Origin: an uncultured Candidatus Saccharibacteria bacterium | Lineage (GTDB): Bacteria > Patescibacteriota > Minisyncoccia > Phycocordibacterales > UBA6899 | Assembly (NCBI GenBank): GCA_964469335.1 | Contig: CAYXYK010000003.1 | Coordinates: forward strand, 3,315 to 67,314 | Length of the DNA: 64,000 nt | Direction of reading: 5' to 3' | Shown here: piece after piece, positions 1 through 64,000 of the stretch | How positions within the stretch are numbered: the stretch's first letter is position 1 | How the letters are laid out: each line of letters opens with the position of its first letter | Made by a program: the position numbers and the translations under genes | Notes under the pieces: model-generated | What the model was told of the DNA's origin: nothing | The model's database searches: none | The model's input: the letters and a program-made list of their open reading frames with translations, nothing else

Positions 1-785
1 TGAAGCGAAAGTCGAACGGTGAAACGTGGCGCGACAAGAAGGGGCTATCATTCATCGACCCAGGCTCGACAGAATACTGGCAATATATGATAGATCTTGG
101 AAAGGCTTCGCATGGCGTCGGCTTTGACGAGATAAATTATGATTATATCCGTTACCCGTCCGACGGAGACATGAGCGATGCTGTATATCTCCGCTCAGCA
201 TCTTCAACGAAGCCGGAAATGATGAAGAAGTTCTATGTGTACCTCGGGAAAGGGATGCGCGAGGTGGGAATCCCGATCTCTGCGGACCTGTTCGGAATGA
301 CCACGACGAACACCGATGATCTCGGTATCGGTCAGGTGCTCGAGAACGCGCTACCTAATTTCGACTATGTCGCGCCGATGGTGTATCCGTCGCACTATCC
401 TCCGAATTTCAACGGATGGAAAGATCCCAACATGGTTCCATATGCACTCATCAAATTCGTAATGACACGAGCAGTCGAGCGCGCAAATGAGCTTGAGGCG
501 AAAGAAGCGGGATTCGTGAAGTCGACCAGTACTCCGACGTTCGAGCCGACAGGGAAATATGCTGATCGGCTACGTCCCTGGTTACAGGATTTCGACTACG
601 GCAAGGTGTATACAGAGGCAGACGTGCGTGCGCAGATCAAGGCCACCAATGATGCAGGGCTTGATTCGTGGATGATGTGGGACCCTTCCAATAAATATAC
701 CCCGAGTGCCTATGATACCGAGGCACCCGCTCCTTCTCTTGCGACGACAACACTCCCGATTTCACCAGCAAGTATAGCCCCATAA
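1..785 (+). CDS. 5'-truncated putative glycoside hydrolase (DUF4015/TM1410-like TIM-barrel family)
   Basis: The reading frame is open from window position 3 and runs into the listed ORF (87..785). Motif GFDEINYDYIRYP is typical of the putative glycosyl hydrolase PF13200-like family. The 5' end lies outside the window. Confidence 0.5.
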   Translation, partial: KRKSNGETWRDKKGLSFIDPGSTEYWQYMIDLGKASHGVGFDEINYDYIRYPSDGDMSDAVYLRSASSTKPEMMKKFYVYLGKGMREVGIPISADLFGMTTTNTDDLGIGQVLENALPNFDYVAPMVYPSHYPPNFNGWKDPNMVPYALIKFVMTRAVERANELEAKEAGFVKSTSTPTFEPTGKYADRLRPWLQDFDYGKVYTEADVRAQIKATNDAGLDSWMMWDPSNKYTPSAYDTEAPAPSLATTTLPISPASIAP

Positions 786-800
786 CCAGAACATCGAACA

Positions 801-1757
801 ATGGCAGAGCAAATGACTAATAAGCGTGCGGTAGTGCTCTTCATGCTGATTATCCCGTTTTTGACCGAGCTTCTGAGCGGGAACATTCCGATGCCTACGT
901 TCGCGAATCCTGTCGTATTCGGGTTCCTTCTTGTTGCGTATAGCATCCCTGCACTGCTTATTCGTGAACTATATATCCGTCGGCAAATGGGTCTCTATGG
1001 ACTTTTCGTACTTGGTCTCGCTTATGGGGTGTTCAATGAGGGAGTGGCAGCAAGGACCATACTGCAGACTGGAGAGATGCTCTCATTTCATGACTATTCG
1101 ACGTTGGGTTTCAATGTCCCTTGGGCTATTCTGATCGTACCGTGGCACGCGTTCTTCGCCATCGTCTATCCGATCATACTCGTCCATACTCTTTTCCCGG
1201 AACAATCGAAACAACGATGGCTTTCGCATAGATCAATGGTCGTTCTCGGTGTCGCCCCAGTTATACTCGGAAGTCTCTCGTATTTCAGCACTGATAGGTT
1301 CCCCCAGACACCCGTCGTTTATTTACTTGCCTGCTGGTTGCTGGTCATCTTCTTCGCGCTTCTTTCGCTCAAAGTGCCGCAAGGGCCAGTCCTCGATGTT
1401 GCAACAAGGACGGTTCCATCTCAGGCGAGATTCTTTGTAATCGGTATTCTGTTCGCAGTGGTCCAATTGCTTTCTTTCATCTGGGGTGAGGCCCGACTTC
1501 CGATCGTCGCACATCTCGTACTTGTGAGTATTCCGTTCATTGTGTTGGTCCGCTTACTGAATAAAATGACTTCTGTCGATGGGCGAACGCTGGGTTTAAT
1601 AGGGGTAGGGCATTATTCAGTCTGGGCACTCCTCATGTCTTTTATCGTTGGCGCGTCGGGCGGGGTCATCGTTCTTTTTGGTGCAGTGCTGGTGTGGCTA
1701 CTTCTCGCACTCTTGTGGTGGGTGCTTTCTCGTCAAAGAGTGAAGGAGTCTGCATGA
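801..1757 (+). CDS. polytopic integral membrane protein, function unknown
   Basis: 318 aa ORF with many hydrophobic helices (LFMLIIPFL, VVFGFLLVAY, VLVWLLLALLWWVL). No recognisable catalytic motif. Confidence 0.6.
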   Translation: MAEQMTNKRAVVLFMLIIPFLTELLSGNIPMPTFANPVVFGFLLVAYSIPALLIRELYIRRQMGLYGLFVLGLAYGVFNEGVAARTILQTGEMLSFHDYSTLGFNVPWAILIVPWHAFFAIVYPIILVHTLFPEQSKQRWLSHRSMVVLGVAPVILGSLSYFSTDRFPQTPVVYLLACWLLVIFFALLSLKVPQGPVLDVATRTVPSQARFFVIGILFAVVQLLSFIWGEARLPIVAHLVLVSIPFIVLVRLLNKMTSVDGRTLGLIGVGHYSVWALLMSFIVGASGGVIVLFGAVLVWLLLALLWWVLSRQRVKESA

Positions 1758-1808
1758 AAGGGAGTAGAGTTTGCCCCAAAATGGCCCTATAAAGCCCCAT
1801 ATTTTGGC

Positions 1809-1837
1809 TTGCCCCGATTGACGGGGCGGGGTATAGT
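1809..1837 (+). promoter_or_regulatory. putative sigma70-like promoter (TTGCCC-17-TATAGT) for the high-GC cassette gene
   Basis: TTGCCC at 1809-1814, 17-nt spacer, TATAGT at 1832-1837. GAGGAG Shine-Dalgarno sits about 8 nt before the ATG at 1890. Confidence 0.3.
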
Positions 1838-1889
1838 GTGGTCCGACCTTTTTGCTCTTTTTCCAACCCAACGAGGAGTCATACTCAAC

Positions 1890-3110
1890 ATGGAACCTTC
1901 TTATTTCACTCCCTCCGAGCTACGCTCGGCGAGCTTTCGTGCCTGGGTGGCGGAGCTCTATCAGCGCACACCCAAGTTTCTTGGCACCATGGCAGCCATC
2001 CCACACGAGGGGAGCTGGTACGTGCCTGCCTCAACCAACGATGACCATGTGTTCGTCCGTCGCAATGACGAAGCGATCACGTACGTCAATTCCTGCGGTC
2101 ATCTGCGGCTCAAGATCCGTCCGACCGGAAAGATCTTCGGCGGTGAGGCGTATCCGCGCCAAGGACGAATGGATGATCGGGAGCTCAAGGCGAAGGTGAT
2201 CGTTTGTCCGTGGCACCAACGTGCTCATCGTGTCGACAGCGGCGAATTCATCGCCAAGTCGGGCGAAGTGAAGGAGTGTCGTTCTCTGCGCAAAGTGGAG
2301 ACCGTCCGTCGCGGCGATCTCATCTTTGAAGCGGCTGACGGCAGTCTGCCGACGTTCGAAGGGCTCACCGCGAGCTCGACGTTCGCTGCACTCGGGATCA
2401 AGCCACTCGAACTTCCGAAGCATTTCGTGCTCCACAGGACCTGTGTCTACGACGAGAAGATGGACGCCGTCACTGGCGCCGCCAACTTCGACGAAGATGC
2501 GCATGTCAGGTGGACGCACAAGAACACGTTCGCTCATGTGTACGACATGCGTACGCTCACGATCGAAGTCTACGATCTCGCCTCCGCGGCGCAGTTCGTC
2601 GGCTGGTCGAAGGAAGGTGCCGCAAATCCTTCGGAGAAGTACAAGCGTTTGCGAGAACTCATCTTGAAACGTACGTGTGGCAAGGACCCCGCGTTCGGCG
2701 TGATCTGGTACCGCATGGGCCCTTTCACCACCGGTGAGCGTTTCTCGGTCGGTACTTCTCCGGACGACCACATCGCAGTGATCAGTTCCTTCGTTCCGAA
2801 GCCTGACGGCATCGGGTCGATGAACATCGTCGAGTACTACGTGCCGCCGCAGCTTGCGGAGGATGTGGAATTCATGGAGGCGTTCTTCGCCGCCTACGAC
2901 GAGACTGCATTCGAGGATCGCGAACTCTGCCTTGCTGCGGAAGAGGGCTACGACGCGATGATCCGCGCCGGACACGGCTCGGATCCGGTGATCGCATCGG
3001 GTGCGGATGAGGAGCGGTGTCTCCAGAACTACTACCAGTACTTGCGAATGCTCCAGCTGCGCTATCCGGTCAACTCCGTACGTCCGGTGCCAGAACTCGC
3101 AGTCGCCTGA
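1890..3110 (+). CDS. hypothetical protein (406 aa) in higher-GC cassette
   Basis: Long ORF. I prefer the internal ATG at 1890, which is preceded by aacGAGGAGtc, over the track start at 1809. No motif recognised. GC is about 58-60%, against about 49% in flanking glycosyltransferase genes. Confidence 0.55.
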   Translation: MEPSYFTPSELRSASFRAWVAELYQRTPKFLGTMAAIPHEGSWYVPASTNDDHVFVRRNDEAITYVNSCGHLRLKIRPTGKIFGGEAYPRQGRMDDRELKAKVIVCPWHQRAHRVDSGEFIAKSGEVKECRSLRKVETVRRGDLIFEAADGSLPTFEGLTASSTFAALGIKPLELPKHFVLHRTCVYDEKMDAVTGAANFDEDAHVRWTHKNTFAHVYDMRTLTIEVYDLASAAQFVGWSKEGAANPSEKYKRLRELILKRTCGKDPAFGVIWYRMGPFTTGERFSVGTSPDDHIAVISSFVPKPDGIGSMNIVEYYVPPQLAEDVEFMEAFFAAYDETAFEDRELCLAAEEGYDAMIRAGHGSDPVIASGADEERCLQNYYQYLRMLQLRYPVNSVRPVPELAVA

Positions 3111-3131
3111 CCTGGCTTGGGTCCATCATCA

Positions 3132-3163
3132 CACTCGAACGAGCGATCGTTCGAGTGTTTTTT
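3132..3163 (+). terminator. rho-independent terminator
   Basis: Perfect 11-bp stem CACTCGAACGA / TCGTTCGAGTG with loop GCGA, followed by TTTTTT. It lies 22 nt after the stop at 3110. Confidence 0.7.
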
Positions 3164-3221
3164 ATTCCCGCGTTCTTTGGTTGTTCTTTTAAACAACGGA
3201 TTGGTTTATAATGGTTGCAGT

Positions 3222-5273
3222 ATGTCCGATTTACCGAACAGTGGAGACAAGATAACGTATTTCGCCGAGACCGATTATCGCTCGCGGCGGATCAAGTTTG
3301 GTATCCGAGACGAGGACCGAGCGCGCCACATGTATGTCATCGGTAAGACAGGCATGGGAAAATCGACACTCCTCGAGAATCTCGCTATCCAAGACATTCA
3401 GAACGGGGAAGGAATCTGCTTCATCGATCCGCACGGTGGTACCGCAGAGACACTCCTCTCGTATGTCCCCGAGCATCGTATCAAGGATGTGATCTATTTC
3501 GCACCGTTCGATCAGGAGTTCCCGGTCGGTCTCAATGTGATGGAGGACCTCGGTCGTGACAAACGCCCCCTGGTCGTCTCCGGACTCATGGGTGCGTTCA
3601 AGAAAGTGTGGGTGGACGCGTGGAGTGCACGCATGGAATATATCTTGAACAATGCAATGCTTGCACTCATGGAGACTCCCGGCTCGACGCTGCTCGGAGT
3701 GAATCGTATGTTCGCCGACAAGGATTATCGTGCGATGATCGTCGCCAATGTCACTGATCCGTCGGTGCGCGCATTCTGGGTGGATGAGTATGCAAAGTAC
3801 TCCGATAAATTCGCGACCGAAGCAACTGCCGCCATTCAGAACAAGGTCGGTCAATTCGCTGCAAACCCGCTGATCCGAAACATGGTCGGGCAACCGAAGT
3901 CGACATTCGATATCCGCAAGGTCATGGATGAGAAGAAGATCTTTATCGTCAATCTCTCTAAGGGACGCATGGGAGAAGGGAACGCAAATCTCGTCGGCTC
4001 GATGCTCATCACCAAGATCTACCTTGCTGCCATGAGTCGCGCGGACGTCGGACCCGAAGCAGTGAAGTCGCTCCCACCATTCTACCTCTATGTCGATGAG
4101 TTCCAGTCATTCGCAAATGAATCGTTCGCGGATATCCTCTCCGAGGCACGTAAATACAAACTTTCACTTACGATCGCGCATCAGTATATCGAGCAGATGT
4201 CGGACGAAGTCCGGGCCGCGGTGTTCGGCAACGTTGGTACGATGATCGCATTCCGTGTCGGTTCATATGATGCCGAAGTCCTGGAGAAAGAATTCGCTCC
4301 GGTGTTCATCTCGGAAGATATCGTCAATCTCGGATTCGCCCAGGTATATCTCAAGCTGATGATCAAGGGGATCGGCTCTCCGCCTTTTTCCGCAACAACC
4401 ATCAATAGGCCGAAGATGCCCGCAGTGACCTACGCGAATGAAGTGATCGCTGCATCACGGGCACAGTTTGCGCTTCCTCGTGAGCAAGTTGAAAATGATA
4501 TCAAGAAATGGCACGAGCCCGTTCCTCCACAGCCGCGTGACCCGAATGCTCCGCAGGTGCCTGAGACGCGCAAGTATGCTCCTGGTACAAGGCCGCCCCC
4601 GAGACCCGCTTCGGCACAGTACGTTGAAATGGGGAGAGAGCCCGCACGAGAGAACAGAGTGGATGCCGAACGGCCGTCGCTCCCGCGTCCGCCGAGCGAT
4701 CGAATATTGCCGCCCGCCAGCGCAGCTTATGCACCAAGACCCCAACCAAGACAGCCAGAAGTACATCAGCCGTTCAAGATGGAGTTCGCAGAGCTGGTGA
4801 AAAAAGACGTTCCTTCGCAAGAGGTGTCGGCTGCCCCGCCTTCAGTACTTCCAGTACAAGCTGAGCGACGTCATGCATCTCCTGAAGCGCCAGTGCGCGT
4901 ACATGGAGAGCGCTCCCCCGCAAAAGAGGGAAGCGCCCCGCTTTCGATGCTCAAAACCAATCCTAAAAAAGACAAGGGACCTTCAGAACAAAACCTTTCA
5001 TCACTCCGTGACGCACTTTCGGCGGTACTAGTACAAAAAGAGGAAAAGAAAGCCCCTGAGGTTACTGTGCCTACCCAAGCGACTCCGGCAGCCACACAAG
5101 CACAACGAGTCGTGCAGGCACCACCCTCGGAGGTAAAAACAGCGACGCCCACACAGTCACCATCAATGGCGCAGCCTCCACCGTCCCGTGCACCCTTGCT
5201 TGATTCGCCGTTCACTCCTCCGCCACCCACTGAGATCCCGGAAGATGTGCTCAAGAAGGTATTGGCGGATTGA
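3222..5273 (+). CDS. VirD4/TraD/TrwB-like (DUF87/HerA-like) P-loop ATPase with long C-terminal Pro/Ala/Gln-rich disordered tail
   Basis: Walker A VIGKTGMGKST. Walker B-like FYLYVDEFQSF. TIAHQYIEQM resembles the coupling-protein Q-motif. The last roughly 260 aa are low-complexity (PVPPQPRDPNAPQVPETRKYAPGTRPPPRPAS...). I chose the start at the ATG 3222 (MSDLPNSG) rather than 3117; TATAAT at 3207-3212 lies just upstream. Confidence 0.55.
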   Translation: MSDLPNSGDKITYFAETDYRSRRIKFGIRDEDRARHMYVIGKTGMGKSTLLENLAIQDIQNGEGICFIDPHGGTAETLLSYVPEHRIKDVIYFAPFDQEFPVGLNVMEDLGRDKRPLVVSGLMGAFKKVWVDAWSARMEYILNNAMLALMETPGSTLLGVNRMFADKDYRAMIVANVTDPSVRAFWVDEYAKYSDKFATEATAAIQNKVGQFAANPLIRNMVGQPKSTFDIRKVMDEKKIFIVNLSKGRMGEGNANLVGSMLITKIYLAAMSRADVGPEAVKSLPPFYLYVDEFQSFANESFADILSEARKYKLSLTIAHQYIEQMSDEVRAAVFGNVGTMIAFRVGSYDAEVLEKEFAPVFISEDIVNLGFAQVYLKLMIKGIGSPPFSATTINRPKMPAVTYANEVIAASRAQFALPREQVENDIKKWHEPVPPQPRDPNAPQVPETRKYAPGTRPPPRPASAQYVEMGREPARENRVDAERPSLPRPPSDRILPPASAAYAPRPQPRQPEVHQPFKMEFAELVKKDVPSQEVSAAPPSVLPVQAERRHASPEAPVRVHGERSPAKEGSAPLSMLKTNPKKDKGPSEQNLSSLRDALSAVLVQKEEKKAPEVTVPTQATPAATQAQRVVQAPPSEVKTATPTQSPSMAQPPPSRAPLLDSPFTPPPPTEIPEDVLKKVLAD

Positions 5274-5310
5274 ACCAGCATTGTTTTTTTGTAGACAGAA
5301 TTATCCCGGG

Positions 5311-5338
5311 TTGACTGTCTTACGAAGAACGATAATAT
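5311..5338 (+). promoter_or_regulatory. putative sigma70-like promoter TTGACT-16-TAATAT
   Basis: TTGACT at 5311-5316 and TAATAT at 5333-5338. The start codon cluster at 5345/5357/5360 lies immediately downstream, with AAGGAA at 5348-5353. Confidence 0.35.
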
Positions 5339-5344
5339 GCCAGT

Positions 5345-6241
5345 ATGAAGGAACTCATGATGGCGTTTTCTATTACCGCGCTATTTTTTGCGCATTCTGC
5401 TTTTGCGGCAGTCGTCGTGAATGAGATCGCATGGATGGGAAGTGCCTCTTCAAGCGCGGATGAGTGGATCGAACTCCACAACGACAGTACGAACATGCAA
5501 GACCTGACCGGGTGGAAGATCACCGGCAAAGGTGGTGCAAATATCGCACTACTCTCCGGGAGTATTCCTCCGAACGGATATTTCCTGGTCGAGCGAAGTG
5601 ACGATGGCACCGTGCCGGAAGTCAAAGCAGATCTCGTTGTCTCATTCGGAAAGGGGATATCCAACGACGGCGAGACGCTGAAACTCGTCGACGGGGGAGG
5701 AAATACCGTCGACACTGTCATCGGGGGAAAGAACTGGAGCAAGATCGGCGGAGATAAAACATCGAAACAGACACCCCAACGTACCCCCTCCGGTTGGATC
5801 ACTGCCCCCGCCACACCGCGAGCTTCGAATAAGACACCTTCCGTCGCTAGTGAAATCGCCGCTCCGGTTACAAAAACAAGAGTCGCTCAACCTGTGAAAG
5901 TTGCAAACGCCGAGACGCTCAAAGAAGAGAATGTGTGGCCCGCAAAACCTGCTATCCCGCCGATAAGAGCAGTTGCGGAAGAGAAGAAGAGTGGAGGGAA
6001 TAACCAGATCATATCGACCAGTTCAGTCAGCGCGAATGTCCTCTGGCAGCGCGGGAAGAATGCAGATGCAGAGAAACGAGCATGGGCATGGATGATCGTC
6101 GCCGTACTCTTGGTCATCGCGGCATCGCTCATCATCATGCGGGCGAATGTCTATGAGCCGACTGAGGCTGACAAATACGCGATCATTGAGGACATCATCG
6201 AGGGGAAGGATGATGCCAATGACCGTCTCAGCGACTACTAG
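5345..6241 (+). CDS. secreted/membrane-anchored lamin-tail-domain (LTD) protein
   Basis: N-terminal signal peptide (AFSITALFFAHSAFA). The VVNEIAWMGS...DEWIELHN...GWKI motif block is typical of PF00932 LTD. There is a Thr/Pro/Ala-rich linker and a C-terminal TM helix (AWAWMIVAVLLVIAASLIIM). The true start may be ATG 5357/5360, which follows an AAGGAA Shine-Dalgarno. Confidence 0.65.
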   Translation: MKELMMAFSITALFFAHSAFAAVVVNEIAWMGSASSSADEWIELHNDSTNMQDLTGWKITGKGGANIALLSGSIPPNGYFLVERSDDGTVPEVKADLVVSFGKGISNDGETLKLVDGGGNTVDTVIGGKNWSKIGGDKTSKQTPQRTPSGWITAPATPRASNKTPSVASEIAAPVTKTRVAQPVKVANAETLKEENVWPAKPAIPPIRAVAEEKKSGGNNQIISTSSVSANVLWQRGKNADAEKRAWAWMIVAVLLVIAASLIIMRANVYEPTEADKYAIIEDIIEGKDDANDRLSDY

Positions 6242-6291
6242 TTTCGCTGAGCCACCTTTTTCTTTGTAGGCGGTTATACTATAGTGACGCT

Positions 6292-7743
6292 ATGCTAAAA
6301 GGGAAATTGATACTCGTGACCGGCGGCGCTGGCTTCGTTGGCACACGTTTGTGTGCGCGCCTACATGCAGACGGGAACCGTGTCATTTCCCTTGATAACT
6401 ATTTCGCGGGGAGCAGAGACAACCACGTCCCCGGTGTCGAGTATCGAGAGGGCCACACGAAGGATATCGCAAAGCATGTCACTGAGGTTCCAGACATCAT
6501 TTTTCATCTCGGGGAATATTCGCGAGTAGAACAAAGTCTCCTTGAGCCCGATATCGTTCATGACCTGAATACGCTTGGCACAAAAGGAGTGCTCGAGTTC
6601 TGGCAAACACACAAGATGAAACTCGTGTATGCCGGTTCGTCGACCAAATTCGGCGATGATGGGAAGAATCGAGAGGCATCTCCATATGCTCATACGAAGG
6701 CGGAGAACTCCGAGCTGGTGAAAAGGATCGGTGACGAGCAGGGACTTCCGTATGCGATAACCTATTTCTATAACGTGTACGGACCGGGAGAGCGCGCAGG
6801 TGTCTACGGCACGCTGATAGAGAATTTCAAACAGCAATACGTACGAGGTGCCCCACTGACCGTCACGCTTCCCGGTACTCAAGTGAGGAATTTCACTCAT
6901 GTCGACGACATCGTTGACGGGCTTGTGCTCGTGGGGGAGAAGGGAAGCGGGGATGAGTTCGGACTCGGTAATGATACGAATTATTCTATCCTTGATGTCG
7001 CGAAGATGTTCGGGACAGATGTACTGATGCTTCCGGAGCGTCGCGGCAACCGCATGCAGTCCGGCCTTGATACTTCGAAAAGTCGAGCGCTTGGGTGGAG
7101 TGCGAAGCGCTCGCTCAAAGAGTACCTCGAAGAATTCGTGAATTCTCACCCTCGTGGCAAAGAACTTGAGAAACGCATATTACTCTTCTCCACTACGTTC
7201 TATCCTGTTTCCGGCCCAGCAGAAGAAGCGCTCCTTGCGCTTGCTCGCGCGCTCCCGGGAGTGCACTTCGATGTCGTTACTACCGCTTTTTCCTCGGGTG
7301 CAAAGAGTGCGGCACACCCATTACCAAATATCGTTGTGCACCGACTTGGGATAGGGCATAAGACTGACAAATTCTTGCTTCCATTTTTGGGCTACAAAAA
7401 AGCGCGTGAATTACACGATACCCATTCATATTTGTTCGCGTGGGGGTTGATGGCGAGCTATGGGTCACTCGCCGCGATACTCCTTCGGCGTATGGTCGGG
7501 CTGCCGCTCCTCATCACGCTCGCAGATCAGAATTTTGAAGATGTTCCTGCGTTACGACGTAACTTGCTCGCGTTAATTCTCACCGGCGCTGATCAAGTAT
7601 ACGGAGGGGACAGTACTCAGGAAGAACATGCATCGACCCTCAGTCGCGGAAAACTGAAACGCCACTCGATCGGAGACGGTGATGCATTCGCGAATCAACT
7701 CCGTTTCGTCTACTCCGACTTCGCCAATAAGCAGCGCAATTAG
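6292..7743 (+). CDS. fusion protein: NAD-dependent sugar epimerase/dehydratase (SDR) plus C-terminal GT4-type glycosyltransferase N-domain only
   Basis: N-terminal LVTGGAGFVGTRL Rossmann motif, with YAHTK resembling the SDR YxxxK motif. The C-terminal roughly 170 aa (RILLFSTTFYPVSGPAEEALLAL...IVVHRLGIG...GLPLLITLADQNFEDVP) is paralogous to the N-terminal half of the GT4 at 8616. The GT C-terminal catalytic half is absent. Confidence 0.7.
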   Translation: MLKGKLILVTGGAGFVGTRLCARLHADGNRVISLDNYFAGSRDNHVPGVEYREGHTKDIAKHVTEVPDIIFHLGEYSRVEQSLLEPDIVHDLNTLGTKGVLEFWQTHKMKLVYAGSSTKFGDDGKNREASPYAHTKAENSELVKRIGDEQGLPYAITYFYNVYGPGERAGVYGTLIENFKQQYVRGAPLTVTLPGTQVRNFTHVDDIVDGLVLVGEKGSGDEFGLGNDTNYSILDVAKMFGTDVLMLPERRGNRMQSGLDTSKSRALGWSAKRSLKEYLEEFVNSHPRGKELEKRILLFSTTFYPVSGPAEEALLALARALPGVHFDVVTTAFSSGAKSAAHPLPNIVVHRLGIGHKTDKFLLPFLGYKKARELHDTHSYLFAWGLMASYGSLAAILLRRMVGLPLLITLADQNFEDVPALRRNLLALILTGADQVYGGDSTQEEHASTLSRGKLKRHSIGDGDAFANQLRFVYSDFANKQRN

Positions 7744-7756
7744 CCAGAATTTGGTA

Positions 7757-7786
7757 TTGGACAGAATCTAGTATTTGTGCTACAAT
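7757..7786 (+). promoter_or_regulatory. putative sigma70-like promoter TTGGAC-18-TACAAT
   Basis: TTGGAC at 7757-7762 and TACAAT at 7781-7786. AAGGG Shine-Dalgarno lies 6 nt before the ATG at 7831. Confidence 0.4.
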
Positions 7787-7830
7787 TTGGATTGGTAGTT
7801 TTTTCAACCTACGCCATGGAAGGGCGAAAA

Positions 7831-8529
7831 ATGAGTGCAACTGTTCCACTTTCCAGTACCACCCACAAGCCTGGGTGGATTCTCACAGTCAACGGCACCG
7901 AATTGCCTCCCGAAACCGAGTGGCAAGTGAACTCCAAGTTCGGTTCAGTGGAGACCGCTGTCGTTCTCGATAGCAATGGCAAACCGGTGTTCGACCGGCC
8001 TGCCTACCGCGAAGCCCCGAACGTCAACCTGGTCGTCTGGGGGCGCAACCGCGCCGGAGAGGTGAAGATCGCAGTGCTGCGCCAGCCGCGTCCGCATGCT
8101 GATGACCCGACGCAAGCCATGGCGCTCCGCAATCGGGCGATCATCTTCGGCCAAACCCCGATGGGGTTCGCCGAGAAGATCCTCGGTGAGAGTATCGAAG
8201 AGACGGCACGGCGCGAGACGGGCGAAGAGACCGGCGCGACGGTGGTGGTGGGGATCGAACGCCCGAGCTATCCGTGGCACAATCCCAACCCAACCTTCGT
8301 CGCCACCTGGAGCGATCTCGTGTTCGTGCAAGTAGACCTCGAACGTGTCGAAGCACTCAGGTCGACGCGCGACGAGCCGATCTTCTCGGCAGAGTTCATT
8401 TCTCCGGCGGAACTGATCCGGCGCGTGAAGCTCGGCGAAGACGACCACGGCGCCAAGTACCGCATGTGCACCTCGAACTCGGTCTGGTTCATCTTCTTCT
8501 GTGTCCACCCGGAACTGTTCGTTGCCTGA
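7831..8529 (+). CDS. NUDIX hydrolase (higher-GC cassette)
   Basis: Nudix box GESIEETARRETGEETG (Gx5Ex7REUxEExGU-like). I chose the start at ATG 7831 (MSATVPL), which has an AAGGG Shine-Dalgarno, rather than 7777. GC is clearly higher than neighbours. Confidence 0.65.
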   Translation: MSATVPLSSTTHKPGWILTVNGTELPPETEWQVNSKFGSVETAVVLDSNGKPVFDRPAYREAPNVNLVVWGRNRAGEVKIAVLRQPRPHADDPTQAMALRNRAIIFGQTPMGFAEKILGESIEETARRETGEETGATVVVGIERPSYPWHNPNPTFVATWSDLVFVQVDLERVEALRSTRDEPIFSAEFISPAELIRRVKLGEDDHGAKYRMCTSNSVWFIFFCVHPELFVA

Positions 8530-8539
8530 CGGCACGTAC

Positions 8540-8579
8540 GACCCGGAGCGTTACCTCAACGCTCCGGGTCATCTTTTTT
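8540..8579 (+). terminator. rho-independent terminator
   Basis: GACCCGGAGCGTT-acctc-AACGCTCCGGGTC is a perfect 13-bp stem, followed by ATCTTTTTTCTT. Confidence 0.7.
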
Positions 8580-8615
8580 CTTGCCCGAGCAAGGGGGGCT
8601 TGGTAGCATGAATCA

Positions 8616-9821
8616 ATGAAAAAAGTACTGATATTCTCCCTCGCATATTTTCCGAAACACGTCGGCGGGGCAGAAGTTGCGATCAAGGAGATCGTCGAGC
8701 GCATCCCAAAAGAGGAGATCGAATTCCATATGGTCACTTTACGATTCGATTCAACACTTCCTGCTATTGAAAACGTGGGGGGGATCCTTGTTCATCGCAT
8801 CGGGTTCACAAAGCCGAACCCTGGCATGGGAGATCTGCGCAAATTCCCGCTCCATTTGAATAAATTCCTCTATCAATTCTATGCACCGCTCGTCGCATGG
8901 AAGCTCGATCGGAAATATCACTATAATGGTGCATGGGCGATGATGGCACATTCATGTGGAGTGCCAACCACCATTTTCAACATCCTTTCAGGAGTGCCGT
9001 ACCTTCTTACACTCCAAGAAGGTGACCCGATCCCATACATCATGAAGAAGGCACGACCTGTGTATCCGCTGTTTATTCGCGCATTCAGAAAAGCGAAAGT
9101 GATCCAAGCAATCTCGACCTATCTTGCCACATGGGCGAAAGACATGGGTTTCAAGGGCCCGATCGAAGTCGTACCGAATGCAGTCAACACCGAACATTTC
9201 TCTCAAGAATTCCCCCAAAACGAGCTCGATGCCTTGAAAAAGGAACTCGGGAAGAAGGAGGGAGAGAAATATATCATCACCACGTCCCGTCTTGTCACCA
9301 AGAATGCGGTCGACATCGTCATCCGTGCGATGAAACTGCTTCCCCCGAACGTCACATTCCTTATCCTTGGCATCGGTCCGGACGAGGAGATGCTCAAGCA
9401 GCTTGCGAAGGATCAGGGTGTGGAGTCGCGCGTACGCTTTCTCGGGCAGAAAGGTCATGCTGAACTTCCTAAGTATCTGAAGATCTCAGATGTGTTCACA
9501 AGACCGTCACGCTCGGAAGGGATGGGGAATTCATTCGTCGAGGCGATGGCAGCGAAGATTCCTGTGGTCGCCACTGCGGAAGGTGGAATCACGGATTTCC
9601 TGTTCGATCCCGAGATCAATCCTGAAAAAAAACCGACCGGCCTCTTTGCGAAGACTGCTGATTTCGAGGATACCGCAATGAGACTCAAGCGTTTTCTCGA
9701 TGACACGGCACTCCGTGATCGCTGTATCGAGAATGCTTACGCCCTGGTCATGGCTCAGTACGACTGGGATCTGATAGCCAAGAATATGCGTGAAAAGGTG
9801 TTCGCAAAACTCTTCGCATAA
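8616..9821 (+). CDS. GT4 family glycosyltransferase
   Basis: GT-B fold with C-terminal EGMGNSFVEAMAAKIPVVATAEGG (the E-x7-E motif of retaining GT4). Confidence 0.8.
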   Translation: MKKVLIFSLAYFPKHVGGAEVAIKEIVERIPKEEIEFHMVTLRFDSTLPAIENVGGILVHRIGFTKPNPGMGDLRKFPLHLNKFLYQFYAPLVAWKLDRKYHYNGAWAMMAHSCGVPTTIFNILSGVPYLLTLQEGDPIPYIMKKARPVYPLFIRAFRKAKVIQAISTYLATWAKDMGFKGPIEVVPNAVNTEHFSQEFPQNELDALKKELGKKEGEKYIITTSRLVTKNAVDIVIRAMKLLPPNVTFLILGIGPDEEMLKQLAKDQGVESRVRFLGQKGHAELPKYLKISDVFTRPSRSEGMGNSFVEAMAAKIPVVATAEGGITDFLFDPEINPEKKPTGLFAKTADFEDTAMRLKRFLDDTALRDRCIENAYALVMAQYDWDLIAKNMREKVFAKLFA

Positions 9822-9854
9822 CACCTTCTTCTGGTGTAGGATGTTGATATTCCT

Positions 9855-10961
9855 ATGAGATTACTCATTGCCACACCACTCTATCCGCCCGACGACGGTG
9901 GGCCGGCGACATATGCGAAACTTCTCGAAACAGCACTCCCTGCAAAAGGGATAACCGCGAGCGTTGTCTCGTTCAGTAACTATCGGCATTTACAAAAAGG
10001 GATTAGTCACCTCTCTTACACTTGGGCTCTTTTTTGCGCAGCAAAAAAAGCGGATATCATCCTGGCTCTCGACCCAGTCTCGGTCGGATTGCCGGCGCTT
10101 ATTGTTTCATATCTCAGGAGAAAGCCGCTCATCCTCAAAATGGTAGGAGACTACGCATGGGAGCAGGGGACACAGCGCTTCGGAGTGAAGGAGAATCTAG
10201 ATGAATTCGTGAAGCGAAATGACTATCCGAGCGCTGTTCGCACTCTCCGAGCGGTCGAAAAACAAGTTGCTGAACGTGCTGAGCAAGTTATCGTTCCGAG
10301 CGAATATCTGAAAGGTATCGTGATGGCATGGGGGATACCGGGCGAGAAGATCTCGGTAGTCTACAATGCATTCAACTCAGACCTACCTACCGCTTCAAAG
10401 GAAGTGCTACGCAAGAAATTCAATTACGGTCATCCAGTCATCATCTCGGTCGGGCGGATGGTGCCGTGGAAAGGCTTCAAGGGTTTGATGGATGCGGCGG
10501 CACCGCTTGTAGAGGAATTCCCTAGACTTACGCTTGAGATTGTCGGGAGCGGTGACCGTGGCGAGTATGAATCATATGCCAAAGAAAAAGGATATGAGTT
10601 CGTACATTTCTCTCCCAATCAATCACATGATGAGATCCTTTCGCGCATCAAGGCGGCAGACTGCTTCGCGCTCAATACCGGATATGAAGGGCTCTCGCAT
10701 CTCCTCCTCGAGGCGATGGCGGTCGAGACACCGATCGTGACGACTCATGTCGGAGGCAACACCGAGCTTTTGACCGGAGAGCGCGGAGTGCTGCTTCCAT
10801 ACAATGATATCGCTGCGATCACAAAAGCATTGCGCGATACACTTACTGACAAAAAGAAGGCACAAGAGATGGCATCGCGAGCGGGGGAGTATGTACAAGG
10901 ATTCACCGAGCCGCATATGCTAGAATCCCTAGTGTCACTACTCAATACCGTAAAGATATGA
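9855..10961 (+). CDS. GT4 family glycosyltransferase
   Basis: MRLLIATPLYPPDDGGPATYA N-terminus and EGLSHLLLEAMAVETPIVTTHVGGNTE E-x7-E motif. Confidence 0.8.
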   Translation: MRLLIATPLYPPDDGGPATYAKLLETALPAKGITASVVSFSNYRHLQKGISHLSYTWALFCAAKKADIILALDPVSVGLPALIVSYLRRKPLILKMVGDYAWEQGTQRFGVKENLDEFVKRNDYPSAVRTLRAVEKQVAERAEQVIVPSEYLKGIVMAWGIPGEKISVVYNAFNSDLPTASKEVLRKKFNYGHPVIISVGRMVPWKGFKGLMDAAAPLVEEFPRLTLEIVGSGDRGEYESYAKEKGYEFVHFSPNQSHDEILSRIKAADCFALNTGYEGLSHLLLEAMAVETPIVTTHVGGNTELLTGERGVLLPYNDIAAITKALRDTLTDKKKAQEMASRAGEYVQGFTEPHMLESLVSLLNTVKI

Positions 10962-12160
10962 AACTCCTGATGTACTCAACCGACCGGGCACTCTTTGATG
11001 AGGAGTCACCTGTGCGCGCCAGACTTCTTGAACAGGCGAATCTCGCCACCACACTCGATGTGGTCGTATTCACTCCGCGAGGTGAAAAATTCAAACAGTT
11101 CAAGCTTGGTCGCAAACTCACCATACATCCGACCACATCGTCGTCGAAGTTCTCGTATTTGTCTGATGCATATAAGCTTGGCAAAAGCATTCTTGAGAAC
11201 GCAGAGGATAAGAGTAAGTGGCTCATCACCACTCAGGATCCATTCCTGACCGGAGCTATTGGCTTTTTTCTCTCACGAAAATTCTCCATACCACTTCATC
11301 TCCAGCTTCATACCGACCCATGGAGCCGTGAGTGGCGAGCGGAACGTCTGCGCAATAAATTCGAGCTACTCATCGCCTCATTCCTGCTCACCCGTGCAGA
11401 CGGTGTACGAGTGGTATCACAGCGAGTGAGGGCTTCTGTGCTTTCCCTCGGAGTGACACCTGACAAGATCACTCGTGTGCCGATCTGGGTGGATACGAAG
11501 ATGTTCAGGGAGGGTATCCCGAATTTCGATCTACATCGTACCTATCCTGAATTCTCGAACATCATTCTCTCCATCGGAAGATTGCAACCAGAGAAGAATT
11601 ATACGAAACTCATCAAGGTGTTCGCGCACATCTCACGTGTTCATAGTGATGCGATGCTCATCATCGTCGGTTCGGGTCCCGAACGTGAGCGATTGGTGAA
11701 TCTTTCCCGAACACTCGGTATCGACAAGGCGGTCGTGATCCTACCTTGGGCACGTGACGTCGTTTCGTATTATAAGACTTCCGACATCTATGTGCAGCCG
11801 TCACTCTATGAAGGTTGGTGCCTCACAGCTATCGAAGCGATGTCGGCTGGGACTCCCGTTGTCATGACCGACGTTGGCTGTGCAGGCGAAGTGGTCAGGA
11901 ACGAAGAAACAGGGCTGGTGGTCCCCACTCAAAGTGAGGAGGCACTCACACTTGCGCTGAACAGACTAATCGAGGATAGTACCCTGCGGGCAACATTGTC
12001 CCTCGCTGGGAAGGAAGAGAGTAAACGGCTTGCCACTAAAGAAGAGACGCTGGCGTTATATAAACAAAGCTGGGAAAAAGCATTCGGCAAGAAGGAAACG
12101 AAACATCCAACGAAAAAGAAAACAACTGAACGTGGAACAAAAACAAAAAAGAAATCCTAG
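10958..12160 (+). CDS. GT4 family glycosyltransferase with Lys-rich C-terminal tail
   Basis: EGWCLTAIEAMSAGTPVVMTDVGCAGEVV motif. Its 4-nt start overlaps the previous stop (ATGA). The C-terminus is KKETKHPTKKKTTERGTKTKKKS. Confidence 0.8.
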   Translation: MKLLMYSTDRALFDEESPVRARLLEQANLATTLDVVVFTPRGEKFKQFKLGRKLTIHPTTSSSKFSYLSDAYKLGKSILENAEDKSKWLITTQDPFLTGAIGFFLSRKFSIPLHLQLHTDPWSREWRAERLRNKFELLIASFLLTRADGVRVVSQRVRASVLSLGVTPDKITRVPIWVDTKMFREGIPNFDLHRTYPEFSNIILSIGRLQPEKNYTKLIKVFAHISRVHSDAMLIIVGSGPERERLVNLSRTLGIDKAVVILPWARDVVSYYKTSDIYVQPSLYEGWCLTAIEAMSAGTPVVMTDVGCAGEVVRNEETGLVVPTQSEEALTLALNRLIEDSTLRATLSLAGKEESKRLATKEETLALYKQSWEKAFGKKETKHPTKKKTTERGTKTKKKS

Positions 12161-12167
12161 AATTGTC

Positions 12168-13127
12168 GTGATCGGAGGGGGTACCGGAACTTTTACCGTG
12201 CTTTCCGGACTCAAACATTACCCGGTAGACCTTACCGCTGTGGTAACGATGGCGGACGACGGGGGCTCGACCGGAGTACTACGTGATGAGTTCGGTGTAC
12301 TTCCGCCAGGGGATGTGCGACAGTGTTTGGTGGCACTTGCAGATGAGGATCTCCTCATGCGTAAACTCTTCAATCATCGCTATGACAGAGGTTCACTCAA
12401 GGGGCATAGCTTCGGCAATATCTTCATCTCGACACTCGAACAGGTTGCGGGGAGTATCGATAAAGCGATCGATGTCGCCGCGAATATCCTGAATGTCCGC
12501 GGGCGTGTCGTTCCCGTCACGCTCGACCAGATCGCGCTGCACGCAGAACTCAATAACGGCAAGATACTCAATGGTGAGAGTGCGCTCATGGAGTATCAGC
12601 TGGTTTCCAAGTATGGGATCAAGAAGATATATCTCGACCCAGCAGGAAAGGCGAATCCGAAAGCACTCAAGGCAGTCGCAGAAGCGGATCTCATTGTTGT
12701 CGGGCCAGGAAAGCTCTATACATCGATACTGCCGAACTTCCTTGTTAAAGGCGTTCCGCGCGCTTTTGCACGTTCGAAAGCCAAGAAAGTGTTCATTGCG
12801 AACCTGATGAGTCAGCAGGGACATACCGATAATTTCTCCGTTTGTGATTATGTCGAAGTGCTTGAAGCATATATAGGAAAGCATGTATTCGACACCATTC
12901 TTTTCAATACCAAGAAACCCCCTCAAGCATTGGTACGCCGCTATGCTGATGAGGGTGAGCCGGTCGTCTGCACTGAGGAATGTAAGAAGAGTGGTTATGA
13001 ACTTGTCGGGAAAGACCTGCTTGCAGAGGGGATAGCGAACACGCCAAAGAAAGACCTGCTCCGCCGCACGCTCATTCGGCACGATTCCGACAAGCTTGCG
13101 AAGGCGATAATCAAGCTTCTGGGATAG
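12168..13127 (+). CDS. yvcK: YvcK/CofD-like (UPF0052, gluconeogenesis-factor / UDP-GlcNAc-binding) family protein
   Basis: IVVIGGGTGTFTVLSGLKHYPVDLTAVVTMADDGGSTGVLRDEFGVLPPGDVRQCLVAL matches the YvcK family signature. The start is uncertain. The track ATG at 12030 gives a Lys/Arg-rich extension that overlaps 130 nt of the upstream gene in an A-rich stretch. I prefer the GTG at 12168, just after the upstream stop. Confidence 0.7.
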   Translation: MIGGGTGTFTVLSGLKHYPVDLTAVVTMADDGGSTGVLRDEFGVLPPGDVRQCLVALADEDLLMRKLFNHRYDRGSLKGHSFGNIFISTLEQVAGSIDKAIDVAANILNVRGRVVPVTLDQIALHAELNNGKILNGESALMEYQLVSKYGIKKIYLDPAGKANPKALKAVAEADLIVVGPGKLYTSILPNFLVKGVPRAFARSKAKKVFIANLMSQQGHTDNFSVCDYVEVLEAYIGKHVFDTILFNTKKPPQALVRRYADEGEPVVCTEECKKSGYELVGKDLLAEGIANTPKKDLLRRTLIRHDSDKLAKAIIKLLG

Positions 13128-13156
13128 TTGACAATATCTTAATTATCTGCTACTAT
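13128..13156 (+). promoter_or_regulatory. putative sigma70-like promoter TTGACA-17-TACTAT heading high-GC cassette 3
   Basis: A consensus -35 TTGACA at 13128-13133 and TACTAT at 13151-13156. It is followed by a leader of about 150 nt before the small ORF at 13317. Confidence 0.4.
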
Positions 13157-13316
13157 ATTTTCATATCGTTCTTTGATTCATACCCCTTTCCGACTTTACT
13201 TTGTCGGTCAGGCTCAACTCTGTGATGAGAAGAACTCTCAAATACGCTCGCAAGAGACGTAATCCGTCCACGAAGTGGGCATGTGCTAGTGTGCTTTCAC
13301 CAAAGGAGAAATATCC

Positions 13317-13496
13317 ATGGAATGGGTTCTCGTGATCTTTCTGCTGGTCCAAGGCCAATCGGCTGCGATCGGCAAGATCGAAGGTTTCCCAACCGAACAG
13401 GCATGTAACGATGCTTGGAACAAGATTCTCAAGGATCGGGCACAGGCAGGCCAGGCTGGGTCTTGGCTAAACCTGAGCTGTGTGCGAAAGAAATAG
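13317..13496 (+). CDS. small (59 aa) putative secreted/membrane peptide with two Cys, not in the ORF track
   Basis: ATG at 13317 is preceded by AAAGGAGAA (GGAG at 13305-8, spacing 8). Translation is MEWVLVIFLLVQGQSAAIGKIEGFPTEQACNDAWNKILKDRAQAGQAGSWLNLSCVRKK*, with stop TAG at 13494-6. It has a hydrophobic N-terminus resembling a signal peptide. Its 59 codons are just below the 60-aa track cutoff. Confidence 0.5.
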   Translation: MEWVLVIFLLVQGQSAAIGKIEGFPTEQACNDAWNKILKDRAQAGQAGSWLNLSCVRKK

Positions 13497-13594
13497 CATA
13501 CCAACAAAAGACGTTTTCAAGGATTTGTGCAGTATGCACGAATAGTCGTATCCATACCATTGGATGCATCACCCCACTATCAAGGAGAAGAGGA

Positions 13595-14500
13595 ATGCAA
13601 CTCAAGAAACACGAAGACCGTCTCGCGGTCGTCATTCGCACGTTCCAAGCGGGCGCACGCGTCGCTGGCAGCAACAAGGAGTGGAATCCCGTGACGTTCG
13701 AAAAGAGCGTGCGCGACCCTCTCTCAGCGTTGATCGACTCGGCACCACCTTCGCTTGCTCGCGTCATCATCGTTTCCTGTGGTGACAACAACTCGCCGTT
13801 GCGGGAGATGGTCGACGCCGAAGGGAAGACCCCGACGATGCGCGCAGTGCAGCAGGCGTTCCCGGAGGAGATCGCGCGTGGTTTCATCAAGGCCGTGCTC
13901 GATCCGAACTGGGGCAAGAATGCCGGAAGTGCATCGGCGCTCAATGTCGGCTGGCGTGCCGCTTCTGACGACGGCGACATCAACCTCGTCTTGTCGTGGA
14001 ACCCGGACTTCCACTTGCCCGGGCACACGCTCGCCGCCGGACTCGAGCACATGCGCCGTTACTTCCTGCCGATCTGCGGCTTCTACCGAGAAGGCTGGTA
14101 CCAACGATTCCAGTGGAACATGTTCCAGAACACCGCCACCATCTACAAGATGGAGTTCCTCAAGGAGCATGGCGGCTTCTCTCCGCGTTGCGATGGTAAT
14201 GCTGACGAGACGGTCGACGTAGGCGGTACCCCGGTGCGCCTCGCCGGCATGGATGACTTCTACGCTTATCTCACGGCAATGAAGCACATCGGCGCTGCGG
14301 TCCCTTGGGGGATGTACGGCGTGATGAAGGCATCCGATTGGGAGATCGAATTCGCCGATGACCCGCTGAAGCAGAAGATGTTCGACGAGAAGGTTCGTCG
14401 TCAACTCGTCGTGATGCAAGCCTGGGCGAAGGAGATCTTCCCGGATGTCCCGTTCTGGACCTTGATCGCCGAGATCTTCCAGATGCTGCGGCAAGCCTGA
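13595..14500 (+). CDS. hypothetical protein, possibly GT-A-fold (GT2-like) glycosyltransferase
   Basis: I chose the start at ATG 13595 (MQLKKHEDRLAVVIRTF), which follows AAGGAGAAGAGG, rather than 13415. The weak GT-A-like pattern is LAVVIRTF...ALNVGWRAASDDGDINLVLSWNPD. It lies in the high-GC cassette. Confidence 0.5.
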   Translation: MQLKKHEDRLAVVIRTFQAGARVAGSNKEWNPVTFEKSVRDPLSALIDSAPPSLARVIIVSCGDNNSPLREMVDAEGKTPTMRAVQQAFPEEIARGFIKAVLDPNWGKNAGSASALNVGWRAASDDGDINLVLSWNPDFHLPGHTLAAGLEHMRRYFLPICGFYREGWYQRFQWNMFQNTATIYKMEFLKEHGGFSPRCDGNADETVDVGGTPVRLAGMDDFYAYLTAMKHIGAAVPWGMYGVMKASDWEIEFADDPLKQKMFDEKVRRQLVVMQAWAKEIFPDVPFWTLIAEIFQMLRQA

Positions 14501-14562
14501 GTTCCAACCATACCCGAGTGGAGCGATTCCGCTTGGGACTTCAACTGAAGGAGAGCAGATAT

Positions 14563-15045
14563 ATGATCTCACACGACAAGCAGGAAGAACTCTACCGCTT
14601 CGTGGCAAGCCGCTTCGGCATGAACGACAAGCCCAGGCTGCATCTCACCGGACTCTTCACCACCGGTGGGTGCAATGGGCAAGCGGTGATCGAAGCCGGC
14701 TACAACATCGGGTATGTTGCAAGGCAGCTCACCGATGGGGAAATGCCGGACGGCGACGCACTCGAGGCGGTGTACGAGAAGCTCAGTGCACCGTTCGCGA
14801 ACTACCAGCCGGTCGGGCACGACTCGTACTGGGAGGAAGATGCCTACCATGCGAATGCCCTCCACATCCTCCGGGTGCACAAGGAGCTCATCTTCCGCAT
14901 CGCACGCGAGCTCTGGGACCTTTTCCCGGAGATCCACCAGCGGTTCGGCGAGCATGCTCCCGGAATGGAACCGGCAACCTTCTTCCGTGAGCACATGGGT
15001 GGCTTCGCTTTCCAGTGGGTCGAGCTCGATCGGGGTAAGAAATAG
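14563..15045 (+). CDS. hypothetical protein (160 aa)
   Basis: ATG 14563 follows AAGGAGAG. No motif recognised. It is the last gene of the high-GC cassette. Confidence 0.55.
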   Translation: MISHDKQEELYRFVASRFGMNDKPRLHLTGLFTTGGCNGQAVIEAGYNIGYVARQLTDGEMPDGDALEAVYEKLSAPFANYQPVGHDSYWEEDAYHANALHILRVHKELIFRIARELWDLFPEIHQRFGEHAPGMEPATFFREHMGGFAFQWVELDRGKK

Positions 15046-15081
15046 CACGCACCCAAGCTCGATGCGCGCTTCGTTCTTTTG

Positions 15082-15114
15082 AAACCTCATGAGGAAACTC
15101 ATGGGGTTTTTGTT
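15082..15114 (+). terminator. rho-independent terminator
   Basis: AAACCTCATGAG-gaaa-CTCATGGGGTTT forms an 11-bp stem with one G-U pair, followed by TTTTTGTT. Confidence 0.55.
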
Positions 15115-15125
15115 ATACTGTTTCT

Positions 15126-16070
15126 ATGGACGATACAGAGCGCGATGCACTGAAACTACTCGAACGTAACCGCGTTGGGGCGCTTTTACGCGTATACGCA
15201 TATACGCCCGAAGCAGTTGATTTCCAGATAAATTCTGCGATGCAGGCACTGCGCAGACTGTTGGTACTTCGCACAGGAGGAAGGCAGACATTCAATCGTA
15301 TCGACTTTCTTGTATCGAGCGACCCTGACTTTGAAGACACCGACTGCGGACTCATGACAGAACGGCTGCGTGATGCAGTTCGGTCGGAATTCCCGGATGC
15401 ACCGGTGAATGTGTCCGAAATAAAGAAAGGAGACATCTACTGCATGCTGCTCAATTATGGTGTTGCCAACCAACTCGAGGATCGTATCGCATACTCTATG
15501 ATCATTTCCCATGCCGCATCGAGCTACGCGACAGCGGAGACGGTCAACGGTCTCCTCGCAGCGATGTACAACAAGGCACGGGTCGCTGGAGTTGCTATCA
15601 ATGAGCTTGCGCCGCTTGTCTCACGCGGGCTATTGATGAACACATTCATCATGTGGCACAACAAAAGCCTGATGACGATCGGCGGATTCGATCTCATTGC
15701 CGCTAAGCCTGCACTTGTCCATGCCCACACCAGAGAGAAAGTGAAGGGATGGAGTGACAAGAAAGCCGAGCGGCACGGAGACGGCAATGTCGAATACCAC
15801 GTCGCTGGCTGCGAAGAGATCATTCCGCTCACTCGATTTGTGCGATTTTTCGGTAAGTGTCTCCAAGTTGTTGAGCCAGTCGGGACAGAGATGGAATGGG
15901 TCGAACCCGATATGGAAAAGGATAGCAGAGCATACCATCGACATCTTGCAAAACTTGCGACCAAAGTGGAGCGCCAAAAACGTATGGCTGCTACCCAAGG
16001 GGTCGATCTCGAGTTCATACAGAGGGGGCTGATGGATGCCAATATAGACAAGGAATCCGGAAGTATATAA
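15126..16070 (+). CDS. hypothetical protein (314 aa)
   Basis: Long ORF with no motif recognised. The ATG lies 6 nt after TGTTATACT, an extended -10-like element, so the mRNA may be leaderless. Confidence 0.55.
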   Translation: MDDTERDALKLLERNRVGALLRVYAYTPEAVDFQINSAMQALRRLLVLRTGGRQTFNRIDFLVSSDPDFEDTDCGLMTERLRDAVRSEFPDAPVNVSEIKKGDIYCMLLNYGVANQLEDRIAYSMIISHAASSYATAETVNGLLAAMYNKARVAGVAINELAPLVSRGLLMNTFIMWHNKSLMTIGGFDLIAAKPALVHAHTREKVKGWSDKKAERHGDGNVEYHVAGCEEIIPLTRFVRFFGKCLQVVEPVGTEMEWVEPDMEKDSRAYHRHLAKLATKVERQKRMAATQGVDLEFIQRGLMDANIDKESGSI

Positions 16071-16089
16071 TATTGCCCTCACAAGACAT

Positions 16090-17052
16090 ATGAAAATTCT
16101 CATCACAGGCATCGGAGGAGCGATCGGTTCACATGTCGCAGAAGCGCTCTTGGCGCGTAACGACGAAGTCATTGGCATCGACAATCTTGATCCGTACTAC
16201 GATCCGCGCATCAAACAGCTCAACATCAAAGATGTCGAGCAAGCAGGGGGCAAGGTGGTGATCGCGGACATCAACACACACGACCTCAGTACTTTCGGTG
16301 ACGTTGATGCGATACTCCACTTCGCAGCGCAGCCCGGAATTTCCGCAGGTACGAGTTTTGACCACTATGTGAAAAATAATATCAGCTCGACCCATAAACT
16401 ACTCAGTTATGCACTTGCAAAGCCTGATCTTAAAGCATTCGTGCATATTTCGACATCGTCGGTGTATGGAACGACAGCAATGGGAAGTGAGGAAGAACTC
16501 CCTCGTCCGACTTCACCCTATGGTGTCACCAAACTCGCTGCAGAACAGCTCGCACTCTCAAAATTCCGCAGTGACAAGCTCCCGGTCACGGCACTCCGCC
16601 TTTTTTCGGTATTCGGTCCACGCGAGCGCCCCGAGAAGCTCTACCACAAACTCATCCATGCCATCGAGACAGGGAACACTTTCCCACTCCACGAAGGCAG
16701 CGAGAAGCATCTGCGTAGCTTCACCTACATCGATGACATCGTTGACGGTGTCACTCGCGCACTGGATCGTATCGATAAGGCACAGGGTGAGATCATCAAT
16801 ATCGGCACCGAAGAGTTACGCACTACCGGTGATGGGATCGCTATTATCGAACGCATCACCGGGGTGAAGGCCCCGCTCACAAAGAGCCCTCCTCGCTACG
16901 GTGATCAACGGGAGACCCACGCAAAGATCGCAAAAGCGAAGGATCTACTCGGCTTCACCCCAAAGGTGACCCTCGAAGAGGGACTCAAGCGTCAGTATCA
17001 GTGGCATAAGGAGAAGCTTCTTCCCCACCTCGAACGCGACGAACAAAAATAG
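16090..17052 (+). CDS. NAD-dependent nucleotide-sugar epimerase (SDR, UDP-glucuronate/UDP-glucose 4-epimerase-like)
   Basis: ILITGIGGAIGSHVAEAL Rossmann motif. HISTSSVYG and YGVTKLAAEQL give the SxnYxxxK catalytic pattern of extended SDR epimerases. Confidence 0.8.
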   Translation: MKILITGIGGAIGSHVAEALLARNDEVIGIDNLDPYYDPRIKQLNIKDVEQAGGKVVIADINTHDLSTFGDVDAILHFAAQPGISAGTSFDHYVKNNISSTHKLLSYALAKPDLKAFVHISTSSVYGTTAMGSEEELPRPTSPYGVTKLAAEQLALSKFRSDKLPVTALRLFSVFGPRERPEKLYHKLIHAIETGNTFPLHEGSEKHLRSFTYIDDIVDGVTRALDRIDKAQGEIINIGTEELRTTGDGIAIIERITGVKAPLTKSPPRYGDQRETHAKIAKAKDLLGFTPKVTLEEGLKRQYQWHKEKLLPHLERDEQK

Positions 17053-17256
17053 CGGACTCCTTCGTTGCGGGTCCCAAGTGCTCGCTCAACGTACTCCGAG
17101 TACGTCTCACTGCGCACTTTACCCGCGTCTCGGATTCCATCTATTTTTGTTCGTCTTTTAATTGCTGCGTTTAAAGTTGCGAGCGGGGGACTACTCTGTT
17201 ATCGTACGGGGATTATCGTCGCGTGACTTTTTTGAAATTCCGCAGTTATTACATAT

Positions 17257-18192
17257 ATGGAAAAAACAATAGGATTCATCGGGCAGGGTTGGATCGGGAA
17301 GAACCTCGCGGACAATTTCGAGCGACGTGGGTATAAGACCGTACGCTATGCCAAAGAGAAGCCGTATGACGCGAACCTCGAGAAACTCAAGAATGCAGAT
17401 ATCATCTTCATCGCGGTGCCGACCCCTACGACGCCGGAAGGATTCGACGACAGTATCCTACGTAGTGCGATCAAACTTGCGAAACCCGGACAAACAGTCG
17501 TCATCAAGTCAACGGTACTTCCTGGAACAACGGACAGCATCGCAGACGAGAATCCCGGGGTCTTCATCATGCATTCGCCTGAATTCTTGCGCGAGATGTC
17601 GGTGAAAAAAGATATCGAAAAGCCCGAGCGCAACATCATCGGGATCCCCACTCGATACAAAGATGATCCTGAGTGGAGAAAGCGTGCGGAAGAGGTACTC
17701 GCGGTGATACCGAACGCCCCATACGAAGTGATCTGCAGCGCACCTGAGGCTGAACTCACTAAATACGGCGGGAATAATTTCTTCTACGTGAAGGTGGTGT
17801 ATATGAACATGCTCTACGAACTCGCCCAGCACCACGGGGCATCCTGGGATGTGGTTGCGAAAAATATGGTCGCAGATTCGCGCATCGGCGCATCGCACAT
17901 GCAACCGGTCCATCAGATCGCGCATCTCGACAACGGTGTGCCCGGACGCGGGGCAGGTGGACACTGCTTCCTCAAGGATTTTGCCGCGTTACGATTCCAT
18001 TATGAAGAGAAGTTTCCCGATCACTCCCATATGCATTCACTTCTGCGCTCCTTCGAGGCGACGAATAATTATCTCCTCAAGTCGACCAACAAAGACAAAG
18101 AGCTCCTTCTTGGTGTGTATGGAGAGGATGTCCTTTGTGTCTGCAAGATCACCGATAAATCGAGTGTGTGCGTCTGTGGTGTGAATAAATAA
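17257..18192 (+). CDS. short UDP-glucose/GDP-mannose 6-dehydrogenase-family protein (paralog 1)
   Basis: IGFIGQGWIGKN NAD-binding N-terminus. GAGGHCFLKD matches the catalytic-Cys motif GGxCFxKD of the nucleotide-sugar dehydrogenase family. At only 311 aa it is shorter than canonical three-domain enzymes. Confidence 0.7.
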   Translation: MEKTIGFIGQGWIGKNLADNFERRGYKTVRYAKEKPYDANLEKLKNADIIFIAVPTPTTPEGFDDSILRSAIKLAKPGQTVVIKSTVLPGTTDSIADENPGVFIMHSPEFLREMSVKKDIEKPERNIIGIPTRYKDDPEWRKRAEEVLAVIPNAPYEVICSAPEAELTKYGGNNFFYVKVVYMNMLYELAQHHGASWDVVAKNMVADSRIGASHMQPVHQIAHLDNGVPGRGAGGHCFLKDFAALRFHYEEKFPDHSHMHSLLRSFEATNNYLLKSTNKDKELLLGVYGEDVLCVCKITDKSSVCVCGVNK

Positions 18193-18197
18193 TAGCT

Positions 18198-19049
18198 ATG
18201 GATACCAAAAGCATCACGATAGGCGTCATCGGGCAAGGATACGTCGGCAAGAATTATGCCGATAATTTCGAGGATAGGGGTTTTGTGGTGGTGCGGTACA
18301 GTCTCGACCTGGTGCATGCAGCGAATAAGTCGAAGATACCGCAAGCGGATCTCGTCATCATCGCCGTCCCGACTCCGACGAAGAACGGCGCGTTCGATGA
18401 TTCGCTCGTGCGTGACGCACTCAGCGGCCTTCGTAAGGGACAGATTGTGGTCATCAAGTCGACGATACAGAAGGGGACAACCGACAAGCTGCAACAAGAC
18501 CACATGCATCTTGTTCTCATGCATGTTCCGGAATTTTTACGCGAAGCGTACGCGCGTGAGGATGTCGATTTTCCTTCCCGTAACATCATCGGGCTCGGTG
18601 CCGACACTCCCGCGCATCATGAAGCGGCGAAACTTGTCGAAGAAATCTTCCCAAAGGCGAAGCACACCATGAAGGTCCCTGCGGTTGACGCGGAATTCAT
18701 CAAATACACTCATAACACGATGGGGGTGATGATGATCGTGTATACCAATCTTCTCTATGATCTTGCGCGCGAGCATGGGGTCGAATGGGAGTCGGTCAAA
18801 GACGCCATCCTGCATAACCCTTGGTTTCCCGAGAAATATCTTGACCCCATCCACAAGGATGGGCGCGGAGCGGGCGGCAGCTGTTTCATCAAAGACTTTG
18901 CCGCGCTTGTTGAATCGTATCAAGCACGACTACCGAATGACAAAGAGGGGATCGAACTCCTGCAGGCGATCGCAAAGAAGAATAATCGACTCTTGCGAGA
19001 CACAGGGAAAAGCATACCCATCCTCAACGAAGTCTACGGAGATGAGTAA
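18198..19049 (+). CDS. short UDP-sugar 6-dehydrogenase-family protein (paralog 2, tandem)
   Basis: IGVIGQGYVGKN and GAGGSCFIKD motifs. It is collinear with and clearly homologous to the upstream gene (both carry VVIKST...PEFLRE...NIIG). Confidence 0.7.
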   Translation: MDTKSITIGVIGQGYVGKNYADNFEDRGFVVVRYSLDLVHAANKSKIPQADLVIIAVPTPTKNGAFDDSLVRDALSGLRKGQIVVIKSTIQKGTTDKLQQDHMHLVLMHVPEFLREAYAREDVDFPSRNIIGLGADTPAHHEAAKLVEEIFPKAKHTMKVPAVDAEFIKYTHNTMGVMMIVYTNLLYDLAREHGVEWESVKDAILHNPWFPEKYLDPIHKDGRGAGGSCFIKDFAALVESYQARLPNDKEGIELLQAIAKKNNRLLRDTGKSIPILNEVYGDE

Positions 19050-19068
19050 AGATGCCCAAAAGGCATTT

Positions 19069-19767
19069 TTATTTTTTGCGGGCGATCACGAGGATGTTCT
19101 GTTCACCTGAGCCGCTCGAGCGTGATGCAATCTCACTCCCGACGACTTCGAATCCGTTCTTCTCAAGTAGTCGACGCAATCCTCGCTCAGTGAACGCATG
19201 CAGGTAGCGGGCATGACGCTCTTTGCCGAAGGTGTGCATTATGTCGCCGAGGTCGAGCGGTGAAAGGAAAAGCATACTGCGCAGGGAAGAGAGCAAAAGT
19301 TTCCCCAAGTAACGCGGGCGCCAGAGATACCACGAAGTGATAATGAGAGTGTTTCCGGGATGCAGTACTCGTGCCGCTTCGCGAATGAACTCACCGCGAA
19401 GTCTGCGACTGGGAACATGATGAATGACGGCAAATGAATAAGCGATATCGAACGAATTGTTAGGGAAGGGGAGCTTGGTTGCGTCTCCTTCCGTGAAGTT
19501 AACCCCAGGGTGTTTCTTTTTTGCTTCATCAAGAAGTCCTCTCGAGTTGTCGAGGCCGGTGTAAATTGTCTGTCTTTCTTTGATGACATCATAAAATCTG
19601 CCGTTGCCGCAGCCAATGTCGAGGACTTTCATTCCGGGGGTAGCGTGTTCGCCGAGAAAAGTGAGTTCTTCCCAGAATCTTGCCCGTGAAGATGAGAATT
19701 CTTCGGACATCCTGTTGTACGAATGTTTGTTCTCATCAAGTAGCTTCGCTGCAGCACCTGTTCTCAT
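19069..19767 (-). CDS. class I SAM-dependent methyltransferase
   Basis: Motif I VLDIGCGNGRF and DIAYSFAVIHHV. The start is either Met at 19767 or the upstream Met at 19827. Confidence 0.7.
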   Translation of the reverse strand: MRTGAAAKLLDENKHSYNRMSEEFSSSRARFWEELTFLGEHATPGMKVLDIGCGNGRFYDVIKERQTIYTGLDNSRGLLDEAKKKHPGVNFTEGDATKLPFPNNSFDIAYSFAVIHHVPSRRLRGEFIREAARVLHPGNTLIITSWYLWRPRYLGKLLLSSLRSMLFLSPLDLGDIMHTFGKERHARYLHAFTERGLRRLLEKNGFEVVGSEIASRSSGSGEQNILVIARKK

Positions 19768-19870
19768 TGGTTCAAAGTGTAACACCATCGCGAACAGGCA
19801 AGAAATAGCAGACCTTGTGATTGCCACTGTGTCAATTACCCACCTGCTCGGAGTTTGCTACGCTCTACTG

Positions 19871-21535
19871 ATGCTGTTTGCGAACATCAAGAACGACCAA
19901 GATGTCGAAAAGCTCAAGAAGTACATCATCAAGGACAAGATACTGTCTGAGCGGCTTTTGGCTGTCAGGAAGAGGATGAAATACCCTCGTGACGGGGTCC
20001 GCCATGAGCATGACGGCAAAACGCTCCCGATGCCTACGAAGGCCGAACTTCTCGAGCTCTACAAAGAGTTACGTGAAGAGGGAAGTGAACTCGTGAACGA
20101 AGAAACACTGCTCGCACTTCGGAAAATAAAGACCAAGTCGAACTCGGGGGTGGCAGTCGTCTCGCTCCTCACTAAACCGTTCGCATGTCCCGGTCGATGT
20201 ACCTACTGTCCGACCGAGGTGAATATGCCGAAGAGTTACCTCTCGAAAGAGCCTGCCGCCGCGCGTGCGCTTCTCAATGATTTCGATCCATATCTGCAGA
20301 TCACCAATCGTTTGCGAGCACTCGAGATGAACGGACATCCGATCGACAAGATCGAGATGATCGTCATCGGGGGAACTTGGAGTTTCTACCATCCGAATTA
20401 TCAGGAAGAATTCTTGATCGGATGTTATCGCGCATGCAACGATTACAACTCCGGAAATGACTCACGTAATGAGCAGTATGAAGATAGACTCGAGTATCTG
20501 CTCGAACTACAGGATAGGAACGAACATGCGGTGTCTCGTATCATCGGGCTCTCGATCGAGACACGCCCCGACTACATCACGGATTTCGAGATCAAACGCC
20601 TCCGCGCACTCGGGGTGACCAAAGTAGAGATAGGGGTACAACATCTCGACGACGAAGTGCTCAAGCTCACCAAGCGTGACATGAAAATAGAGCGAGTGAA
20701 GCGCGCGACAGAACTCCTCCGCAATGCGGGATTCAAGATGGTGTACCACATGATGCCGAACCTTCCCGGCTCTACTCCGGAACGTGATATCAGTATGTTT
20801 GATGAGCTGTTCTCGGGTGAAGACTTCCAGCCTGACATGCTCAAGATCTATCCGTGCATGGTGCTCGAACACAGTGAGCTGTATGACATCTGGAAGGAAG
20901 GTGGATTCACTGCATATACCGACGAGCAACTGATCGAGGTGATGCGCGAGGAGAAAAAGCGCGTACCTTTGTATGTGCGCATCTTGCGCGTCTATCGTGA
21001 TATCCCCGCGTCATACATCAAATCCGGAAGCACCATATCAAACCTGCGTCAGGTGATGGATGACGATATGCGCGAGAACCACTGGCAGTGTCAATGCATC
21101 CGCTGTCGCGAGATCCGCGAAGGCTCATATGACCCGGAGGAATTCGAGCTCCGCAATAAGACCTTCCGCACGAAGTCGGGAACAGAGATGTTCCTCTCAT
21201 TCGAGCACAAGAGCGAGCGTAAACTTGCGTCATTCACCCGTCTTCGACTCCCTGATGAGCTTGGTGCACATGCGCCACTCCCTGTGCTCGAGGGGGCCGC
21301 GCTCATCCGAGAACTGCATACCTACGGAAGACACACGAAAGTCGGAGGGGAAGGGAAACAGAGCCAGCATGTCGGGTTCGGGAGGAAGCTTCTCGCCGAG
21401 GCAGAGCGCATCGCAAAAGAGCAAGGATACAAGAAACTTGCTGTCATCTCCGGTATCGGGGTACGCGAGTATTATCGCAAGCTCGGGTATACGCTCGAGG
21501 GGACGTATATGATCAAGCAGCTCGTTCAGGGATAA
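19871..21535 (+). CDS. elp3: Elp3-family radical-SAM/GNAT protein (tRNA wobble-uridine modification, ELP3/KAT9 homolog)
   Basis: Radical-SAM cysteine cluster CPGRCTYCP, plus ETRPDY, HMMPNLP and IRELHTYG blocks. The C-terminal GNAT region QHVGFGRKLLAEAERIAKEQGYKKLAVISGIGVREYYRKLGY is collinear with eukaryotic/archaeal Elp3. I chose the ATG at 19871, because the track start at 19604 would overlap the convergent minus-strand methyltransferase. Confidence 0.85.
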   Translation: MLFANIKNDQDVEKLKKYIIKDKILSERLLAVRKRMKYPRDGVRHEHDGKTLPMPTKAELLELYKELREEGSELVNEETLLALRKIKTKSNSGVAVVSLLTKPFACPGRCTYCPTEVNMPKSYLSKEPAAARALLNDFDPYLQITNRLRALEMNGHPIDKIEMIVIGGTWSFYHPNYQEEFLIGCYRACNDYNSGNDSRNEQYEDRLEYLLELQDRNEHAVSRIIGLSIETRPDYITDFEIKRLRALGVTKVEIGVQHLDDEVLKLTKRDMKIERVKRATELLRNAGFKMVYHMMPNLPGSTPERDISMFDELFSGEDFQPDMLKIYPCMVLEHSELYDIWKEGGFTAYTDEQLIEVMREEKKRVPLYVRILRVYRDIPASYIKSGSTISNLRQVMDDDMRENHWQCQCIRCREIREGSYDPEEFELRNKTFRTKSGTEMFLSFEHKSERKLASFTRLRLPDELGAHAPLPVLEGAALIRELHTYGRHTKVGGEGKQSQHVGFGRKLLAEAERIAKEQGYKKLAVISGIGVREYYRKLGYTLEGTYMIKQLVQG

Positions 21536-21557
21536 ATATTTCTGGTATACTTTGCGC

Positions 21558-22205
21558 ATGGAAAAAGACCCTCGTATCGAAAAGAGATTCGCTAGTGTCG
21601 CGGCATCGACCACCTTCCGGAACATCATCGCCGCACATGACCTCGACAAAAAGTCGGTACTCGATATCGGCTGCTCATACGGCGAATTTCTCGCCTGTTT
21701 CGGTGAGGGTAGTATGGGTGTGTCTATCTCGCCGGACGAGGCGGCATATGGTCGCGCTCGCGGACTGGAAATACATGAAGGGAACATCGAAGACCCCGCT
21801 TTCTCATTAGCAAAGCGATTCGACGTGATATTCGCCAATAATATCTTCGAGCACTTGCTCGCACCGCACACATTCTTGATCACCATCAAGAAATTCTTGA
21901 AACCGGATGGAATACTCATTCTTGGAGTCCCGTGTATTCCGAAGATCGTGTCGCTGATGCGAATAGGGAAGTTCAGGGGTGCACTTGCGACGGGGCATAT
22001 CAATTTCTTCACCAGGGAGACCTTGATCGAGTCGGTCAAGCATGGAGGATGGGATATCAGTGCGGTACGAGGATATCATTTCGCATCTCGTTTCCTCGAC
22101 ATGCTGCTCGATCCGATCTATCCGCATTTCTATATCACCGCGACTGAAGATCATGGATTCGCATATCCCGAAAAACGCCGGAAAGAGCTTGAGGGATATA
22201 AATAG
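21558..22205 (+). CDS. class I SAM-dependent methyltransferase
   Basis: VLDIGCSYGEF motif I and the FDVIFANNIFEHL block. The ATG lies 7 nt after TGGTATACT, an extended -10-like element. Confidence 0.7.
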   Translation: MEKDPRIEKRFASVAASTTFRNIIAAHDLDKKSVLDIGCSYGEFLACFGEGSMGVSISPDEAAYGRARGLEIHEGNIEDPAFSLAKRFDVIFANNIFEHLLAPHTFLITIKKFLKPDGILILGVPCIPKIVSLMRIGKFRGALATGHINFFTRETLIESVKHGGWDISAVRGYHFASRFLDMLLDPIYPHFYITATEDHGFAYPEKRRKELEGYK

Positions 22206-22318
22206 ACACAATGACCTCGTCATACGATGAAAAACTGTGACGAAAGCCTTAAAAATAAGGTTATCATTCGCATATGCGTCAATCCTCCGCAACAGGGATC
22301 CATGGTAAAATCATAACC

Positions 22319-22750
22319 ATGTTCTCATCGCTTCATGCGCTTATACTTCGGCACGGGCAGTTTCTCCGGTTCCTGATTTCCGGCGGGACCGCATTCCTCG
22401 CCAATCTGGTACTCATCTACCTCTTTACCGACATGCTCCATGTCTGGTACCTGCTGTCGTCAGTTTTTGCGTTCGTCGGAGCATTCGTGGTGAGTTTCTC
22501 GCTTCAGAAGTTCTGGACGTTCAAGAATAGAGAAGTCGATCGGATGTCGGCACAATTGGGACTTTCGCTCATGACCGCGCTCTTCAACCTCGGAGTGAAT
22601 ACCGCTTTGATGTACCTCCTCGTAGAGTATGCGCATCTGCATTACCTCACTGCGGTGGTGTGTACGACAGGGATCATCGCCATTGAGACATTCTTCGTAT
22701 ATAAATACATCATCTTCTCACCCTCCAGTTCTAATGTCTCACATGTATGA
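22319..22750 (+). CDS. GtrA-family small membrane protein (polyprenol-sugar translocation accessory)
   Basis: A protein of about 140 aa with 4 TM helices and FLRFLISGGTAFLANLVLIYLF, typical of PF04138. Start chosen at ATG 22319. Confidence 0.65.
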   Translation: MFSSLHALILRHGQFLRFLISGGTAFLANLVLIYLFTDMLHVWYLLSSVFAFVGAFVVSFSLQKFWTFKNREVDRMSAQLGLSLMTALFNLGVNTALMYLLVEYAHLHYLTAVVCTTGIIAIETFFVYKYIIFSPSSSNVSHV

Positions 22751-23802
22751 GATTGCTCATTCTCACACAGTCGCTCGATCGGAACGACAAGGTGCTCGGG
22801 TTCTTCCATTCATGGGTGGAAGCATTCGCGAAGGAGTGTGAACAGGTGACCGTCATCGCGCTTCGGGTGGGCGCATGCGAACTTCCGAATAATGTCCGGG
22901 TGTTGTCACTCGGCAAAGAAGAAGGAGTATCTCGCATGAAATATCTCTCGCGTTTCTTCCGATACATCGTCCGAGAACGAAATGCCTACGATACGGTGTT
23001 CGTGCATATGAACCCTATCTATATCGTGCTCGGAGGCATCTTCTGGAAGTTGGCGGGAAAGAAGGTCGCCCTCTGGTACACTCACCGCGAGGTCGACTGG
23101 AAGCTCAGACTTGGAGTAATTGGAGCCGATAAGATATTCTCTTCAGCAAAGGAGAGTTTTCGGGTGGAGACGCCTAAAGTGCAGTTCATGGGTCATGGTA
23201 TCGACGTACGATTCTGGGGGTCGATCACTCCTGAGGAGAACAAGAAGGTGTTCACGATACTCCAGGTCGGTCGCATCACTCCGATCAAACATTGTGAAGT
23301 ACTTATCGAAGCTGCCGCTTACCTCAAACAGCACGGCAAGCGGGAATTCAAAGTGATATTTCTCGGTGATCCGGCGGTCGCGAGCGACGATGAGTATTTC
23401 GCAGGGCTTCGCAGTGATGTCGAGGAAAAAGGCTTGATAAGCGAGGTGATATTCGCCGGGGGCGGAACTCCGATCGAGGTACGCAACCAATACCGCGCAG
23501 CGCATGTTACGATAAATATGCTTCCGACCGGGGGGCTGGATAAGGTCGTACTTGAGTCGCTCGCAGCCGGAGTGCCAGCACTCACCAGCAATCAGGCATG
23601 GAGACCACTCTTTGGCGAGCATGCAGGCACATTCGTGCTGCCAGAGCTCAACCCGGAGAGCGGCTCGCAGCTTGGGTCGCAGTTGGTACTTCTTTCCGAG
23701 CACGACATTCCACTCGAGACACGGCGAGCACTCAAGGCGAAGGTGGAGCGGGACGCAAGTCACGAGGCCCTGGTGCGAAAGATGGTCGCAATACTTTCAT
23801 GA
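22747..23802 (+). CDS. GT4-like glycosyltransferase
   Basis: GT-B architecture with the C-terminal block ESLAAGVPALTSNQAWRPLFGEHAGTFV. It overlaps the previous stop by 4 nt. Confidence 0.7.
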   Translation: MRLLILTQSLDRNDKVLGFFHSWVEAFAKECEQVTVIALRVGACELPNNVRVLSLGKEEGVSRMKYLSRFFRYIVRERNAYDTVFVHMNPIYIVLGGIFWKLAGKKVALWYTHREVDWKLRLGVIGADKIFSSAKESFRVETPKVQFMGHGIDVRFWGSITPEENKKVFTILQVGRITPIKHCEVLIEAAAYLKQHGKREFKVIFLGDPAVASDDEYFAGLRSDVEEKGLISEVIFAGGGTPIEVRNQYRAAHVTINMLPTGGLDKVVLESLAAGVPALTSNQAWRPLFGEHAGTFVLPELNPESGSQLGSQLVLLSEHDIPLETRRALKAKVERDASHEALVRKMVAILS

Positions 23803-24419
23803 GTAAACAAGTAGACAAGATCGCATATCGTTTCGAACATTACTGCGGACTCGACCGTTGGTCGAGTTACTATTACCAACTGCGTGAACTGCTCGCGCTC
23901 TCGCCGAAGAGCGTTCTCGAGGTAGGGAAGGGCGACGGGGTGATCGGACACTATCTCAGCGCGAATACGGATGTCTCGTATCGCTCGCTCGACATCGCTG
24001 AAGATCTCATGCCGGACATCGTCGGGGAGATCGAACATATCCCGCTTCCTGATGCCTCGGTCGATATCGCGGCAGCGTTCGAGGTGCTCGAACATCTGCC
24101 GTTCGAGCGATTCACATCCGGTCTCCGTGAGCTCGGTCGTGTCGCAAAGCATAAGGTCATCATCAGTCTCCCACACTATGGTCCATCGCTTCGGTTCTCG
24201 TTCAAGTTGCCGTTCCTCGTTGAGAAGAAGTTCGCATGGAAGATTCCGCATCATCCGACTCACACCTTTAATGGTGAGCACTATTGGGAGATCGGCAAGA
24301 AAGGATACGAGCTCGGTGTAGTGCGAAATGCGATCGAGAATGAATTCGTCATAGAAAAGGAATTCGTTCCGTTCGAGAATCAGTACCACCACTTTTTCAT
24401 ACTCCGCAAAAAAACATGA
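23799..24419 (+). CDS. class I SAM-dependent methyltransferase
   Basis: VLEVGKGDGVIGHYL motif I, plus SVDIAAAFEVLEHLPFERF. The start at 23799 overlaps the upstream stop (ATGA). Confidence 0.7.
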   Translation: MSKQVDKIAYRFEHYCGLDRWSSYYYQLRELLALSPKSVLEVGKGDGVIGHYLSANTDVSYRSLDIAEDLMPDIVGEIEHIPLPDASVDIAAAFEVLEHLPFERFTSGLRELGRVAKHKVIISLPHYGPSLRFSFKLPFLVEKKFAWKIPHHPTHTFNGEHYWEIGKKGYELGVVRNAIENEFVIEKEFVPFENQYHHFFILRKKT

Positions 24420-25180
24420 GATCTATCCTGAAGAACATATTTTTTCGCATAGCCTCGATATTCCCACAACAGATGACTGACCGTGCGGCTATCCTGATGT
24501 ACCACTCGGTCACACCCGAGAGAGAATATTACTTTTCCGTCACGCCCGAAGAATTCGAAGCACAGATGGACTATCTTGTGAAAGAAGGGAAGAAGGTGAT
24601 ACCACTTCGGACTTTGGTGGAAAAAATGAAACGGAACGAGCAGCTCAGGGGAGAGATCGTGCTCACGTTCGATGACGGCTACAAGGACAACTACACAAGT
24701 GCGTTTCCGATACTGAAACGACTCGGACTCCCCGCGACGATCTTCATCACCACCGATCTGATCGGAGGGGTCGACGGGCGCAGAATACCGATGCTTTCCG
24801 AACAGGAAATAAAGGAGATGCACGAATCTGGACTGATCGACATCGAGCCACATTCGATGACTCATCCGAAACTCGCCAAGCAAACTGTTGAAGATACGAA
24901 AAAAGAGCTCGAAGGTTCAAAGCAAGTGCTAGAGCAGTTGCTCGGAAAGACATGTGACCTTTTTGCATACCCGTATGGGTCATTCAGCGATACGACAGTC
25001 GAGGTCACTCGTTCACTCGGATTCGATGCGGCTGTCACAGTGGTCGAGGGGACGGTCAGAACGGGGGATGACCTACTCATACTCAAGCGCAATTCGATCG
25101 ATCAGCTCACTACTTGGGCACAGTTCCTCGGTAAGGTGTCGCGGACCATCGATCGTTATCATTCACTGAAAGGATCATGA
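24416..25180 (+). CDS. polysaccharide deacetylase (CE4/NodB-homology domain)
   Basis: LTFDDGYKDNYTSAFPILKRLGLPATIFITTDLIGG and HSMTHPKL give the NodB motifs TFDDG and H-x4-H. Confidence 0.8.
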   Translation: MRSILKNIFFRIASIFPQQMTDRAAILMYHSVTPEREYYFSVTPEEFEAQMDYLVKEGKKVIPLRTLVEKMKRNEQLRGEIVLTFDDGYKDNYTSAFPILKRLGLPATIFITTDLIGGVDGRRIPMLSEQEIKEMHESGLIDIEPHSMTHPKLAKQTVEDTKKELEGSKQVLEQLLGKTCDLFAYPYGSFSDTTVEVTRSLGFDAAVTVVEGTVRTGDDLLILKRNSIDQLTTWAQFLGKVSRTIDRYHSLKGS

Positions 25181-25821
25181 AGAAATCATTCGTCAAACAA
25201 GCGATAGCAGGAAAATCGATCGGACGCATACTGTTTAATGAAAAGGTCGCAGAATACTGCGGTGACCTTCACGGACGGGTGATCGACCTCGGGGGAGGTG
25301 TCTCTCCGGGATATCGGACACTGCTCTCAACGGAGACCGAACTCGTCACGACCGAGTTATCGAGCGAGAAAGGTGCGGATATCGTCGTCGACCTCAATAA
25401 GGTGCTTCCGTTCGAGAGCGGAAGTATCACGACCTTCTTCTGTTTCAATGTACTCTATATCCTCGAGGATCGCATCGCATCGCTCTCCGAGATGCATCGC
25501 TCGCTCACAAAGGGAGGGACACTCTTCCTCTCTTCACCGTTCATCACGAACGAGATGCCAGAGCCACATGACTATGTCAGACTGACGAAAGAAGGGCTCC
25601 TTCGAGAACTGGAGATCGCGGGTTTCACCGACGCCATTCTTTCTCCGTATGGGGAACGAGGAAGTGCCGCTATTTATCTTCTCGACCCGATACTGCGTTT
25701 TCCCTTCATCAGGCTGCCATTCTATCTGCTCGGACTCCTCATCGACCGCATACTACCGAAGAGGATCATCGAACAGCACCCCGCCCCGATCGGGTATTTC
25801 GTGATAGCAAAGAAAACATGA
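25177..25821 (+). CDS. class I SAM-dependent methyltransferase
   Basis: VIDLGGGVSPGY motif I and the SLTKGGTLFLSSPF block. Confidence 0.6.
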   Translation: MKKSFVKQAIAGKSIGRILFNEKVAEYCGDLHGRVIDLGGGVSPGYRTLLSTETELVTTELSSEKGADIVVDLNKVLPFESGSITTFFCFNVLYILEDRIASLSEMHRSLTKGGTLFLSSPFITNEMPEPHDYVRLTKEGLLRELEIAGFTDAILSPYGERGSAAIYLLDPILRFPFIRLPFYLLGLLIDRILPKRIIEQHPAPIGYFVIAKKT

Positions 25822-26936
25822 AACTTCTCTATATTGCGAACATAAGACTTCCGACAGAAAAAGCTCACGGTGTACAGATCATGGAGATGGCGAGCGCGTT
25901 CTCTCAACATGGTGCCGATGTGGAACTCGTCGTGCCGAAACGCAAGAACCGGATCGAGGGTGATCCGTTCGATTTCTACCGGATCAAAAAGACATTTCCT
26001 GTGACGCGACTTTTCACATGGGACCTCATCTCGCTCGGACGGGCCGGCTTCATGGTCGAGTCATTGACCTTCTCTGTCGCAGCCCTCGTCTATGCTCTTC
26101 GGAGTGATGCTGACGTGATCTATTCACGCGACGAATTCTTTCTCTTCCTTCTCTCGTTCTTCGGGAAGGAATATGTCTACGAACCGCACATCGGCAAATG
26201 GCACTATATCGTGAAGAGGGCGATGGTCGGTGCAATGCTTGTGACACCTATCACTCAAGGATTGAAAGATTTTTTCATGAGGAAGGGAGTTCCCGAAGGA
26301 AGGATGCTTGTCGCACCGGACGGAGTCAATTTGAAACGATTCACTCATGCAGAAGGGAAGGCAGCCTCACGTCATCGCCTTGGCCTTCCAGAAGACAAGA
26401 AGATCGTACTCTATTCAGGACACCTCTATGCCCGAAAAGGAGCGCAGACACTTGCAGAGGCGGCAGCGCAATTCGATGAAGATACAGTGGTTGTATTCGT
26501 CGGAGGGACCGATACGGATATCGCCGACTTCAAGAAGAAATATGGTGCAACGAAGAACATCATGGTGCTCGGGCACAAACCACACGAAGACATCCCGTAT
26601 TATCTTTCGGCCGTTGACGTACTCGTCCTCCCTAACAGCGCAAAAAGTGAAGATTCCCGACTCTATACTTCACCAATGAAGCTCTTCGAATATATGGCCT
26701 CAGGTGTCCCGATCGTCGCCTCGGACATCCCCAGTTTGAAGGAGATACTTGATGAGACGAATGCGGTCTTAGTTGCGCCTGATGCGCCCCATCTGCTAGC
26801 AAGTGGAATTCAATCGATACTCATGGATAACAAATCTGGTGAAACACTAGCAAAAAATGCACGACATTCGGTAGAAAACTATTCTTGGGAGAAAAGGGCA
26901 GCAATGATACTTAAAGAAATACACGAAAGGGGGTAG
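25818..26936 (+). CDS. GT4 family glycosyltransferase
   Basis: FEYMASGVPIVASDIPSLKEIL E-x7-E block, and KIVLYSGHLYARKG. Confidence 0.8.
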   Translation: MKLLYIANIRLPTEKAHGVQIMEMASAFSQHGADVELVVPKRKNRIEGDPFDFYRIKKTFPVTRLFTWDLISLGRAGFMVESLTFSVAALVYALRSDADVIYSRDEFFLFLLSFFGKEYVYEPHIGKWHYIVKRAMVGAMLVTPITQGLKDFFMRKGVPEGRMLVAPDGVNLKRFTHAEGKAASRHRLGLPEDKKIVLYSGHLYARKGAQTLAEAAAQFDEDTVVVFVGGTDTDIADFKKKYGATKNIMVLGHKPHEDIPYYLSAVDVLVLPNSAKSEDSRLYTSPMKLFEYMASGVPIVASDIPSLKEILDETNAVLVAPDAPHLLASGIQSILMDNKSGETLAKNARHSVENYSWEKRAAMILKEIHERG

Positions 26937-27015
26937 TTGTGGTATTGCGCTATAGCCAACGACTTCGTTTATTCGGCGCGTTGCTCAATGGGATACTCGT
27001 TGCTATGATTGGCGG

Positions 27016-27984
27016 ATGAAACAGGGGAGCATCTCATTGGTCGTTCCGGCATACAATGAAGCCTTGAATTTACCCATTTTCTATGAGCGGGTCACTTCCG
27101 TACTCAAGAAAATCGGAAGAGACTATGAGATCGTTGTCGTCGACGATGGTTCCAAGGACAACAGTTTTGCTGTGCTTTCCGATCTTGCCACAAAAGATAA
27201 TAGACTCAAAGTCATCTGTTTTCGTCACAATTTCGGACAAACAGCAGCACTGTCAGCCGGCATTGAAGCTGCGAACGGGGATGTCATCATCCTGATCGAT
27301 AGCGATCTTGAGAATGATCCGGAAGATATCAATACAATCATCAATAAGATGGATGAGGGGTACGATGTTGTTTCTGGTTGGAGAAAAAATCGCTGGAAGG
27401 GTCAGTTCCTTACTCGTAAGATACCGTCACTTGCAGCGAATAGCCTCATCTCGAAAGTCACCGGAGTGAAACTCAATGATTTCGGCTGCACGCTCAAGGG
27501 TTATCGCAGGGACGTGATCAAGAACATCATGCTTTACGGTGAGATGCACCGCTTCATACCAGCATATGCAAAAAAGCAGGGCGCGCGGATCGGAGAAGTA
27601 GAAGTTCGCTTTGCGCCTCGAATACACGGAAAAAGTAATTATGGGTTTTCGCGTTTATTGCGTGTCCTTCCTGATCTCCTGCTGCTTAAGTTCTTGGAGA
27701 AGTACATGAATCGCCCGATGCACTTTTTTGCCTACGCGGGATTTTGGTCATTTCTCTTTGCATTCGTTACTGTTGCAACCGCAATAGTATTGCGATTTAC
27801 AATGGGGATTAGCTTGATCCAAACACCGCTCCCAACACTTGCAGGAGTGCTCCTCATCATAGGTACGCAGTTCTTCCTCATGGGTATCATTGCAGAGATG
27901 ATGATGCGAACGTACTACGAGTCGCAGAGCAAGCGTCCATACACGATAAAGGAGAGCATCAATATTCAAAGTGAACTTTCGTAG
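27016..27984 (+). CDS. GT2 polyprenol-phosphate glycosyltransferase (GtrB/ArnC/DPM1-like) with C-terminal TM helices
   Basis: ISLVVPAYNEALNL...YEIVVVDDGSKDNS...ILIDSDLENDP gives the DxD motif. It has two C-terminal TM helices. Confidence 0.8.
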   Translation: MKQGSISLVVPAYNEALNLPIFYERVTSVLKKIGRDYEIVVVDDGSKDNSFAVLSDLATKDNRLKVICFRHNFGQTAALSAGIEAANGDVIILIDSDLENDPEDINTIINKMDEGYDVVSGWRKNRWKGQFLTRKIPSLAANSLISKVTGVKLNDFGCTLKGYRRDVIKNIMLYGEMHRFIPAYAKKQGARIGEVEVRFAPRIHGKSNYGFSRLLRVLPDLLLLKFLEKYMNRPMHFFAYAGFWSFLFAFVTVATAIVLRFTMGISLIQTPLPTLAGVLLIIGTQFFLMGIIAEMMMRTYYESQSKRPYTIKESINIQSELS

Positions 27985-27987
27985 CCT

Positions 27988-29859
27988 ATGTGCGGCATAG
28001 CAGGATACATAGGGCAAGGAGATAGTAAGTCACTTGAGCAAATGATCTTCGCAATTCGTCATCGAGGCCCCGACAACAGCGGAGTTTGGGCAGGTGATGG
28101 GGTCGGGTTCGCACACGCACGACTCGCAATCATTGACCTCTCTCCTGCAGGGCAACAGCCGATGTGGGATGAAGATCATAAGACAGTCATCATATTCAAT
28201 GGGGAGATATACAATTTTCGTGAGCTTCGTGATGAATGTGTGAAGGACGGGTATGCTTTTCGCGGACACTCAGACACCGAGGTGATATTGGCATTATATA
28301 AAAAACATGGCGACGCCTGTATTGAACGCTTGAACGGGATGTTTGCGATCGCGCTCTATGACACGAAGACGAAGTCACTACTTCTTGCTCGTGATCGTAC
28401 AGGGAAGAAGCCTCTTTATTATGGAGTGTGGAACGACACTCTTGTCTTCGGCTCTGAGCCAAAAGCATTATTCGCGCATGCTGCAGTGAGAAAGGAGATA
28501 AATGCCGATGCGGTCGAAGCATATCTTGCTCTTGATTATGTGCCAACACCACTCTCGATATATAAGGATATGTATAAATTGGCGCCTGCTACGATTCTCA
28601 CATACAAAGACGGAGTGATATCAACCAGAGTATTCTGGCATTCATCAGGAGAAAGCTCGATGCAAAACATAGAGGATGCGATTCTCGAACTGGATCGGCG
28701 CTTCGCAAAAGCTGTCGAATCAAGGCTGGTGTCCGATGTTCCGCTCGGAGTGTTTCTCTCCGGCGGCATCGATAGTTCTGCTGTGGCATACTATGCTGCG
28801 AAAGCGAAGAAAGAGCCGATCCACACATTCTCTATCGGTTTCGACGAGGCATCATTCGATGAGTCGGTGTATGCGAAGCAGATCGCACTTCATGTTAAGA
28901 GCGAACACCACCACAAGGTACTCACCGGAGAGGACTCACTTCGAGTCATTCCAAAGGTATTCGCTCAGCTTGATGAACCGATGGCTGACGCATCAATAAT
29001 CCCGACCTATCTGCTTTCTGAGTTTACGCGGGAGCATGTAACTGTTGCGCTCGGAGGAGATGGGGGAGACGAGTTGTTTGGTGGGTATCAGACATTTCAG
29101 GCCGAGAAGATCCATCAATACCTCACTATGTTTCCTTCCGGGCTAGCGGAGAAAGTGCTCAAAGGAGTTGCGGGCATCATTCCCAGAAGTAATAGCTACA
29201 TGAGCAATGAATTCAAGTTACGCAAGTTCATTGAAGGGATGAATGAAGAGAATATGGCAAGGCGTCACCTTGTGTGGACGGGTACATTCAATGACGCTGA
29301 GCGCAAGCGTCTTCTGCTTCCAGATATACGTGCCGTACAAAAACGTGCCGATCCACTCGAGACAGGAGTGGCACAGTTCAATTCTTCACCTGCGAGTGAT
29401 CCGCATAATAAATTACTTTGGATGTATCAGCGAACTTTCATGATGGACCAAGTGATGGTCAAGGTCGATCGCGCGAGTATGTATAATGCGCTTGAAACTC
29501 GCGCACCATTTCTTGATACGGATGTCGTTGAATTCGCGAACTCGCTTCCGTACCACTTCAAACTCAAGAATTTTTCTGGAAAACATGTTCTCAAGTTCAT
29601 GCTCCGAGGGAAGATACCGGACCAAATCATCGATCGGACGAAAAAAGGATTCGGAGTTCCTGTCGGTGCATGGCTACGCGGACCACTCAGAGAATGGGGA
29701 GAGATGTTGCTTTCTGAGGAGAATATCAACGCGAGTGGAGTATTTGCCCCTGAATATATTCGCGAATTATGGACGGAGCACCAATCTGGAAAGCGTGATC
29801 ACCGCAAACGATTGTGGAATATACTGGTCTTTCTCGAGTGGAAAAAGCGATTTTCTTAG
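27988..29859 (+). CDS. asnB: asparagine synthetase (glutamine-hydrolysing) family amidotransferase
   Basis: N-terminal MCGIAGY (Ntn Cys2) and PP-loop SGGIDSS. Confidence 0.85.
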   Translation: MCGIAGYIGQGDSKSLEQMIFAIRHRGPDNSGVWAGDGVGFAHARLAIIDLSPAGQQPMWDEDHKTVIIFNGEIYNFRELRDECVKDGYAFRGHSDTEVILALYKKHGDACIERLNGMFAIALYDTKTKSLLLARDRTGKKPLYYGVWNDTLVFGSEPKALFAHAAVRKEINADAVEAYLALDYVPTPLSIYKDMYKLAPATILTYKDGVISTRVFWHSSGESSMQNIEDAILELDRRFAKAVESRLVSDVPLGVFLSGGIDSSAVAYYAAKAKKEPIHTFSIGFDEASFDESVYAKQIALHVKSEHHHKVLTGEDSLRVIPKVFAQLDEPMADASIIPTYLLSEFTREHVTVALGGDGGDELFGGYQTFQAEKIHQYLTMFPSGLAEKVLKGVAGIIPRSNSYMSNEFKLRKFIEGMNEENMARRHLVWTGTFNDAERKRLLLPDIRAVQKRADPLETGVAQFNSSPASDPHNKLLWMYQRTFMMDQVMVKVDRASMYNALETRAPFLDTDVVEFANSLPYHFKLKNFSGKHVLKFMLRGKIPDQIIDRTKKGFGVPVGAWLRGPLREWGEMLLSEENINASGVFAPEYIRELWTEHQSGKRDHRKRLWNILVFLEWKKRFS

Positions 29860-29975
29860 TGCACTTTGCCGTGATATCTCTCGGTTGGAGCGTCTAAGAA
29901 GTCATAAAATGCTTCCTCCTCGTTCGTCGCAGTAAGGTTGTGAGCGTCGGACATAATTGCTACACTAGGACAACT

Positions 29976-30557
29976 ATGTCGGGAAACACCCCCAAAAAGC
30001 TTAATCTTGGCTGCGGAGAAGACCAAAAAGAAGGCTATATCAATGTCGATTGGTCTCCACTTGCAAAGCCAGACGTCGTCCATGACCTCAATAAGCTTCC
30101 GTATCCCTTCGAGGATAATTCGATCGACCTGATCGAGGCATTCCATGTGCTCGAGCATCTTGATACGCCTTTTGCGATCATGAAGGAATTCCACCGCATT
30201 CTAAAAGTAGGGGGGAAGCTTCACGTAAAAGTTCCCCACTTCAGTCGCGGATTCACTCACGCAGAACATGCACACGGATTTGACGTGACTTTCCCGCTCT
30301 ACTTCAATAAGAATTTCACAAAGTCCGGGTATTATGGAGTACCTCTCGATCTTACCTCCATGCGACTCTCATGGCTGGCGTTCTTCCACCTCCTGCCGTT
30401 CATGGGCTATGGTCCCCTCATGATCAGTATCTTGCGAGGGGTGAATGCAGTCATCTCATTCATCGCGAACATCTCGCCGGCATTCACCAGCAGGATCTGG
30501 TGCTTCTGGGTCGGCGGTTTCGATGAGATCGAATTCGTGTTTACTAAATCAGAGTAA
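29976..30557 (+). CDS. class I SAM-dependent methyltransferase (type 11)
   Basis: LNLGCGEDQKEGYINVD and IEAFHVLEHL. Start chosen at ATG 29976, which follows AGGA. Confidence 0.7.
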   Translation: MSGNTPKKLNLGCGEDQKEGYINVDWSPLAKPDVVHDLNKLPYPFEDNSIDLIEAFHVLEHLDTPFAIMKEFHRILKVGGKLHVKVPHFSRGFTHAEHAHGFDVTFPLYFNKNFTKSGYYGVPLDLTSMRLSWLAFFHLLPFMGYGPLMISILRGVNAVISFIANISPAFTSRIWCFWVGGFDEIEFVFTKSE

Positions 30558-30565
30558 TAGTCGTT

Positions 30566-31333
30566 ATGTCATCACAGCACCGATTCGGCTATGAGTGGGA
30601 TAAGTACTCTTGGGTAAGTGAAAATTACGAAGGACAGTTTCGTAATTGGACCACTCCGTATATCCCAGAAGATTGGAAAGGGAAGAAAGTGCTCGATGTC
30701 GGATGTGGGATGGGTCGCAACAGTTATTGGCCGATGAAGTGGGGCGCATCATCTGTCACTGCATTCGATTATGACGAGCGTTCAGTCGCTCGCGCAAAAG
30801 AGACGCTCAAGGAATTCAAGGACGCGAATGTGCTGTATAAGAGTGTGTACGAGATCGACTGGAAGGATGAATTCGATATCACGTTCTCGATCGGAGTCAT
30901 CCATCACCTCAAAGACCCGAAGCTTGCCGTTGCGAATATGGTAAAAGCGCTTCGTCCAGGTGGGAAACTCCTTATTTGGGTATATGGTTATGAAGGAAAC
31001 GAATGGATTGTTCGTTATGTTGACCCTATACGACTCAATATCACTTCGAAACTACCGCTTCCCCTTGTTCATTTTTTGTCATATTTCTGCTCTGTGCCGC
31101 TTTATTTATACGTGAAATATGGGAACCCAAAGAGCGGGTATCTCAAGCAACTTGCAACATTCGATCTCTGGCATATTCATAGTATCGTCTTCGATCAGCT
31201 TATCCCGGACGTTGCGAATTACTGGAAAAAAGACGAAGTTCGCGGGCTTGTGGACGGTCTTGCAGTTGCGGAAGTAGATGTGTCCGCGCCGCCGAATAAT
31301 TCGGGGTGGATACTTCGTGCGACGAAGAAATGA
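30566..31333 (+). CDS. class I SAM-dependent methyltransferase
   Basis: VLDVGCGMGRNS motif I and LRPGGKLLIWVYG. Confidence 0.7.
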   Translation: MSSQHRFGYEWDKYSWVSENYEGQFRNWTTPYIPEDWKGKKVLDVGCGMGRNSYWPMKWGASSVTAFDYDERSVARAKETLKEFKDANVLYKSVYEIDWKDEFDITFSIGVIHHLKDPKLAVANMVKALRPGGKLLIWVYGYEGNEWIVRYVDPIRLNITSKLPLPLVHFLSYFCSVPLYLYVKYGNPKSGYLKQLATFDLWHIHSIVFDQLIPDVANYWKKDEVRGLVDGLAVAEVDVSAPPNNSGWILRATKK

Positions 31334-31334
31334 T

Positions 31335-32036
31335 ATGGAAAAGCAAACGATCGATAATTTCGACCTGCGTAACTTCTTCAAGCGTTGGCCGAGCGCTTAC
31401 TATTTCATCGGGACAGTCTTCGGTCCGATGATGTTTTCTGGGCTTTCTTCCAAAGGATTCCTTTCAAAGTATCAAATTGAAGGTAAAACCCTCAATCTTG
31501 GTTCTGGTCCGAGAGTGCTCGGAAGCGAAGTCGAGAACGTAGATATCCATCCTTATCCCGGAGTAGTCATCGTAGCTGACATTGCAAAAGTGCCTCTTCA
31601 AAACGGCTCGGTCTCCCGGATCATTTGCGACAACGTCCTTGAGCATGTCAGTGATGTCAACGGTGCAGTGAAAGAAATAGAGCGACTCCTCGCATCTGGG
31701 GGATTAGTGTATGTCGCACTCCCGTTCATCTATCCATTTCACTCGTCTCCGTATGATCGTAGGCGCTATACCAAGCAAGGACTAGAAGAACTATTCTCAG
31801 GATTTGATATCGTTGAAAGCGGGGTTCGTGCAGGTCCATTTTCCGCCTTGACCGTTTACCTGAACCATCTTTTTGCGTTCATCTTTTCATTCGGATCTGC
31901 TCGCCTCGCCTCACTTTTAGTGAATGTGGTCATGTTCGTAACATTCCCGATCAAGCTGCTCGACATCATCTTCAGTTACTGGCCGCGTGCGGACGAACTT
32001 GCCGCTGTCATTTATTTTGTAGGAAGAAAGAAATGA
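31335..32036 (+). CDS. class I SAM-dependent methyltransferase
   Basis: LNLGSGPRVLGSEVENVD and CDNVLEHVSD...LASGGLVYVALPF. Start ATG 31335 lies right after the upstream stop. Confidence 0.65.
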   Translation: MEKQTIDNFDLRNFFKRWPSAYYFIGTVFGPMMFSGLSSKGFLSKYQIEGKTLNLGSGPRVLGSEVENVDIHPYPGVVIVADIAKVPLQNGSVSRIICDNVLEHVSDVNGAVKEIERLLASGGLVYVALPFIYPFHSSPYDRRRYTKQGLEELFSGFDIVESGVRAGPFSALTVYLNHLFAFIFSFGSARLASLLVNVVMFVTFPIKLLDIIFSYWPRADELAAVIYFVGRKK

Positions 32037-33790
32037 ACGCGGTCATGCTTGCGCAACGGTTGCGCGCCAAATCCTTCGTGCTCTTCTTCGCACTGCTTGT
32101 CGGGGTGCTTTCCGTGCTTCCGCAATTCCTTGCACCGATGGCGCTCGGAAAAGACTACAAAGGTATCCAATTCTTCTATCTTGACGATGAGGACATTTAC
32201 CGTGCTCGTATCCACGAGATACTCGACGGCTATGGCAGAGTAGCATCACCGTATGTCTACGAATACAAAGAGGTCAAAACGGTCGTGCCACCGATCAACG
32301 AGTATCTCTACGCGGGGATAGCACTCATATTCGGACTTTCCGGAGCGATCGTCCTCAGTAAGTTCCTTCTTCCGATGCTACTGTTCCTTCTGGTCTATCT
32401 ACTTGTCACTCGACTCATTGACCGAGAGGATGAAGATGATGCAATGTGGAGCGGTATCGCCTCGGGACTTCTCGTGACCCTTGGCTATGATCTTGTCGAT
32501 TATCGCACCGTCTTCGATATCATCAGGAATGGGACCGACATCGAGCACCTTCTGGTTTGGACAAGATTGGTCAACCCAATCACTGGCGCACTCGTGTTCT
32601 TCTCGTTCTTGCTTGCACTATGGGCGGTCTTCGCTCGTGGGGGGCGAGCGAACATCGCAGTCGCGGCAACATTGCTCGCCGTCTCAGTGGGCTATTTCTT
32701 CTCGTTCGGCATCGCCGCCTCAACGCTTGGTGTGCTGATGCTCATCGGCCTTCTTCGCAAAGACATGCTGTCACTCAAGCGTCTCGGAGCGGTATTGGGA
32801 CTCTCGCTCCTCTTGCAACTGCCGTACTGGGTCTCAACGCTCTCCTCGATGGGAGGAACAGCGGGGAAGGTGACGGCACTGCGGAACGGGATGTTCTTCA
32901 CCCATGAATTCATCCTCAATAAGGTGCTCCTTTTCGTAACGGTGATCGTCTTCGGCGCCTTCCTCTATGCGCTGCGAACAAAGATCATATCGGCGGGCAA
33001 CAAATCAGCGCAATTCCTCCTCGCACTCATCCTCGCATGCTGGGTCGTGTTCAATCAGCAAGTGCTCACTGGGAGGGAAATATGGCCGTCGCACTTCGTG
33101 CAATACACTATCCCGATAGCGTTCATCGCGCTTCTCTATGTCGCATTCATCGTCATTCGGCCGAAGCTGCCGCGGCTATGGTTCTCATTCATCATGCTCG
33201 CCGTGCTCGTGTCCGTGTCGTGGGGAGTGTTCAGCGCCCTCAGCTATCGTTATGTGCTCGCTGATTTTCGTGACGCTCAAGGACAAGCTGCGCTCATCGA
33301 TTGGCTTAATCGGAACGGTGAAAAAGATTCCGTCGTGCTGATCAAAGAGTATGACGAGCCGCTCGAGCGGAATATCCCTGCGTATACGCACAGCAATGTT
33401 TACAGTACGACATATGGGTTCTTCGGTATCACCCCCGAACGCATCAAACACAACTTCTACATCCGCTTGCGCCTTCTCGGGATCGATGCAAACACACTCG
33501 CCGCATATCTCGATACCCACGAGGATGAAGTACGCGGGTACTTCTTCGAAGACTGGAGTCAGATGTTCGGGCACGGCAAGGACGCTTGGCTCACCGAAAA
33601 AGAAGCACAGATATCGGATGAATACATGGAGTTCCTTCGCGGCGACCTCAAACAGCAGCTTACGAAGTATCGGCTAGACTACCTCGTTTCGAAACAGAGG
33701 ATCATCGATCCGTTCCTCGCTGAACTGCCGGGGCTCAAGCTCATCGCTACACCGGGTGCATACTTCGTATATTCCTTCGCACATCAATAG
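32033..33790 (+). CDS. large polytopic membrane protein, possible GT-C-fold glycosyltransferase/polymerase
   Basis: About 12 predicted TM helices, then a soluble domain of about 160 aa. There is an acidic DDED motif in the first extracytoplasmic loop (FFYLDDEDIYRARIHE). It is adjacent to GtrA/GtrB-like genes. The assignment is tentative. Confidence 0.45.
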   Translation: MNAVMLAQRLRAKSFVLFFALLVGVLSVLPQFLAPMALGKDYKGIQFFYLDDEDIYRARIHEILDGYGRVASPYVYEYKEVKTVVPPINEYLYAGIALIFGLSGAIVLSKFLLPMLLFLLVYLLVTRLIDREDEDDAMWSGIASGLLVTLGYDLVDYRTVFDIIRNGTDIEHLLVWTRLVNPITGALVFFSFLLALWAVFARGGRANIAVAATLLAVSVGYFFSFGIAASTLGVLMLIGLLRKDMLSLKRLGAVLGLSLLLQLPYWVSTLSSMGGTAGKVTALRNGMFFTHEFILNKVLLFVTVIVFGAFLYALRTKIISAGNKSAQFLLALILACWVVFNQQVLTGREIWPSHFVQYTIPIAFIALLYVAFIVIRPKLPRLWFSFIMLAVLVSVSWGVFSALSYRYVLADFRDAQGQAALIDWLNRNGEKDSVVLIKEYDEPLERNIPAYTHSNVYSTTYGFFGITPERIKHNFYIRLRLLGIDANTLAAYLDTHEDEVRGYFFEDWSQMFGHGKDAWLTEKEAQISDEYMEFLRGDLKQQLTKYRLDYLVSKQRIIDPFLAELPGLKLIATPGAYFVYSFAHQ

Positions 33791-33878
33791 AATGCACGAG
33801 TGATACATATTCGACCCATGGTCAAGCTACCTTTTTGTCCCGAAATCGGTTGTATGTTACATTGAGCGTTATCGTTTT

Positions 33879-35564
33879 ATGACTACAACAGAGCAGCAAA
33901 CACAGACTTCTTCAGACGAGAAAGTCGTCATCGTCGGATTCGGATGGGTGGGGCAGGCGAATGCGCTTGCGCTGGTCCAAATGGGCTACAAGGTCTATTC
34001 CTACGACGTATTACCCCCTAAGCAGCATTACAGCGGCGCAGAAAAGCATCTCTACGAGAAGATCATTCAACTCAAGGGTCCGCTCGAAGTGGACGGCGAG
34101 AAGACCTCGTACATGGTCTGTGTCGGCGACCGTGTCGACGAAGAGGGAAGACAGGACATCGTGTTCATCAAGCAGGCGCTCGAGTCGCTACGCAATGCGA
34201 AAGGTGTGGTGATCCTTCGTTCGACCATCGTCCCGAAGTCGCTCGATGATCTTCATTTCGATCTCTATATTCCGGAATTCCTGCATGAGAAGTTCGCCAT
34301 CCAAGAATGTATCCGTCCGTACTATTTCGTGCTCGGCTCGGGGACGAAGGGAAGGGAGGTCGCACTGCCGTCGTATGTGCTCTTGTGGCAGGAACGCGCA
34401 GACAAGGTCTTCTCAGGGACCTATACCGAAGCTTCGTTCATCAAGTATTACTCCAACATGTGGAATGCCGTCCGTATCGCATTCGTCAACGAACTCGGTG
34501 ATGTCATAGCAAAGAATTCAACGAGTGAACATCCGTCGGAAGATGCCGAGAGAGTGATCAATTTCCTGTTCGAAGGGAAGAGCTACCTTCGCTACGGAAA
34601 AGGTTTTGGTGGACACTGTCTTCCGAAGGACATGCGTGCGTTCCTTGCTGCATACAAGGATGAACACCATACGGAGATCCTCTCCGGAACGTATCTTTCC
34701 AATGAAGCTCATGCCAAGTTCGAGCGTGAGCACAATACGTCGCTTCCCGAGTGGTACTCAGCGTGGAACTATGACAGCATCGTCGACCACCAGAAGAAAG
34801 CCGTCACGCTATTCATAAGGAAGATCTATCACTCTCCACCCGTCACGTTCATTCGGCACTTCTTCAAGCCCGCGGTGGTGTTCGGTGAGCGTTTCGTTCC
34901 GCCGCGCACGAAAGAAGAGCAGCGACGGGTGTGGGAGGAGAAGGCAAAAGAGAATGCCCGCTACTACGTGAACCAAAAGACGAGAAGCGCTGAGTTCGTC
35001 GACGAGTCCGAGATACAAGAGACAGGTAAGGAGGATTTCGAGCGACTCATCCTTGGCGACAAGAAACTGATCGACCGACTTCCGGGGGAGAGGAAGAAGC
35101 TGGTGGTACTCGATATCGGCTCCGGGATAGGGCGCATGACCGAGATGTTCGCAGGAGAATTCGGACAAGTGCACGGTATCGACATCTCGCCGACGATGGT
35201 CGAGATCGCTCGCCGAAGACTCGGTACGCTTCCGAACGTGTCGTTCAAGGAATCCGAAGGTGACAGTGTGCCGTACGGAGACAATACTTTTGATCTGATC
35301 TTCTCGTATCTCGTATTCCAGCATATCGATGACATCGCGACACTCGAGCGGTACATGAACGAGATCCGTCGTACGCTCAAGCCGAAGGGTGTCGCAAAAA
35401 TACAGCTGCGGAGCGGACTCGGAGTCAGGCGTTGGGTATGGTCCTACGGAGTGCCGTTCTCGCAGGAAAGCGCGGCGCGCCTCGCTGAGGAGGCAGGATT
35501 ACAAGTGCTCAACAATGAAGTTGAAGATACGAAATTCCTCTGGCTGATCGTCAGAAGACCATAA
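33879..35564 (+). CDS. fusion: short UDP-sugar 6-dehydrogenase-family domain (paralog 3) plus C-terminal class I SAM methyltransferase
   Basis: N-terminal VVIVGFGWVGQAN and GFGGHCLPKD (GGxCxxKD motif). The C-terminus has VLDIGSGIGRMTEMF motif I and LIFSYLVFQHI. Confidence 0.7.
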   Translation: MTTTEQQTQTSSDEKVVIVGFGWVGQANALALVQMGYKVYSYDVLPPKQHYSGAEKHLYEKIIQLKGPLEVDGEKTSYMVCVGDRVDEEGRQDIVFIKQALESLRNAKGVVILRSTIVPKSLDDLHFDLYIPEFLHEKFAIQECIRPYYFVLGSGTKGREVALPSYVLLWQERADKVFSGTYTEASFIKYYSNMWNAVRIAFVNELGDVIAKNSTSEHPSEDAERVINFLFEGKSYLRYGKGFGGHCLPKDMRAFLAAYKDEHHTEILSGTYLSNEAHAKFEREHNTSLPEWYSAWNYDSIVDHQKKAVTLFIRKIYHSPPVTFIRHFFKPAVVFGERFVPPRTKEEQRRVWEEKAKENARYYVNQKTRSAEFVDESEIQETGKEDFERLILGDKKLIDRLPGERKKLVVLDIGSGIGRMTEMFAGEFGQVHGIDISPTMVEIARRRLGTLPNVSFKESEGDSVPYGDNTFDLIFSYLVFQHIDDIATLERYMNEIRRTLKPKGVAKIQLRSGLGVRRWVWSYGVPFSQESAARLAEEAGLQVLNNEVEDTKFLWLIVRRP

Positions 35565-35566
35565 TC

Positions 35567-36676
35567 ATGAACAACAAAAAAGTACTCATCACCGGCGGAG
35601 CAGGGTTTGTCGGTTACCATCTTTCAAAACGACTCGCAAAAAAGGGTTATGAGATCGTCATTGCAGACAATTTCTTCCGCAGCGATGACGACGCAGACCT
35701 TAAGGAGTTGCTTGCACTTCCGAATGTCACATTGCGCAAACTCGATCTCACCGATAAAGCAGCCTGGGATGAAGTAGGTGAGGGATATGACTACGTGTAT
35801 CATCTTGCCAGCATCAACGGTACGAAGCTTTTCTATGAGATCCCGCATGAGGTACTGCGCATCGGTGTCGCGACGACGATGAACGTCCTCGAGTGGTTCC
35901 ATTCGAAGAACAATAAACCGAACGCGAAGATCCTCTATACTTCATCGAATGAAGCATATGCGGGTGCACTCGAGCATTTCAATCAGCTTCCTATTCCGAC
36001 CCCCGAAGACGTCGCACTCGTGATCATCGATCCGTATAACCCGCGTTGGTCCTATGCCGGACAGAAACTCATCGGAGAACAGTTCTTCATCCACTACGCG
36101 AAGGCATATGACTTCAGGATGTCGATCGTACGTCCGCACAATTTCTATGGTCCACGGGAGGGATATCATCATGTCATTCCGGAAGTCGCCGAACGTATCA
36201 AACAGCGGGTTGACCCATTCCCAATCTATGGATCGGACGATACCCGTTCATTCTGCTATATCGATGATGCGGTAGAAGCTATGGACATGGTGATGGAATC
36301 GGAAAAGACCGACGGGGGAACTTATCATATCGGCTCCGATGAAGAGACCGTGATCAGTGACCTGATCGACACCATGTTCGACATCATGGGATGGCATCCG
36401 ACGAAACTCGATCTCAAGCCGTCTCCCAAGGGGAGCGTGAAGAGGCGTCTTCCAAGCGTAGAAAAGTTGAAGCGCGACACCGGATGGAGTGCGAAAGTCG
36501 GAATCAAGGAGGGACTCAAGAACACCATCGAATGGTATGAGAAGAATCCGAGCAGACTCCGCATCTGCAGTTCATGTGGCGGAAAGATGGAGGTGGTCAC
36601 TGTCGAAGGAGAGACTGCACATACCAAAGCCGCGATCTATCGCTGTGTGAAATGCGGCAGAAATGAGAAAGAATAG
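35567..36676 (+). CDS. NAD-dependent sugar epimerase/dehydratase (SDR) with C-terminal CxxC..CxxC zinc ribbon
   Basis: VLITGGAGFVGYHL Rossmann motif. TSSNEAYA...YAGQK gives the S/YxxxK pattern. The C-terminus CSSCGGKMEVV...CVKCG carries four Cys. Confidence 0.75.
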   Translation: MNNKKVLITGGAGFVGYHLSKRLAKKGYEIVIADNFFRSDDDADLKELLALPNVTLRKLDLTDKAAWDEVGEGYDYVYHLASINGTKLFYEIPHEVLRIGVATTMNVLEWFHSKNNKPNAKILYTSSNEAYAGALEHFNQLPIPTPEDVALVIIDPYNPRWSYAGQKLIGEQFFIHYAKAYDFRMSIVRPHNFYGPREGYHHVIPEVAERIKQRVDPFPIYGSDDTRSFCYIDDAVEAMDMVMESEKTDGGTYHIGSDEETVISDLIDTMFDIMGWHPTKLDLKPSPKGSVKRRLPSVEKLKRDTGWSAKVGIKEGLKNTIEWYEKNPSRLRICSSCGGKMEVVTVEGETAHTKAAIYRCVKCGRNEKE

Positions 36677-36688
36677 TCTCCCCTAAGA

Positions 36689-37786
36689 CTACTTGAGTCC
36701 GGCGTAGAATGCTTTAATTTCCTTGCATACTCGCAAGATGTCCTTGTCGGAGAGTGTGAACGCCGAAGGGAGCCATAGCGACGCGGGGGACATGTGGGTC
36801 GAATTGGGGAAATTCTTGTCTGATTTTTTGTATGCCAATTGGCGGTGGATCGGATACCAGTATTTACGACTGTCGATATTGTGGGCGCGGAGAAGCTTCT
36901 CAAGAGCGTCGCGATGGATGGTCGCGATATCGGTCCACTGCGGCACTCCGCCTGCTTGGGAGGGGAATATGTAGATATCACCGACTCCTTGGAGCTCCTT
37001 GGCGTAAATGGCGTAATTTCGCTTCATACGCTCGACTCTCTTGCCGAGGTGGGTGAGTTGTCCTAATCCGACTCCCGCCTGCAGGTCGGTCATTTTGAGG
37101 TTGTAACCGATGGTGTTATGGAGGTCGTCGCCGCCGGTGCCGCGGATAGGGCGACCTTGGTCCTTGAGAGGCCGCAGTGCTTCATAGATCTTCTTGTCAT
37201 TGGTGACCACTACGCCGCCTTGTCCCGTGGAGATGGTCTTGTTCGGAGAGAACGAGAAGCATCCTGCATTTCCCCAAAGTCCGAGATATTTTCCTTTGTA
37301 TTTTGAAAGCAACGCCTCAGCAGCATCCTCGACGACGATGAGTTTATGCTTCTTCGCGATCTTGAGGATATTCGTCATGTCCGCAGCGCGACCGGTGACG
37401 TGAACCGGAACGATGGCGCGAGTCTTCTTGGTAATCGCCTTCTCGATCGCATCAGTACTTATGGTGAGGGTGTTCGGATCGACGTCGACAAGGACAGGTG
37501 TCGCTCCAAGGAGGTCAACGGCGTTCGCGGTCGCAATGAAGGTGATGTCGGGAACGAGTACTTCGTCGCCGCGAGAGACTCCAGCTGCCTTGAGTGCGAG
37601 GAAGATGGCGATGGTGCAGTTATTCGTCGCGATCGCGTACTTCACTCCGAGGAGCTTCTTGATCTCTTCCTCGAATCGAGTGACCAAAGGGCCCTCGTTG
37701 ACGTAGTTATTGTCGAGTGCACTTTTCACGAAGCGATGGTCTTCTTTCTCGATGTGCGGCTGCCACCAGGGGATTCTTTTTTCCAT
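36689..37786 (-). CDS. DegT/DnrJ/EryC1/StrS-family PLP-dependent sugar aminotransferase
   Basis: WWQPHIEKEDHRFVKSALDNNYVNEGPLVTRFE N-terminus. The segment GCFSFSPNKTISTGQGG contains the conserved PLP-lysine. Confidence 0.85.
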   Translation of the reverse strand: MEKRIPWWQPHIEKEDHRFVKSALDNNYVNEGPLVTRFEEEIKKLLGVKYAIATNNCTIAIFLALKAAGVSRGDEVLVPDITFIATANAVDLLGATPVLVDVDPNTLTISTDAIEKAITKKTRAIVPVHVTGRAADMTNILKIAKKHKLIVVEDAAEALLSKYKGKYLGLWGNAGCFSFSPNKTISTGQGGVVVTNDKKIYEALRPLKDQGRPIRGTGGDDLHNTIGYNLKMTDLQAGVGLGQLTHLGKRVERMKRNYAIYAKELQGVGDIYIFPSQAGGVPQWTDIATIHRDALEKLLRAHNIDSRKYWYPIHRQLAYKKSDKNFPNSTHMSPASLWLPSAFTLSDKDILRVCKEIKAFYAGLK

Positions 37787-37794
37787 GAATGAGA

Positions 37795-39042
37795 TTAGTT
37801 ATCAATGATACGAGGAGTAGGGAGTGGCATGATGAACTTGCCCTTGTAGCCGAGCTTGCGGTAGATCCGCATCAATTCTTCGCCGATGTGCCATGACAGG
37901 ATGAGCGCATATGACGGCTGCTCCTTGAATATCTGTTCTTCGTCGACGACGGGGATGTGCGTTCCGGGAGTGTAGAGCCCGATCTTCGGTGAACCTTTCT
38001 TCTCACCGGCATACGAAACGAGGTGTGTGTTGATCTTGGTGAACCCGAGAAGTGTGTTGGAGCGTGCCGCGCTCGAAACTCCGGCGATGGTCGCGCCGGT
38101 CTTCTTGACCGAGAGGAGGAGTGCGAGGAGGTCGTTCTTCGCGGAGATGACGCGCTCGCCGAATGCACGAAGGGTCTTCGTGTCATAGAGACCAAGAGCC
38201 TCTTCTTCCTTGAGGATCTCCGCCACCCGTGCAGCCGGCTTGTGTGTTCCGGTCTTCATGTAGACGCGAATAGAGCCGCCTGCCGCATCAATGTGTTCGG
38301 CGTCGACAATGGACATGCCCGCATCCTTGGCGAGTCGCATAAGCGGCTTGAGCGCGTAGAAACGCAAATGTTCGTGGTAGACGGTATCGAATTCGAGTTT
38401 CTCGACGATGTCAGCAAGATACTGTGACTCAGAAACGAACACGCTGTCCTTTCCCATCATCGCTTTGACGGCACGGATGAGTTTCGGTGTGTCGTCGATG
38501 TGTGCGAACACATTGGTCGCGGTGATGACCTTGGCCTTGCCGTGCTTTGCTACTACTTTCTTCGCACTCGCAAGGGTGAAGAATTCTTCGTAGGTTTTGA
38601 TGCCGTTCTTGTTCGCGACACGTGCCGCGCGGGTGGGCTCGACTCCGACAACCTTCATCCCGCGTCGTTTGAACGAAGAAAGAAGTGTTCCGTCGTTCGA
38701 TCCGATGTCGACGATAAGATCACCGTCTACATAGCTCCCGTTTGCCTTGAGTGTCTCGGCGAGCGACTCGAAATTGCGGATGAGCATGTTGGTAAGTCCG
38801 GTACGATACGGGTAGTGGGGAGGGAAGACGAGTTTCGGGTCAACGACATAGTCGAGCTGGACGAGTCCGCATTTCTCGCAGCGCACGAGGTTCAAGGGGT
38901 AGGTCGTCTCTTCTTCGTGGAGCTCCTTTTGGGTGCGATAGTTCTGCACGATAGGCTGATGGCCGAGATCGAGAATACCCTTGAGGTTATCATTGCCGCA
39001 AATCTGGCATTTGCTGACGTGACCGTATGCGTTCTTCTTCAT
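37795..39042 (-). CDS. sugar C-methyltransferase-like SAM methyltransferase (N-terminal Zn-ribbon + Methyltransf_13/14 architecture)
   Basis: N-terminal CQICGN...CEKCGLVQL zinc-binding motif. There is a central VDIGSNDGTLL SAM motif and a long C-terminal domain. This architecture is typical of TylC3/NovU-type C-methyltransferases. Confidence 0.7.
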   Translation of the reverse strand: MKKNAYGHVSKCQICGNDNLKGILDLGHQPIVQNYRTQKELHEEETTYPLNLVRCEKCGLVQLDYVVDPKLVFPPHYPYRTGLTNMLIRNFESLAETLKANGSYVDGDLIVDIGSNDGTLLSSFKRRGMKVVGVEPTRAARVANKNGIKTYEEFFTLASAKKVVAKHGKAKVITATNVFAHIDDTPKLIRAVKAMMGKDSVFVSESQYLADIVEKLEFDTVYHEHLRFYALKPLMRLAKDAGMSIVDAEHIDAAGGSIRVYMKTGTHKPAARVAEILKEEEALGLYDTKTLRAFGERVISAKNDLLALLLSVKKTGATIAGVSSAARSNTLLGFTKINTHLVSYAGEKKGSPKIGLYTPGTHIPVVDEEQIFKEQPSYALILSWHIGEELMRIYRKLGYKGKFIMPLPTPRIIDN

Positions 39043-39086
39043 CGTAGTGTGCGTGTAAAAAATCTATTAAGTTCATTATTTATAAC

Positions 39087-39899
39087 CTACTTTCCCTCAT
39101 TCGGGTTGCGCGAATCGTCGTTTTCCTGCTTAAAACCTGAAAAGTATTTTTCGTCAACAATGAGCATGTGCTTATCTCCGATAGTGAAGTCCGCAGGAGG
39201 GAACGGTTCGAACGTCATGGCACGGATGAAACGCTCAATGGTCTTGCCATCCCAATTCCAGTCTATCTTGCCGTCTCCCGGAAGCCCTTTCGGATAGTAG
39301 GTCGCTTCGCTCTCGTTCTGTGGGGTTGAAACGATCTTCTTGCCTGCGACAAGATCCGCCACAAGGGCGGTGAACAGTGTCGTTCCGGCCTGCGTGAATT
39401 TGTCGTACAGCGTTCTCCCGGTGTCAGTTTCCGTGATAGGGAAACGTTCTTGTGCGACGATCGGCCCGCTATCGAGTCCTTCATCCATGAAGTGGAGGGT
39501 CGCTCCGGTCTCTTTTTCGTTGTTGAAGAGTGCGTGTACAGTAGAGAATCTTCCGCGATATTTCGGGAGCAGTGCGGGGTGGATGTTGAAGGTGCCAAGC
39601 GTGGGGATATCGAGCACTTCTTTCGGGATGATCTGCATCCCGCCGATACAGAAGATATGGTCCGGTTTCGCGTCCCTGATCATGGAAACCACCTCTTCGT
39701 CCCGGACTTTTTTCCCGGTAATGACCGTGATGTCATGTTCCCTGGCAACACGGACCAAGGACTCGTGCCAGGAGTCGACCCCTTCGTCATCGAGGTTTGC
39801 GACCACGAACTCCGGGGGAATGTTCTCAGCGACAAGAATGCGGAGTGCATTGACCCCGATCTGCTTCCCGCCGATGAATACGCTTCGTATGTGCTCCAT
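39087..39899 (-). CDS. formyltransferase (Fmt/ArnA-N-like; probable sugar N-formyltransferase)
   Basis: FNIHPALLPKYRG is the formyl-transferase signature (HxxLLPxxRG). The N-terminal segment VFIGGKQIGVNALRIL is a nucleotide-binding fold. Confidence 0.8.
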   Translation of the reverse strand: MEHIRSVFIGGKQIGVNALRILVAENIPPEFVVANLDDEGVDSWHESLVRVAREHDITVITGKKVRDEEVVSMIRDAKPDHIFCIGGMQIIPKEVLDIPTLGTFNIHPALLPKYRGRFSTVHALFNNEKETGATLHFMDEGLDSGPIVAQERFPITETDTGRTLYDKFTQAGTTLFTALVADLVAGKKIVSTPQNESEATYYPKGLPGDGKIDWNWDGKTIERFIRAMTFEPFPPADFTIGDKHMLIVDEKYFSGFKQENDDSRNPNEGK

Positions 39900-39981
39900 G
39901 TTATTATTCGATTATCACATTGTAATCCAATCCACCTTCGACGGTGGGGCGGAGATTCAGTTACAGTATATCCACTATGTC

Positions 39982-41187
39982 ATGAAAATCTACTTCATCA
40001 CCTCAAAACTCAATTTCTTCAAATCCGGAGGCTCCATCGAAGAGTTCGACCTGATGATGCGCACATTGGTCGCCGACGGGCATCAAGTCGTGTGCGTCAC
40101 GACCTTTGCCGAGGACAATGATATCCAGACCGAACTGCCGTACACCGTCGTCGTCGAGGACATTCCATGGAGAAGCGTCTACAATCTCCAGCGCGGGGTG
40201 TATCGGATCATGAAAAAATATGAGCATGATGCAGACTTCTTCCACGTAGACGGACATCTTTTCCTGTACGGAGCAGGATGTTATCGCAGAATGGGCGGGA
40301 AAGTCCCGGTGTCCGCGTTCTTTAACCGTGAGCTCGGATTCTTCCCGGCAGACCGTTCGACACTGCTTGCAGCAAAGCAGGTTTCGCTTCCAAGGAAGAT
40401 CAAAAAGATACTCCGTGACACACTCGAGAGGACGCTCGGTATGTATCTTGCACGCGCGATCGACCTTCGCTCGTTCATCAGTCCGATGTATCAAAAGATG
40501 TACGAACGAAGTGGGCTTCATGACAACGGACGCCATTTCGTGATGGGTGATCCGATCGACTTTCCGCTCCTGATGAGTAAGAATCAGATCACGGAACAGA
40601 GTTATGTCTCGCGGACTGACCATGAAGGGCCGGTCCAACTCTTCTTCTCAAGTCGAATGGCTCCAGGGAAGGGGTTCGACCTCATTCTTGCGGGCTTCGC
40701 ACGGGTGAAGGATAAAGAACGTTACCGATTGATCCTAGGCGGGACGGGGCCTGAAGAGGCGGCGATACACAAGATGGCGGAAGAGCTCGACATCATGAGA
40801 TACATCACCTTTCCGGGGTGGATGACCCGGGATGATCTCTACGCGGCATACAAGAAGGCGGATGTCTTCATTCAAATAGGATGGAGACCGGAGGGGACTT
40901 CGATCTCGCTGCTCTATGCGATGGCATTCGGCCTACCTTCGATAGTCCCGAAAGAGAGCGGACTCGCCTGGCAAGCCGGCGGTTCGGCGCTTCATATCAC
41001 CAACGGCGATCACGACTCGGTCGCACGAGCGATCGAACAGCTCGGGACGGATGCTGCGCTTCGTAAAAAACTCTCCGGCGAATGTTTCGTCCGTCTTGCC
41101 GATGAACAGATGGATCACAAAAAGGTGATTGCGAAGTGGGAGCGAGAGATGCGCTCCATCAGCGAAGGAACGAAAAGCGCATCTTGA
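39982..41187 (+). CDS. GT4-like glycosyltransferase
   Basis: EGTSISLLYAMAFGLPSIVPKESG E-x7-E-like block. I chose the ATG at 39982 (MKIYFITSKLNFF). The upstream part of the track ORF overlaps the minus-strand formyltransferase. Confidence 0.7.
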   Translation: MKIYFITSKLNFFKSGGSIEEFDLMMRTLVADGHQVVCVTTFAEDNDIQTELPYTVVVEDIPWRSVYNLQRGVYRIMKKYEHDADFFHVDGHLFLYGAGCYRRMGGKVPVSAFFNRELGFFPADRSTLLAAKQVSLPRKIKKILRDTLERTLGMYLARAIDLRSFISPMYQKMYERSGLHDNGRHFVMGDPIDFPLLMSKNQITEQSYVSRTDHEGPVQLFFSSRMAPGKGFDLILAGFARVKDKERYRLILGGTGPEEAAIHKMAEELDIMRYITFPGWMTRDDLYAAYKKADVFIQIGWRPEGTSISLLYAMAFGLPSIVPKESGLAWQAGGSALHITNGDHDSVARAIEQLGTDAALRKKLSGECFVRLADEQMDHKKVIAKWEREMRSISEGTKSAS

Positions 41188-42694
41188 ATCGGTCGACGAA
41201 CGACATGCCGATGATCCGCAGGGTCGGGTATGGGCCTTTCTTCGCGAATCGGTATGTCAGATACATCGTATAGAGATATCCGAGTGAGATGACCCCTCCG
41301 AGAAAAAGGAATCCGAGTGTCGTGTTGAAGACCGGGTAGCGAAGGAAGAAGAGCGAGACAAGAAGCGGGGCCGCCGTCGCAATAACGACCGAGAGCACTG
41401 TCTCCGCGATCTTCGGGAGTGAGAGCTGCACGAGTCTGTGTAGGTGAAATACCGAATATGCGCCTGCGACGAGTGAGCTCGCCGCCATCGCGTACGCTGC
41501 TCCGGTGATGCCGTACAAGGGGGTGAGAAACAGTAATGCGGTGATCAGTACGATGACATAGAGTACCCCCGCAGTGAATTGGATACGCGGCTTCCCGAGC
41601 GCGTTCAAGACCGGTGCTGTGAGCGTCACTGTGAGGATGTCGATGGTCGCCGCGATGGTGAGGATCTTCAGGTTCTCCGCGATCGCGATCCATTTGTCTC
41701 CGAGCAGGATGAGCACAAGTCTGTCACCAGCAACCAAGATAGCGACCAAGAAGGGGAATGCGACCACGAAGATGACCTCGAAGCTCTTGCTCCAACCTTC
41801 GCGCACATGTGCAAGAGACTCCTGTACGCGGGAGTATGCGGCGAAACTGATCTTGTTGATCAGGCTCACGACTGGTGAAGTTGGAGCGTTCGCGAGGCCT
41901 TTTGCCTTGGTGAAGAGACCGACTGAGGTCGGGTCGGTGAAGCGAGCGACGATCGAGTCTTCCAGCGTGCGAGCGAGTTGTCCGAACAACTGCTGTCCGA
42001 AGATCCACTGGCTGTAGGGGAGGAGCTCCCTGAGTTTCCTGAACTTGAAATCGAAATGTGGACGGTAGTCATTCAGGAGGTAGGTCGAACCGATGTTCAT
42101 CGTCACCGAAAGTACGCTCGCAAGAAAGAGTGCCCAGTACGTGTGGAAAAGCATCGCACCACCCACAGAAACGAAAAATGATGTCGCTGAACCGGAAAGG
42201 TCACGCAGAAAGACCTTCTTGAAATCGAGATTCTTGAAAAAATATATCTGTCCGATGTTGCTCCATCCCGGAATGAAGAGCAGGAATCCGCTCATCTGAA
42301 ACAGTAGCGTTGCTTCTTCCGCATGAAAGAACGAGGCGAACAACGGTCCAAGCAATATCACGACGGCGAAGAGCAATATCGAGCGAATGACATTGAATGT
42401 CCATATCGCATTGAGGTACTTTTTCTCTTCCCCGTCCTTCTTTTGGATGAGTGCGTTCTCGAACGATAGGCTTGTGCATGCGTCGATGAGATTCGGGATG
42501 ATGGCTGCAATCGCGATGAGACCGAAATCCGCAGGGGTCAATAGTCGTGCAGTGATGAAGAAGGTGCCGTAGCCGAAGAACTTCTGCGAAATCGTGTTGA
42601 CCACAGACCAATGTCCTGCCAAAAGAGAAAGCCCGAGCGTGTTCTTGCTCTTATTCAAAAAGGCTTCTTTTTCAGATGAGTCCTCGTTGTTCAT
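41159..42694 (-). CDS. Wzx-like oligosaccharide flippase (MOP/polysaccharide biosynthesis protein family)
   Basis: 511 aa with about 12-14 TM helices and a typical PF01943/PF13440 layout (LLTPADFGLIAIA...). It converges on, and overlaps by 29 nt, the GT4 at 39982..41187. Confidence 0.75.
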   Translation of the reverse strand: MNNEDSSEKEAFLNKSKNTLGLSLLAGHWSVVNTISQKFFGYGTFFITARLLTPADFGLIAIAAIIPNLIDACTSLSFENALIQKKDGEEKKYLNAIWTFNVIRSILLFAVVILLGPLFASFFHAEEATLLFQMSGFLLFIPGWSNIGQIYFFKNLDFKKVFLRDLSGSATSFFVSVGGAMLFHTYWALFLASVLSVTMNIGSTYLLNDYRPHFDFKFRKLRELLPYSQWIFGQQLFGQLARTLEDSIVARFTDPTSVGLFTKAKGLANAPTSPVVSLINKISFAAYSRVQESLAHVREGWSKSFEVIFVVAFPFLVAILVAGDRLVLILLGDKWIAIAENLKILTIAATIDILTVTLTAPVLNALGKPRIQFTAGVLYVIVLITALLFLTPLYGITGAAYAMAASSLVAGAYSVFHLHRLVQLSLPKIAETVLSVVIATAAPLLVSLFFLRYPVFNTTLGFLFLGGVISLGYLYTMYLTYRFAKKGPYPTLRIIGMSFVDRFKMRFSFLR

Positions 42695-44199
42695 TTATTT
42701 TTTTGCAAATCGAGTTTTTTTGTCAGCGCTTCAGAAAGTTTTTTGATACCTTCATCGTTCCTGATCTCTTCGTAAGAATCGGAGTTGACCCATAGGTGGA
42801 TGTAGTCACCCGGTATGGATTCTTCAAGAAGTGCTGACACGAAATCCACGAGCGATTTTTCGTTGTGTTTCCAGTCTTGCAGTTGTTCTTTTATGAGATA
42901 AGGCAGTTCTTCATAACCGCGACAGCGTTTCACTCCAGGAACATCATTATAAAATACATCGCCAAAAGTTATAACCGGTTTTTTCAAGAGTATTGATTCC
43001 CAACCGCCCGACCCCGTTATTGTTAAGGTAATTTTTGTATTTTTCAGCAGCTCACTCCCGTTCAGATCCGGTCTTATGAGTTTAATATTCGGCACCTTGA
43101 GGATCTCTTTGTAAAAATCTCTTGTTCGGTATCCGACCATTCCGGGGTGTTCTTTGACGTAAAGAAACATGTCGATCGGAAGTGCTCTCGCTACAGCTTT
43201 CACGACCTGGGCTTGGTCAGTGTAATATGGAGCGTATAGTAGGGTCGACATTTCAGGGTCATAATGAAGAGGGAAGTAAGCGTAATTCTCGTTCGCTTGA
43301 ATATCACTGTAGAGATCGGAATATCCAATAAGACCTCGAGTTTTCCTTTTTAACTTGTCCCACATCAGCCACCAGATCAGCACGTCCGTATAGTCACGAT
43401 CATCTTTGCGAAGATCGCTTAGCAGTGTCTTTGAGTGCCACACAATGCTCTTTATAAGTTTTTCCGGTTTGAGAAATTCGATGTTTGCCTTGCGAAGTGC
43501 TTGATTATTGAAGGTGGGAGCCGCTTCTTTTCGATACGGCATCGGTCGGTCCCGGAATTGTACGACGTATTCTTTCGCGGCCTCCGCTTCCGGAGAGACT
43601 CTGCCTGTCGAGATCTCTTCAAAATACTTTTTCACCCAAGTAAAATTCTTGTAGTCCTCAGAAAAAACCATCTTGTTCCCAATTCGGGCAAGTTCGAGTG
43701 TGATGCACTGTATCCCGCGTTTCTTTGCGATGAAGTAGAGTAGTGAACTTCCGACCGATCCGATGACCGAGATGACGAGTGCATCAGGCTTCTCCTTGTC
43801 GAGGAATGCGATAATCGCTTTTGCGGTGACCTGTACGCGGAGGAGTATATCTTCGTAAGAAAGTGACGGATGGTTAAAGGGGTATTCGCGCACTAATTGT
43901 CCGTTCATTATCACGCGGTCTACGTAGAGATGCGGCCAGAGGTTCGGTATCCCGTACTCCTTCTCGATCCGGGCGAGATACTCATAGTCGATGACTTCAT
44001 CTTTGATGCGCTTGTGGATATCTTCTTCAAGAAGGAGAGCGGTGTAGTCGATGTCTTTCTGTGATTTGAGGAAATCAAGGCTCGGACGCATGCCGACGAA
44101 GGCGCAGAATTCTGTTTCCGGATGGAGTTCCTTAATGTGGGTCGCCATGGCGTGACCGATCATGGCCCAGCGGCGTTGTAGGAAGAAGCATACTTTCAT
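42691..44199 (-). CDS. capsule-polysaccharide-biosynthesis (KpsC/KpsS, PF05159-like) family protein
   Basis: 502 aa. The C-terminal block FLYVKEHPGMVGY...ITLTITGSGGWESILLKKPVITFGDVFY matches the HP...tinSt.G.EA...gkPv pattern of that family. Tentative. Confidence 0.45.
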   Translation of the reverse strand: MKVCFFLQRRWAMIGHAMATHIKELHPETEFCAFVGMRPSLDFLKSQKDIDYTALLLEEDIHKRIKDEVIDYEYLARIEKEYGIPNLWPHLYVDRVIMNGQLVREYPFNHPSLSYEDILLRVQVTAKAIIAFLDKEKPDALVISVIGSVGSSLLYFIAKKRGIQCITLELARIGNKMVFSEDYKNFTWVKKYFEEISTGRVSPEAEAAKEYVVQFRDRPMPYRKEAAPTFNNQALRKANIEFLKPEKLIKSIVWHSKTLLSDLRKDDRDYTDVLIWWLMWDKLKRKTRGLIGYSDLYSDIQANENYAYFPLHYDPEMSTLLYAPYYTDQAQVVKAVARALPIDMFLYVKEHPGMVGYRTRDFYKEILKVPNIKLIRPDLNGSELLKNTKITLTITGSGGWESILLKKPVITFGDVFYNDVPGVKRCRGYEELPYLIKEQLQDWKHNEKSLVDFVSALLEESIPGDYIHLWVNSDSYEEIRNDEGIKKLSEALTKKLDLQKNK

Positions 44200-44294
44200 G
44201 CGGGTGGGATAGTTGGAGTTTAGCGGGAAATATCCTATAACCTTAGCATGCGAAAGGGTGCCGCTCCAGTACCCGCGTATGCTATCATAGGCCT

Positions 44295-45053
44295 ATGTAT
44301 AACGGGAAAAACCTCAAAATAGTCGCAACAATAGAGGCACGAATGACCTCTTCACGCCTTCCTGGGAAGGTGCTCCTTCCTATCGGGGGAGTTCCGGCAC
44401 TTGAGATGCTTGTCACAAGACTGAGACGGAGTAAGTACCTCGACGGCATCTGTGTCGCCACCACCGTGAACGAAGATGATGAGCCGATCGTGCAATTGAC
44501 GGAGAGACTTGGTGTCTCGAATTTCCGCGGGAGTGAGAGTGATGTACTCTCTCGGGTGCTCGGCGCTGCGCGGTCGATGTCTGCAGATATCATCGTCGAG
44601 ATCACCGGCGACTGCCCGTTCGTAGACCCTCTCCTGGTCGATCGCGCTGTCGAAGAGTTCTTTACGCACGAGGTCGATTATGCGTCGAATACCATCACTG
44701 CGACCTATGCCAACGGATTCGATGTGCAAGTGTTCCCGACAGCGATACTTGCTGAGGTGGACTCGCTGACACAGGACCCAGTTGATCGTACACATGTCTC
44801 ATACTATATCTATATGCATCCGGAGAAATATCGACTGCATAATTGGGTCGCGGATGCGGAAAGTCACGGCCCGGAACTCCGTATGACCCTCGATGAGGAT
44901 TCCGACTATCAAGCACTCCAGAGTGTCGCGGCAGCACTACTCCCCATTGATCCGAATTTCTCGGCGAAAGATGTGACGCAATATCTACGCGTACATCCAG
45001 AAGTGGTTGCACTGAATGCGAATGTGAGACAAAAAGAAGCAAATGAGCTATAA
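44295..45053 (+). CDS. SpsF-type (CTP_transf_3) cytidylyltransferase, paralog A
   Basis: KIVATIEARMTSSRLPGKVL matches the N-terminal signature of SpsF/acylneuraminate-cytidylyltransferase-family enzymes. Confidence 0.75.
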   Translation: MYNGKNLKIVATIEARMTSSRLPGKVLLPIGGVPALEMLVTRLRRSKYLDGICVATTVNEDDEPIVQLTERLGVSNFRGSESDVLSRVLGAARSMSADIIVEITGDCPFVDPLLVDRAVEEFFTHEVDYASNTITATYANGFDVQVFPTAILAEVDSLTQDPVDRTHVSYYIYMHPEKYRLHNWVADAESHGPELRMTLDEDSDYQALQSVAAALLPIDPNFSAKDVTQYLRVHPEVVALNANVRQKEANEL

Positions 45054-45165
45054 ACATCATCCATCAGCACCTCGTCTGCAGCGTTCCGGGGCCCCCGCGC
45101 CTCGTCACCGTACTCAAAGTACGGCTCCGTCGTCGCGCACCCCGCGCCTTGCATCCAAGATACTG

Positions 45166-46155
45166 ATGAATAATGTTTTGAAAAAGAAAGTTTATCGGAC
45201 TGTGATCATCGGGGCAGGACGCATCGCATCAACGTTCGATACACCTTCTTCGCGCCATGTCCTCACGCATGCGCATGCGATCACTGCGAATCCCAACTTC
45301 ACACTCCTCGCGATGAGTGATGTCGACGAGGTCCGCGGAAAGAAAGAGTCGAAGAAATGGGACTGTGTGTTCTTCACTGACACCGAACTGATGCTCGAGA
45401 GCGTGAAGCCCGACGTCGTCGTCATCGCATCTCCAGATTCGCTACATACCGAGCATCTTCTTCTCGCACTCCGGCATGGCCCTAAGCTCATCATTTGCGA
45501 AAAGCCCGTGGTCGCGAAGAAGGCTGAGATGGCAATGCTTGAACAGGCATTCAGAGGGTCAAAGGCCGCAGTGATCGTGAACTTCTCTCGACGTTTCGAT
45601 GCATCGGTGGGCGAGCTGCGTGATCTTCTCAGAAAAGGGAAATACGGGAAGATCATTTCAGCGAACGGGGTTTACACCAATGGAGTATTGCATAACGGCT
45701 CACATCTTTTCGACCTTGCCCGTTTCCTGTTCGGAGAAGTAAAAAGTGTACGCGGATATTCAGGTGTCCCTGATCACAATAAGGGAGATCCGAGTGTCTC
45801 CGGGTTCGCAACATTTCAGGATTGTCCCGAGTTTACCCTTATGACAGGAGACGAACGCCAATATGCGATATTCGAGCTAGAGATCATTACCGAAAAGAAG
45901 CGCATCCGATTCGAGAATTTCGGGCAGGAAATGGTAACACAGGATGTCGTACGCGATCCGATTTTCAAAGGATTCAAGGCCCTGTCAAAGCGAAAGGTGA
46001 CGATGACCAAGTTGGTGGACGCGATGCCGGAACTGTATCGTCACGCAGCAGAAGTCTTAAACAAGAAGAAGTCATCACGATCGTCACTTGCTGACGCGAT
46101 GAAGACCCAGGCGGCATGTTTCCGATTACTCGAAAGTATCACATCAAAAAAATAA
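45166..46155 (+). CDS. Gfo/Idh/MocA-family NAD(P)-dependent oxidoreductase
   Basis: YRTVIIGAGRIAS Rossmann motif and the IICEKPV block. I chose the ATG at 45166. The track start at 45043 adds a low-complexity Pro/Ser/Arg extension. Confidence 0.7.
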   Translation: MNNVLKKKVYRTVIIGAGRIASTFDTPSSRHVLTHAHAITANPNFTLLAMSDVDEVRGKKESKKWDCVFFTDTELMLESVKPDVVVIASPDSLHTEHLLLALRHGPKLIICEKPVVAKKAEMAMLEQAFRGSKAAVIVNFSRRFDASVGELRDLLRKGKYGKIISANGVYTNGVLHNGSHLFDLARFLFGEVKSVRGYSGVPDHNKGDPSVSGFATFQDCPEFTLMTGDERQYAIFELEIITEKKRIRFENFGQEMVTQDVVRDPIFKGFKALSKRKVTMTKLVDAMPELYRHAAEVLNKKKSSRSSLADAMKTQAACFRLLESITSKK

Positions 46156-46156
46156 T

Positions 46157-47467
46157 ATGGCGAAGCTTGCGATCAATGGGGGTGAACCAGTGCGTGCAAA
46201 GGACAGGCTCTTTCCCGCATACAACGGTATCGGTGAAGAAGAGAAAAATGCGGCGATGCGTGTGCTCAACTCCGGAGTGCTGTCGAAATATCTCGGGTGC
46301 TGGGATCCGGACTTCTATGGCGGTGCAGAGGTGCAGGCATTCGAGAAAGAGTGGGCAGTCAGATTCGGAGTGAAGCATGCGGTCGCGATGAACTCGGCGA
46401 CCTCGGGACTCATCGCGGCGGTCGGTGCACTCAATATCGAACCAGGTGACGAGATCATCGTCTCACCGTATTCGATGTGTGCCTCCGCGACCGTGCCACT
46501 CTGGTATGGTGCAGTACCGGTATTCGCGGATATCGAGCCGGAATATTTCTGCCTCGACCCGAAGTCAGTCGAAGCGGCCATCACTCCTCGCACCAAAGCG
46601 ATCATCGTCGTCGATATCTTCGGACAGCCATACGATGCGGATGCGATCAATGCGATCGCGAAGAAACATGGTATTGCGGTCATCGAGGATGCGGCACAGG
46701 TGCCAGGTGCATTCTATAAAGGACGCGCGGCAGGAACACTTGCCGACATCGGCGTGTATTCGCTCAACTACCACAAGCACATTCATACCGGAGAGGGGAC
46801 ACTCGTCGTCACCAATGATGACAAGCTCGCCGAGCGGCTGCAGCTCATCCGCAATCATGCCGAAGCGGTGGTCGAAGATAAGGGAGTATCTGACCTCACC
46901 AACATGGTCGGGCAGAACTATCGGCTCACTGAGATACAGGCGGCGATAGGGCGTGAGCAGCTCAAGAAGCTCGACAAACTGGTGAAGGAGCGTCAGGAGA
47001 ATTGCGCATACATCGCCGAGCACTGTCAGGACATGCCCGGTTTCCGTCCTGCGAAACTTCGCCCTGATTCGACCCATGTGTTCTATCAGCACCCATTCCT
47101 TTTCGATGAAACAGTTGTCGGTGTGTCGCGAGCGAAGTTCGTTGATGCGATCCGTGCTGAACTACCCGCTACACTGCTGCGCGAATCAGACGGTCCGCTG
47201 ATTTCCGGCGGTTACGTGAAGCCCATTTACCTGATGCCGATATTCGCGAAACAGATCGCATTCGGCACGAAGGGATACCCGTTCAAGTCCGAGTTTTACA
47301 AAGGAAAGACAAGGTACGAGAAGGGCATGTGTCCTGTCGTGGAAAATTTGCACGAGAAAGGATACGTTTCCCATGAGATGATGCGCCCAGGTATGACGAA
47401 GAGCGATCTCGATGATGTGATCGCGGCATTTCACAAGGTGTATGAGAATCGTAGTGAGATAATTTAA
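46157..47467 (+). CDS. DegT/DnrJ/EryC1/StrS-family PLP-dependent aminotransferase (long form)
   Basis: The segment SLNYHKHIHTGEG contains the PLP-Lys. The overall layout is DegT-family. Confidence 0.85.
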   Translation: MAKLAINGGEPVRAKDRLFPAYNGIGEEEKNAAMRVLNSGVLSKYLGCWDPDFYGGAEVQAFEKEWAVRFGVKHAVAMNSATSGLIAAVGALNIEPGDEIIVSPYSMCASATVPLWYGAVPVFADIEPEYFCLDPKSVEAAITPRTKAIIVVDIFGQPYDADAINAIAKKHGIAVIEDAAQVPGAFYKGRAAGTLADIGVYSLNYHKHIHTGEGTLVVTNDDKLAERLQLIRNHAEAVVEDKGVSDLTNMVGQNYRLTEIQAAIGREQLKKLDKLVKERQENCAYIAEHCQDMPGFRPAKLRPDSTHVFYQHPFLFDETVVGVSRAKFVDAIRAELPATLLRESDGPLISGGYVKPIYLMPIFAKQIAFGTKGYPFKSEFYKGKTRYEKGMCPVVENLHEKGYVSHEMMRPGMTKSDLDDVIAAFHKVYENRSEII

Positions 47468-47476
47468 ACTAAATCC

Positions 47477-48544
47477 ATGCAGAGAAAAACATTCGCAAAA
47501 GTTGCCTATCAGAAACACCCCGATGCTACCGGTGAGCGTATTGCCGCATCCCTCATGAACGGGGAAACGAAAGCGAGCAAGCAGGATGTGGAGATCGCAG
47601 AAGAGATCCTGAGGGTCCACGAATACCTCAAGAAGGAATCAGTGGCTACCGGAGAGTGGAAATGGATCAATGACAATAAGCGTGCAGGATATATGAAAGC
47701 ACTGAACGGAGGAGATAAGTTCATGCTTGCTGAATATCTCGCGAACATGTTCCGACGCGATGCCGCATATGGGATCATCACCGGCGACTACGAGGGGATC
47801 CAAAAGAAAGAACAACAGTTCGAGCTTGAGAATCAAGTGCTACTCGATCTTGATGTCCTCGCTGAGTTCGACGGCTCAACCGAAATGAAAACGAAGTGGC
47901 TCAAAGATCATTCCAAGTGCGGAAATCCATTCGGTTACCTGACCCAAAAGAATGAGCTCATCATCGCGGATGCTCCGCGTCATGTGTATTTCGCCAACAG
48001 ACTGCTCGGGCTGCTTGCTGATGCCAAGATCACAGCACCGACCGTTCTCGAGATCGGTGGCGGTTATGGTGGGCTGTGTCTTGAGACCATCCGTCGTGCG
48101 AAGTTCAAGAAGTTCCAATATATCGATTGTGATCTTCCCGAAACACTCTATATGGCGTACTTCTTCCTGAAGAAGGCACTCCCCAAAGGCACACGCATCG
48201 AATGGGCACTTGAGAAAGTACCGAATGCAGACGTCGTGCTCTTGCCTGCGCAGAAAAAACATCTCATCAAAAAAGCCGATCTAATGTTCAATGCGAACAG
48301 TCTCTCTGAGATGGGAAAACAGACTGTTTGGGAATACATCGCACTGCTACACAGACTCAAGCCGACCTATTTCTATCACCAGAACAGCAATTATGTGCTT
48401 TTCCCTGATTCCGTTCGTCACATCGAAGTGATCGCCTCAGAATTCCCAATTAAAGAAGCACTCTACAAGAAAGTATCGATGTCGCTCGTTCCTTGGCAGG
48501 GTGCAGGGGGGCGATATCGCGAGTATCTCTATAAAAAGAAATAA
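47477..48544 (+). CDS. putative SAM-dependent methyltransferase (sugar O-methyltransferase-like)
   Basis: Glycine-rich VLEIGGGYGGLCL motif I-like segment. The rest is unrecognised. Confidence 0.45.
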   Translation: MQRKTFAKVAYQKHPDATGERIAASLMNGETKASKQDVEIAEEILRVHEYLKKESVATGEWKWINDNKRAGYMKALNGGDKFMLAEYLANMFRRDAAYGIITGDYEGIQKKEQQFELENQVLLDLDVLAEFDGSTEMKTKWLKDHSKCGNPFGYLTQKNELIIADAPRHVYFANRLLGLLADAKITAPTVLEIGGGYGGLCLETIRRAKFKKFQYIDCDLPETLYMAYFFLKKALPKGTRIEWALEKVPNADVVLLPAQKKHLIKKADLMFNANSLSEMGKQTVWEYIALLHRLKPTYFYHQNSNYVLFPDSVRHIEVIASEFPIKEALYKKVSMSLVPWQGAGGRYREYLYKKK

Positions 48545-48546
48545 CC

Positions 48547-49212
48547 ATGGCACAAGAAAAAATATTTTTACAGAAAGAGGGAGACGCGTATTTCTCTCGG
48601 AACAAGAGCGATCTGGTCGACGGGAAATTCCCTGACCCGGTACTCTACCTCGTCTCTCAATACGGCATCAAGGCGAAGAAAGTACTCGATATCGGCTGTT
48701 CGAACGGAAGCAAGCTAGCTGCCATACTCGAAGCCTGCGGAGGAAAGGGAACCGGAGTCGAACCCGGGGCAAAAGCCATAGCAGACGGAAAAAAACGTTT
48801 CCCGAAGATCGACTTCAGGCGCGGTGTCGTGTCGGAGCTTCCGGTGAAGGGTACATTCGACCTCGTTACACTCATGTATGTGATGCACTGGGTCTCTCGT
48901 GGGGACCTGCTTAAGGCTGTTTCAGAGATCGATCGGGTGGTCTCGGATGGAGGGTATCTCATCATCGGCGACTTCGACCCGAACACTCCTGCGATGAGGA
49001 GGTATCACCATCTACCCAGTGATGAGGTATACACGTATAAACAAGACTATGCAGCGATATTCGCAGCAACACAGATATACCAACGCATCGCCCAGATGTC
49101 GTTCACGCATGCCGCGAACACCTTTGCTCCGGATCTTCATGGGGGGAACCGCGGAGTCGTGACGCTTTTACGAAAAGACCTCACCGGCAGATATCTTCGT
49201 GAAGATAAATGA
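48547..49212 (+). CDS. class I SAM-dependent methyltransferase (small, resembles nonulosonic-acid-cluster-associated methylases)
   Basis: VLDIGCSNGSKL motif I and LMYVMHWV...DGGYLIIGDFDP. Confidence 0.65.
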   Translation: MAQEKIFLQKEGDAYFSRNKSDLVDGKFPDPVLYLVSQYGIKAKKVLDIGCSNGSKLAAILEACGGKGTGVEPGAKAIADGKKRFPKIDFRRGVVSELPVKGTFDLVTLMYVMHWVSRGDLLKAVSEIDRVVSDGGYLIIGDFDPNTPAMRRYHHLPSDEVYTYKQDYAAIFAATQIYQRIAQMSFTHAANTFAPDLHGGNRGVVTLLRKDLTGRYLREDK

Positions 49213-50114
49213 GTAAAAGCGAACAAAAAGAGACACTCGTTTTCGCGCATGACGCAGGAGGAGCGGAGATCATCGCCGCCTATGTAGCGGCACATCCCGA
49301 GAAACCGTTCGCGTGCTATGTTGCCGGACCAGCAGTAAAAATCTTCGAGCGCCAGCGTGTTCCGGCAAGGAAGATTGATATAGTAAAGCAGGTAATTGAA
49401 GCGACAGTAGAAAAGCAACATGACGCGGCGCTTGTGCTTCTGGGTACCGGCTGGATGACGAAGATGGAAGCGTGGGCGCTTCACGCTGCTAAACAGAGAG
49501 GAATGAAGACCGCGTGCTACCTCGAGTCTTGGGTCAACTATCGTGAACGTTTCGGCTATCCTGAAAAAACATGGAAGGAGCGACTTCCTATCGAGATATG
49601 GGTCGGGGATGCATACGCGCAGACTCTCGCAGAGAAACTCTTTCCAGGTTCGCAGCGAATACGCTATGTACCCAATCAATACTTCAAACAGATCAAATTG
49701 CGCGCAAAGGAGATCCGTAGCACGGTGCCGCGAGGAAAGGGGATACTCTTTCTTTCGGACGCTGTCCCAGGTGTCGAGCGTTCACTCGAGAAGCTACTCC
49801 AATATGTCGCAAAGGAGCTGCCTGAGGAAACAGTACGTGTGAGCTTCCATCCGGCTGACCCGTCTGACCGATATGATGCCGTTATCGAGAAGTATGCAGA
49901 CATGGTTTCAGTGAATAAGGCAAAGGAAAAGGACATTGTCCGCAACCTTCTCTCAGCTCGGCTCGTTGTAGGAGCTGAGACGGTCGCACTCGTGGTTTCG
50001 GCGCTGCTTGGAATGCCGACCGTGTGTATTCTGTCAAAGAAAAGTCAGCGCAAGCTTCCACATCCAGGAATCCTTTATGTCAGAAACATGAAAGAAGCCG
50101 CTAACTTGATTTAA
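49209..50114 (+). CDS. hypothetical GT-B-like protein, candidate PseG/SpsG-like nucleotide-sugar hydrolase
   Basis: The two-lobe pattern (LVFAHDAGGAEII...GILFLSDAV...LLSARLVVGAETVALVVSALLGMPTVCIL) is reminiscent of GT28-C/PseG. Tentative. Confidence 0.35.
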   Translation: MSKSEQKETLVFAHDAGGAEIIAAYVAAHPEKPFACYVAGPAVKIFERQRVPARKIDIVKQVIEATVEKQHDAALVLLGTGWMTKMEAWALHAAKQRGMKTACYLESWVNYRERFGYPEKTWKERLPIEIWVGDAYAQTLAEKLFPGSQRIRYVPNQYFKQIKLRAKEIRSTVPRGKGILFLSDAVPGVERSLEKLLQYVAKELPEETVRVSFHPADPSDRYDAVIEKYADMVSVNKAKEKDIVRNLLSARLVVGAETVALVVSALLGMPTVCILSKKSQRKLPHPGILYVRNMKEAANLI

Positions 50115-50155
50115 GCGAAGAAGGTGAGTACTATTGGAACACTAACATTTTGCCT

Positions 50156-51172
50156 ATGAAGGAAATCGATATTTTAGCAGGGAAAACCGTCCTCATTACC
50201 GGAGGAACTGGATCATTCGGAAAGAATTTCACCAAACATATTCTTGCCAATTCGAAACTAAAGAAACTCATCATCTTCTCCCGCGATGAGCTCAAGCAGT
50301 CAATGATGGAGAATGAGATCAAGGACGATCGTCTGCGCTTCTTTCTCGGTGACGTGCGTGACCTTCCTCGTCTAGAGCGCGCGTTCCATGGTGTTGATAT
50401 CGTCGTCCATGCTGCGGCACTCAAACAGGTTCCTGCGCTTGAGTATAATCCGTTCGAAGCCGTGAAGACCAACATCATGGGCAGCCAGAACATCATCGAC
50501 GCAGCCATAGATAACAATGTGCAGCAGGTCGTGCTCGTCTCGACAGACAAGGCAGCGATGCCGGTCAATCTCTATGGTTCGACCAAACTCTGTGCGGAGA
50601 AACTGATGACCGCGGCGAACTCATACGGAGGAGGGAACACCCGCTTCTCGGTGGTCCGCTACGGCAATGTAGTTGGTAGTCGCGGCAGTATCGTCGAGAC
50701 ACTAATCAAGAACCGTGATGCGAAGGTGGTGCATGTCACTGATGAGCGAATGACCCGTTTTTGGATCAATCTCGAGCAGGCTTTTGATATCGTCCTCTTC
50801 GCACTCACACATATGGACGGAGGAGAGATATTCATCCCGAAGGCGCCTTCAATGAAACTCACCGACCTATTCGATATCATCGTCCCAGAGGCAAAACGCA
50901 ATATCATCGGCATCCGCCCTGGAGAGAAGCTTCATGAGGTGTTGCTCACCCGAGAAGAAGCCCGCCATGCGGTCGATTTCGGCGACTACTATGTCGTCCT
51001 CCCGGAGAAGCACCCTCATCTCCACGACTCGACCCGTGGGCAAAAGTTCATGAAGCCCGGCAGTGCGCTCGGAGACGACTTCCATTTCTCCAGCGAAACG
51101 AATGAGAAACAGATGTCAAAAGAGCAGCTCCTTACTATTGTAAAGAATATCGAGAAACTAATTACCGGATAA
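50156..51172 (+). CDS. PseB/CapD/FlaA1-family UDP-GlcNAc 4,6-dehydratase
   Basis: LAGKTVLITGGTGSFGKNF, then IFSRDE...DVRD, VVHAAALK and YGSTK are hallmarks of the Polysacc_synt_2 (PseB/LegB) family. Confidence 0.85.
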   Translation: MKEIDILAGKTVLITGGTGSFGKNFTKHILANSKLKKLIIFSRDELKQSMMENEIKDDRLRFFLGDVRDLPRLERAFHGVDIVVHAAALKQVPALEYNPFEAVKTNIMGSQNIIDAAIDNNVQQVVLVSTDKAAMPVNLYGSTKLCAEKLMTAANSYGGGNTRFSVVRYGNVVGSRGSIVETLIKNRDAKVVHVTDERMTRFWINLEQAFDIVLFALTHMDGGEIFIPKAPSMKLTDLFDIIVPEAKRNIIGIRPGEKLHEVLLTREEARHAVDFGDYYVVLPEKHPHLHDSTRGQKFMKPGSALGDDFHFSSETNEKQMSKEQLLTIVKNIEKLITG

Positions 51173-51223
51173 GTTGGTGTAAAGTGTTTGTCGAAAAATG
51201 CTGTCACGATCTAAACAAATCCA

Positions 51224-52168
51224 ATGGAAAGCGAAACAAGAAAAAAAATTGAAAAGTATCCGACGCTTTGTAAGACATTCTTATACATCGAAAAGAATTC
51301 TGTTTTTTATAAGAATATCTTTGAGGCAAGCGTAACTATTCCGATTGACTACAGTACCGCAGAGCGTATTTGCTCCGACGCACTTCTCATGTGTTCCGGA
51401 GACTGGGAGGAATACACCAAGAGATTAAGAAATCTTTTTGAAATCAATTACGAGTTTCTTCAGTTACAGGATTTTCTCGAAAAGAATCGAAGATACCTTT
51501 ATACTTCATTCAAGGAGGTCGAAGAGAATGTGTTCAAAAAAGAGCGCACGAGTGGACTAGAAGGAGTCGAGTACCTCTGGGGAGTTTACTTCACAAACGT
51601 TTTTTGGGTGACACACCATCTGGCATTCATGTTCTTTATCGAGGAATTTGCGCGAAAATCACCCCTAAATGGAGTATGTCTTGAAGCGCCCACCGGGTCA
51701 GGAATCTTCCTTTCAAATTTTCTTGATGAACGTCCTCTGTGGAATGCTGAGAGCGTTGATATCAGCGAAACATCCAAGAGCTTTGCTACGAATCTTCACA
51801 ACATAAAACACACATCAGAACATGTCCGATTGTTGAATCAAGACATCTATAAATACACCAGCGATAAAAAATTCGACCGCATCATCAGTATGGAGTTCAT
51901 CGAGCACGTCGAAGATCCTGTTTCAATACTGAAAATATTGAAAAATTTACTTGCAGATGATGGTAAAATCTTCCTCACTACCGTTGCGTGGGCTGCGTTC
52001 ATAGATCATATCTATCTATACAAAAGTGCCGATGAGATCAGGGCTCATATTGCTGAAAGCGGGCTTCGTATCGAAAAGGAGTTGGTACAGAATATTTTCC
52101 CTAAGGATAAGGGGCGAACAGAAAACCGCGAAGTCGCGCTGAACTACTCTGCGATTCTTGTAAAATAA
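51224..52168 (+). CDS. class I SAM-dependent methyltransferase (C-terminal MT domain)
   Basis: VCLEAPTGSGIF motif I and FDRIISMEFIEHVEDP...DGKIFLTT. It is the first gene of the low-GC (about 40%) segment. Confidence 0.6.
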   Translation: MESETRKKIEKYPTLCKTFLYIEKNSVFYKNIFEASVTIPIDYSTAERICSDALLMCSGDWEEYTKRLRNLFEINYEFLQLQDFLEKNRRYLYTSFKEVEENVFKKERTSGLEGVEYLWGVYFTNVFWVTHHLAFMFFIEEFARKSPLNGVCLEAPTGSGIFLSNFLDERPLWNAESVDISETSKSFATNLHNIKHTSEHVRLLNQDIYKYTSDKKFDRIISMEFIEHVEDPVSILKILKNLLADDGKIFLTTVAWAAFIDHIYLYKSADEIRAHIAESGLRIEKELVQNIFPKDKGRTENREVALNYSAILVK

Positions 52169-52181
52169 TTCGATTGTAATT

Positions 52182-52958
52182 ATGACAAAAGAGTTGGTGG
52201 ACCTAAAAAGTGCCTATACAGCAGCGGGACTTGTAAAAGGAGATACTGTTTTTATTCATGCTAATCTCCTCTCATTCGGACTGGTGAGTCATGGCAAAAA
52301 AGGATTCGTTGAGTATTTCCTCTCACCACTTCTCGATATCATCGGCGATACGGGAACAATCGCCGTGCTTACATATACGTTTAGTTATGCACCTGGAAAA
52401 ATACCTTTCGTATATGAGACGAGTCCATCAGAGGCAGGGATGTTCACTGAACATATTCGCAATATGGCTGGTGCAATCAGGTCGTTTCACCCGCTCTGTT
52501 CAGTCGTTGCATTTGGTCCTCAAGCTGCAGCAATCGCTGACGTAAGCACTCGTTCGGCATTTGGATGGGGGTCTCCTTTCCATGTGCTACATCAACTAAA
52601 GGCAAAATGTCTGTATATCGGAATGACGGCGGGGCAGTCGTGCACATTCCTTCATTATGTCGAGCAAATGTATGGCGTTTCCCACTGCTACAACAAAGCA
52701 TTTTTCCATCCTGCGTACAGAGATGGTCAACTGGTCGAAGGTCCGTTTCTAGTCTATCTAAGAAACCGCAAGTCAGATGAGTATGACTTTTCTTCGTTCG
52801 AAAAAGAGATGAAAAAAAGGGGTCATATTTCAGAACAAAAGCATCGTGGAGGAATGATACAAACAATGAACTTCACGGACGTGTTCGCTGTAGGAATGGA
52901 AATGCTTCAGAACGATACGTGTGCATTTTTAAAGTCACCTTTTTATGTCACAGAATGA
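52182..52958 (+). CDS. AAC(3)-family (Antibiotic_NAT, PF02522) N-acyltransferase
   Basis: GDTVFIHANLLSFG...GDTGTIAVLTYT matches the conserved N-terminal blocks of aminoglycoside-3-N-acetyltransferase-like enzymes. Confidence 0.65.
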   Translation: MTKELVDLKSAYTAAGLVKGDTVFIHANLLSFGLVSHGKKGFVEYFLSPLLDIIGDTGTIAVLTYTFSYAPGKIPFVYETSPSEAGMFTEHIRNMAGAIRSFHPLCSVVAFGPQAAAIADVSTRSAFGWGSPFHVLHQLKAKCLYIGMTAGQSCTFLHYVEQMYGVSHCYNKAFFHPAYRDGQLVEGPFLVYLRNRKSDEYDFSSFEKEMKKRGHISEQKHRGGMIQTMNFTDVFAVGMEMLQNDTCAFLKSPFYVTE

Positions 52959-52977
52959 AGTAGATATGACACAAAAC

Positions 52978-53328
52978 ATGAACATAGATGGCGTGGGGAT
53001 CGATATCGTAGAAGTATCTCGATTCGAAGAGTTGATTGGGAAAGAAGAGCCACATCTTATCTCAAAACTGTTCACACCCCATGAACAAGAGTACTGTTTT
53101 TCCTTCAAAAATCCGGCGGTTCATTTCGCGGGGACATTCGCTGCAAAGGAGGCTGCGCACAAAGCCTGTGGGGATCGTTCTGTTGCACTCGAATCAATAG
53201 AAGTGCGTAGACTCGAAACAGGGAAGCCCGAAATCTGGATCAAGGGAAGCCGCTCGAATTCATTACTCGTCTCGATATCACATACAGATGATACTGCCTG
53301 TGCGATATCATACTTTCGTTCCATATGA
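52978..53328 (+). CDS. acpS: holo-ACP synthase (4'-phosphopantetheinyl transferase, AcpS-type)
   Basis: MNIDGVGIDIVEVSRF...FTPHEQEYC...KEAAHKA layout is typical of AcpS. The start is either 52966 or 52978. Confidence 0.7.
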   Translation: MNIDGVGIDIVEVSRFEELIGKEEPHLISKLFTPHEQEYCFSFKNPAVHFAGTFAAKEAAHKACGDRSVALESIEVRRLETGKPEIWIKGSRSNSLLVSISHTDDTACAISYFRSI

Positions 53329-54362
53329 AAAAATGTATTGTTCTTGATCTTGATAATACCCTCTGGGGAGGTGTCGTCGGAGAAGACGGCGTAAACGGTG
53401 TTGCGCTCTCACTTTCTGGCCCGGGCGCTGACTTTGTCGCCTTTCAGCAAGCTCTCCTCGATCTGTACAATCGGGGCATCATTCTTGCAATTAACAGCGC
53501 AAATAATCCAAATGATGCGCTTTCTGTCATTCGGAATAACCCAAACATGATTCTGAAGGAACAACATTTTGCCGCAATGCGTATCAACTGGGATGATAAA
53601 GTCTCAAACATAAAAGACATAGCAAAAGAGCTGAACATCGGTCTTGACTCCATGGTATTCCTCGATGATAGCGCAATTAACCGTGAGGCGATGAGAAGTT
53701 TTCTCCCCAAAGTTGAGACTCCTGAATTGCCAATCGACCCAAAAGAATATACGACTTTTCTCCTCGGACTTCCGTATTTTGTGACGAACGCCGTTACTGA
53801 CGAGGATAAAATGAGAGGGAGCATGTATGTGACCGAAAGGCTTCGTCTGGAGACAGAGAAGTCATTTGCGAATAGAGCGGACTTTTTGAAGAGCCTAGAT
53901 ATAAAAGTGAAGATATTCAATGATCCGGGCATCGCTTTGAGTCGGCTTGCTCAAATGACCGAAAAAACCAATCAATTCAATACCAATAAGATGCCCATGA
54001 ATGAAGACGAAGTTCGCGAATTCGCCGAAGACGCCCAGAAGGAAGTATTCTATGCTTCTGCCTCCGATCGATTCGGCGACCATGGTATCATTGCATTAGC
54101 GTTCATCAGTAAAGATATGAGCAATTGGCAAATCGATCCGATGCTGATGAGCTGTAGGGTGATCGGGCGCGGGATCGAAGATGCGTTTCTGTGGGGAATC
54201 GCCAAGGAGGCGAAGAAACAAGGAGCAGAAACAATCTCGGCAAATTTTGTCCAAAGTGAGAAGAATTTGCCGGCGAGAACATTCATTGAGCGCTGTTTTG
54301 GTGAAAAACGAAAAACGGAAGTTATCAATATTACTAAGCCTGATTGGATCACAATCATATGA
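53325..54362 (+). CDS. FkbH-like HAD-superfamily (subfamily IIIC) protein
   Basis: CIVLDLDNTLWGGVVGEDG is the FkbH/HAD-IIIC signature. In polyketide pathways FkbH-like enzymes load a glycolytic 3-carbon unit onto an ACP. Confidence 0.75.
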   Translation: MKKCIVLDLDNTLWGGVVGEDGVNGVALSLSGPGADFVAFQQALLDLYNRGIILAINSANNPNDALSVIRNNPNMILKEQHFAAMRINWDDKVSNIKDIAKELNIGLDSMVFLDDSAINREAMRSFLPKVETPELPIDPKEYTTFLLGLPYFVTNAVTDEDKMRGSMYVTERLRLETEKSFANRADFLKSLDIKVKIFNDPGIALSRLAQMTEKTNQFNTNKMPMNEDEVREFAEDAQKEVFYASASDRFGDHGIIALAFISKDMSNWQIDPMLMSCRVIGRGIEDAFLWGIAKEAKKQGAETISANFVQSEKNLPARTFIERCFGEKRKTEVINITKPDWITII

Positions 54363-54583
54363 AAACATTCAACAAGATAGTCTCAGAGCATTTTACTCTT
54401 GCAGAGAACGAAGTGACCGATGCACTCACTATGCATGATATACCAGGATGGGATTCAATGAATTTCCTACTTCTTATCGCGGACATTGAGAAAGAATTCG
54501 GTATGACGTTCACAATGGATGAAGTGCTCTCGTTCAATTCACTTGGCGATATTAGGAAGGTTCTCGAAGCGAAGGGGAAGTAA
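54359..54583 (+). CDS. acyl carrier protein
   Basis: About 75 aa with the GWDSMNFLLL motif (DSx, the phosphopantetheine-attachment serine). The start overlaps the upstream stop (ATGA). Confidence 0.75.
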   Translation: MKTFNKIVSEHFTLAENEVTDALTMHDIPGWDSMNFLLLIADIEKEFGMTFTMDEVLSFNSLGDIRKVLEAKGK

Positions 54584-54584
54584 C

Positions 54585-55013
54585 ATGAGTGATGTCATCC
54601 CCAAAGATAAGTCTATCCATGAGCTTAATCTTGGTGATTCGGTTTCTTTCGAGAAGATAATTACCGACGAAGACGTTTCTGTTTTCTCGAAATTGAGTGG
54701 AGACTTCAACCCCCTCCATACAGATGCTTCATACGCAGAGTTAACTCCCTTCAGAGAAAGGGTGGTTTTTGGGATGTTGCTCGGGGCATATGTCTCGCGA
54801 CTGATCGGGATGGAACTTCCAGGCACTCGTGCACTCATTTTGAAAGAATCACTTGAATTCAAAAAACCTGTGCATATTGGAGATACGATCACTGTTACTG
54901 GGAAGATCGTTTCGAAGAGTGAGTCAGTCGGACTCATTGAAGTGGGAGTATCGATTACTGTCAAAGGTGAGATAACCACTCAGGGCTCAGTTCATGTTCG
55001 AGTAAGATCATAA
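54585..55013 (+). CDS. MaoC-like (hot-dog fold) dehydratase
   Basis: SGDFNPLHTD is the MaoC dehydratase signature. GGGGAAG Shine-Dalgarno lies before the ATG. Confidence 0.75.
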   Translation: MSDVIPKDKSIHELNLGDSVSFEKIITDEDVSVFSKLSGDFNPLHTDASYAELTPFRERVVFGMLLGAYVSRLIGMELPGTRALILKESLEFKKPVHIGDTITVTGKIVSKSESVGLIEVGVSITVKGEITTQGSVHVRVRS

Positions 55014-55016
55014 CCC

Positions 55017-55733
55017 ATGACAGAAAACAACAATAAACCTCTTTTAATCATCTCTGGCGGAACCGGTTATCTGGGTAGCATTATATCCTCACGATTTATT
55101 GAACATGGCTGGAAAGTTGCAACTCTCGGACGTACCCCAACCGCTGATTCCGCTTTGTCGTACTTATGTGATGTTACCGATGAAGAGAGCATAAAAAGTA
55201 CCATCCAGCAGATCGCAGAAACACATGGACGAATTGATGCATGCATTCATGCCGCGACGCTGCCCGTTGACGCAAAGACACCACTGCTTTCCTCCTCGGT
55301 CGAATCATTCGACGCGCAGGTCGCAGTTGCAGCACGTGGAGCATTCTTGTTGGCAAAGAGCGTGGTCCCTCTCATGGCTCATGACTCTGCGTTTATCGGA
55401 GTCACTTCTGCGCTCATCGAACCAAATGTAGTTTTGTCTCCAACGGGAGCTTATATATCTGCAAAGTATGCATTGCGCGGGTTTCTCCGGTCACTTGCAG
55501 CAGAGGTGGCAAGTAAGGGGGTGCGTGTTTACGCTGTCGCTCCGGGTTTTCTTCCCGGAGGGCTGAATAAGGGTCTTCCTGATGCAATAATCAAGTTTCT
55601 AGGCAAAAAAAGTGGTGCAGGGGACTCAACCCCTGAAGATGTTGCTGACGTCGTTTTAAAGATATGTACTGAACCAGCATTCTACGCATCGGGCTCTTCG
55701 ATTTCCATACCAGGCGGGATTTCTCCTCTCTAG
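55017..55733 (+). CDS. SDR-family oxidoreductase (3-oxoacyl-ACP reductase-like)
   Basis: LLIISGGTGYLGSII cofactor motif and YISAKYALRGF (YxxxK). Confidence 0.75.
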   Translation: MTENNNKPLLIISGGTGYLGSIISSRFIEHGWKVATLGRTPTADSALSYLCDVTDEESIKSTIQQIAETHGRIDACIHAATLPVDAKTPLLSSSVESFDAQVAVAARGAFLLAKSVVPLMAHDSAFIGVTSALIEPNVVLSPTGAYISAKYALRGFLRSLAAEVASKGVRVYAVAPGFLPGGLNKGLPDAIIKFLGKKSGAGDSTPEDVADVVLKICTEPAFYASGSSISIPGGISPL

Positions 55734-55928
55734 AATTTCCAAAAAACGAAGCGGGTTAAGTATATTAACCTTAGTGGGGGCACTTTTGGTTGGTAATTTC
55801 TTGAAACTATTCTTCATATAATTCTCATTAAAATCAGAGATAATTTTGTTATACACTTAATTTCTCACTCTTGTGGGTAATAGGTGAGGTCGATTAATGA
55901 GTTTCTCATTAGTAATTACCTTAATAAA

Positions 55929-57299
55929 ATGAAAAAAATAATAATTGGGTTTCTAAGTTTTTTGTTCATAATGTTACTTTCCCCAGTTCATGTTTTTGCA
56001 GCTATTACTTCTGACACCGGCGCAGCGTACACTGCATGTGTTAGTGGAACAACGTGTTCCTATTCGTATACAGTGGGAGCAATAACGGACCCTCTGCTTG
56101 TGTGCAGTAATAGCAACTTCAATGACGCTGATCCCGGTGCTGTGACCATGACCTATGGTGGCGTGAGCATGACACAAATTGGATCCAACCAATCCAAAAC
56201 AAGTGTCCCTGGGACATCCTATATGCAGACCTTCTACCTTGCGGGGGCAGCAACAGGAACACATACGCTTGCTATCACCACTACGAATTCTCAGAGCAAC
56301 GGTTTTTATGCACACTGTGTCTCTTACGGCGGAGTCAATCAAAGCACACCAATTGAAGCATACACTCAGCAGGTTGATGTGAATGTGGCAGTGAACACTG
56401 ATATTCCTGCTACTGTCACTACTCTTACAGATGGTGCATGGGTGGGGATGATGGCAACAGATGTCTATGCTCGCACTGTCGTAGCTGGAGCCAGTACGAC
56501 CAAAATCACAGGCTGCTCAGATGCGCAGGCCGACTGTTTTGACACAAATGGACCTGTTAGCCCGGCAGGGAATAGAACACTCAATGTGAAATACACAAAT
56601 GGCACCCTTGACTCCTTCATAATCACGGCGTACGCGATCAAGCCAGTGGAAGTTTATCGTGACACCGGCGCAGCGTACACTGCATGTGTTAGTGGAACAA
56701 CGTGTTCCTATTCGTATACAGTGGGAGCAATAACGGACCCTCTGCTTGTGTGCAGTAATAGCAACTTCAATGACGCTGATCCCGGTGCTGTGACCATGAC
56801 CTATGGTGGCGTGAGCATGACACAAATTGGATCCAACCAATCCAAAACAAGTGTCCCTGGGACATCCTATATGCAGACCTTCTACCTTGCGGGGGCAGCA
56901 ACAGGAACACATACGCTTGCTATCACCACTACGAATTCTCAGAGCAACGGTTTTTATGCACACTGTGTCTCTTACGGCGGAGTCAATCAAAGCACACCAA
57001 TTGAAGCATACACTCAGCAGGTTGATGTGAATGTGGCAGTGAACACTGATATTCCTGCTACTGTCACTACTCTTACAGATGGTGCATGGGTGGGGATGAT
57101 GGCAACAGATGTCTATGCTCGCACTGTCGTAGCTGGAGCCAGTACGACCAAAATCACAGGCTGCTCAGATGCGCAGGCCGACTGTTTTGACACAAATGGA
57201 CCTGTTAGCCCGGCAGGGAATAGAACACTCAATGTGAAATACACAAATGGCACCCTTGACTCCTTCATAATCACGGCGTACGCGATCAAGCCAGCCTAG
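55929..57299 (+). CDS. secreted protein composed of two identical 216-aa tandem modules
   Basis: Signal peptide MKKIIIGFLSFLFIMLLSPVHVFA. The module DTGAAYTACVSGTTCSY...ITAYAIKP occurs twice, rich in Thr/Ser/Gly/Cys. There is an AT-rich promoter region upstream. Confidence 0.7.
   Translation: MKKIIIGFLSFLFIMLLSPVHVFAAITSDTGAAYTACVSGTTCSYSYTVGAITDPLLVCSNSNFNDADPGAVTMTYGGVSMTQIGSNQSKTSVPGTSYMQTFYLAGAATGTHTLAITTTNSQSNGFYAHCVSYGGVNQSTPIEAYTQQVDVNVAVNTDIPATVTTLTDGAWVGMMATDVYARTVVAGASTTKITGCSDAQADCFDTNGPVSPAGNRTLNVKYTNGTLDSFIITAYAIKPVEVYRDTGAAYTACVSGTTCSYSYTVGAITDPLLVCSNSNFNDADPGAVTMTYGGVSMTQIGSNQSKTSVPGTSYMQTFYLAGAATGTHTLAITTTNSQSNGFYAHCVSYGGVNQSTPIEAYTQQVDVNVAVNTDIPATVTTLTDGAWVGMMATDVYARTVVAGASTTKITGCSDAQADCFDTNGPVSPAGNRTLNVKYTNGTLDSFIITAYAIKPA
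56013..57294. repeat. perfect tandem direct repeat, 2 x about 634 bp at 648-bp period, inside the CDS
   Basis: 56013-56646 is identical to 56661-57294. Both + and - strand spurious ORFs recur with identical translations at a 648-bp offset (56179 vs 56827; 55974 vs about 56622). Confidence 0.9.
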
Positions 57300-57321
57300 C
57301 CTTGGAGTTTTATTGGCAAAA

Positions 57322-57351
57322 AAGAATGCCCCATCGAGGGCATTCTTTTCG
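57322..57351 (+). terminator. rho-independent terminator (bidirectional-looking)
   Basis: AGAATGCCC-catcga-GGGCATTCT is a 9-bp stem, flanked by AAAAAA upstream and TTTTC downstream. Confidence 0.7.
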
Positions 57352-57443
57352 CTACGTTTCGCTAATTGCGGAAGTTATGAGTATGTGTAGAATAGAGTGG
57401 ATGTAGTTTTATTTAATCAAACTCACTTAGTGAAAGGACAGAT

Positions 57444-58511
57444 ATGACAACGCGCTTCTCCAAAACATTCAAAGTCGGCGACCGACTCGTCGGCGAGGGC
57501 CAGCCGGCACTCGTCATTGCTGACCTCGGCGGTAATTTCGACGGAAGTATCGAAAAGGCAAAGAAATTGGCAAAGCAGGTGAAGGATGCAGGCGGCGATG
57601 TGGTGAAGATCCAGAGTTTCCTCGCTGACAAGATCGTTTCCGGAAAAGGCTTCGCTTCGATGAAGCTCAAGGGCGTGCACGGCAGCTGGGGAAAGCCTGT
57701 CGAAGAAGTGTTCAAGTCAGCTGAGTTCCCACGCGAGTGGCACAAGGAGTTCTTCGATTACTGTAAGGAGATAGGCATTCTCGCCACTTCGAGTCCGTAT
57801 GATTATGAAGCAGTAGATATTTTGGACGAGGCAGGTGTGCCGTTCTACAAGATCGGTTCCGGTGACATCACCTGGCTCGAGATGATCGAGTACATCGCAA
57901 AGAAAGGGAAGCCCGTCGTCCTCGCGACCGGCGCAGCGACCCTTTCAGAAGTCGATGAGGCGCTCAAGGTGATCGAGTCGACCGGCAACAAGGAGATCGC
58001 ACTTCTTCAGTGCATCACCAACTATCCGTCCAAGGTCGAGAGCGCGAACATCAAAGTAATGGATACCTACAAGACTGCCTTCGACATCATGGTAGGGTAC
58101 TCTGATCACACCTACTCTGACACTGTCGTACTTGGTGCGGTCGCTCGCGGAGCAAAGGTGATCGAGAAACATTTCACCGACAGCAAGAAGAACGCAGGCC
58201 CTGATCATCCCCACTCGATGGAACCGCAGCAGTTCGCCGATATGATGGTACGTATCCGTGACATGGAGGCCGCTCTTGGATCGAGCAGGAAAGAGGTCGT
58301 CGCAGAAGAATCGGAGACTGTCGTCGTCCAGCGCCGCTCCCTCTATGCGTCGGCGGATATCAAGAAAGGCGAGAAGGTCGGTGTCGAGCGTATCATCGAG
58401 CTTCGTCCTGCGCTCGGGATATATCCGAAATATAAGAAGCAGGTAGGAGGACTCACCGCGGCGAAGGATATTAAGAAAGGGGAGGCTATCTACTGGGACT
58501 CCTTAGCATAA
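57444..58511 (+). CDS. NeuB-family nonulosonic-acid synthase (sialic/pseudaminic/legionaminic acid synthase-like)
   Basis: N-terminal TIM-barrel block LVIADLGGNFDGSIEKAKKLAKQVKDAGGDVVKIQSF. The C-terminal SAF domain is ...RRSLYASADIKKGEKV. AAAGGA Shine-Dalgarno precedes the ATG. Confidence 0.85.
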   Translation: MTTRFSKTFKVGDRLVGEGQPALVIADLGGNFDGSIEKAKKLAKQVKDAGGDVVKIQSFLADKIVSGKGFASMKLKGVHGSWGKPVEEVFKSAEFPREWHKEFFDYCKEIGILATSSPYDYEAVDILDEAGVPFYKIGSGDITWLEMIEYIAKKGKPVVLATGAATLSEVDEALKVIESTGNKEIALLQCITNYPSKVESANIKVMDTYKTAFDIMVGYSDHTYSDTVVLGAVARGAKVIEKHFTDSKKNAGPDHPHSMEPQQFADMMVRIRDMEAALGSSRKEVVAEESETVVVQRRSLYASADIKKGEKVGVERIIELRPALGIYPKYKKQVGGLTAAKDIKKGEAIYWDSLA

Positions 58512-58689
58512 AACGTTCACATTTGGCGGATTACTCAGCCTTCCATCAGCAGACTTGGAAGCAGTACGACTCGTACAGCTTCGCGAGCACAGCATCGGTC
58601 CTAGCCTTCGTACTCCGCTCAAATCTGAGCGTTTAACGGTCACAGCATTTCATATATATTTTGAAGTCTGTAATCCAATAGAAATAAAA

Positions 58690-59277
58690 ATGGATGAACG
58701 AGAAAAATTCGTTGAATTACTTTCGCAGCATCAGCCGAAAAAAGCTGATGTGATCGTACTTCTGGCCGGCGACCGATATCACCGTGTGAAAAAAGTCGCC
58801 GATCTCTATCATGGAGGATATGCTCCAAAGGTCGCGGTAACTTCGAGCGCAGACAACTGGGACTATGGGTCACTTCCGTCGAGTAAGCTCGTTCCTGAGC
58901 TTATTACACTTGAGATCCCGAACGAACACATCGTATGGGAAGAGACCGGACCACATACTCGTGCCGAAGCGGACTCAACGCTGCGAATGGCAAAAGAACA
59001 CGGCTGGAAGTCGCTCATTCTCGTCACAACCGAATATCACTCATATCGAGCCTTCCTCACATGGCTCAAAGCGATGCATGACAATGGTGCTGACATCGAA
59101 CTCAGCGTCGCCGCTGTTCAGGACTTCCCGGATTTCTACAATGAGACCCGAGAGGACGCGCTCATCCGTGAGTTCCAGAAGATTGCGCTCTATGGCGAAA
59201 AAGGAGACATTGCTTCGTACAAGGACGGCATCACCTATCTTTCGAGGGAGACCACTCATGTTAGTATAGATCCATGA
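58690..59277 (+). CDS. DUF218 (YdcF/ElyC/SanA-like) domain protein
   Basis: ADVIVLLAGDRYHRV...ILVTTEYHSYRAF pattern is typical of DUF218. Start chosen at ATG 58690. Confidence 0.55.
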   Translation: MDEREKFVELLSQHQPKKADVIVLLAGDRYHRVKKVADLYHGGYAPKVAVTSSADNWDYGSLPSSKLVPELITLEIPNEHIVWEETGPHTRAEADSTLRMAKEHGWKSLILVTTEYHSYRAFLTWLKAMHDNGADIELSVAAVQDFPDFYNETREDALIREFQKIALYGEKGDIASYKDGITYLSRETTHVSIDP

Positions 59278-59606
59278 GTGACGAACCGAACACATTGACC
59301 GAAGCGGAAGAGAAGGCGATGGTTGGTATCCTCTACAATCATCTCGCTTTTGCTACGACGATGGAGATGTTCGGTGAGCTAGGTGAGGGAGGCGTGACGC
59401 GCATCGAAAATCTGCGGGCGACACTCACGAAGCTACTGAGGAAATATGACCTCGCAACAGCGCTCCCTAAGGAGACCTTTCTACTCTTAGGCCTCACCGA
59501 ATTCCTCGCCAGTGAAGACCTGAAGACTTGGAGTATGCTCGAAACTAATAAGCATATGCAGAATCGTGCGAAATACTTTATTACGAAACTGGAGCAAAAG
59601 AAATGA
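59274..59606 (+). CDS. hypothetical protein (110 aa)
   Basis: ORF translationally coupled to flanking genes. No motif recognised. Confidence 0.45.
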   Translation: MSDEPNTLTEAEEKAMVGILYNHLAFATTMEMFGELGEGGVTRIENLRATLTKLLRKYDLATALPKETFLLLGLTEFLASEDLKTWSMLETNKHMQNRAKYFITKLEQKK

Positions 59607-59607
59607 T

Positions 59608-60246
59608 ATGAAATGGCAAGATGCAAAGATCATAATGGGAAAGCACTTCATCGGGCCCGATGAACTTTCCGCTGTTTCCGATGAACTCGGGATCAAAGAA
59701 GTCGTCGGAGCGCCAAACGTTCCGTATGACGAAAAGACGTTGAGCAAATTGGCGAAGGACTATCTATTGATACTCGGAGTTCCTAAAACGAAGCACGGGA
59801 CTCCACTCACACTTACTGCACTGCGCTCACGTTATGGTGTCGACCCGAACATCTCTGAACCGTGTCTCTACAATCAGGACTGGTACCTTAACGAGAAGTT
59901 CGCGAATACAACAACACTCAAGTCGCGCTGGTATCTTGTCCGCAAGAATGTCCTCAAGGAATCGCGTAGTGTTCGTCCTGACATCACCCTCAAGAAACTC
60001 AAGAAAGGAGAGGATTTCCCGACAGCGATACTCGCCACATTCACGTTCTTCGCTTACTACAATCTGACCGGTGGGCAGTTGCTCTGGAAACATGATTTCA
60101 TCTGGTGTAGCGACAAGGACAAGAACGGTGACAGGATATATGTCGGCAGATATCATGACCCGAAGAAAGTGAACAAGAACGGATTCAACATTCATCGTCA
60201 TCTTTCGCTCCGCTCTGTACATGCTGCGACCATCGTGCGGATATAA
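59608..60246 (+). CDS. hypothetical protein (212 aa)
   Basis: ATG 59608 lies immediately after the upstream stop. No motif recognised. Confidence 0.45.
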   Translation: MKWQDAKIIMGKHFIGPDELSAVSDELGIKEVVGAPNVPYDEKTLSKLAKDYLLILGVPKTKHGTPLTLTALRSRYGVDPNISEPCLYNQDWYLNEKFANTTTLKSRWYLVRKNVLKESRSVRPDITLKKLKKGEDFPTAILATFTFFAYYNLTGGQLLWKHDFIWCSDKDKNGDRIYVGRYHDPKKVNKNGFNIHRHLSLRSVHAATIVRI

Positions 60247-60263
60247 GCGTTATCATTCTCGAT

Positions 60264-61592
60264 ATGAAAAAAACACGACAACTCAAGACAGGAAAGTCGC
60301 AACGACTTTGGAAAGAAGCAAAGAAGGTCATCCCCGGCGGCTCACAGCTGCTTTCGAAGCGTGCTGAGATGGCACTTCCCGAACTCTGGCCGGCATATTT
60401 CTCCAAAGCAAAAGGAGTCGAGGTGACAGACCTCGATGGGAACACGTATATCGATATGACCCATATGTCGGTCGGCTCCTGTACGCTCGGCTATCGTGAC
60501 CCCGACGTGAATAGTGCGGTGAAAAAAGCAATCGATAAGGGCACGATGACAACACTCAATGCACCAGAGGAAGTAGAGCTTGCGAGCGTGCTCCTGAAAC
60601 TCCATCCATGGGCTGGCATGGTCCGCTACGCACGTGCAGGAGGCGAAGCGATGTCGATAGCGATCCGTATCGCACGCGCAGCCTCAGGGAGAGATAAGGT
60701 TGCCTTCTGTGGCTATCATGGCTGGCATGATTGGTATCTTTCGACCAATCTCTCGTCGGCCAAGAATCTCGACGGGCAGCACCTGTCAGGGCTATCGACT
60801 GTCGGAGTGCCGAAACACCTTGCTGATACTGCACTCCCGTTCCACTACAACCGTATCGACGAACTGGAAGAGATACTCCGGCAGAACGATGTCGGTGTCA
60901 TAGTGATGGAGACCATCCGTCACCAGGAACCGAAAGATGACTTTCTTCAAAAAGTCCGCGCGCTCGCGACCAAGCATAATTGCGTGCTCGTCTTTGACGA
61001 GATATCCGCGGGATTCCGACTTACACTCGGCGGAGCACACCTACTCTATGGCGTGGACCCTGATATCGCAGTGTTCAGTAAAGCGATATCGAACGGCTAC
61101 CCGATGTCAGCGATCATCGGTAGGAGCGAGGTGATGGATGTAGCGCAGGAGAGTTTCATCTCGAGTACTTACTGGACCGAGCGGGTCGGGCTCGTCGCCG
61201 CACTTGCGACCATCGACAAGATGAAAAAAAAGAATGTCTCCCGCCACCTCGAAAAGATCGGAACACTCATCGAGAAAGGCTGGATCGCCGCAGCAAAGAA
61301 ACATGGTCTCACTATCGAAACTGAAGGACCGATGTGTCTTGTGTCGCTGGCATTCAAATATCCGAACGCGCAGGAAGTGAAGACGCTGTTCACTCAGGAG
61401 ATGCTCCGCAGGGGATTTCTCGCAGGTCTTTCGGTGTATGTGAGTTACGCGCACAAGGAACTCCATGTGAAAAAATATATGAAAGCGATCGATGAGGTCT
61501 TTGCCATCCTTGCGCTAGCTATCGCAGAAGGGAACGTCAAGGAGCTGCTTGAGGGGCCTGTGGCACATTCTGGCTTCGCTCGCCTTACTTAA
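60264..61592 (+). CDS. class-III PLP-dependent aminotransferase (glutamate-1-semialdehyde aminomutase-like)
   Basis: VLVFDEISAGFR...GVDPDIAVFSKAISNGYPMSAIIG contains the class-III PLP-Lys block. Confidence 0.8.
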   Translation: MKKTRQLKTGKSQRLWKEAKKVIPGGSQLLSKRAEMALPELWPAYFSKAKGVEVTDLDGNTYIDMTHMSVGSCTLGYRDPDVNSAVKKAIDKGTMTTLNAPEEVELASVLLKLHPWAGMVRYARAGGEAMSIAIRIARAASGRDKVAFCGYHGWHDWYLSTNLSSAKNLDGQHLSGLSTVGVPKHLADTALPFHYNRIDELEEILRQNDVGVIVMETIRHQEPKDDFLQKVRALATKHNCVLVFDEISAGFRLTLGGAHLLYGVDPDIAVFSKAISNGYPMSAIIGRSEVMDVAQESFISSTYWTERVGLVAALATIDKMKKKNVSRHLEKIGTLIEKGWIAAAKKHGLTIETEGPMCLVSLAFKYPNAQEVKTLFTQEMLRRGFLAGLSVYVSYAHKELHVKKYMKAIDEVFAILALAIAEGNVKELLEGPVAHSGFARLT

Positions 61593-61716
61593 GATTTTAT
61601 TTTTGGCGCACTACTCGTCTTTCCTTTTTCAGGTTCGGAGACAGTATATGCGAATACAGCCTCACGAACACTGAAAAAGTCCAACACTTCGTATTGCATC
61701 CAAAAAATAAAATCTT
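61591..61716 (+). repeat. nested inverted-repeat element (16/17-bp AT-rich outer arms plus 9-bp inner arms) in intergenic region
   Basis: AAGATTTTATTTTTGG at 61591-61606 pairs with CCAAAAAATAAAATCTT at 61700-61716. Inner CCTTTTTCAG at 61623-61632 pairs with CTGAAAAAG at 61671-61679. Confidence 0.4.
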
Positions 61717-61731
61717 TGCTATTATTCGTCC

Positions 61732-62493
61732 ATGACAAAAGTTGTTGCGATCATTCAAGCTCGGCTCGGCTCCACACGACTCCCTGGAAAGGTGCTCATG
61801 GAAGTGGAAGGGAAGACAGTCCTCGAACGTGTGGTCGAGCGTACCCGCCATGCAAAGAAAATAGACAGTGTCGTGGTCACGATGCCGACATCAGAACGTG
61901 ACGATACGCTCGCGAAATTCTGTGAAGAGAAAGGGATACCGTTCTACCGCGGGAAAGAAGAAGATCTGCTCGGGCAGTATGTTGCTGCAGCAGAAAAGGA
62001 ACATGCGACCCATATCGTGCGCATCACCGCCGATTGCCCGCTGATCGACCCTGAGATCATCGATCAGGCGATCGAGAGATTCTTCTCCGGTGAACTCGAC
62101 TATCTTTCGACCGGGCGTTTGGTGACAACATACCCTGATGGACTAGACACCGAAGTGTTCACTAAAGCTGCGTTGCTTCGTGCCGCGGATGAGGCGAAAC
62201 TCCCGAGTGAGCATGAACATGTCACTCCGTACATATGGAATCACCCCGAACTCTTCCGCATCGCTACGCTCGAATATGAGCGTGACCTTTCGACATTACG
62301 ATGGACCGTCGATGAACCGCGCGACCTCGAGTTCGTGCGTGCGGTCTATCACGAACTCGCCGGTAGGGACGTGTTCCCAATGAACGACGTTCTGGGCGTA
62401 CTCACCAAGAAACCTGAGCTCGGGAATATCAATTCGGATATCACACGGAATTCCGGATACTACAAATCATTGCGCGAAGAGAGAGGTGCGTAG
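61732..62493 (+). CDS. SpsF-type (CTP_transf_3) cytidylyltransferase, paralog B
   Basis: KVVAIIQARLGSTRLPGKVL N-terminal signature. It is collinear with the gene at 44295. Confidence 0.75.
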   Translation: MTKVVAIIQARLGSTRLPGKVLMEVEGKTVLERVVERTRHAKKIDSVVVTMPTSERDDTLAKFCEEKGIPFYRGKEEDLLGQYVAAAEKEHATHIVRITADCPLIDPEIIDQAIERFFSGELDYLSTGRLVTTYPDGLDTEVFTKAALLRAADEAKLPSEHEHVTPYIWNHPELFRIATLEYERDLSTLRWTVDEPRDLEFVRAVYHELAGRDVFPMNDVLGVLTKKPELGNINSDITRNSGYYKSLREERGA

Positions 62494-62504
62494 TCGTCGT
62501 CTTG

Positions 62505-63941
62505 TCAGGTCCTCTTGTAGATATCGTCGTATCTGACGATGTCATCTTCGCCAAGATATCCTCCGACTTGAGTCTCGATCATGACAAGGATCTCGCTTCC
62601 TGGATTGGTGAGTCGGTGTTTGTTACCCGCTTCTACAAACGCACCTTCATTTGTGTTCAGCAGTATTTCCTGTTCACCGTTGACTATCTTCGCGGTGCCG
62701 CTGACGATGACCCAATGTTCGCTACGGTGCTCATGCGACTGGAGTGAAAGTGATGCACCTGGCTTCACGACGATGCGTTTCAATTTGAAGCCAGCTCCTT
62801 CCTCAAGGATCGTGTATGTGCCCCATGGGCGGTGGACCGTGCGGTGATAGAGGTAGCCCTCGTGTCCTTTCTTTTTGAGATGTTCCGAGACCTTCTTCAC
62901 TTCCTGACTCCTGTCCTTGTGTGCGATCAGAAGTGCATCCGGGGTGTCGACGATGATCAGGTCCTCGATACCGATGGTGGCGGTGAGTCTATGCGGGGAA
63001 TTGATGTAGGTACCTCTGGTGTCGATAGTAAACACTTCTCCCTCGGTCCGGTTCTTCTCGTCGTTCTCAGGAGTCAGTTCAGACATGGACTTCCATGAGC
63101 CGATGTCCTTCCAGTCGAAATCCGCGGGAACAACCGCGACCTTTTCTGATCGCTCCATCATCGCGAGGTCGATAGATATGTCAGGAAGTTTCGAGAATGA
63201 ATCTGCGTGAAAACGCAGCGGTGATACCTCTAGGTCGGTCGCGTCGAAGACCGCTTGTGCGGCGAGCATGATGTCGGGAGCAACGATCCTCGCTTCGTTA
63301 AGGTAGGTTTCCGCTTCAAAACAGAATATCCCGGCATTCCAAAGGAACCTGCCACTTTCAATAAAACGCAACGCTGTGGATCTGTCGGGTTTTTCTGTGA
63401 ATCGTGCGACAAGATGTCCCTTCGTCCCTTCGACGCCCCCGCCGAGCTCGATGTAGCCATATCCGGTTTCTGGGTAGAGGGGAGTGATACCGAAGGTGAC
63501 GATATGACCGAGTGTCGCAAGCACAACCGCATCCTCCACTGAACGTTCGAATCCTTTCTGGTCCCCGATGAGATGATCAGCCGAGAGGAAAAGTAAAATC
63601 ACATCTTCTCCAAACTTCTTTTTCGCATAGAGTGTGGCGAGCTTCACCGCCGCAGCCGTATTCTTTCCATAGGGTTCCAAAAGATAGGAAATATTCACTC
63701 CGTCGATATCACTGTCTATGAAATGGTCCTGTGTGCGAAAGAACAGATCGTCCCGGGTGACAACGATCATCTCCGTCACCCCTGGGAGCGCCGCCCGTTT
63801 GAATGCCTTCACCAGCAGACTTTCGCCGTCCGGGAGGGAAATGAAGGGTTTCGGGCTCGCCTCACGAGAAAGTGGCCATAGGCGCGTACCGGAACCACCG
63901 GAGAGGATAACAGGAATGATGGTAGGTTTCGCCGAGGTCAT
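62505..63941 (-). CDS. manC: mannose-1-phosphate guanylyltransferase / mannose-6-phosphate isomerase (bifunctional, cupin C-terminus)
   Basis: IIPVILSGGSGTRLWPLSR nucleotidyltransferase motif. The C-terminal cupin is HRPWGTY...HEHRSEHWVIVSGTA. I chose the start at ATG 63941 rather than the track's TTG at 63977. Confidence 0.85.
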   Translation of the reverse strand: MTSAKPTIIPVILSGGSGTRLWPLSREASPKPFISLPDGESLLVKAFKRAALPGVTEMIVVTRDDLFFRTQDHFIDSDIDGVNISYLLEPYGKNTAAAVKLATLYAKKKFGEDVILLFLSADHLIGDQKGFERSVEDAVVLATLGHIVTFGITPLYPETGYGYIELGGGVEGTKGHLVARFTEKPDRSTALRFIESGRFLWNAGIFCFEAETYLNEARIVAPDIMLAAQAVFDATDLEVSPLRFHADSFSKLPDISIDLAMMERSEKVAVVPADFDWKDIGSWKSMSELTPENDEKNRTEGEVFTIDTRGTYINSPHRLTATIGIEDLIIVDTPDALLIAHKDRSQEVKKVSEHLKKKGHEGYLYHRTVHRPWGTYTILEEGAGFKLKRIVVKPGASLSLQSHEHRSEHWVIVSGTAKIVNGEQEILLNTNEGAFVEAGNKHRLTNPGSEILVMIETQVGGYLGEDDIVRYDDIYKRT

Positions 63942-64000
63942 GGAAGGATTGTTGTGGTTCAATAAATACCATAACAATCATCGGTTGTCATTGGTTGCAG

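Follow-up and report, generated by a model that had tools for sequence, protein, structure and literature searches.

The classical pattern for variable glycan genes is a GC below that of the genome around them. Colanic-acid Gmm/WcaH serves here as the NUDIX-type enzyme for comparison, gmm being encoded within a polysaccharide locus, as is the NUDIX gene described below. Phage morons of the HK97/HK022 type carry their own promoter and terminator and an accessory payload, and are inserted where relatives have two neighbouring genes (Cumby, Davidson and Maxwell, 2012, PMC3594210). The moron is the closest analogue of the units described here, which lie in a cellular glycan locus.

The window, the whole 64-kb stretch of DNA that was analysed, is a glycan locus for the cell envelope, from an ultra-small bacterium of the Patescibacteria (CPR), and this character held throughout (about 50 window proteins scanned against Pfam). 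It contains 57 genes on a backbone of tightly packed, largely terminator-free operons. Three autonomous GC-rich units, with four GC-rich genes in total, break into this backbone at operon boundaries (Table 1). The units are real, and their products are probably sugar-tailoring enzymes. Each would consist of a sigma70 promoter, a canonical Shine-Dalgarno sequence, at least one GC-rich ORF and a strong intrinsic terminator. Judged by fold and motifs, they would encode accessory or tailoring enzymes of the surrounding glycan pathway, the proposed enzymes being a Rieske oxygenase, an ADPRase/NudK-like NDP-sugar pyrophosphatase, and a GT-A glycosyltransferase whose small partner varies, headed by a structured 5' leader RNA. 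The units were read as autonomous, moron-like tailoring modules, with a GC-richness long maintained in NUDIX and P301 and caused by expression-linked selection; this composite reading is held with about even confidence.

Table 1. Features of the three GC-rich units, in window coordinates.
Feature	Position	Strand	Details
Cassette 1 promoter-like site	1809..1837	+	TTGCCC-17-TATAGT, 9/12 matches; ATG 52 nt downstream; pattern match only
Rieske-type non-haem-iron oxygenase alpha-like gene, 406 aa	1890..3110	+	GC 0.592, GC3 0.720
Cassette 1 intrinsic terminator (predicted)	3131..3166	+	12-bp stem and T-tract; -18 to -19 kcal/mol
Cassette 2 promoter (predicted)	7758..7786	+	TGGACA-17-TACAAT, TG-extended -10, 10/12 matches
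NUDIX NDP-sugar pyrophosphatase gene (probable), 232 aa, two-domain	7831..8529	+	GC 0.612, GC3 0.755
Cassette 2 intrinsic terminator (predicted)	8540..8579	+	13-bp stem, 9 GC pairs, T-tract; -26.4 kcal/mol
Cassette 3 promoter (predicted)	13128..13156	+	TTGACA-17-TACTAT, TG-extended, 10/12 matches
Structured 5' leader RNA, conserved	13160..13248	+	Four helices, 19 pairs
Putative 59-aa ORF, hydrophobic N-terminus	13317..13496	+	GC 0.528, GC3 0.60; AAAGGAG ahead
P301, GT-A-fold glycosyltransferase-like gene, 301 aa	13595..14500	+	GC 0.600, GC3 0.781
P160, 160-aa rare-family protein, predicted co-transcribed with P301	14563..15045	+	GC 0.600, GC3 0.783; GAAGGAG ahead
Cassette 3 intrinsic terminator (predicted)	15085..15114	+	CCTCATGAG-GAAA-CTCATGGGG and TTTTTGTT; -14.9 to -16.4 kcal/mol

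Window GC was 0.509, with a standard deviation of 0.038 over 600-nt windows. The original prediction had given the three segments a GC of about 58-62%. Measured values were 0.585 at 1809-3163, 0.591 at 7757-8579 and 0.561 at 13128-15114. In the third segment the initial ~460 nt (13128-13590, with promoter, leader and 59-aa ORF) were not GC-rich (0.48-0.53), and the sub-segment 13600-15114 had a GC of 0.593. Neighbouring genes, put at about 48-50%, were measured at 0.50-0.55. The top four GC3 values of the 57 genes (0.72-0.78; median 0.583, MAD 0.046) belonged to Rieske, NUDIX, P301 and P160, and per-position values placed about two thirds of their GC excess in third codon positions. Codon usage in the unit genes followed the window's own preferences in exaggerated form (TTC 0.95, ATC 0.94, CTC 0.61, AAG 0.89). 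ATA, AGA and TTA were at zero, CAA/CAG was unchanged, GAA/GAG nearly so, and CGT was kept, a pattern unlike that of a generic high-GC donor. Ribosomal or EF-Tu genes by which optimal codons could be defined were absent from the 64-kb window. Long antisense ORFs in the segments had been attributed to GC bias, and this held, antisense ORF length following GC3 across NUDIX orthologues and breaking into fragments in the low-GC ones. GC was high in a fourth stretch as well (4201-5200), which corresponds to the Pro/Ala-rich tail of an ATPase and has an ordinary GC3 of 0.584.

Sigma70 promoter-like sites were recovered at all three places where they had been predicted. Promoter and terminator totals over 1-18 kb showed no surplus over shuffle expectation; it is their placement, not their number, that is non-random. 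The two top + strand matches of a first terminator scan, at 3131-3158 and 8540-8570, were the ends of cassettes 1 and 2, the latter being the window's strongest terminator. A stricter scan of the 64 kb yielded five + strand terminators at -12 kcal/mol or better, and the three strongest of these were the three cassette ends, in agreement with the strong hairpin/T-tract terminators originally described. Neighbouring genes had been described as mostly terminator-free, and backbone genes were without terminators of cassette strength. GC excess was +0.084 to +0.12 in the 500 nt upstream of each cassette terminator and about 0 downstream. The hairpin of the cassette 1 terminator was kept in locus L009 with a compensatory change, and the promoter and leader of cassette 3 were kept in L010, L036 (two copies), L044 and L046. 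The segments, described as compositionally distinct, self-contained transcription units, appear to be so, on calls that rest on sequence patterns and folding energy; the same architecture was seen around orthologues in other lineages.

The proteins of the GC-rich genes, the NUDIX hydrolase excepted, had been called hypothetical; recognisable folds and motifs were Rieske ligands, a NUDIX box and the GT-A fold of P301. The Rieske-type protein scored 24.8 bits against Pfam Ring_hydroxyl_A (cut-off 24.9); no PF00355 match was listed in the Pfam scan, and no sequence match was found in the PDB. The Rieske [2Fe-2S] ligands C69-x-H71...C106-x2-H109 were present and invariant across six homologues, as were H205 and H210 of NFxEDAHVxxTH, the candidate His pair of a 2-His-1-carboxylate iron site. 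These six were the only homologues found among 5.8 billion proteins. In L002 and L009 the gene was syntenic, with 55-58% identity and a small GC excess; the smallness of that excess counts against the main reading. DUF4015 directly adjoined the ATPase in L013 and L021, without cassette 1, which was for this reason taken as a lineage-specific insertion. The proposed horizontal acquisition, and the absence of cassettes at orthologous positions in relatives, stood to that extent for cassette 1, but not for NUDIX, which occupied the same position in most relatives.

The cassette 2 protein matched Pfam PF00293 with 33.8 bits (cut-off 21.1), and residues E120, R128, E129, E132, E133 and G135 of the Nudix box (GX5EX7REUXEEXGU) were invariant in 34 sequences. 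Its AF2 model (pLDDT 79.9) was matched by Foldseek to two-domain ADP-ribose pyrophosphatases and to the GDP-mannose hydrolase YffH (TM 0.55-0.66), and the product is, on this model, most likely of the NDP-X pyrophosphatase type. The search gave more than 171 homologues; all that carried a name were labelled Patescibacteria/CPR, and so were 17 of the 22 genome loci. Gene order (epimerase-fusion, NUDIX, GT4) was kept in L013, L015, L016, L018, L019, L020, L021, L023 and L035. NUDIX GC exceeded flank GC in 20/22 loci, genomes of 40% GC among them (0.574 vs 0.395 in a Lloydbacteria locus, 0.605 vs 0.403 in L027), and in nearly every locus NUDIX GC3 was above the median of its flanks. The GC3 excess ranged from about 0 (L014, L032, L035) to between +0.25 and +0.4 (L013, L019, L025, L027, L029), a spread that looks episodic rather than the product of a constant selective pressure. 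A TGnTAnAAT extended -10 recurred upstream of the orthologues in most lineages. Among 17 other loci checked, about ten had a strong hairpin (-12 kcal/mol or better) and T-run within ~55 nt past the NUDIX stop, and six a promoter-like site with at least 10/12 matches. No usable terminator was found in L014, L020 and L035, which are among the loci of smallest GC excess. Compared with strain L005, the window diverged at third positions by 0.215 in NUDIX, and by 0.064 and 0.075 in its two neighbours. Pairwise NUDIX identities were compared with those of GT4a, the epimerase fusion and the ATPase (r = 0.04, 0.17 and -0.41, over a narrow identity range and with uncertain GT4 orthology), and their lack of correlation leaves room for separate histories. 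No near-identical NUDIX copies were found in distant hosts and GC3 did not cluster by NUDIX similarity, so the excess arises or persists in situ.

P301 gave no Pfam or NCBIfam match. Its AF2 model (pLDDT 80.5, pTM 0.83) produced 148 Foldseek matches in the PDB at E <= 1e-3; most of the 50 listed were GT-A/GT2 glycosyltransferases, and RmlT, K4CP, hyaluronan synthase, GtrB and TarS/TarP were among the matches (E 1e-7 to 1e-5). As modelled, P301 has a GT-A Rossmann-like fold. The acidic positions D64, NPD at 136-138 and D220-D221 were invariant by sequence comparison and would be the candidates for a DxD metal-binding motif. Only six homologues were found, and P301 was GC-rich in 6/6 lineages at 62-66% amino-acid identity. 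P160 was kept in sister strains and had five relatives among 1.84 billion representatives, three of them of like length (30-46% identity). In L010, L011 and L046 the slot after P301 was taken by genes non-homologous to P160; across lineages, four mutually non-homologous genes, or none, were found there. The sister strain L036 carried an extra 148-aa GC-rich cassette (GC3 0.77) between two ~100-bp promoter-leader copies, and the window was without it. Slot content turns over, probably through recombination.

The leader core was almost invariant in L010, although P301 there was only 66% identical. A covariance model (R1) matched the leader upstream of all P301 homologues having upstream sequence (L011, L044/45, L046/47), always between promoter and first ORF. 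In an alignment of eight distinct sequences fitted to the model, 97.4% of cells were paired (40-57% in slid controls) and six pairs were changed on both sides. No Rfam 15 match was obtained at the gathering score or at E <= 1. The leader may act as a cis-regulatory RNA. The putative 59-aa ORF was kept in L036 (2 amino-acid changes) and was absent in L010.

The original prediction had left a choice between perhaps horizontally acquired modules and highly expressed genes with distinct codon usage. Distinct codon usage, possibly with high expression, is the best reading of the sequence. The leading candidate cause of GC-richness would be selection that acts on synonymous sites or on mRNA properties and is connected with strong, independent expression. 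Besides the episodic-looking spread of the NUDIX GC3 excess, other observations count against it: the codon shift pooled across lineages was broadly GC-ward and not limited to particular codons, and the ribosomal protein genes L10 and L7/L12 showed little GC3 excess in the very AT-rich relative L043. Saturation of synonymous sites is reached well before amino-acid sequences have diverged by 35-45%. With these sites saturated, the shared GC3 excess is not the relic of one ancient transfer and must be maintained; the amelioration argument is reportedly that of Lawrence and Ochman. The GC-richness of NUDIX and P301 appears to be an old, maintained gene-family trait, in genomes of 28-64% GC. Being long maintained, it does not mark un-ameliorated foreign DNA, and recent acquisition of foreign DNA fits poorly as the origin. 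The proposal of horizontally acquired modules gave way at this point, since NUDIX is syntenic in many distant Patescibacteria and GC-rich nearly everywhere, and P301 is GC-rich in all six lineages.

A different history, which we consider rather unlikely, would derive the modules from a GC-richer pool (other Patescibacteria or a mobile element) with the donor composition kept, the conserved ones being repeatedly replaced by homologous recombination across their conserved flanks. It would account for L013 and L021 having no cassette 1 between their DUF4015 and ATPase genes, for the very small families (relatives: Rieske 6, P301 6, P160 5), and for the 148-aa cassette being present or absent between ~94% identical strains. 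Further points in its favour are the non-homologous fillings of the slot after P301, an allelic replacement tract spanning NUDIX, the lack of correlation between NUDIX identities and those of its neighbours, and the portability of a gene with its own promoter and terminator. Horizontal transfer among Patescibacteria has also been reported to be common (PMC12455944). Of the traits of genomic islands, composition was deviant; Rieske, P301 and P160 were narrowly distributed, whereas NUDIX was widespread and syntenic. However, no integrase, transposase, tRNA or phage gene was found nearby, the window having no tRNA genes and the scanned proteins including no mobility genes. Searches for a donor, an integrase, a viral relative or a near-identical copy in a distant host came back empty for the units; NUDIX, P301 and Rieske had no relatives in IMG/VR, and neither the named homologues nor the loci gave any sign of a high-GC non-CPR donor. 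Import also sits badly with distant hosts free of near-identical copies, with a GC3 independent of the NUDIX tree, with a GC excess common to orthologues with saturated synonymous sites, with a codon pattern that is the native one exaggerated, and with other recombination tracts of the locus that are not GC-rich.

GC-biased gene conversion, which has been proposed for bacteria (PMC4450053), would make the cassettes recombination hot spots in which biased heteroduplex repair lifts GC3 without selection on expression. The NUDIX body coincided with a high-divergence recombination tract between close strains (7951-8850), the turnover of the slots implies that recombination is frequent where cassettes begin and end, and the pooled codon shift was GC-ward across all degenerate classes. 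We nevertheless regard this mechanism as improbable: the most recombined parts, GT4c and CofD (third-position divergence 0.27-0.48), had ordinary GC, the Rieske gene was GC-rich despite little divergence or mosaicism (0.032), and the sharp, gene-exact edges of the GC excess suit transcription units better than recombination tracts. That the units are nothing special, their GC excess following from amino-acid composition or chance and their promoter and terminator matches being coincidental, would agree with the shuffle-level signal totals, with somewhat raised GC1 and GC2 in the four unit genes, and with the part of the NUDIX excess that conserved protein sequence gives in very AT-rich hosts (L018, GC3 0.196). 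This account was rejected as very improbable, being contradicted by the GC3 ranking (the four genes lead all 57, with about two thirds of the excess at third positions), by terminator placement (the three strongest + strand terminators of 64 kb are the unit ends) and by the recurrence of architecture and GC excess across loci of independent lineages.

The preferred reading, expression-linked tailoring modules, was compared with described systems. The units resemble morons in the predicted promoter and factor-independent terminator around an ORF, and in a GC that differs from that of adjoining genes. Insertion between otherwise adjacent genes was seen for cassette 1, the L036 148-aa cassette and the post-P301 slot, and not for NUDIX, which keeps one position in most relatives. 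The units differ from morons in their place, a glycan biosynthesis locus on a cellular chromosome, and in payloads that appear to be enzymes of the surrounding pathway; NUDIX and P301 are old fixed residents with a maintained GC excess, not fresh imports. No phage-typical and no integrase-family Pfam matches were found among ~50 window proteins scanned, and a PHROGs search returned generic NUDIX matches alone. With integron cassettes the units share single-gene modules in slots and presence/absence polymorphism bounded by repeats. Integron cassettes, however, are promoterless, attC-ended and IntI-dependent, whereas each window unit has its own promoter and terminator, and the repeat around the L036 cassette is a duplicated promoter and RNA leader. 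The window's 51-56 kb block follows the classical low-GC pattern of variable glycan genes. O-antigen and capsule tailoring genes, and flexible genomic islands of glycosylation genes, likewise place accessory glycan-modifying genes amid conserved backbone genes, with strain- or lineage-variable content swapped by homologous recombination; the units differ in that their GC is raised and that they stand as monocistronic genes carrying their own signals, and they include one that much of the phylum has conserved. The window NUDIX protein shares the Nudix box and an N-terminal beta domain with NDP-sugar/ADP-ribose pyrophosphatases (E. coli NudF, 1g0s; YffH/NudK, 3o52), but is no more than 14-19% identical in sequence to those whose structures are solved. 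Its family is a separate one, has an N-terminal region of its own and, among the members that carry a label, consists almost wholly of Patescibacteria.

The GC deviation of three segments, flagged in the original prediction as GC-rich, self-contained expression cassettes, was borne out in 600-nt windows and by gene-level GC3. GC content of the window was 0.509 (sd 0.038 over 600-nt windows), and windows more than 1.5 sd over the mean fell nearly all inside the three segments. Rieske (the gene of cassette 1), NUDIX (cassette 2), P301 and P160 (the 301-aa and 160-aa proteins of cassette 3) were the top four of 57 genes by GC3 (median 0.583, MAD 0.046), with third codon positions carrying approximately two-thirds of their GC excess. 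The third segment was GC-rich in P301 and P160 but not in its promoter, leader and 59-aa ORF (13128-13590), and neighbouring genes, claimed at 48–50% GC, were measured at 0.50–0.55. A further high-GC stretch (4201-5200) corresponded to the Pro/Ala-rich tail of an ATPase, where GC3 was normal.

Cassettes, their genes, and the leader RNA in the window and in related loci
Feature	Location	Strand	GC	GC3
Cassette 1	1809-3163	+		
Rieske	1890-3110	+	0.592	0.720
Cassette 2	7757-8579	+		
NUDIX	7831-8529	+	0.612	0.755
Cassette 3	13128-15114	+		
Leader, 89 nt, directly after cassette 3 promoter	13160-13248	+		
P301	13595-14500	+	0.600	0.781
P160	14563-15045	+	0.600	0.783
Leader in relative L010	9839-9927			
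Leader in relative L036	3659-3747, 4315-4403			
Leader in relative L011	227-315			
Leader in relative L044	3533-3619			
Leader in relative L046	578-666			

Promoter-like sites were found where they had been predicted, as were the two best + strand terminator matches. In a stricter energy-based scan the three cassette ends were the three strongest + strand terminators in 64 kb, and terminators of comparable strength were not found at genes of the backbone, the tightly packed glycan operons around the cassettes. The 500 nt upstream of each cassette terminator showed a GC excess of +0.084 to +0.12, and downstream the excess was approximately 0. Long antisense ORFs had been put down to GC bias, correctly so for NUDIX, whose antisense ORF length scales with GC3. 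Overlapping antisense genes at 2031-2975, 7945-8535 and 13724-14608 (minus) were rejected; the NUDIX antisense ORF fragments in low-GC orthologues. The cassettes are real and autonomous units, with likely functional integration.

Sugar-nucleotide or glycan metabolism accounted for all of the scanned window proteins (GT4 and GT2 transferases, epimerases, UDP-sugar dehydrogenases, aminotransferases, methyltransferases, NeuB and a flippase-like protein). At the left end there were also a DUF4015 hydrolase, a TrwB/HerA-like ATPase and a lamin-tail-domain (LTD) protein. No tRNA genes or Rfam families were found in the window. Homologues and related loci were labelled overwhelmingly Patescibacteria/CPR (Paceibacteria, Lloydbacteria, Moranbacteria, Nealsonbacteria, Azambacteria and others), and several metagenomes contained near-identical contigs of the window species. 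Variable glycan and sugar-tailoring genes are typically lower in GC than the genome. A block of this kind was seen at approximately 51000-56000 (GC 0.40–0.44, GC3 0.40–0.48), just upstream of NeuB (57444-58511), encoding a methyltransferase, an aminoglycoside-3-N-acetyltransferase-like protein, a MaoC dehydratase and an SDR; the GC-rich cassettes are the opposite. A perfect 300-nt direct repeat (56012-56311 and 56660-56959, 648 nt apart) lay within one ORF (55884-57299, 471 aa, GC2 unusually high at 0.51) with a weak Asp/Glu racemase match, and could reflect either a domain duplicated within the protein or an error of assembly.

The 406-aa Rieske protein retained the ligands C69-x-H71...C106-x2-H109, and the oxygenase iron-site motif NFxEDAHVxxTH was present in all six known homologues. 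It scored 24.8 bits against Pfam Ring_hydroxyl_A, just below the threshold of 24.9, and a PDB sequence search was uninformative, with spurious beta-propeller repeat matches. From these motifs it is read as a putative, very divergent Rieske non-haem-iron oxygenase. The NUDIX protein had an intact Nudix box, and its model (pLDDT 79.9) superposed on two-domain ADP-ribose pyrophosphatases and on the GDP-mannose hydrolase YffH; by its predicted fold it is of the NDP-sugar pyrophosphatase type, which some polysaccharide loci also encode. P301 had no Pfam match and its PDB sequence search was uninformative, with a model (pLDDT 80.5) matching mainly GT-A/GT2 glycosyltransferases. The P160 family was real but rare. 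These folds and motifs make it most likely that the cassettes are functionally tied to the locus and are not unrelated passengers. A defence system was rejected, as no cassette protein had a PADLOC match. Full-text literature searching for Patescibacteria/CPR with Nudix turned up no publication that deals with this NUDIX family or with its expression. Downstream of cassette 3, the gene P314 was kept next to P301 (54–75% identity), had no Pfam match, was not GC-rich and showed no relationship to P301 by profile comparison; a metagenome scan with P314 gave three loci only. Just past the cassette 3 terminator, at 15114-15126, a -10-like TATACT ends 6 nt before the P314 ATG (15126), so that P314 might be transcribed without a leader.

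NUDIX was followed through 22 loci from a scan of species-representative genomes. Its GC exceeded that of the flanks in 20 of the 22, by up to +0.20, and the order epimerase, NUDIX, GT4 recurred in many of them. A Lloydbacteria locus (40% GC) had the order DUF4015, ATPase, LTD, epimerase fusion, ..., NUDIX, GT4, GT4, GT4, and its NUDIX (62% amino-acid identity) had GC 0.574 and GC3 0.70 beside neighbours of approximately 0.40 and 0.38. The NAD-dependent epimerase/dehydratase (6292-7743) carries a C-terminal extension of approximately 240 aa with no Pfam match, and this fusion was kept beside NUDIX in many Patescibacteria (L015, L021, L023, L035). P301 was GC-rich in all six lineages in which it was found. 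Of 17 further NUDIX loci, about 10 had a strong hairpin and T-run no more than approximately 55 nt past the stop; three loci without a usable terminator (L014, L020, L035) were among those of smallest NUDIX GC excess. Promoter-like sites with at least 10/12 matches were present at six of the other NUDIX loci (two 12/12, two 11/12), a TG-extended -10 upstream of NUDIX in most lineages, and a canonical Shine-Dalgarno at all other NUDIX loci checked. In related loci a strong terminator closed Rieske, P301 plus partner and each of the other small GC-rich genes. The Rieske hairpin (3131-3158) was kept in related locus L009, approximately 32 nt past the stop, at only 58% protein identity and with a compensatory change (CACTCGAACGAGCGATCGTTCGAGTG in the window, CACCCGAACGAGCGATCGTTCGGGTG in L009). 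In another Patescibacteria clade NUDIX did not lie in a glycan locus but came first in a GC-rich 3–4 kb block (L025 1319-4948, L027 1064-3964, L029 9860-13524) followed by a small membrane protein, a 492-aa protein whose N-terminus appears to resemble POT-family peptide transporters, and a second small membrane protein. GC3 of this block was 0.55–0.90 against a host GC3 of 0.32–0.46, and a 956-aa secreted protein nearby was likewise GC-rich.

The slots were variable in content. L013 and L021 lacked cassette 1 between DUF4015 and the ATPase. The slot after P301 held unrelated genes, P160 in the window and genes of 156 aa (L010), 243 aa (L011) and 260 aa (L046), and was empty in L044/L045. A GC-rich gene of approximately 210 aa, which has a promoter-like site and a terminator of its own, lay between LTD and epimerase in two related loci (L002 11125-11778, L009 4614-5243) at a position empty in the window (6241-6292), making this a further variable slot. 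Sister strains L036 and L039 carried an extra GC-rich 148-aa gene (GC 0.579, GC3 0.77) with its own terminator, flanked by two promoter-leader copies of approximately 100 bp (L036 3627-4471); the window has one copy (13128-13316) and lacks the gene. The gene product had no PADLOC match and no similarity to P160. Its presence/absence polymorphism is consistent with recombination between promoter-leader repeats. Positions 1-13105 were aligned to strain L005 (94.6% nucleotide identity), and third-position divergence was strongly mosaic: 0.02–0.06 from DUF4015 through the epimerase fusion, 0.15 in LTD, 0.27 in GT4c and 0.48 in CofD. NUDIX was at 0.215, with two neighbours at 0.064 and 0.075 (tract approximately 7951-8850); other, even more divergent tracts were not GC-rich. 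This mosaic is a sign that the locus often undergoes homologous recombination.

The core of the leader was nearly invariant in L010, where P301 was only 66% identical. A covariance model placed the leader upstream of every P301 homologue having upstream sequence and of the extra 148-aa cassette. Four helices were supported, with 97.4% of cells paired against 40–57% in slid controls and six pairs changed on both sides, in eight sequences whose alignment was fitted to the model. Helices 1–2 and the junctions were nearly invariant in sequence, and covariation lay in helices 3–4. The leader was found only once in the window and had no Rfam match. Scanning metagenomes for exact copies of a 25-nt leader core gave no match, though known JGI contigs carry the sequence; the scanned collection evidently does not include those samples. 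The 89-nt leader is a candidate new cis-regulatory RNA.

The reading of these segments as autonomous units stood; that of foreign DNA is the weaker one. Synonymous sites have turned over many times at 35–45% protein divergence (the amelioration of Lawrence and Ochman), so the GC excess must be regenerated or maintained in each lineage. We put at about even the chance that the cassettes are moron-like, autonomous units and that their GC-richness is maintained, most probably via selection tied to expression. That a GC-richer gene pool repeatedly supplied them, by transfer or replacement, is possible but doubtful. NUDIX GC3 did not track NUDIX similarity, and no pair of near-identical NUDIX copies shared by distant hosts was found among the species-representative loci. 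NUDIX identities showed no correlation with those of neighbouring genes, though over a narrow identity range and with GT4 paralogy possible. Codon usage of the four cassette genes exaggerated the preferences of the window (TTC 0.95, ATC 0.94, CTC 0.61, AAG 0.89), with zero ATA, AGA and TTA, CAA/CAG unchanged, GAA/GAG nearly so, and CGT retained. This pattern argues against a generic high-GC donor and is compatible with stronger synonymous-site selection in strongly, independently expressed units.

Counting against expression-linked selection, the codon shift pooled over lineages was broadly GC-ward, the NUDIX GC3 excess ranged from none to very large between lineages, and ribosomal protein genes of one AT-rich relative showed little excess. 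Codon-class analysis across lineages did not tell selection and a general GC-ward force apart. GC-biased gene conversion is judged improbable. Chance or amino-acid composition is hardly credible as the source of the excess.

Composition-based island finders would label these segments as foreign; comparison across lineages shows the GC excess to be a maintained trait in two of the gene families, a caution for HGT estimates in Patescibacteria. NUDIX, 10–20 GC points over the genome in hosts of 28–64% GC, offers a natural test case that could help to tell apart selection, biased gene conversion and transfer as forces on synonymous sites in bacteria. The cassettes further suggest unstudied surface-glycan tailoring in ultra-small symbiotic bacteria, by a predicted set of Rieske oxygenase, NDP-sugar pyrophosphatase and GT-A enzyme with a hypervariable partner. 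The family-wide, persistent GC excess and the leader RNA are worth following up. The widest claim, which we consider unlikely, is of phylum-wide autonomous GC-enriched units (“chromosomal morons”) in Patescibacteria glycan loci, with GC actively maintained against host mutational bias and with recombination at a portable module of promoter and structured RNA leader swapping the units at fixed slots. If true, it would amount to a recombinase-free cassette system, perhaps under a previously undescribed riboswitch-like leader.

An integron-like array was rejected, the units having their own promoters, with no integrase seen and a single leader copy in the window; integron cassettes and classical islands fit the GC-rich units poorly. 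Phage origin was likewise rejected, as IMG/VR held no relatives of NUDIX, P301 or Rieske and PHROGs gave generic NUDIX matches only. The phage moron has its own promoter and terminator, deviant GC and insertion between conserved genes (PMC3594210). The cassettes differ from it in its defining context, with no phage genes and no viral relatives found, and NUDIX differs also in not being such an insertion, yet of the known systems the phage moron is the closest concept to the cassettes.

What the first reader, a model, noticed from the sequence alone, without database searches (positions are those of the whole stretch)
13163..13496. Unannotated 59-aa secreted Cys-containing peptide with long structured leader behind a consensus promoter
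The ORF at 13317-13496 is below the track's 60-aa cutoff. It has a near-ideal Shine-Dalgarno (AAAGGAGAA at 8-nt spacing) and a hydrophobic N-terminus (MEWVLVIFLLVQGQSAA) followed by a roughly 40-aa polar domain with two cysteines. It is the first gene behind a consensus TTGACA-17-TACTAT promoter. A leader of about 150 nt contains hairpins, for example CCGAC-tttacttt-GTCGG. It could be a small exported effector, bacteriocin-like or signalling peptide, or a regulatory leader peptide for the two downstream unknown enzymes.
Basis: seen in the sequence. Interest (0 to 1): 0.55.

Follow-up and report, generated by a model that had tools for sequence, protein, structure and literature searches.

The report
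Small gene inside new leader RNA
The 59-codon gene is real but rare and is not shown to be secreted; the more important result is that its "structured leader" is a conserved, previously undescribed 78-nt RNA element that follows strong promoters in front of cell-surface sugar-chain genes in ultra-small (Patescibacteria) bacteria.

Summary

**The ORF is a genuine protein gene.**
- Against a 94%-identical relative, 9 of 11 substitutions fall on third codon positions (p = 0.0014).
- One distant homologue (36-42% identity) keeps both cysteines.
- The family has only two clusters among 5.8 billion proteins, and the gene is absent from the more distant homologous cassettes.
- Export is unproven. There is no basic residue before the hydrophobic run, and AlphaFold2 models that run as a beta strand.
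- It is neither a leader peptide nor bacteriocin-like.

**The main result is the leader.**
- Bases 13165-13242 are a 78-nt structured RNA beginning a few bases after the predicted transcription start.
- I found 22 copies (20 distinct) in Patescibacteria-type contigs. Each lies behind a TTGACA promoter (one has TTGATA) and 19-95 nt before a gene with a Shine-Dalgarno sequence.
- In 96.7% of sequence-pair cells the pair is a standard one. All 8 pairs of the inner helix covary.
- Rfam 15 has no match.
- The downstream genes are mostly unannotated GT-A-fold glycosyltransferase-like proteins in glycan loci.
- In the window, the 59-aa gene sits inside this ancestral leader.

Regulatory mechanism is inferred, not shown. 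My preferred reading is that a factor binds two repeated CUNNACUYU boxes.

The parts
13128..13156 (+). Sigma-70-type promoter: -35 TTGACA (13128-13133), 17-nt spacer with TG at 13149-13150, -10 TACTAT (13151-13156). Predicted start about 13163-13165. It begins directly after the stop codon of the CofD/YvcK-like gene (12030-13127).
   Evidence: 10 of 12 matches, the best in 4 kb. A TTGACA (TTGATA in one copy) sits at the same distance upstream of all 22 motif copies.
13165..13242 (+). 78-nt conserved structured RNA motif at the 5' end of the transcript. P1a is 13168-13174 paired with 13229-13235. A 3x3 internal loop carries tandem G.A/A.G (GA 13175-13176, GA 13227-13228). P1b is 13178-13182 paired with 13221-13225. 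P2a is 13185-13188 paired with 13209-13212. P2b is 13191-13194 paired with 13203-13206. The conserved 3' tail UCUCAA is 13236-13241.
   Evidence: Covariance models R1 and R2 score it 98.8 and 94.2 bits, and it is the only copy in the window. It folds alone at -21.3 kcal/mol, z = -3.4, with the minimum-free-energy structure at 72% of the ensemble. Over 20 distinct sequences, 96.7% of cells are paired, 8 pairs change on both sides, 0 of 500 shuffles reach the covariation score, and slid controls give 44-55% paired.
13194..13202 (+). Box 1, CUUUACUUU (consensus CUNNACUYU), in the terminal loop of P2.
   Evidence: It sits at the same position (about 30) in most copies. It is identical to box 2 in L001 copy b. 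AC changes to AU in both boxes in L011 and L048.
13213..13221 (+). Box 2, CUCAACUCU, in the single-stranded 3' side of the asymmetric internal loop between P2 and P1b.
13243..13316 (+). Lineage-specific leader of the 59-aa gene. Hairpins at 13243-13261 (GCAA tetraloop), 13266-13280 and 13283-13294. Shine-Dalgarno GGAG at 13305-13308.
   Evidence: Fold. It is 93% identical to L001 with no indels. It is absent from the more distant leaders.
13317..13496 (+). 59-aa protein gene (MEWVLVIFLLV...C30...C55...RKK), a member of a two-cluster orphan family.
   Evidence: Of 11 substitutions against L001, 9 are at codon position 3, 2 at position 2 and 0 at position 1 (p = 0.0014). Homologue P0011 is 69 aa (E 2.8e-4 by exhaustive phmmer; pairwise 36% identity over 66 aligned columns) with both Cys, W and KDR conserved. 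A profile search finds only these 2 clusters.
13497..13594 (+). Remaining 3' part of the ancestral leader, now the spacer between the 59-aa and 301-aa genes. It holds a tail remnant UUUUCAAGG (13514-13522), P3 hairpin 13523-13543, P4 hairpin 13548-13567, and Shine-Dalgarno GGAG 13584-13587.
   Evidence: It aligns with the post-motif leaders of L108, L013, L113, L059 and others. Fold. For P3 over 13 leaders: 87% paired, 4 pairs with changes on both sides, covariation score reached by 0 of 500 shuffles.
13595..14500 (+). 301-aa protein with no Pfam, NCBIfam or PDB sequence match and a predicted GT-A (GT2-like) glycosyltransferase fold. Its family is the gene most often found behind the motif.
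   Evidence: Searches are negative. AlphaFold2 gives pLDDT 80.5 and pTM 0.83. Foldseek against PDB finds RmlT, K4CP, hyaluronan synthase, TarS/TarP and GtrB, with E down to 9e-8 and 148 hits at E <= 1e-3. Only 6 homologue clusters exist. Motif copies precede homologues in L009, L010, L011, L013, L045, L100, L102, L113 and L115.
14563..16070 (+). Two further unannotated genes that are probably in the same transcription unit: 160 aa (14563-15045, or 175 aa from GTG 14518) and 314 aa (15126-16070).
   Evidence: Searches find no family. The same order occurs in L001 and L009. The consensus scan finds no terminator-like site on the + strand in 12500-16500. Remote similarity of the 314-aa family to the 301-aa family is inconclusive (hhalign E 0.027, probability 1.8%, 248 collinear columns).

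Best explanation
The finding has two parts.

**1. A new RNA family (shown).** Bases 13165-13242 belong to an undescribed family of 78-nt structured RNAs. Each copy forms the extreme 5' end of an mRNA made from a near-consensus promoter in Patescibacteria-type bacteria. The RNA is one long hairpin:
- an outer helix P1 of invariant sequence, with a tandem G.A/A.G internal loop;
- an inner helix P2 that covaries freely;
- two copies of a C/U-rich box, CUNNACUYU, one in the terminal loop and one in an internal loop;
- a conserved UCUCAA tail.

Most leaders continue with two more hairpins (P3, P4), a further CUCAAC-like box and then the Shine-Dalgarno sequence.

**2. What it does (inferred).** It is a cis-regulatory leader that puts a scattered set of envelope-glycan genes under one control. 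These genes are GT-A-fold glycosyltransferase-like proteins, an EamA transporter, a Gfo/Idh/MocA oxidoreductase and small membrane or hydrophobic proteins. My preferred mechanism is that a trans-acting factor, probably a dimeric RNA-binding protein, recognises the two identical boxes held by the hairpin. It would then control translation initiation and/or mRNA stability, much as CsrA-type regulators use one site in a hairpin loop and one near the ribosome-binding site.

**3. The 59-aa ORF.** It is a genuine, lineage-specific small protein gene. Together with about 75 nt of its own leader, it lies inside the ancestral leader of the 301-aa glycosyltransferase-like gene, between the 78-nt motif and P3 (shown). 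It is therefore expressed under the same promoter and motif (inferred). Its own function and location are unknown. It is either a small exported two-cysteine protein or a small soluble beta-beta-alpha-beta protein.
For: **RNA family**
- Seven leaders were found through protein homology alone, upstream of proteins only 63-66% identical (six of the seven; the seventh precedes an unrelated 148-aa gene in L001). They share the element, and 7 pairs show compensatory changes.
- With pattern scans and covariance models the set grows to 22 copies, 20 distinct.
- 96.7% of cells are paired, against 44-55% when partners are slid. All 8 P2 pairs change on both sides. None of 500 shuffles reaches the covariation score.
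- Frequent G-U pairs (17 of 20 at one P1b pair, 8 of 20 at one P1a pair) only work on the + strand, so this is RNA in the sense of the genes.
- All copies share one anatomy: TTGACA (TTGATA in one copy) about 38 nt upstream, the motif starting a few nt after the predicted start, and a start codon with a Shine-Dalgarno sequence 19-95 nt downstream.
- Tandem copies head consecutive genes in L001, L059, L100 and L108.
- No Rfam 15 family matches, in the window or in 7 other loci, even at E up to 10 and 1 respectively.
- Four literature searches found no description.

**Boxes**
- They sit at fixed positions and are identical in L001 copy b.
- AC changes to AU in both boxes in L011 and L048.

**P3**
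- P3 covaries.

**Split leader**
- Window 13497-13594 aligns with the tail, P3, P4 and Shine-Dalgarno region of other leaders.

**ORF is a real gene**
- Codon-position bias gives p = 0.0014. The ORF is 93.9% identical to L001, like the neighbouring gene (93.6%), while the spacer is 76% identical with indels.
- A distant homologue exists with conserved Cys, W and KDR.

**Glycan context**
-.
Against: - No experiment or expression data supports transcription, the 5' end or any regulation.
- P1 is supported by thermodynamics and by one-sided (U-A to U-G) changes only, never by changes on both sides. Its invariance is partly forced by my search patterns.
- No candidate RNA-binding protein was identified. 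No regulator gene was found among the 43 window proteins scanned against Pfam (of about 60 ORFs of 100 aa or more).
- The concerted AC-to-AU change in both boxes rests on two sequences that may share ancestry.
- No conserved mutually exclusive structure (expression platform) was found, so how binding would change expression is undefined.
- Distance to the start codon varies from 19 to 95 nt, which is awkward for a single fixed mechanism at the ribosome-binding site.
- The scans were pattern-limited, so distribution and gene association are incomplete.
Confidence: 0.6

Rival explanations
1. The 78-nt motif is a riboswitch aptamer. It would bind a small molecule, for example a nucleotide-sugar or another envelope precursor, and switch the downstream glycan genes on or off.
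For: - The loops and junctions have conserved sequence and the helix covaries, as in aptamers.
- It always lies in a 5' UTR, in the sense orientation, before a functionally coherent gene set.
- Tandem G.A motifs occur in several riboswitches (general knowledge).
- Pyrimidine-rich segments could pair with the purine-rich Shine-Dalgarno sequences (my inspection).
Against: - No conserved terminator or Shine-Dalgarno-sequestering alternative to P1 was found. No terminator-like site lies on the + strand.
- The motif is one long, stable, unbranched hairpin (-21 kcal/mol, 72% of the ensemble), not a junction or pocket with a marginal P1.
- Spacing to the start codon ranges from 19 to 95 nt, with or without P3 and P4.
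- Two copies of one box fit a dimeric binder better than a ligand pocket.
Confidence: 0.2
2. The motif has no sensor role. One version is that it is a 5'-terminal stabiliser or processing hairpin that protects against 5'-end-dependent RNases or is an RNase III site. The other is that it is a processive-antitermination RNA of the kind used in polysaccharide operons (EAR, put, LoaP-type leaders).
For: - The hairpin starts about 4-5 nt from the predicted 5' end, the geometry known to protect mRNAs (general knowledge).
- The window is a 64-kb, almost unidirectional glycan locus, where antitermination is common in other phyla.
Against: - A stabiliser does not need invariant loop, junction and P1 sequences across lineages whose downstream proteins are 37-66% identical.
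- For antitermination: copies recur every 0.6-1.2 kb before single genes (L059, L100, L108). In L001 one copy heads a 148-aa gene that ends in its own strong terminator. The motif is therefore not placed to carry polymerase through a long operon.
- No NusG-paralogue gene was seen among the window proteins scanned.
Confidence: 0.15
3. The key element is the peptide: a Sec-exported, disulfide-bonded small effector, bacteriocin or signalling peptide, or else a regulatory leader peptide for the downstream enzymes.
For: - A 9-10-residue hydrophobic run starts at residue 3, followed by a small-residue motif S-A-A before I18.
- Two conserved cysteines lie 25 residues apart, which is typical of exported proteins rather than cytoplasmic ones.
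- The polar domain has a net positive charge.
- There is a strong Shine-Dalgarno sequence.
- Envelope-related neighbours and other motif-led genes encode small hydrophobic proteins.
Against: - No basic residue precedes the hydrophobic run in either homologue. Instead there is a conserved E, unlike the canonical signal peptide in the same window.
- AlphaFold2 gives a confident beta-beta-alpha-beta model with the N-terminus as a strand, though from a shallow alignment.
- There is no double-glycine leader, and no ABC/C39 transporter, immunity gene or modification enzyme nearby.
- The leader-peptide idea is contradicted by purifying selection on the protein and by a stand-alone homologue.
- The ORF is missing from homologous cassettes.
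Confidence: 0.25
4. The conserved sequence acts at the DNA level. The two direct CTNNACTYT repeats, 19 bp apart, and the GTTCTT/AAGAAC inverted repeat just downstream of the start site would be operator sites for a transcription factor. The RNA fold would be incidental.
For: - P1 and the boxes are conserved in sequence rather than by covariation.
- Their position, from +5 to +70, suits a roadblock repressor.
- Direct repeats are typical of response-regulator sites (general knowledge).
Against: - All 8 P2 pairs show compensatory changes. G-U pairs are tolerated on the + strand only.
- P3 also covaries.
- The orientation is always in the sense of the gene.
- A DNA operator does not explain these features, although it could coexist with an RNA role.
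Confidence: 0.1

Closest known systems
CsrA/RsmA-type protein-binding mRNA leaders
   Same: They have short repeated single-stranded boxes, one presented in a hairpin loop and others nearer the ribosome-binding site. They sit in the 5' leaders of a dispersed regulon, and a dimeric protein bridges two boxes.
   Different: The box here is C/U-rich (CUNNACUYU / UCUCAAC), not A(N)GGA. The boxes are embedded in a fixed 78-nt hairpin with a tandem G.A loop. No CsrA-like or other binding protein has been identified. This is an analogy of mechanism only.
EAR (eps-associated RNA) and other polysaccharide-operon leader elements (JUMPStart/ops-RfaH, LoaP leader hairpins, Bacteroides UpxY 5' UTRs)
   Same: They are conserved leader elements specific to surface-polysaccharide gene clusters.
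   Different: There is no Rfam hit to EAR or any other family. Copies recur before single genes, including one that ends in a terminator, rather than once per long operon. No NusG paralogue was seen.
Orphan riboswitch candidates from comparative genomics (Breaker-laboratory motif collections, now in Rfam)
   Same: The evidence type is the same: a 5' UTR location, covariation, conserved junctions and association with a gene set.
   Different: It is not among the 4227 Rfam 15 models. It is an unbranched hairpin with no recognisable expression platform. Its taxonomic range (Patescibacteria) is poorly sampled by those studies.
Tandem sheared G.A internal loops and box C/D-like kink-turn motifs (L7Ae, YbxF/YlxQ binding sites)
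   Same: The 3' strand of P1 reads GUGAUGA (box C consensus RUGAUGA), opposite UGA on the 5' strand. This gives G.A/A.G followed by N.U, as in the non-canonical stem of a k-turn.
   Different: The 3-nt bulge that defines a k-turn cannot be placed without breaking P1b (my inspection of A7). As drawn it is a symmetric 3x3 loop. No binding was tested.
Sec signal-peptide-bearing small cysteine peptides and class II bacteriocin precursors
   Same: The peptide has an N-terminal hydrophobic run, a small-residue motif before a polar domain of about 40 aa, and two cysteines.
   Different: The n-region is acidic with no K/R. There is no GG leader and no transporter or immunity gene. No family matches in Pfam or NCBIfam, and there is no structural match.

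Membership tests
Any Rfam 15 RNA family | Covariance-model match at or near the gathering score | tested here: not met
   Window 12000-15000 at E <= 10 gave only a chance CRISPR-DR8 hit inside the CofD gene. The whole window at gathering score gave 0 hits. Seven other motif-bearing loci at E <= 1 gave nothing on any motif copy.
Riboswitch | Conserved structured aptamer in a 5' UTR, with covariation | tested here: met
   96.7% paired, 8 pairs changed on both sides, 0 of 500 shuffles reach the covariation score.
Riboswitch | Expression platform: a terminator or Shine-Dalgarno-sequestering helix mutually exclusive with the aptamer | tested here: inconclusive
   No + strand terminator-like site was found. 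P3 and P4 are conserved hairpins without consistent U-tracts. Short leaders lack them. No conserved alternative pairing was identified.
Riboswitch | Direct, specific binding of a small-molecule ligand | not testable with these tools
   This needs in-line probing or calorimetry.
Processive antitermination RNA (EAR, put) | One element near the operon start that lets polymerase read through downstream terminators of a long operon | tested here: not met
   Copies occur in tandem before single genes (L059 3299 and 3894; L100 1219 and 2288; L108 3855 and 5054). One also precedes a monocistronic 148-aa gene with its own terminator in L001. There is no sequence or structure match to EAR in Rfam.
Kink-turn (box C/D-like) | C-stem, 3-nt bulge, tandem sheared G.A/A.G, NC-stem | tested here: inconclusive
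   The tandem G.A/A.G and the GUGAUGA sequence are present and conserved. A 3-nt bulge cannot be placed without breaking P1b, so the loop is symmetric. This is sequence inspection only.
Sec (SPase I) signal peptide | Positively charged n-region | tested here: not met
   The N-termini are M-E-W and M-Q-E-W, with no K/R before the hydrophobic run in either homologue. A canonical example in the same window is MKELMM....
Sec (SPase I) signal peptide | Hydrophobic h-region of 7-15 residues followed by small residues at -3 and -1 | tested here: met
   WVLVIFLLV followed by S-A-A before I18. The equivalent site in P0011 is less clear.
Sec (SPase I) signal peptide | Positive call by a trained predictor (SignalP, Phobius, DeepTMHMM) | not testable with these tools
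   No such predictor was available. AlphaFold2 models residues 2-11 as a beta strand.
Class II bacteriocin or signalling-peptide locus | Double-glycine or Sec leader plus an adjacent transporter, immunity gene or sensor kinase | tested here: not met
   There is no GG motif. The neighbours are CofD-like, GT4, GT-A-like and epimerase genes. PADLOC and PHROGs were not scanned.
Attenuation leader peptide / regulatory uORF | A short ORF whose translation, not its product, matters, so the amino-acid sequence is not conserved and it overlaps alternative RNA structures | tested here: not met
   Of 11 changed codons, 9 are synonymous and 2 are not, with changes by codon position 0/2/9. The homologue at 36-42% identity is a stand-alone gene with its own promoter and terminator.
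GT-A fold (GT2-like) glycosyltransferase, for the 301-aa neighbour | Rossmann-like GT-A fold | tested here: met
   The AlphaFold2 model has pLDDT 80.5 and pTM 0.83. Foldseek gives probability 1.0 to RmlT, K4CP, hyaluronan synthase, TarS, TarP and GtrB, with query-normalised TM about 0.42-0.51.
GT-A fold (GT2-like) glycosyltransferase, for the 301-aa neighbour | Sequence membership (Pfam Glycos_transf_2 or similar) and a catalytic DxD motif in place | tested here: not met
   There is no Pfam, NCBIfam or PDB sequence hit. The placement of a DxD motif was not examined in the model. It has the fold of the family but is not a sequence member.

The most novel reading that the evidence does not exclude
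The 78-nt element would be the aptamer or sensor domain of a new, Patescibacteria-specific regulatory RNA class. It would sense a metabolite or a host-derived signal and switch a dispersed regulon that remodels the cell-surface glycan of these epibiotic bacteria. The 59-aa two-cysteine protein, captured inside one such leader, would be an exported factor co-regulated with surface remodelling.
Probability: 0.15. Interest if true: 0.85.

Novelty: new variant of a known kind. Interest (0 to 1): 0.62.

Why it matters
Patescibacteria (the Candidate Phyla Radiation) have tiny genomes and few recognisable regulators. My four literature searches found no description of a lineage-specific regulatory RNA of this kind for them.

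This element is short and strongly conserved, and it shows clear covariation. It is tied to near-consensus promoters in front of surface-glycan genes, which are the genes most likely to shape attachment to host cells and escape from phages or host defences. It therefore offers:
- a concrete, testable handle on gene regulation in this group;
- a marker for a regulon made largely of unannotated GT-A-fold proteins;
- a natural strong promoter and leader module for genetic tools in Saccharibacteria.

The 59-aa protein is of lesser importance. It is a very rare orphan, and its position inside the leader shows how genes are captured into the regulon.

Tried and rejected
- **Word-indexed protein search with the peptide:** it found only the peptide's own 90% cluster. 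Exhaustive phmmer added one true homologue. It also gave one weak partial hit, P0012, a 343-aa repeat protein sharing only a PTEQAC stretch, which I treat as chance. A profile search added nothing.
- **The search for related loci in the GTDB genomes with the 301-aa protein:** no confirmed relative.
- **Loose DNA pattern in genome contigs:** 72 hits, of which only 4 loci (L017, L045, L048, L059) were real by covariance model. The rest were chance, as expected from the pattern's information content.
- **L097, L117, L118 and L120:** these scored 30-49 bits but lie inside a 340-aa ORF on the other strand, with no promoter. I rejected them as false positives and removed L097 from the covariation count.
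- **Integron attC-like recombination site:** rejected. The order and sequence of the terminal repeats (GTTCTTT...AAGAAC) do not fit RYYYAAC...GTTRRRY. The element is tied to promoters and gene starts, and its G-U pairs are strand-specific.
- **Type IV pilin-like processing at G23-F24:** rejected, because no hydrophobic stretch follows and the E is not conserved in the homologue.
- **Hammerhead-like CUGAUGA core:** rejected, because the sequence is GUGAUGA in a plain helix context and Rfam gave no hit.
- **Structure search with the peptide model:** no significant match (best E 0.2).
- **Remote homology between the 301-aa and 314-aa families:** inconclusive.
- **Second motif copy in the window:** none with filters off (next best 13 bits).
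Full report
**1. Checking the observation**

- TTGACA (13128-13133), a 17-nt spacer ending in TG, and TACTAT (13151-13156) form the best sigma-70-like site in 12500-16500. It scores 10 of 12, with 7 sites found against 2.8 expected in shuffles.
- It starts directly after the stop codon of a CofD/YvcK-like gene (12030-13127; Pfam CofD, E 6e-94).
- The ORF runs from ATG 13317 to TAG 13496 (59 aa). GGAG lies at 13305-13308, 8 nt upstream.
- The hairpin CCGAC-tttacttt-GTCGG is at 13190-13207.

**2. Is the ORF a gene?**

Yes.
- The identical protein is already in public gene calls (NCBI and Logan). Its 90% cluster has four members that differ by G19D, Q43R or a two-residue N-terminal extension.
- I compared it with a related lineage (L001-L008, all carrying the same allele, so this is effectively one comparison). 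The ORF has 11 substitutions: 9 at third codon positions (all synonymous), 2 at second positions and none at first. The chance of at least 9 of 11 at position 3 is 0.0014.
- The ORF is as conserved (93.9%) as the neighbouring 301-aa gene (93.6%, substitutions 14/4/40 by codon position). The spacer after it is 76% identical with 12 gap positions.
- An exhaustive phmmer search of 1.84 billion representatives found one true distant homologue, P0011 (69 aa, E 2.8e-4). Pairwise identity is 36% over 66 aligned columns. E-W-hydrophobic run, GF, A-C, AWN, KDR and the second Cys are all conserved. A 9-residue insertion follows the hydrophobic run.
- P0011 lies on a 924-nt contig with its own TTGACA promoter and terminator, and without the RNA element described below.
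- A profile search of 5.8 billion proteins found only these two clusters.
- The gene is therefore real, very rare, and not a leader peptide.

**3. Is it secreted?**

This is not established.
- Both homologues lack any basic residue before the hydrophobic run and have a conserved glutamate there.
- In the same window, a lamin-tail-domain protein has a textbook signal peptide, MKELMMAFSITALFFAHSAFA|AVV.
- The hydrophobic run is 9-10 residues. The best Kyte-Doolittle 19-residue window is 1.61 in the window protein and 1.21 in P0011, too low for a membrane helix.
- AlphaFold2, with only four sequences, gave mean pLDDT 84 and pTM 0.63. The fold is beta(2-11)-beta(14-24)-helix(27-44)-beta(51-58), so the 'signal peptide' is modelled as a strand.
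- Foldseek found nothing significant (best E 0.2).
- On the other hand, two conserved cysteines 25 residues apart and an S-A-A motif would suit an exported protein.
- No signal-peptide predictor was available, so I leave this open at about 25-35% for export.
- Nothing supports a bacteriocin locus. The neighbours are glycan enzymes.

**4. The leader is the conserved thing**

- In the close relatives, an extra 148-aa gene lies between the CofD gene and the 59-aa gene. The promoter plus about 110 nt of leader occurs twice there, once before each gene.
- The 301-aa protein has only six homologue clusters. In the contigs that carry the 63-66%-identical ones, there is no 59-aa ORF.
- Those contigs do show the same promoter and a near-identical stretch of about 78 nt, in which the hairpin stem changes in a compensatory way: CCGAC/GTCGG, CGC/GCG, CTGAC/GTCAG, CCGC/GCGG.
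- RNAalifold on these seven leaders, which were found through proteins and not through RNA patterns, predicts a 20-pair hairpin with 7 compensatory pairs.
- I built covariance model R1. I scanned the GTDB genomes and the metagenome collection with degenerate patterns, then filtered the hits with the model.
- True copies came from two contigs of one Candidatus Saccharibacteria MAG (three copies), a MAG labelled Candidatus Lloydbacteria, an unclassified glacier-stream MAG, and groundwater and other metagenome contigs.
- Four hits of 30-49 bits lie inside a phage ORF on the opposite strand. I discarded them.
- The final set has 22 copies, 20 distinct.
- In this set, 96.7% of cells form standard pairs, against 44-55% when the 3' partners are slid by 1-3 columns. 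Eight pairs change on both sides. None of 500 shuffles reaches the covariation score.
- All eight covarying pairs are in the inner helix P2. The outer helices P1a and P1b are almost invariant in sequence and vary only U-A to U-G. My patterns partly forced this, but P1 is already invariant in the seven protein-derived leaders.
- G-U pairs are frequent, so the structure works only on the + strand. It is RNA, in the sense of the genes.
- The window copy (13165-13242) scores 98.8 and 94.2 bits and is the only copy in the 64 kb, even with filters off.
- On its own it folds into the consensus structure: -21.3 kcal/mol, 72% of the ensemble, z = -3.4.

**5. Anatomy shared by all copies**

- TTGACA (TTGATA in one copy) lies about 38 nt upstream, followed by a -10 element. 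The motif starts about 4-5 nt after the predicted start.
- P1a is GUUCUUU paired with GAAGAAC.
- A 3x3 internal loop carries tandem G.A/A.G. Its 3' strand reads GUGAUGA.
- P1b follows, then a two-nt 5' joiner, then P2 with a small internal loop.
- The terminal loop is CUNNACUYU. The 3' single-stranded joiner has the same consensus, CUCAACUCU. A UCUCAA tail follows P1.
- The two boxes are identical in one copy (L001 b). Both change AC to AU in L011 and L048.
- Most leaders then carry P3, an 8-9-bp hairpin (AUUUGCGCA...UGCGCAGAU). Over 13 leaders it is 87% paired, has 4 pairs changed on both sides, and none of 500 shuffles reaches its covariation score.
- After P3 come a short P4 hairpin, another CUCAAC-like box and the Shine-Dalgarno sequence.
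- Short leaders (19-34 nt after the motif) have only the motif.

**6. The 59-aa gene sits inside such a leader**

- The spacer between the 59-aa and 301-aa genes (13497-13594) aligns with the post-motif part of other leaders. It has a tail remnant UUUUCAAGG, P3 at 13523-13543, P4 at 13548-13567, a pre-SD segment, and GGAG at 13584-13587.
- In the window lineage, a segment of about 280 nt (13243-13522) lies between the motif and P3 of the ancestral leader of the glycosyltransferase-like gene. It carries three small hairpins, a Shine-Dalgarno sequence and the 59-aa ORF.
- This explains why the ORF is missing from more distant cassettes. It also means the ORF is expressed from the same promoter and motif.
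- The 148-aa gene in L001, flanked by two promoter+motif copies, is another example of modular gain or loss at these leaders.

**7. What the motif controls**

The genes directly downstream are as follows.
- Most often, the roughly 300-aa family of window gene 13595-14500.
- A 240-aa family.
- An EamA-type transporter.
- A Gfo/Idh/MocA oxidoreductase.
- A 306-aa relative of window gene 15126-16070.
- Small two-TM or hydrophobic proteins.
- The 148-aa and 59-aa proteins.

The 301-aa protein has no Pfam, NCBIfam or PDB sequence match. Its AlphaFold2 model (pLDDT 80.5, pTM 0.83) matches GT-A-fold glycosyltransferases: RmlT, chondroitin polymerase, hyaluronan synthase, TarS, TarP and GtrB. E reaches 9e-8, with 148 hits at E <= 1e-3.

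Among the 43 window proteins scanned, the families found are almost all glycan-biosynthesis ones: many GT4s, a GT2, epimerases and dehydratases, UDP-sugar dehydrogenase-like proteins, DegT aminotransferases, methyltransferases, GtrA, a Wzx-like flippase, a deacetylase and sugar nucleotidyltransferases. Almost all are on the + strand.

**8. Mechanism**

- Shown: a conserved, structured, strand-specific RNA lies at the predicted 5' end of a set of envelope-glycan mRNAs.
- Inferred: it is a cis-regulatory leader.
- I favour recognition by a trans-acting, probably dimeric, RNA-binding factor (about 35-40% among mechanisms). The reasons are as follows.
  - The element shows two copies of one box on a rigid scaffold.
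  - The boxes change together.
  - A third similar box often lies next to the Shine-Dalgarno sequence.
  - The hairpin is too stable and unbranched for a typical aptamer.
  - No expression platform is conserved.
- A riboswitch remains possible (about 20%).
- A pure 5' stabiliser does not explain the invariant loops.
- Processive antitermination does not fit tandem copies before single genes or a copy before a gene with its own terminator.
- A DNA operator does not explain the covariation or the G-U pairs.

**9. Comparison with known systems**

- No Rfam 15 family matches the window copy at E up to 10, the whole window at gathering score, or seven other loci at E up to 1.
- Four full-text literature searches found no description of a Saccharibacteria or Patescibacteria leader RNA of this kind.
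- The closest analogies are functional ones: CsrA-type leaders, polysaccharide-operon leader elements (EAR, ops/RfaH, LoaP, UpxY), orphan riboswitch candidates and tandem-G.A/k-turn-like protein sites. Membership of each was tested where possible and was not met or was inconclusive.

**10. Verdict**

- The peptide is a real but very rare orphan gene of unknown location.
- The 'structured leader' is an apparently undescribed RNA family that marks a glycan-gene regulon in Patescibacteria.
- Novelty: a new class within the known kind 'structured cis-regulatory mRNA leader'.
- Interest: 0.62.

Noticed in passing
window 12001-13241 versus 13142-16199, compared with L001: DNA identity to the L001 lineage jumps from about 82% upstream (GT4 and CofD genes) to about 94% downstream (59-aa gene through the 314-aa gene). 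The break is exactly at the promoter and motif. This suggests recombination or exchange of the downstream cassette at the repeated leader.
   Followed up: partly
L001 3628-4282 (absent from the window at 13128-13165): Relatives carry an extra 148-aa gene of unknown function with its own promoter+motif copy and a strong terminator. It is flanked by two copies of the promoter and leader. The window has a single copy and no such gene.
   Followed up: partly
window 13595-14500, 15126-16070; L059 4043-4963 and 5077-6021: Two unannotated protein families of about 300 aa share N-terminal (V/L)(V/I)IR(T/V)F, an NT..W....L...GGF motif and an AG(M/C)(D/E)(D/E) motif. The first has a GT-A fold by structure prediction. 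Profile-profile comparison of the two is collinear over 248 columns but not significant (E 0.027, probability 1.8%).
   Followed up: partly
window 1-64000: Of about 60 ORFs of 100 aa or more, the 43 scanned are almost all glycan-biosynthesis genes. Nearly all are on the + strand. No Rfam RNA and no recognisable regulator gene was found. GC content drops to about 42-45% at 51-56 kb.
   Followed up: partly
window 17257-18192 and 18198-19049: Two adjacent paralogous UDP-glucose/GDP-mannose dehydrogenase-like genes (311 and 283 aa) match only the N-terminal and central domains. No C-terminal domain hit was found.
   Followed up: no
L118 2067-2135, L117, L120, L097 (IMG/VR viral contigs and one metagenome contig): A sequence inside a 340-aa phage ORF, on the opposite strand, mimics the P1 strands and a hairpin of the motif. 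It scores 30-49 bits. It is a false positive to exclude in any wider search.
   Followed up: yes
L087 255-290: The only distant homologue of the 59-aa gene lies about 230 nt downstream of a tRNA- or tmRNA-like 3' end (GGTTCGATTCCCCTTCCTCCCCAGCCA) on a low-GC 924-nt contig. The Rfam scan at E <= 1 reported no RNA there.
   Followed up: no
window 13005-13039 (-): A weak CRISPR-DR8 Rfam hit (19 bits against a gathering score of 39, E 1.2) lies inside the CofD-like coding region. It is a single copy, and I judge it to be chance.
   Followed up: yes

Follow-up and report, generated by a model that had tools for sequence, protein, structure and literature searches.

As far as we know, the characterized enzymes of the UDP-glucose/GDP-mannose dehydrogenase family all hold the nucleotide of the substrate in a C-terminal Rossmann domain dedicated to that task. 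The stretch of DNA analyzed in this study (the window, 64,000 nucleotides) encodes three dehydrogenases of this family, here called A, B and C, that lack this domain. This raises a question for enzymology, namely how such proteins recognize their substrate without a nucleotide domain and whether that substrate is still a nucleotide sugar. Judged by its sequences, the short form is a conserved variant of the UDP-glucose dehydrogenase (UGDH) family that keeps the full catalytic residue set without the UDP-binding domain. The interpretation favored here, at a probability of about 0.58, regards A, B and the N-terminal half of C as minimal nucleotide-sugar 6-dehydrogenases supplying uronic acids to neighboring enzymes. 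Full-text searching of the literature found no domain-lacking UGDH homologues, nor this Patescibacteria operon, nor an assayed member.

Domain content and gene boundaries

A (positions 17257..18192 of the window, + strand, 311 aa, the 'DPRIG' subtype) and B (18198..19049, + strand, 283 aa, the 'NPW' subtype) are tandem genes, with 5 nt between the stop codon of A and the ATG of B. C occupies 33879-35564 on the + strand and is a fusion of 561 aa, made up of a C-type dehydrogenase module (33879..34733, aa 1-285), a four-helix linker (34734..35078, aa 286-400) and a class I SAM-dependent methyltransferase domain (35079..35564, aa 401-561), the last with a strong Pfam match at residues 395-545. 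The three open reading frames, the tandem pair, the methyltransferase fusion and the motifs quoted in an earlier note on this DNA were all found as described there: GQGWIGKN and GAGGHCFLKD in A, GQGYVGKN and GAGGSCFIKD in B, and GFGWVGQAN and GFGGHCLPKD in C. A and B are 41% identical to each other, and C shares only 23-25% identity with each of them. A consists of an N-terminal NAD domain and a central catalytic/dimerization domain, has an 8-residue insertion ahead of GRGAGGHC and closes with a Cys-rich tail (CxC...CxC); B has the same two-domain layout, with its catalytic residues complete.

Published structures assign UDP binding to the C-terminal domain of UGDH (PMC4794789, PMC3184952). 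Pfam detected the N-terminal domain PF03721 (E values 1e-15 in A, 4e-17 in B and 5e-8 in C) and the central domain PF00984 (2e-13, 2e-12 and 8e-14, respectively) in all three proteins, an overall range of 1e-8 to 1e-17, and did not find the UDP-binding domain PF03720 in any of them. The PF03721 match in A and B spans profile positions 71-177 only, because about 29 residues of the N-terminal domain, roughly Ugd residues 32-60, are deleted. When the proteins were aligned with E. coli Ugd (388 aa), the N-terminal and central domains were retained in A and B and the C-terminal domain was gone; the 'GVYG' end of A and B corresponds to Ugd 'VGIYRL' at the start of the C-terminal domain, so that both proteins end at the first strand of the UDP-binding domain. 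This bears out the suspicion in the earlier note that this domain might be missing or reduced.

The short dehydrogenases are not truncation artefacts. The positions of the gene boundaries, and the fact that hundreds of homologues have a uniform length, rule out truncation, a frameshift or a mis-called start. Start correction cannot restore full length, because the GxGxxG motif already lies at residues 9-14, A stops 5 nt ahead of the ATG of B, and a convergent gene follows B after 20 nt. No separately encoded UDP-binding domain was found within the window and 88 related loci, where tblastn with the Ugd C-terminal domain gave a best match of only E = 0.77. PF03720 was found in no Pfam-scanned ORF of the window (most ORFs of at least 180 aa were scanned), and it was absent from all 240 homologues listed. 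An Rfam scan of the window gave no matches, and thus no rRNA or tRNA.

Family placement and predicted fold

According to the earlier note, membership of a different Rossmann family would have refuted its reading of these proteins. A GFO, ketopantoate reductase or 3-hydroxyisobutyrate dehydrogenase type was ruled out, as the top matches in Pfam, the PDB and Foldseek were UGDHs, which confirms membership of the UDP-sugar 6-dehydrogenase family. All significant PDB sequence matches were NDP-sugar dehydrogenases, and the only matches to NAD_binding_2 were weak (E 4e-5 and 1e-4) and confined to the first ~100 aa. The AlphaFold2 model of B has a pLDDT of 94. The top 50 Foldseek matches of this model in the PDB are all UGDH-family structures, with a TM score of ~0.8 normalized to the query and ~0.5 normalized to the target, the latter meaning that half of the target is covered. 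It should be noted that 3-hydroxyisobutyrate dehydrogenase, ketopantoate reductase and prephenate dehydrogenase have the same size of ~285 aa and the same two-domain layout. However, the motifs PEFLRE, KYxxN and GGxCxxKD, together with the structure, put the short proteins in the UGDH family.

Distribution and the tandem pair

The short family comprises about 619 representatives (clusters at 50% identity, E<=1e-30) and was found in at least 521 species-level genomes, almost all of them Patescibacteria. The best 120 homologues all contain PF03721 and PF00984 only, and nearly all are 276-317 aa long, the exceptions being three fragments and one protein of 371 aa. Current pipelines call these proteins hypothetical, or UDP-glucose 6-dehydrogenase without evidence; a dedicated family model and one biochemical characterization would mend the annotation of thousands of proteins.

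Gene context was counted in 80 sampled related loci. Only 8 of these have a tandem arrangement and the remaining 72 have a single-copy gene; one A-type gene is paired with one B-type gene in 7 sampled genomes. A and B represent two old subclades, each of which is found elsewhere as a single gene, and C falls in a third, distant clade, whose gene neighborhood is conserved in its own right. The paralog expansion proposed in the earlier note thus needs to be revised: the three genes are related, but the A+B tandem unites two old subtypes in a lineage-specific manner, and C is a distant relative of both.

The tandem genes could also be read as the two halves of a split enzyme, as the earlier note had suggested, or as an obligate heterodimer with complementing subunits. 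The spacing of 5 nt and the A-type with B-type pairing are consistent with this, as is the fact that only A keeps an equivalent of Arg244, a residue that in UGDH reaches the active site of the partner subunit (PMC4794789, PMC3184952). However, the split-enzyme idea fails because A and B are each a complete catalytic module. The missing domain is in neither of them, and either subtype occupies the same operon slot as a single copy in most genomes, which makes a split enzyme or obligate heterodimer highly improbable. The sugar specificity of the two subtypes probably differs, because the Arg contacting the sugar 2''-OH across the dimer is kept in A but not in B.

Catalytic residues, the basic loop and the cofactor pocket

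Eighteen residues are invariant across the UGDH superfamily, one of which, Lys320 of the C-terminal domain, contacts the diphosphate (PMC4794789). The A/B clade keeps 17 of these 18, and they are invariant in 61 short-clade sequences: the equivalents of G7/9/12, T83, S117, T118, P140, E141, E201, K204, N208, N219, G257, G258, C260, D264 and N287. The single loss is the diphosphate-binding Lys320, which lies in the lost domain. In B numbering, C229, K232, D233, K169 and N173 are invariant in 61 of 61 A/B-clade sequences, as are their equivalents in 57 of 57 clade C sequences, and G-x-G-x-x-G is invariant in the family alignments.

This retention bears on the possibility that the short proteins are non-catalytic pseudoenzymes or remnants of decaying genes. 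Their scores with NCBIfam TIGR03026 are under the curated cutoff (115.6 bits for A, 124.7 for B and 108.7 for C against 189.8), with matches that cover only model positions ~2/71-300 of 413, and the dehydrogenase module of one fusion to a short-chain dehydrogenase/reductase (SDR), P0299, is degenerate. However, the catalytic residues are strictly conserved among sequences that are only 45-55% identical, and the length is uniform, the operon position conserved and the fold confidently predicted. Decay or loss of catalysis is the least probable of the explanations considered here.

The short proteins have also gained an invariant loop just ahead of the catalytic Cys, P217-x-H219-K-x-G-R223-G-A-G-G-x-C229, which holds a basic 4-residue insertion (H-K-x-G-R) compared with solved UGDHs. 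In human UGDH the corresponding segment "wraps around the UDP-glucose" (PMC3184952), and G257 of that turn hydrogen-bonds the UMP ribose (PMC4794789). We infer that this clade-specific basic loop (H219, K220 and R223 in B) may replace the lost Lys320 in binding the diphosphate. In the proposed reaction, two NAD(P)+-dependent steps would oxidize the C6 alcohol of an activated sugar, as in UDP-glucose dehydrogenase, to give a carboxylate. The oxidation would proceed via a Cys thiohemiacetal and thioester, and catalysis would do without the UDP clamp that the C-terminal Rossmann domain normally provides.

The cofactor pocket differs between the clades. Asp29 is a ligand of the NAD+ ribose, Tyr10 has been implicated in thioester hydrolysis, and both are 98-99% conserved in the superfamily. 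In the A/B clade the Asp29 position is occupied by Ser, Ala or Gly (S37/A20/G4, n=61) after an Arg-Tyr pair (R33-Y34, 60 of 61 sequences), which suggests that the cofactor may differ. The Tyr10 position is W29/Y26/F6 in this clade, with Trp in A. In clade C, Asp29 is kept and Tyr10 is replaced by Trp in all 57 sequences, the otherwise invariant Thr83 is Asp (Asp84), Glu201 is Ser or Ala, and the catalytic motif of C itself is GHCLPKD. The altered pocket (Asp29 lost, Arg-Tyr gained and Tyr10 often Trp) and the loss of the nucleotide domain would fit a non-sugar or non-activated small alcohol as substrate, with either a four-electron alcohol-to-acid oxidation like that of histidinol dehydrogenase or only an NAD(P)-dependent aldehyde/alcohol dehydrogenase activity. 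Against this, the sugar-contacting and catalytic residues are invariant, and the genes sit in a glycosyltransferase and SDR operon setting across hundreds of genomes, so a small alcohol is a quite improbable substrate.

The operon around A and B

The short dehydrogenase occupies a fixed place in a conserved operon with the order GT4-GT4-GT4-(YvcK)-(SDR)-dehydrogenase-GT4-GT4. All members discussed here are on the + strand of the window. The upstream part consists of GT4_1 (8616-9821), GT4_2 (9855-10961) and GT4_3 (10958-12160), followed inside the operon by a YvcK-type UDP-GlcNAc-binding protein of the CofD family (12030..13127) and, directly upstream of A, by SDR_1, an epimerase-type NDP-sugar SDR with the motif 'TSSVYG' (16090..17052). 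Downstream are GT4_4 (22747..23802) and the last glycosyltransferase of the conserved order, GT4_5 (25818..26936). In most genomes the orthologue of GT4_4 comes right after the short dehydrogenase, and in 4 of them the two are fused; in the window GT4_4 has been displaced by inserted genes. Among the 80 sampled loci, a GT4 gene lies at most 300 bp from the short dehydrogenase in 53. An SDR gene lies within 8 kb in 48 and adjoins the dehydrogenase in 18, where it is an orthologue of SDR_1. The YvcK-type gene is present in the operon in the window and in 6 of the 80 loci. A stand-alone class I methyltransferase gene (19069..19827, - strand) is convergent with B, a position conserved in Lloydbacteria-like loci; synteny with Lloydbacteria contigs also served to place the window taxonomically. 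This gene was considered as an orthologue of the methyltransferase fused in C and rejected, since the two proteins have a generic identity of 28% over the SAM-binding core only, and there is thus no specific link between them.

The envelopes of Patescibacteria are poorly understood. The gene order of five GT4 genes, SDR and dehydrogenase is common to many sampled Patescibacteria genomes and probably specifies a surface glycoconjugate shared among these bacteria, which are ultrasmall, episymbiotic and for the most part uncultured. According to the favored interpretation, the uronic acid made by A and B would pass to the epimerase-type SDR and the conserved GT4 series, that made by C would pass to an SDR, an aminotransferase and methyltransferases, and the two pathways would together build Patescibacteria surface glycans.

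The same gene order is open to a different explanation, in which the short dehydrogenase acts after GT4_3 and before GT4_4 on a sugar that is already part of a growing glycan linked to lipid, protein or a small molecule, so that the UDP-binding domain is dispensable for this oxidation. The loss of that domain together with Lys320, the strongly conserved position of the gene between GT4_3 and GT4_4, and independent fusions to either flanking GT4 all agree with this. However, the short dehydrogenase is also fused or adjacent to SDR epimerases/dehydratases, which are enzymes of NDP-sugars, the UDP-glucose-wrapping loop is retained and has gained basic residues, and the GT4 fusions are explained equally well by channeling of an NDP-uronate donor. 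In addition, no member of the UGDH family is known to act on a non-nucleotide sugar. A glycan-linked substrate is considered unlikely.

Fusion partners

The recurrent fusion partners of the short dehydrogenase are GT4, GT2, epimerase-type SDR, ATP-grasp and methyltransferase domains. GT4 domains are found on either side (L021, L059, L071, L085, L057, P0241, P0242, P0245 and P0246). The others are a GT2 (P0324), an epimerase-type SDR with an intact dehydrogenase (P0342), an ATP-grasp ligase (P0249) and the methyltransferase of clade C. SDR epimerases and glycosyltransferases use nucleotide sugars as substrates, and ATP-grasp ligases use carboxylates.

These fusions could mean that the short dehydrogenase depends on an obligate partner enzyme, so that a neighboring or fused GT4, GT2, SDR, methyltransferase or YvcK protein supplies UDP binding in cis or in trans in place of the C-terminal Rossmann domain. 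Nucleotide-binding folds are common to all C-terminal fusion partners, which lie at the sequence position of the lost domain. A YvcK-type UDP-GlcNAc-binding gene is part of the operon, and in Foldseek the C methyltransferase and the C-terminal domain of UGDH align (520-550 columns, rmsd ~16 A). However, topology alone predicts that two Rossmann-like folds will align, and the inter-domain geometry of the fusion C model is uncertain (pTM 0.59). The partners are also heterogeneous and sometimes N-terminal, and most family members stand alone at ~285 aa, which together make an obligate partner rather improbable. A more far-reaching idea is that this Patescibacteria clade dropped the nucleotide domain and either acts on a growing glycan between GT4 steps or borrows the nucleotide site of a docked or fused GT4, SDR or methyltransferase partner; the domain could have been discarded because free nucleotide sugars were no longer the substrate. 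This is a tentative minority view. If true, the uronic acid would be made inside a glycosyltransferase assembly line and not in the soluble nucleotide-sugar pool.

The C-type fusion and its neighborhood

C has a gene context different from that of A and B. SDR_2 ('SSNEAY', YxxxK; 35567..36676, + strand) begins 3 nt downstream of the fusion. Where downstream sequence is available, the C-type dehydrogenase is followed by an orthologue of SDR_2 in nearly all sampled loci. Upstream lies a polytopic membrane protein of 585 aa without a family match (32033..33790, + strand), orthologues of which immediately precede C-type dehydrogenases in several loci. A block on the - strand (36689..39899) encodes a DegT aminotransferase (36689-37786), an NDP-sugar C-methyltransferase (37795-39042) and an ArnA-FT-like formyltransferase (39087-39899), the first two of which recur downstream of C-type dehydrogenase and SDR_2. 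The four-helix linker accompanies the methyltransferase and is never found on unfused C-type dehydrogenases, and genes like the C methyltransferase occur near unfused C-type dehydrogenases in 4 loci. As the earlier note proposed, the fused methyltransferase may methylate the uronic acid. The neighborhood supports an association of dehydrogenase and methyltransferase only; the best NCBIfam matches of the methyltransferase, which include the carboxyl methyltransferases BioC and Tam, are weak and generic.

Comparison with known systems

The region around C has similarities to the Arn (L-Ara4N) pathway. By BLASTP, the DegT aminotransferase is 32% identical to ArnB (E 7e-55), the formyltransferase is 30% identical to ArnA-FT (E 3e-34), and a GT2 is 34% identical to ArnC over its full length (317 aa aligned, E 9e-61), though all three are under the NCBIfam equivalog cutoffs. 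As in the Arn set of Ugd, ArnA, ArnB, ArnC, ArnD and ArnT, the region also encodes a dehydrogenase and an SDR, along with a deacetylase-family protein and a large, polytopic membrane protein. However, SDR_2 resembles the decarboxylase domain of ArnA (77.8 bits against ArnA_DH) no more than it does RmlB (78.6 bits). Its motif is S-N-E, compared with S-E in ArnA and D-E in RmlB, and its top NCBIfam rank is dTDP-glucose 4,6-dehydratase, below the cutoff. The 585-aa membrane protein had no Pfam, NCBIfam, PDB or ArnT BLAST match, the deacetylase had no BLAST match to ArnD, and neither the C-methyltransferase nor the fused methyltransferase has a counterpart in the Arn pathway. The Arn assignment is a lead only, because SDR_2 could not be told apart as a decarboxylase or a 4,6-dehydratase and equivalents of ArnT and ArnD were not detected.

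The region around A and B resembles dehydrogenase-epimerase pairs such as TviB-TviC and Ugd with UDP-GlcA 4-epimerase. SDR_1 shares the epimerase-type 'SSS/TSS-VYG' motif and matches the TviC and GalE models, although its scores are far under the equivalog cutoffs (for TviC, 79.5 bits against 760). The fusion of an intact dehydrogenase to an epimerase-type SDR in P0342 resembles such pairs as well.

Compared with the UGDH family as a whole, represented by Ugd/HasB/UGDH (PDB 1dli, 3pid, 4a7p and 2q3e), AlgD, WecC, TviB and Cap5O, the short proteins are without the C-terminal Rossmann domain, Lys320 and ~29 residues of the N-terminal domain, and fall below the TIGR03026 cutoff. They have gained the basic insertion, the A/B clade has other residues in place of Asp29, Trp often stands at the Tyr10 position, and Thr83 is Asp in clade C. 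What they have in common with the family is the N-terminal Rossmann and central helical domains, the catalytic and sugar-contacting residues Thr118, Glu141, Lys204, Asn208, Cys260 and Asp264, and a pairing of genes with SDRs of the epimerase/decarboxylase type and with glycosyltransferases, as in known NDP-sugar dehydrogenases.

Domain content and truncation

The three dehydrogenase-like ORFs of the window are read here, with a probability of about 0.58, as a minimal nucleotide-sugar 6-dehydrogenase clade supplying uronic acids to adjacent enzymes in Patescibacteria glycan pathways. A full-text search of a literature library found no publication describing UGDH homologues that lack the UDP-binding domain, or the Patescibacteria operon. 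ORFs A (17257-18192, 311 aa), B (18198-19049, 283 aa) and C (33879-35564, 561 aa) lie where the earlier note placed them and carry the motifs it quoted. Its assignment to the UDP-sugar dehydrogenase family is supported by Pfam, where each of them matched PF03721 and PF00984, the N-terminal and central domains of UDP-glucose/GDP-mannose dehydrogenases, and none matched PF03720, the C-terminal UDP-binding domain, and by solved structures, as the only significant matches were UGDH-family enzymes, over UGDH residues ~70-300. The NCBIfam nucleotide-sugar dehydrogenase model was covered only at positions ~71-300 of 413, and the scores of 109-125 bits are below its 189.8-bit cutoff. C also has a strong class I methyltransferase match at residues ~395-545, which confirms the proposed fusion. 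A and B share 41% identity, against only 23-25% between C and each of them.

The truncation of A and B is real. When A, B and C were aligned to E. coli Ugd, the C-terminal 'GVYG' of A and B paired with 'VGIYRL' of Ugd, where the C-terminal domain has its first strand, and ~29 N-domain residues (about Ugd residues 32-60) were missing from both. GxGxxG lies at residues 9-14, which indicates normal N-terminal starts. Only 5 nt separate the A stop codon from the B start, and a convergent methyltransferase gene follows 20 nt past B. With the Ugd C-terminal domain as tblastn query, the window and 88 related loci yielded a best E of 0.77, and PF03720 was found in no Pfam-scanned ORF of the window (most ORFs of at least 180 aa). 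The suspected loss of the UDP-binding domain holds.

The AlphaFold2 model of B (pLDDT 94) had only UGDH-family enzymes among its 50 best PDB matches in Foldseek, and the combination of TMq ~0.8 and TMt ~0.5 means that it corresponds to the N-terminal and central half of UGDH. The C model (pLDDT 90.5, pTM 0.59) places the dehydrogenase module at 1-285 and the methyltransferase at ~405-561, with a linker of four helices (~298-398) between them, and UGDHs rank first for it as well. Many Foldseek alignments placed the methyltransferase on the UGDH C-terminal domain (rmsd ~16 A); this overlay is read as shared Rossmann-like topology and not as evidence of function.

Catalytic residues

A published survey (PMC4794789) lists 18 residues that are invariant across NDP-sugar dehydrogenases. 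In an alignment of 61 sequences of the short clade (A/B-like), all 17 that fall in the retained domains are invariant, including Thr118, Glu141, Lys204, Asn208, Cys260 and Asp264, and the 18th, Lys320 (UDP diphosphate coordination), belongs to the missing domain. A 4-residue insertion in the loop preceding the catalytic Cys creates an invariant P-x-H-K-x-G-R-G-A-G-G-x-C motif, and we infer that its new His, Lys and Arg may make up for the lost diphosphate ligand. One of the two main rival readings, judged improbable, is that the short dehydrogenase relies on the nucleotide-binding domain of a partner. In place of the NAD-ribose ligand Asp29 the short clade has Ser, Ala or Gly, preceded by a near-invariant Arg-Tyr, so cofactor preference may have changed. 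The Tyr10 position is Trp, Tyr or Phe in 29, 26 and 6 sequences. In the C clade, Tyr10 is Trp in 57/57 sequences, the Asp29 equivalent is retained, and the positions of Thr83 and Glu201 hold Asp and Ser/Ala, respectively.

Distribution

The short form is no accident but a conserved family. Among the 120 best database homologues of B, every one has PF03721 and PF00984 only, and the length is nearly always 276-317 aa (the exceptions are a 371-aa protein and three fragments); the few with a taxon name belong to Lloydbacteria, Taylorbacteria and similar groups. When 1.84 billion representatives were searched exhaustively with a profile, 619 clusters reached E<=1e-30, and almost every one of the top 150 measures 250-310 aa. 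Peptide patterns specific to the short dehydrogenase match at least 521 species-level genomes; the 80 best are nearly all named as Patescibacteria/CPR, apart from three listed under Gammaproteobacteria and several that read just 'bacterium'. The fusion architecture of C recurs in at least 363 proteins of 536-586 aa with the identical domain set, named Peregrinibacteria, Magasanikbacteria or Paceibacterota.

Genomic context of A and B

Local analysis of 80 genome loci (L009-L088) showed an order kept across many CPR lineages: (SDR)-GT4_1-GT4_2-GT4_3-(YvcK)-(SDR_1)-short dehydrogenase-GT4_4-GT4_5. A shared surface glycoconjugate is the probable product of this operon. In 53/80 loci the short dehydrogenase has a GT4 gene no more than 300 bp away, and an SDR adjoins it in 18/80 and lies within 8 kb in 48/80. 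GT4_1 to GT4_3 occupy 8616-12160 of the window, and GT4_4 (22747-23802) and GT4_5 (25818-26936) are displaced by a ~3.7 kb insert that encodes methyltransferase and ELP3-like proteins. Synteny with the window, tandem pair included, was seen in a Lloydbacteria contig. SDR_1 has an epimerase-type 'TSSVYG' motif and matches GalE and TviC models below cutoff. The CofD-family protein at 12030-13127 (+) scores above the NCBIfam cutoff as YvcK, a UDP-GlcNAc-binding protein (318 bits against 196); a YvcK-type gene lies between GT4_3 and SDR_1 in the window and in 6/80 related loci. The ELP3-like radical SAM protein (19604-21535, +; PF04055 and PF16199; listed at 643 aa) starts at an upstream TTG, where it overlaps the convergent methyltransferase gene, and its position beside that methyltransferase is conserved in Lloydbacteria-like loci.

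Four genomes encode the short dehydrogenase and the downstream GT4_4 orthologue as one fused protein, and a fifth has it fused after the GT4_3 orthologue that lies upstream. Fusion partners in the representative library are GT4 (at either end), GT2 (P0324), epimerase-type SDRs (P0342, P0299) and a D-Ala-D-Ala-ligase (Ddl)-like ATP-grasp enzyme (P0249). The dehydrogenase module is intact in the SDR fusion P0342; in P0299 it is degenerate, without GxGxxG, PEFLxE and the Lys of CxxKD, and may be a pseudoenzyme. These partners use nucleotide sugars or, for ATP-grasp, carboxylates, which fits an NDP-uronic acid product that would pass to neighbouring enzymes (SDR, GT4, methyltransferase). The other main rival reading, judged unlikely, is that the short dehydrogenase oxidises a sugar after its transfer, inside the GT4 assembly line.

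Two dehydrogenase copies occur in only 8/80 loci. An NJ tree and motif typing showed that each Lloydbacteria-like pair combines two different subtypes. The A-like 'DPRIG' copy keeps the Arg244 equivalent and has an 8-residue insertion; in UGDH, Arg244 reaches across the dimer to contact the sugar 2''-OH. A B-like 'NPW' copy is the second member. Other genomes have either subtype alone in the same operon slot. The pair therefore joins two old subtypes in a lineage-specific way and is not a two-component split dehydrogenase; family, domain loss and fusion survive from the earlier interpretation and the split enzyme does not. The pair would most simply represent two sugar specificities. The tail of A (18130-18192) is Cys-rich ('LCVCKITDKSSVCVCG'), a feature common to L013 ('LCVCKVAGDHVECTCD'), and may be a small metal-binding knuckle; other A-type orthologues have a ~70-residue acidic tail in its place.

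Genomic context of C and partial likeness to the Arn pathway

The context of C was taken from four loci found by protein look-ups and ~29 metagenome loci. An SDR_2 orthologue is almost always next after the C-type dehydrogenase, whether or not this is fused to linker and methyltransferase (stand-alone forms are ~307-330 aa), and DegT and an NDP-sugar C-methyltransferase are often downstream. Genes like the C methyltransferase lie near an unfused dehydrogenase in four loci, which supports a functional link between the two activities. Often directly upstream are orthologues (L091 twice, L103, L117) of a 585-aa polytopic membrane protein (32033-33790, +), which had no match in Pfam, NCBIfam or PDB sequences; its first predicted loop, 'YLDDEDIY', is reminiscent of GT-C glycosyltransferases.

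Comparison of L098, L100 and L108 with L090, L103, L111 and the window (35567-36676) showed two kinds of SDR: 'SSSSM' (epimerase/reductase-like) after unfused dehydrogenases, and 'SSNEAY' (with a Glu base) after methyltransferase-fused ones and at least once after one that is unfused (L111). The two kinds suggest that the chemistry further along differs between them. SDR_2 ends (36560-36676) in a zinc-ribbon-like CxxC...CxxC extension, 'CSSCGG...CVKCG', missing in aligned orthologues.

The 64-kb window is almost wholly devoted to glycan biosynthesis. Nonulosonic acid (pseudaminic/legionaminic-type) genes at 44295-45053, 50150-51172 and 57444-58511 comprise a CMP-sugar cytidylyltransferase, a PseB/CapD-type dehydratase and a NeuB synthase, and the window has DegT aminotransferases and an N-acetyltransferase as well. 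An AsnB-type glutamine amidotransferase (27988-29859, +) scores best, at 558 bits but under the cutoff, against the XrtA/PEP-CTERM exopolysaccharide amidotransferase and could amidate uronic acid carboxylates, fitting a uronic-acid-producing cluster.

No similarity to ArnT or ArnD was detectable in the C neighbourhood of the window, and SDR_2 is equally distant from RmlB and the ArnA decarboxylase domain. However, the formyltransferase, DegT and GT2 of the window are 30%, 32% and 34% identical to ArnA-FT, ArnB and ArnC, respectively, and as a lead only, the C region recalls the Ugd-Arn route to 4-amino-pentose.
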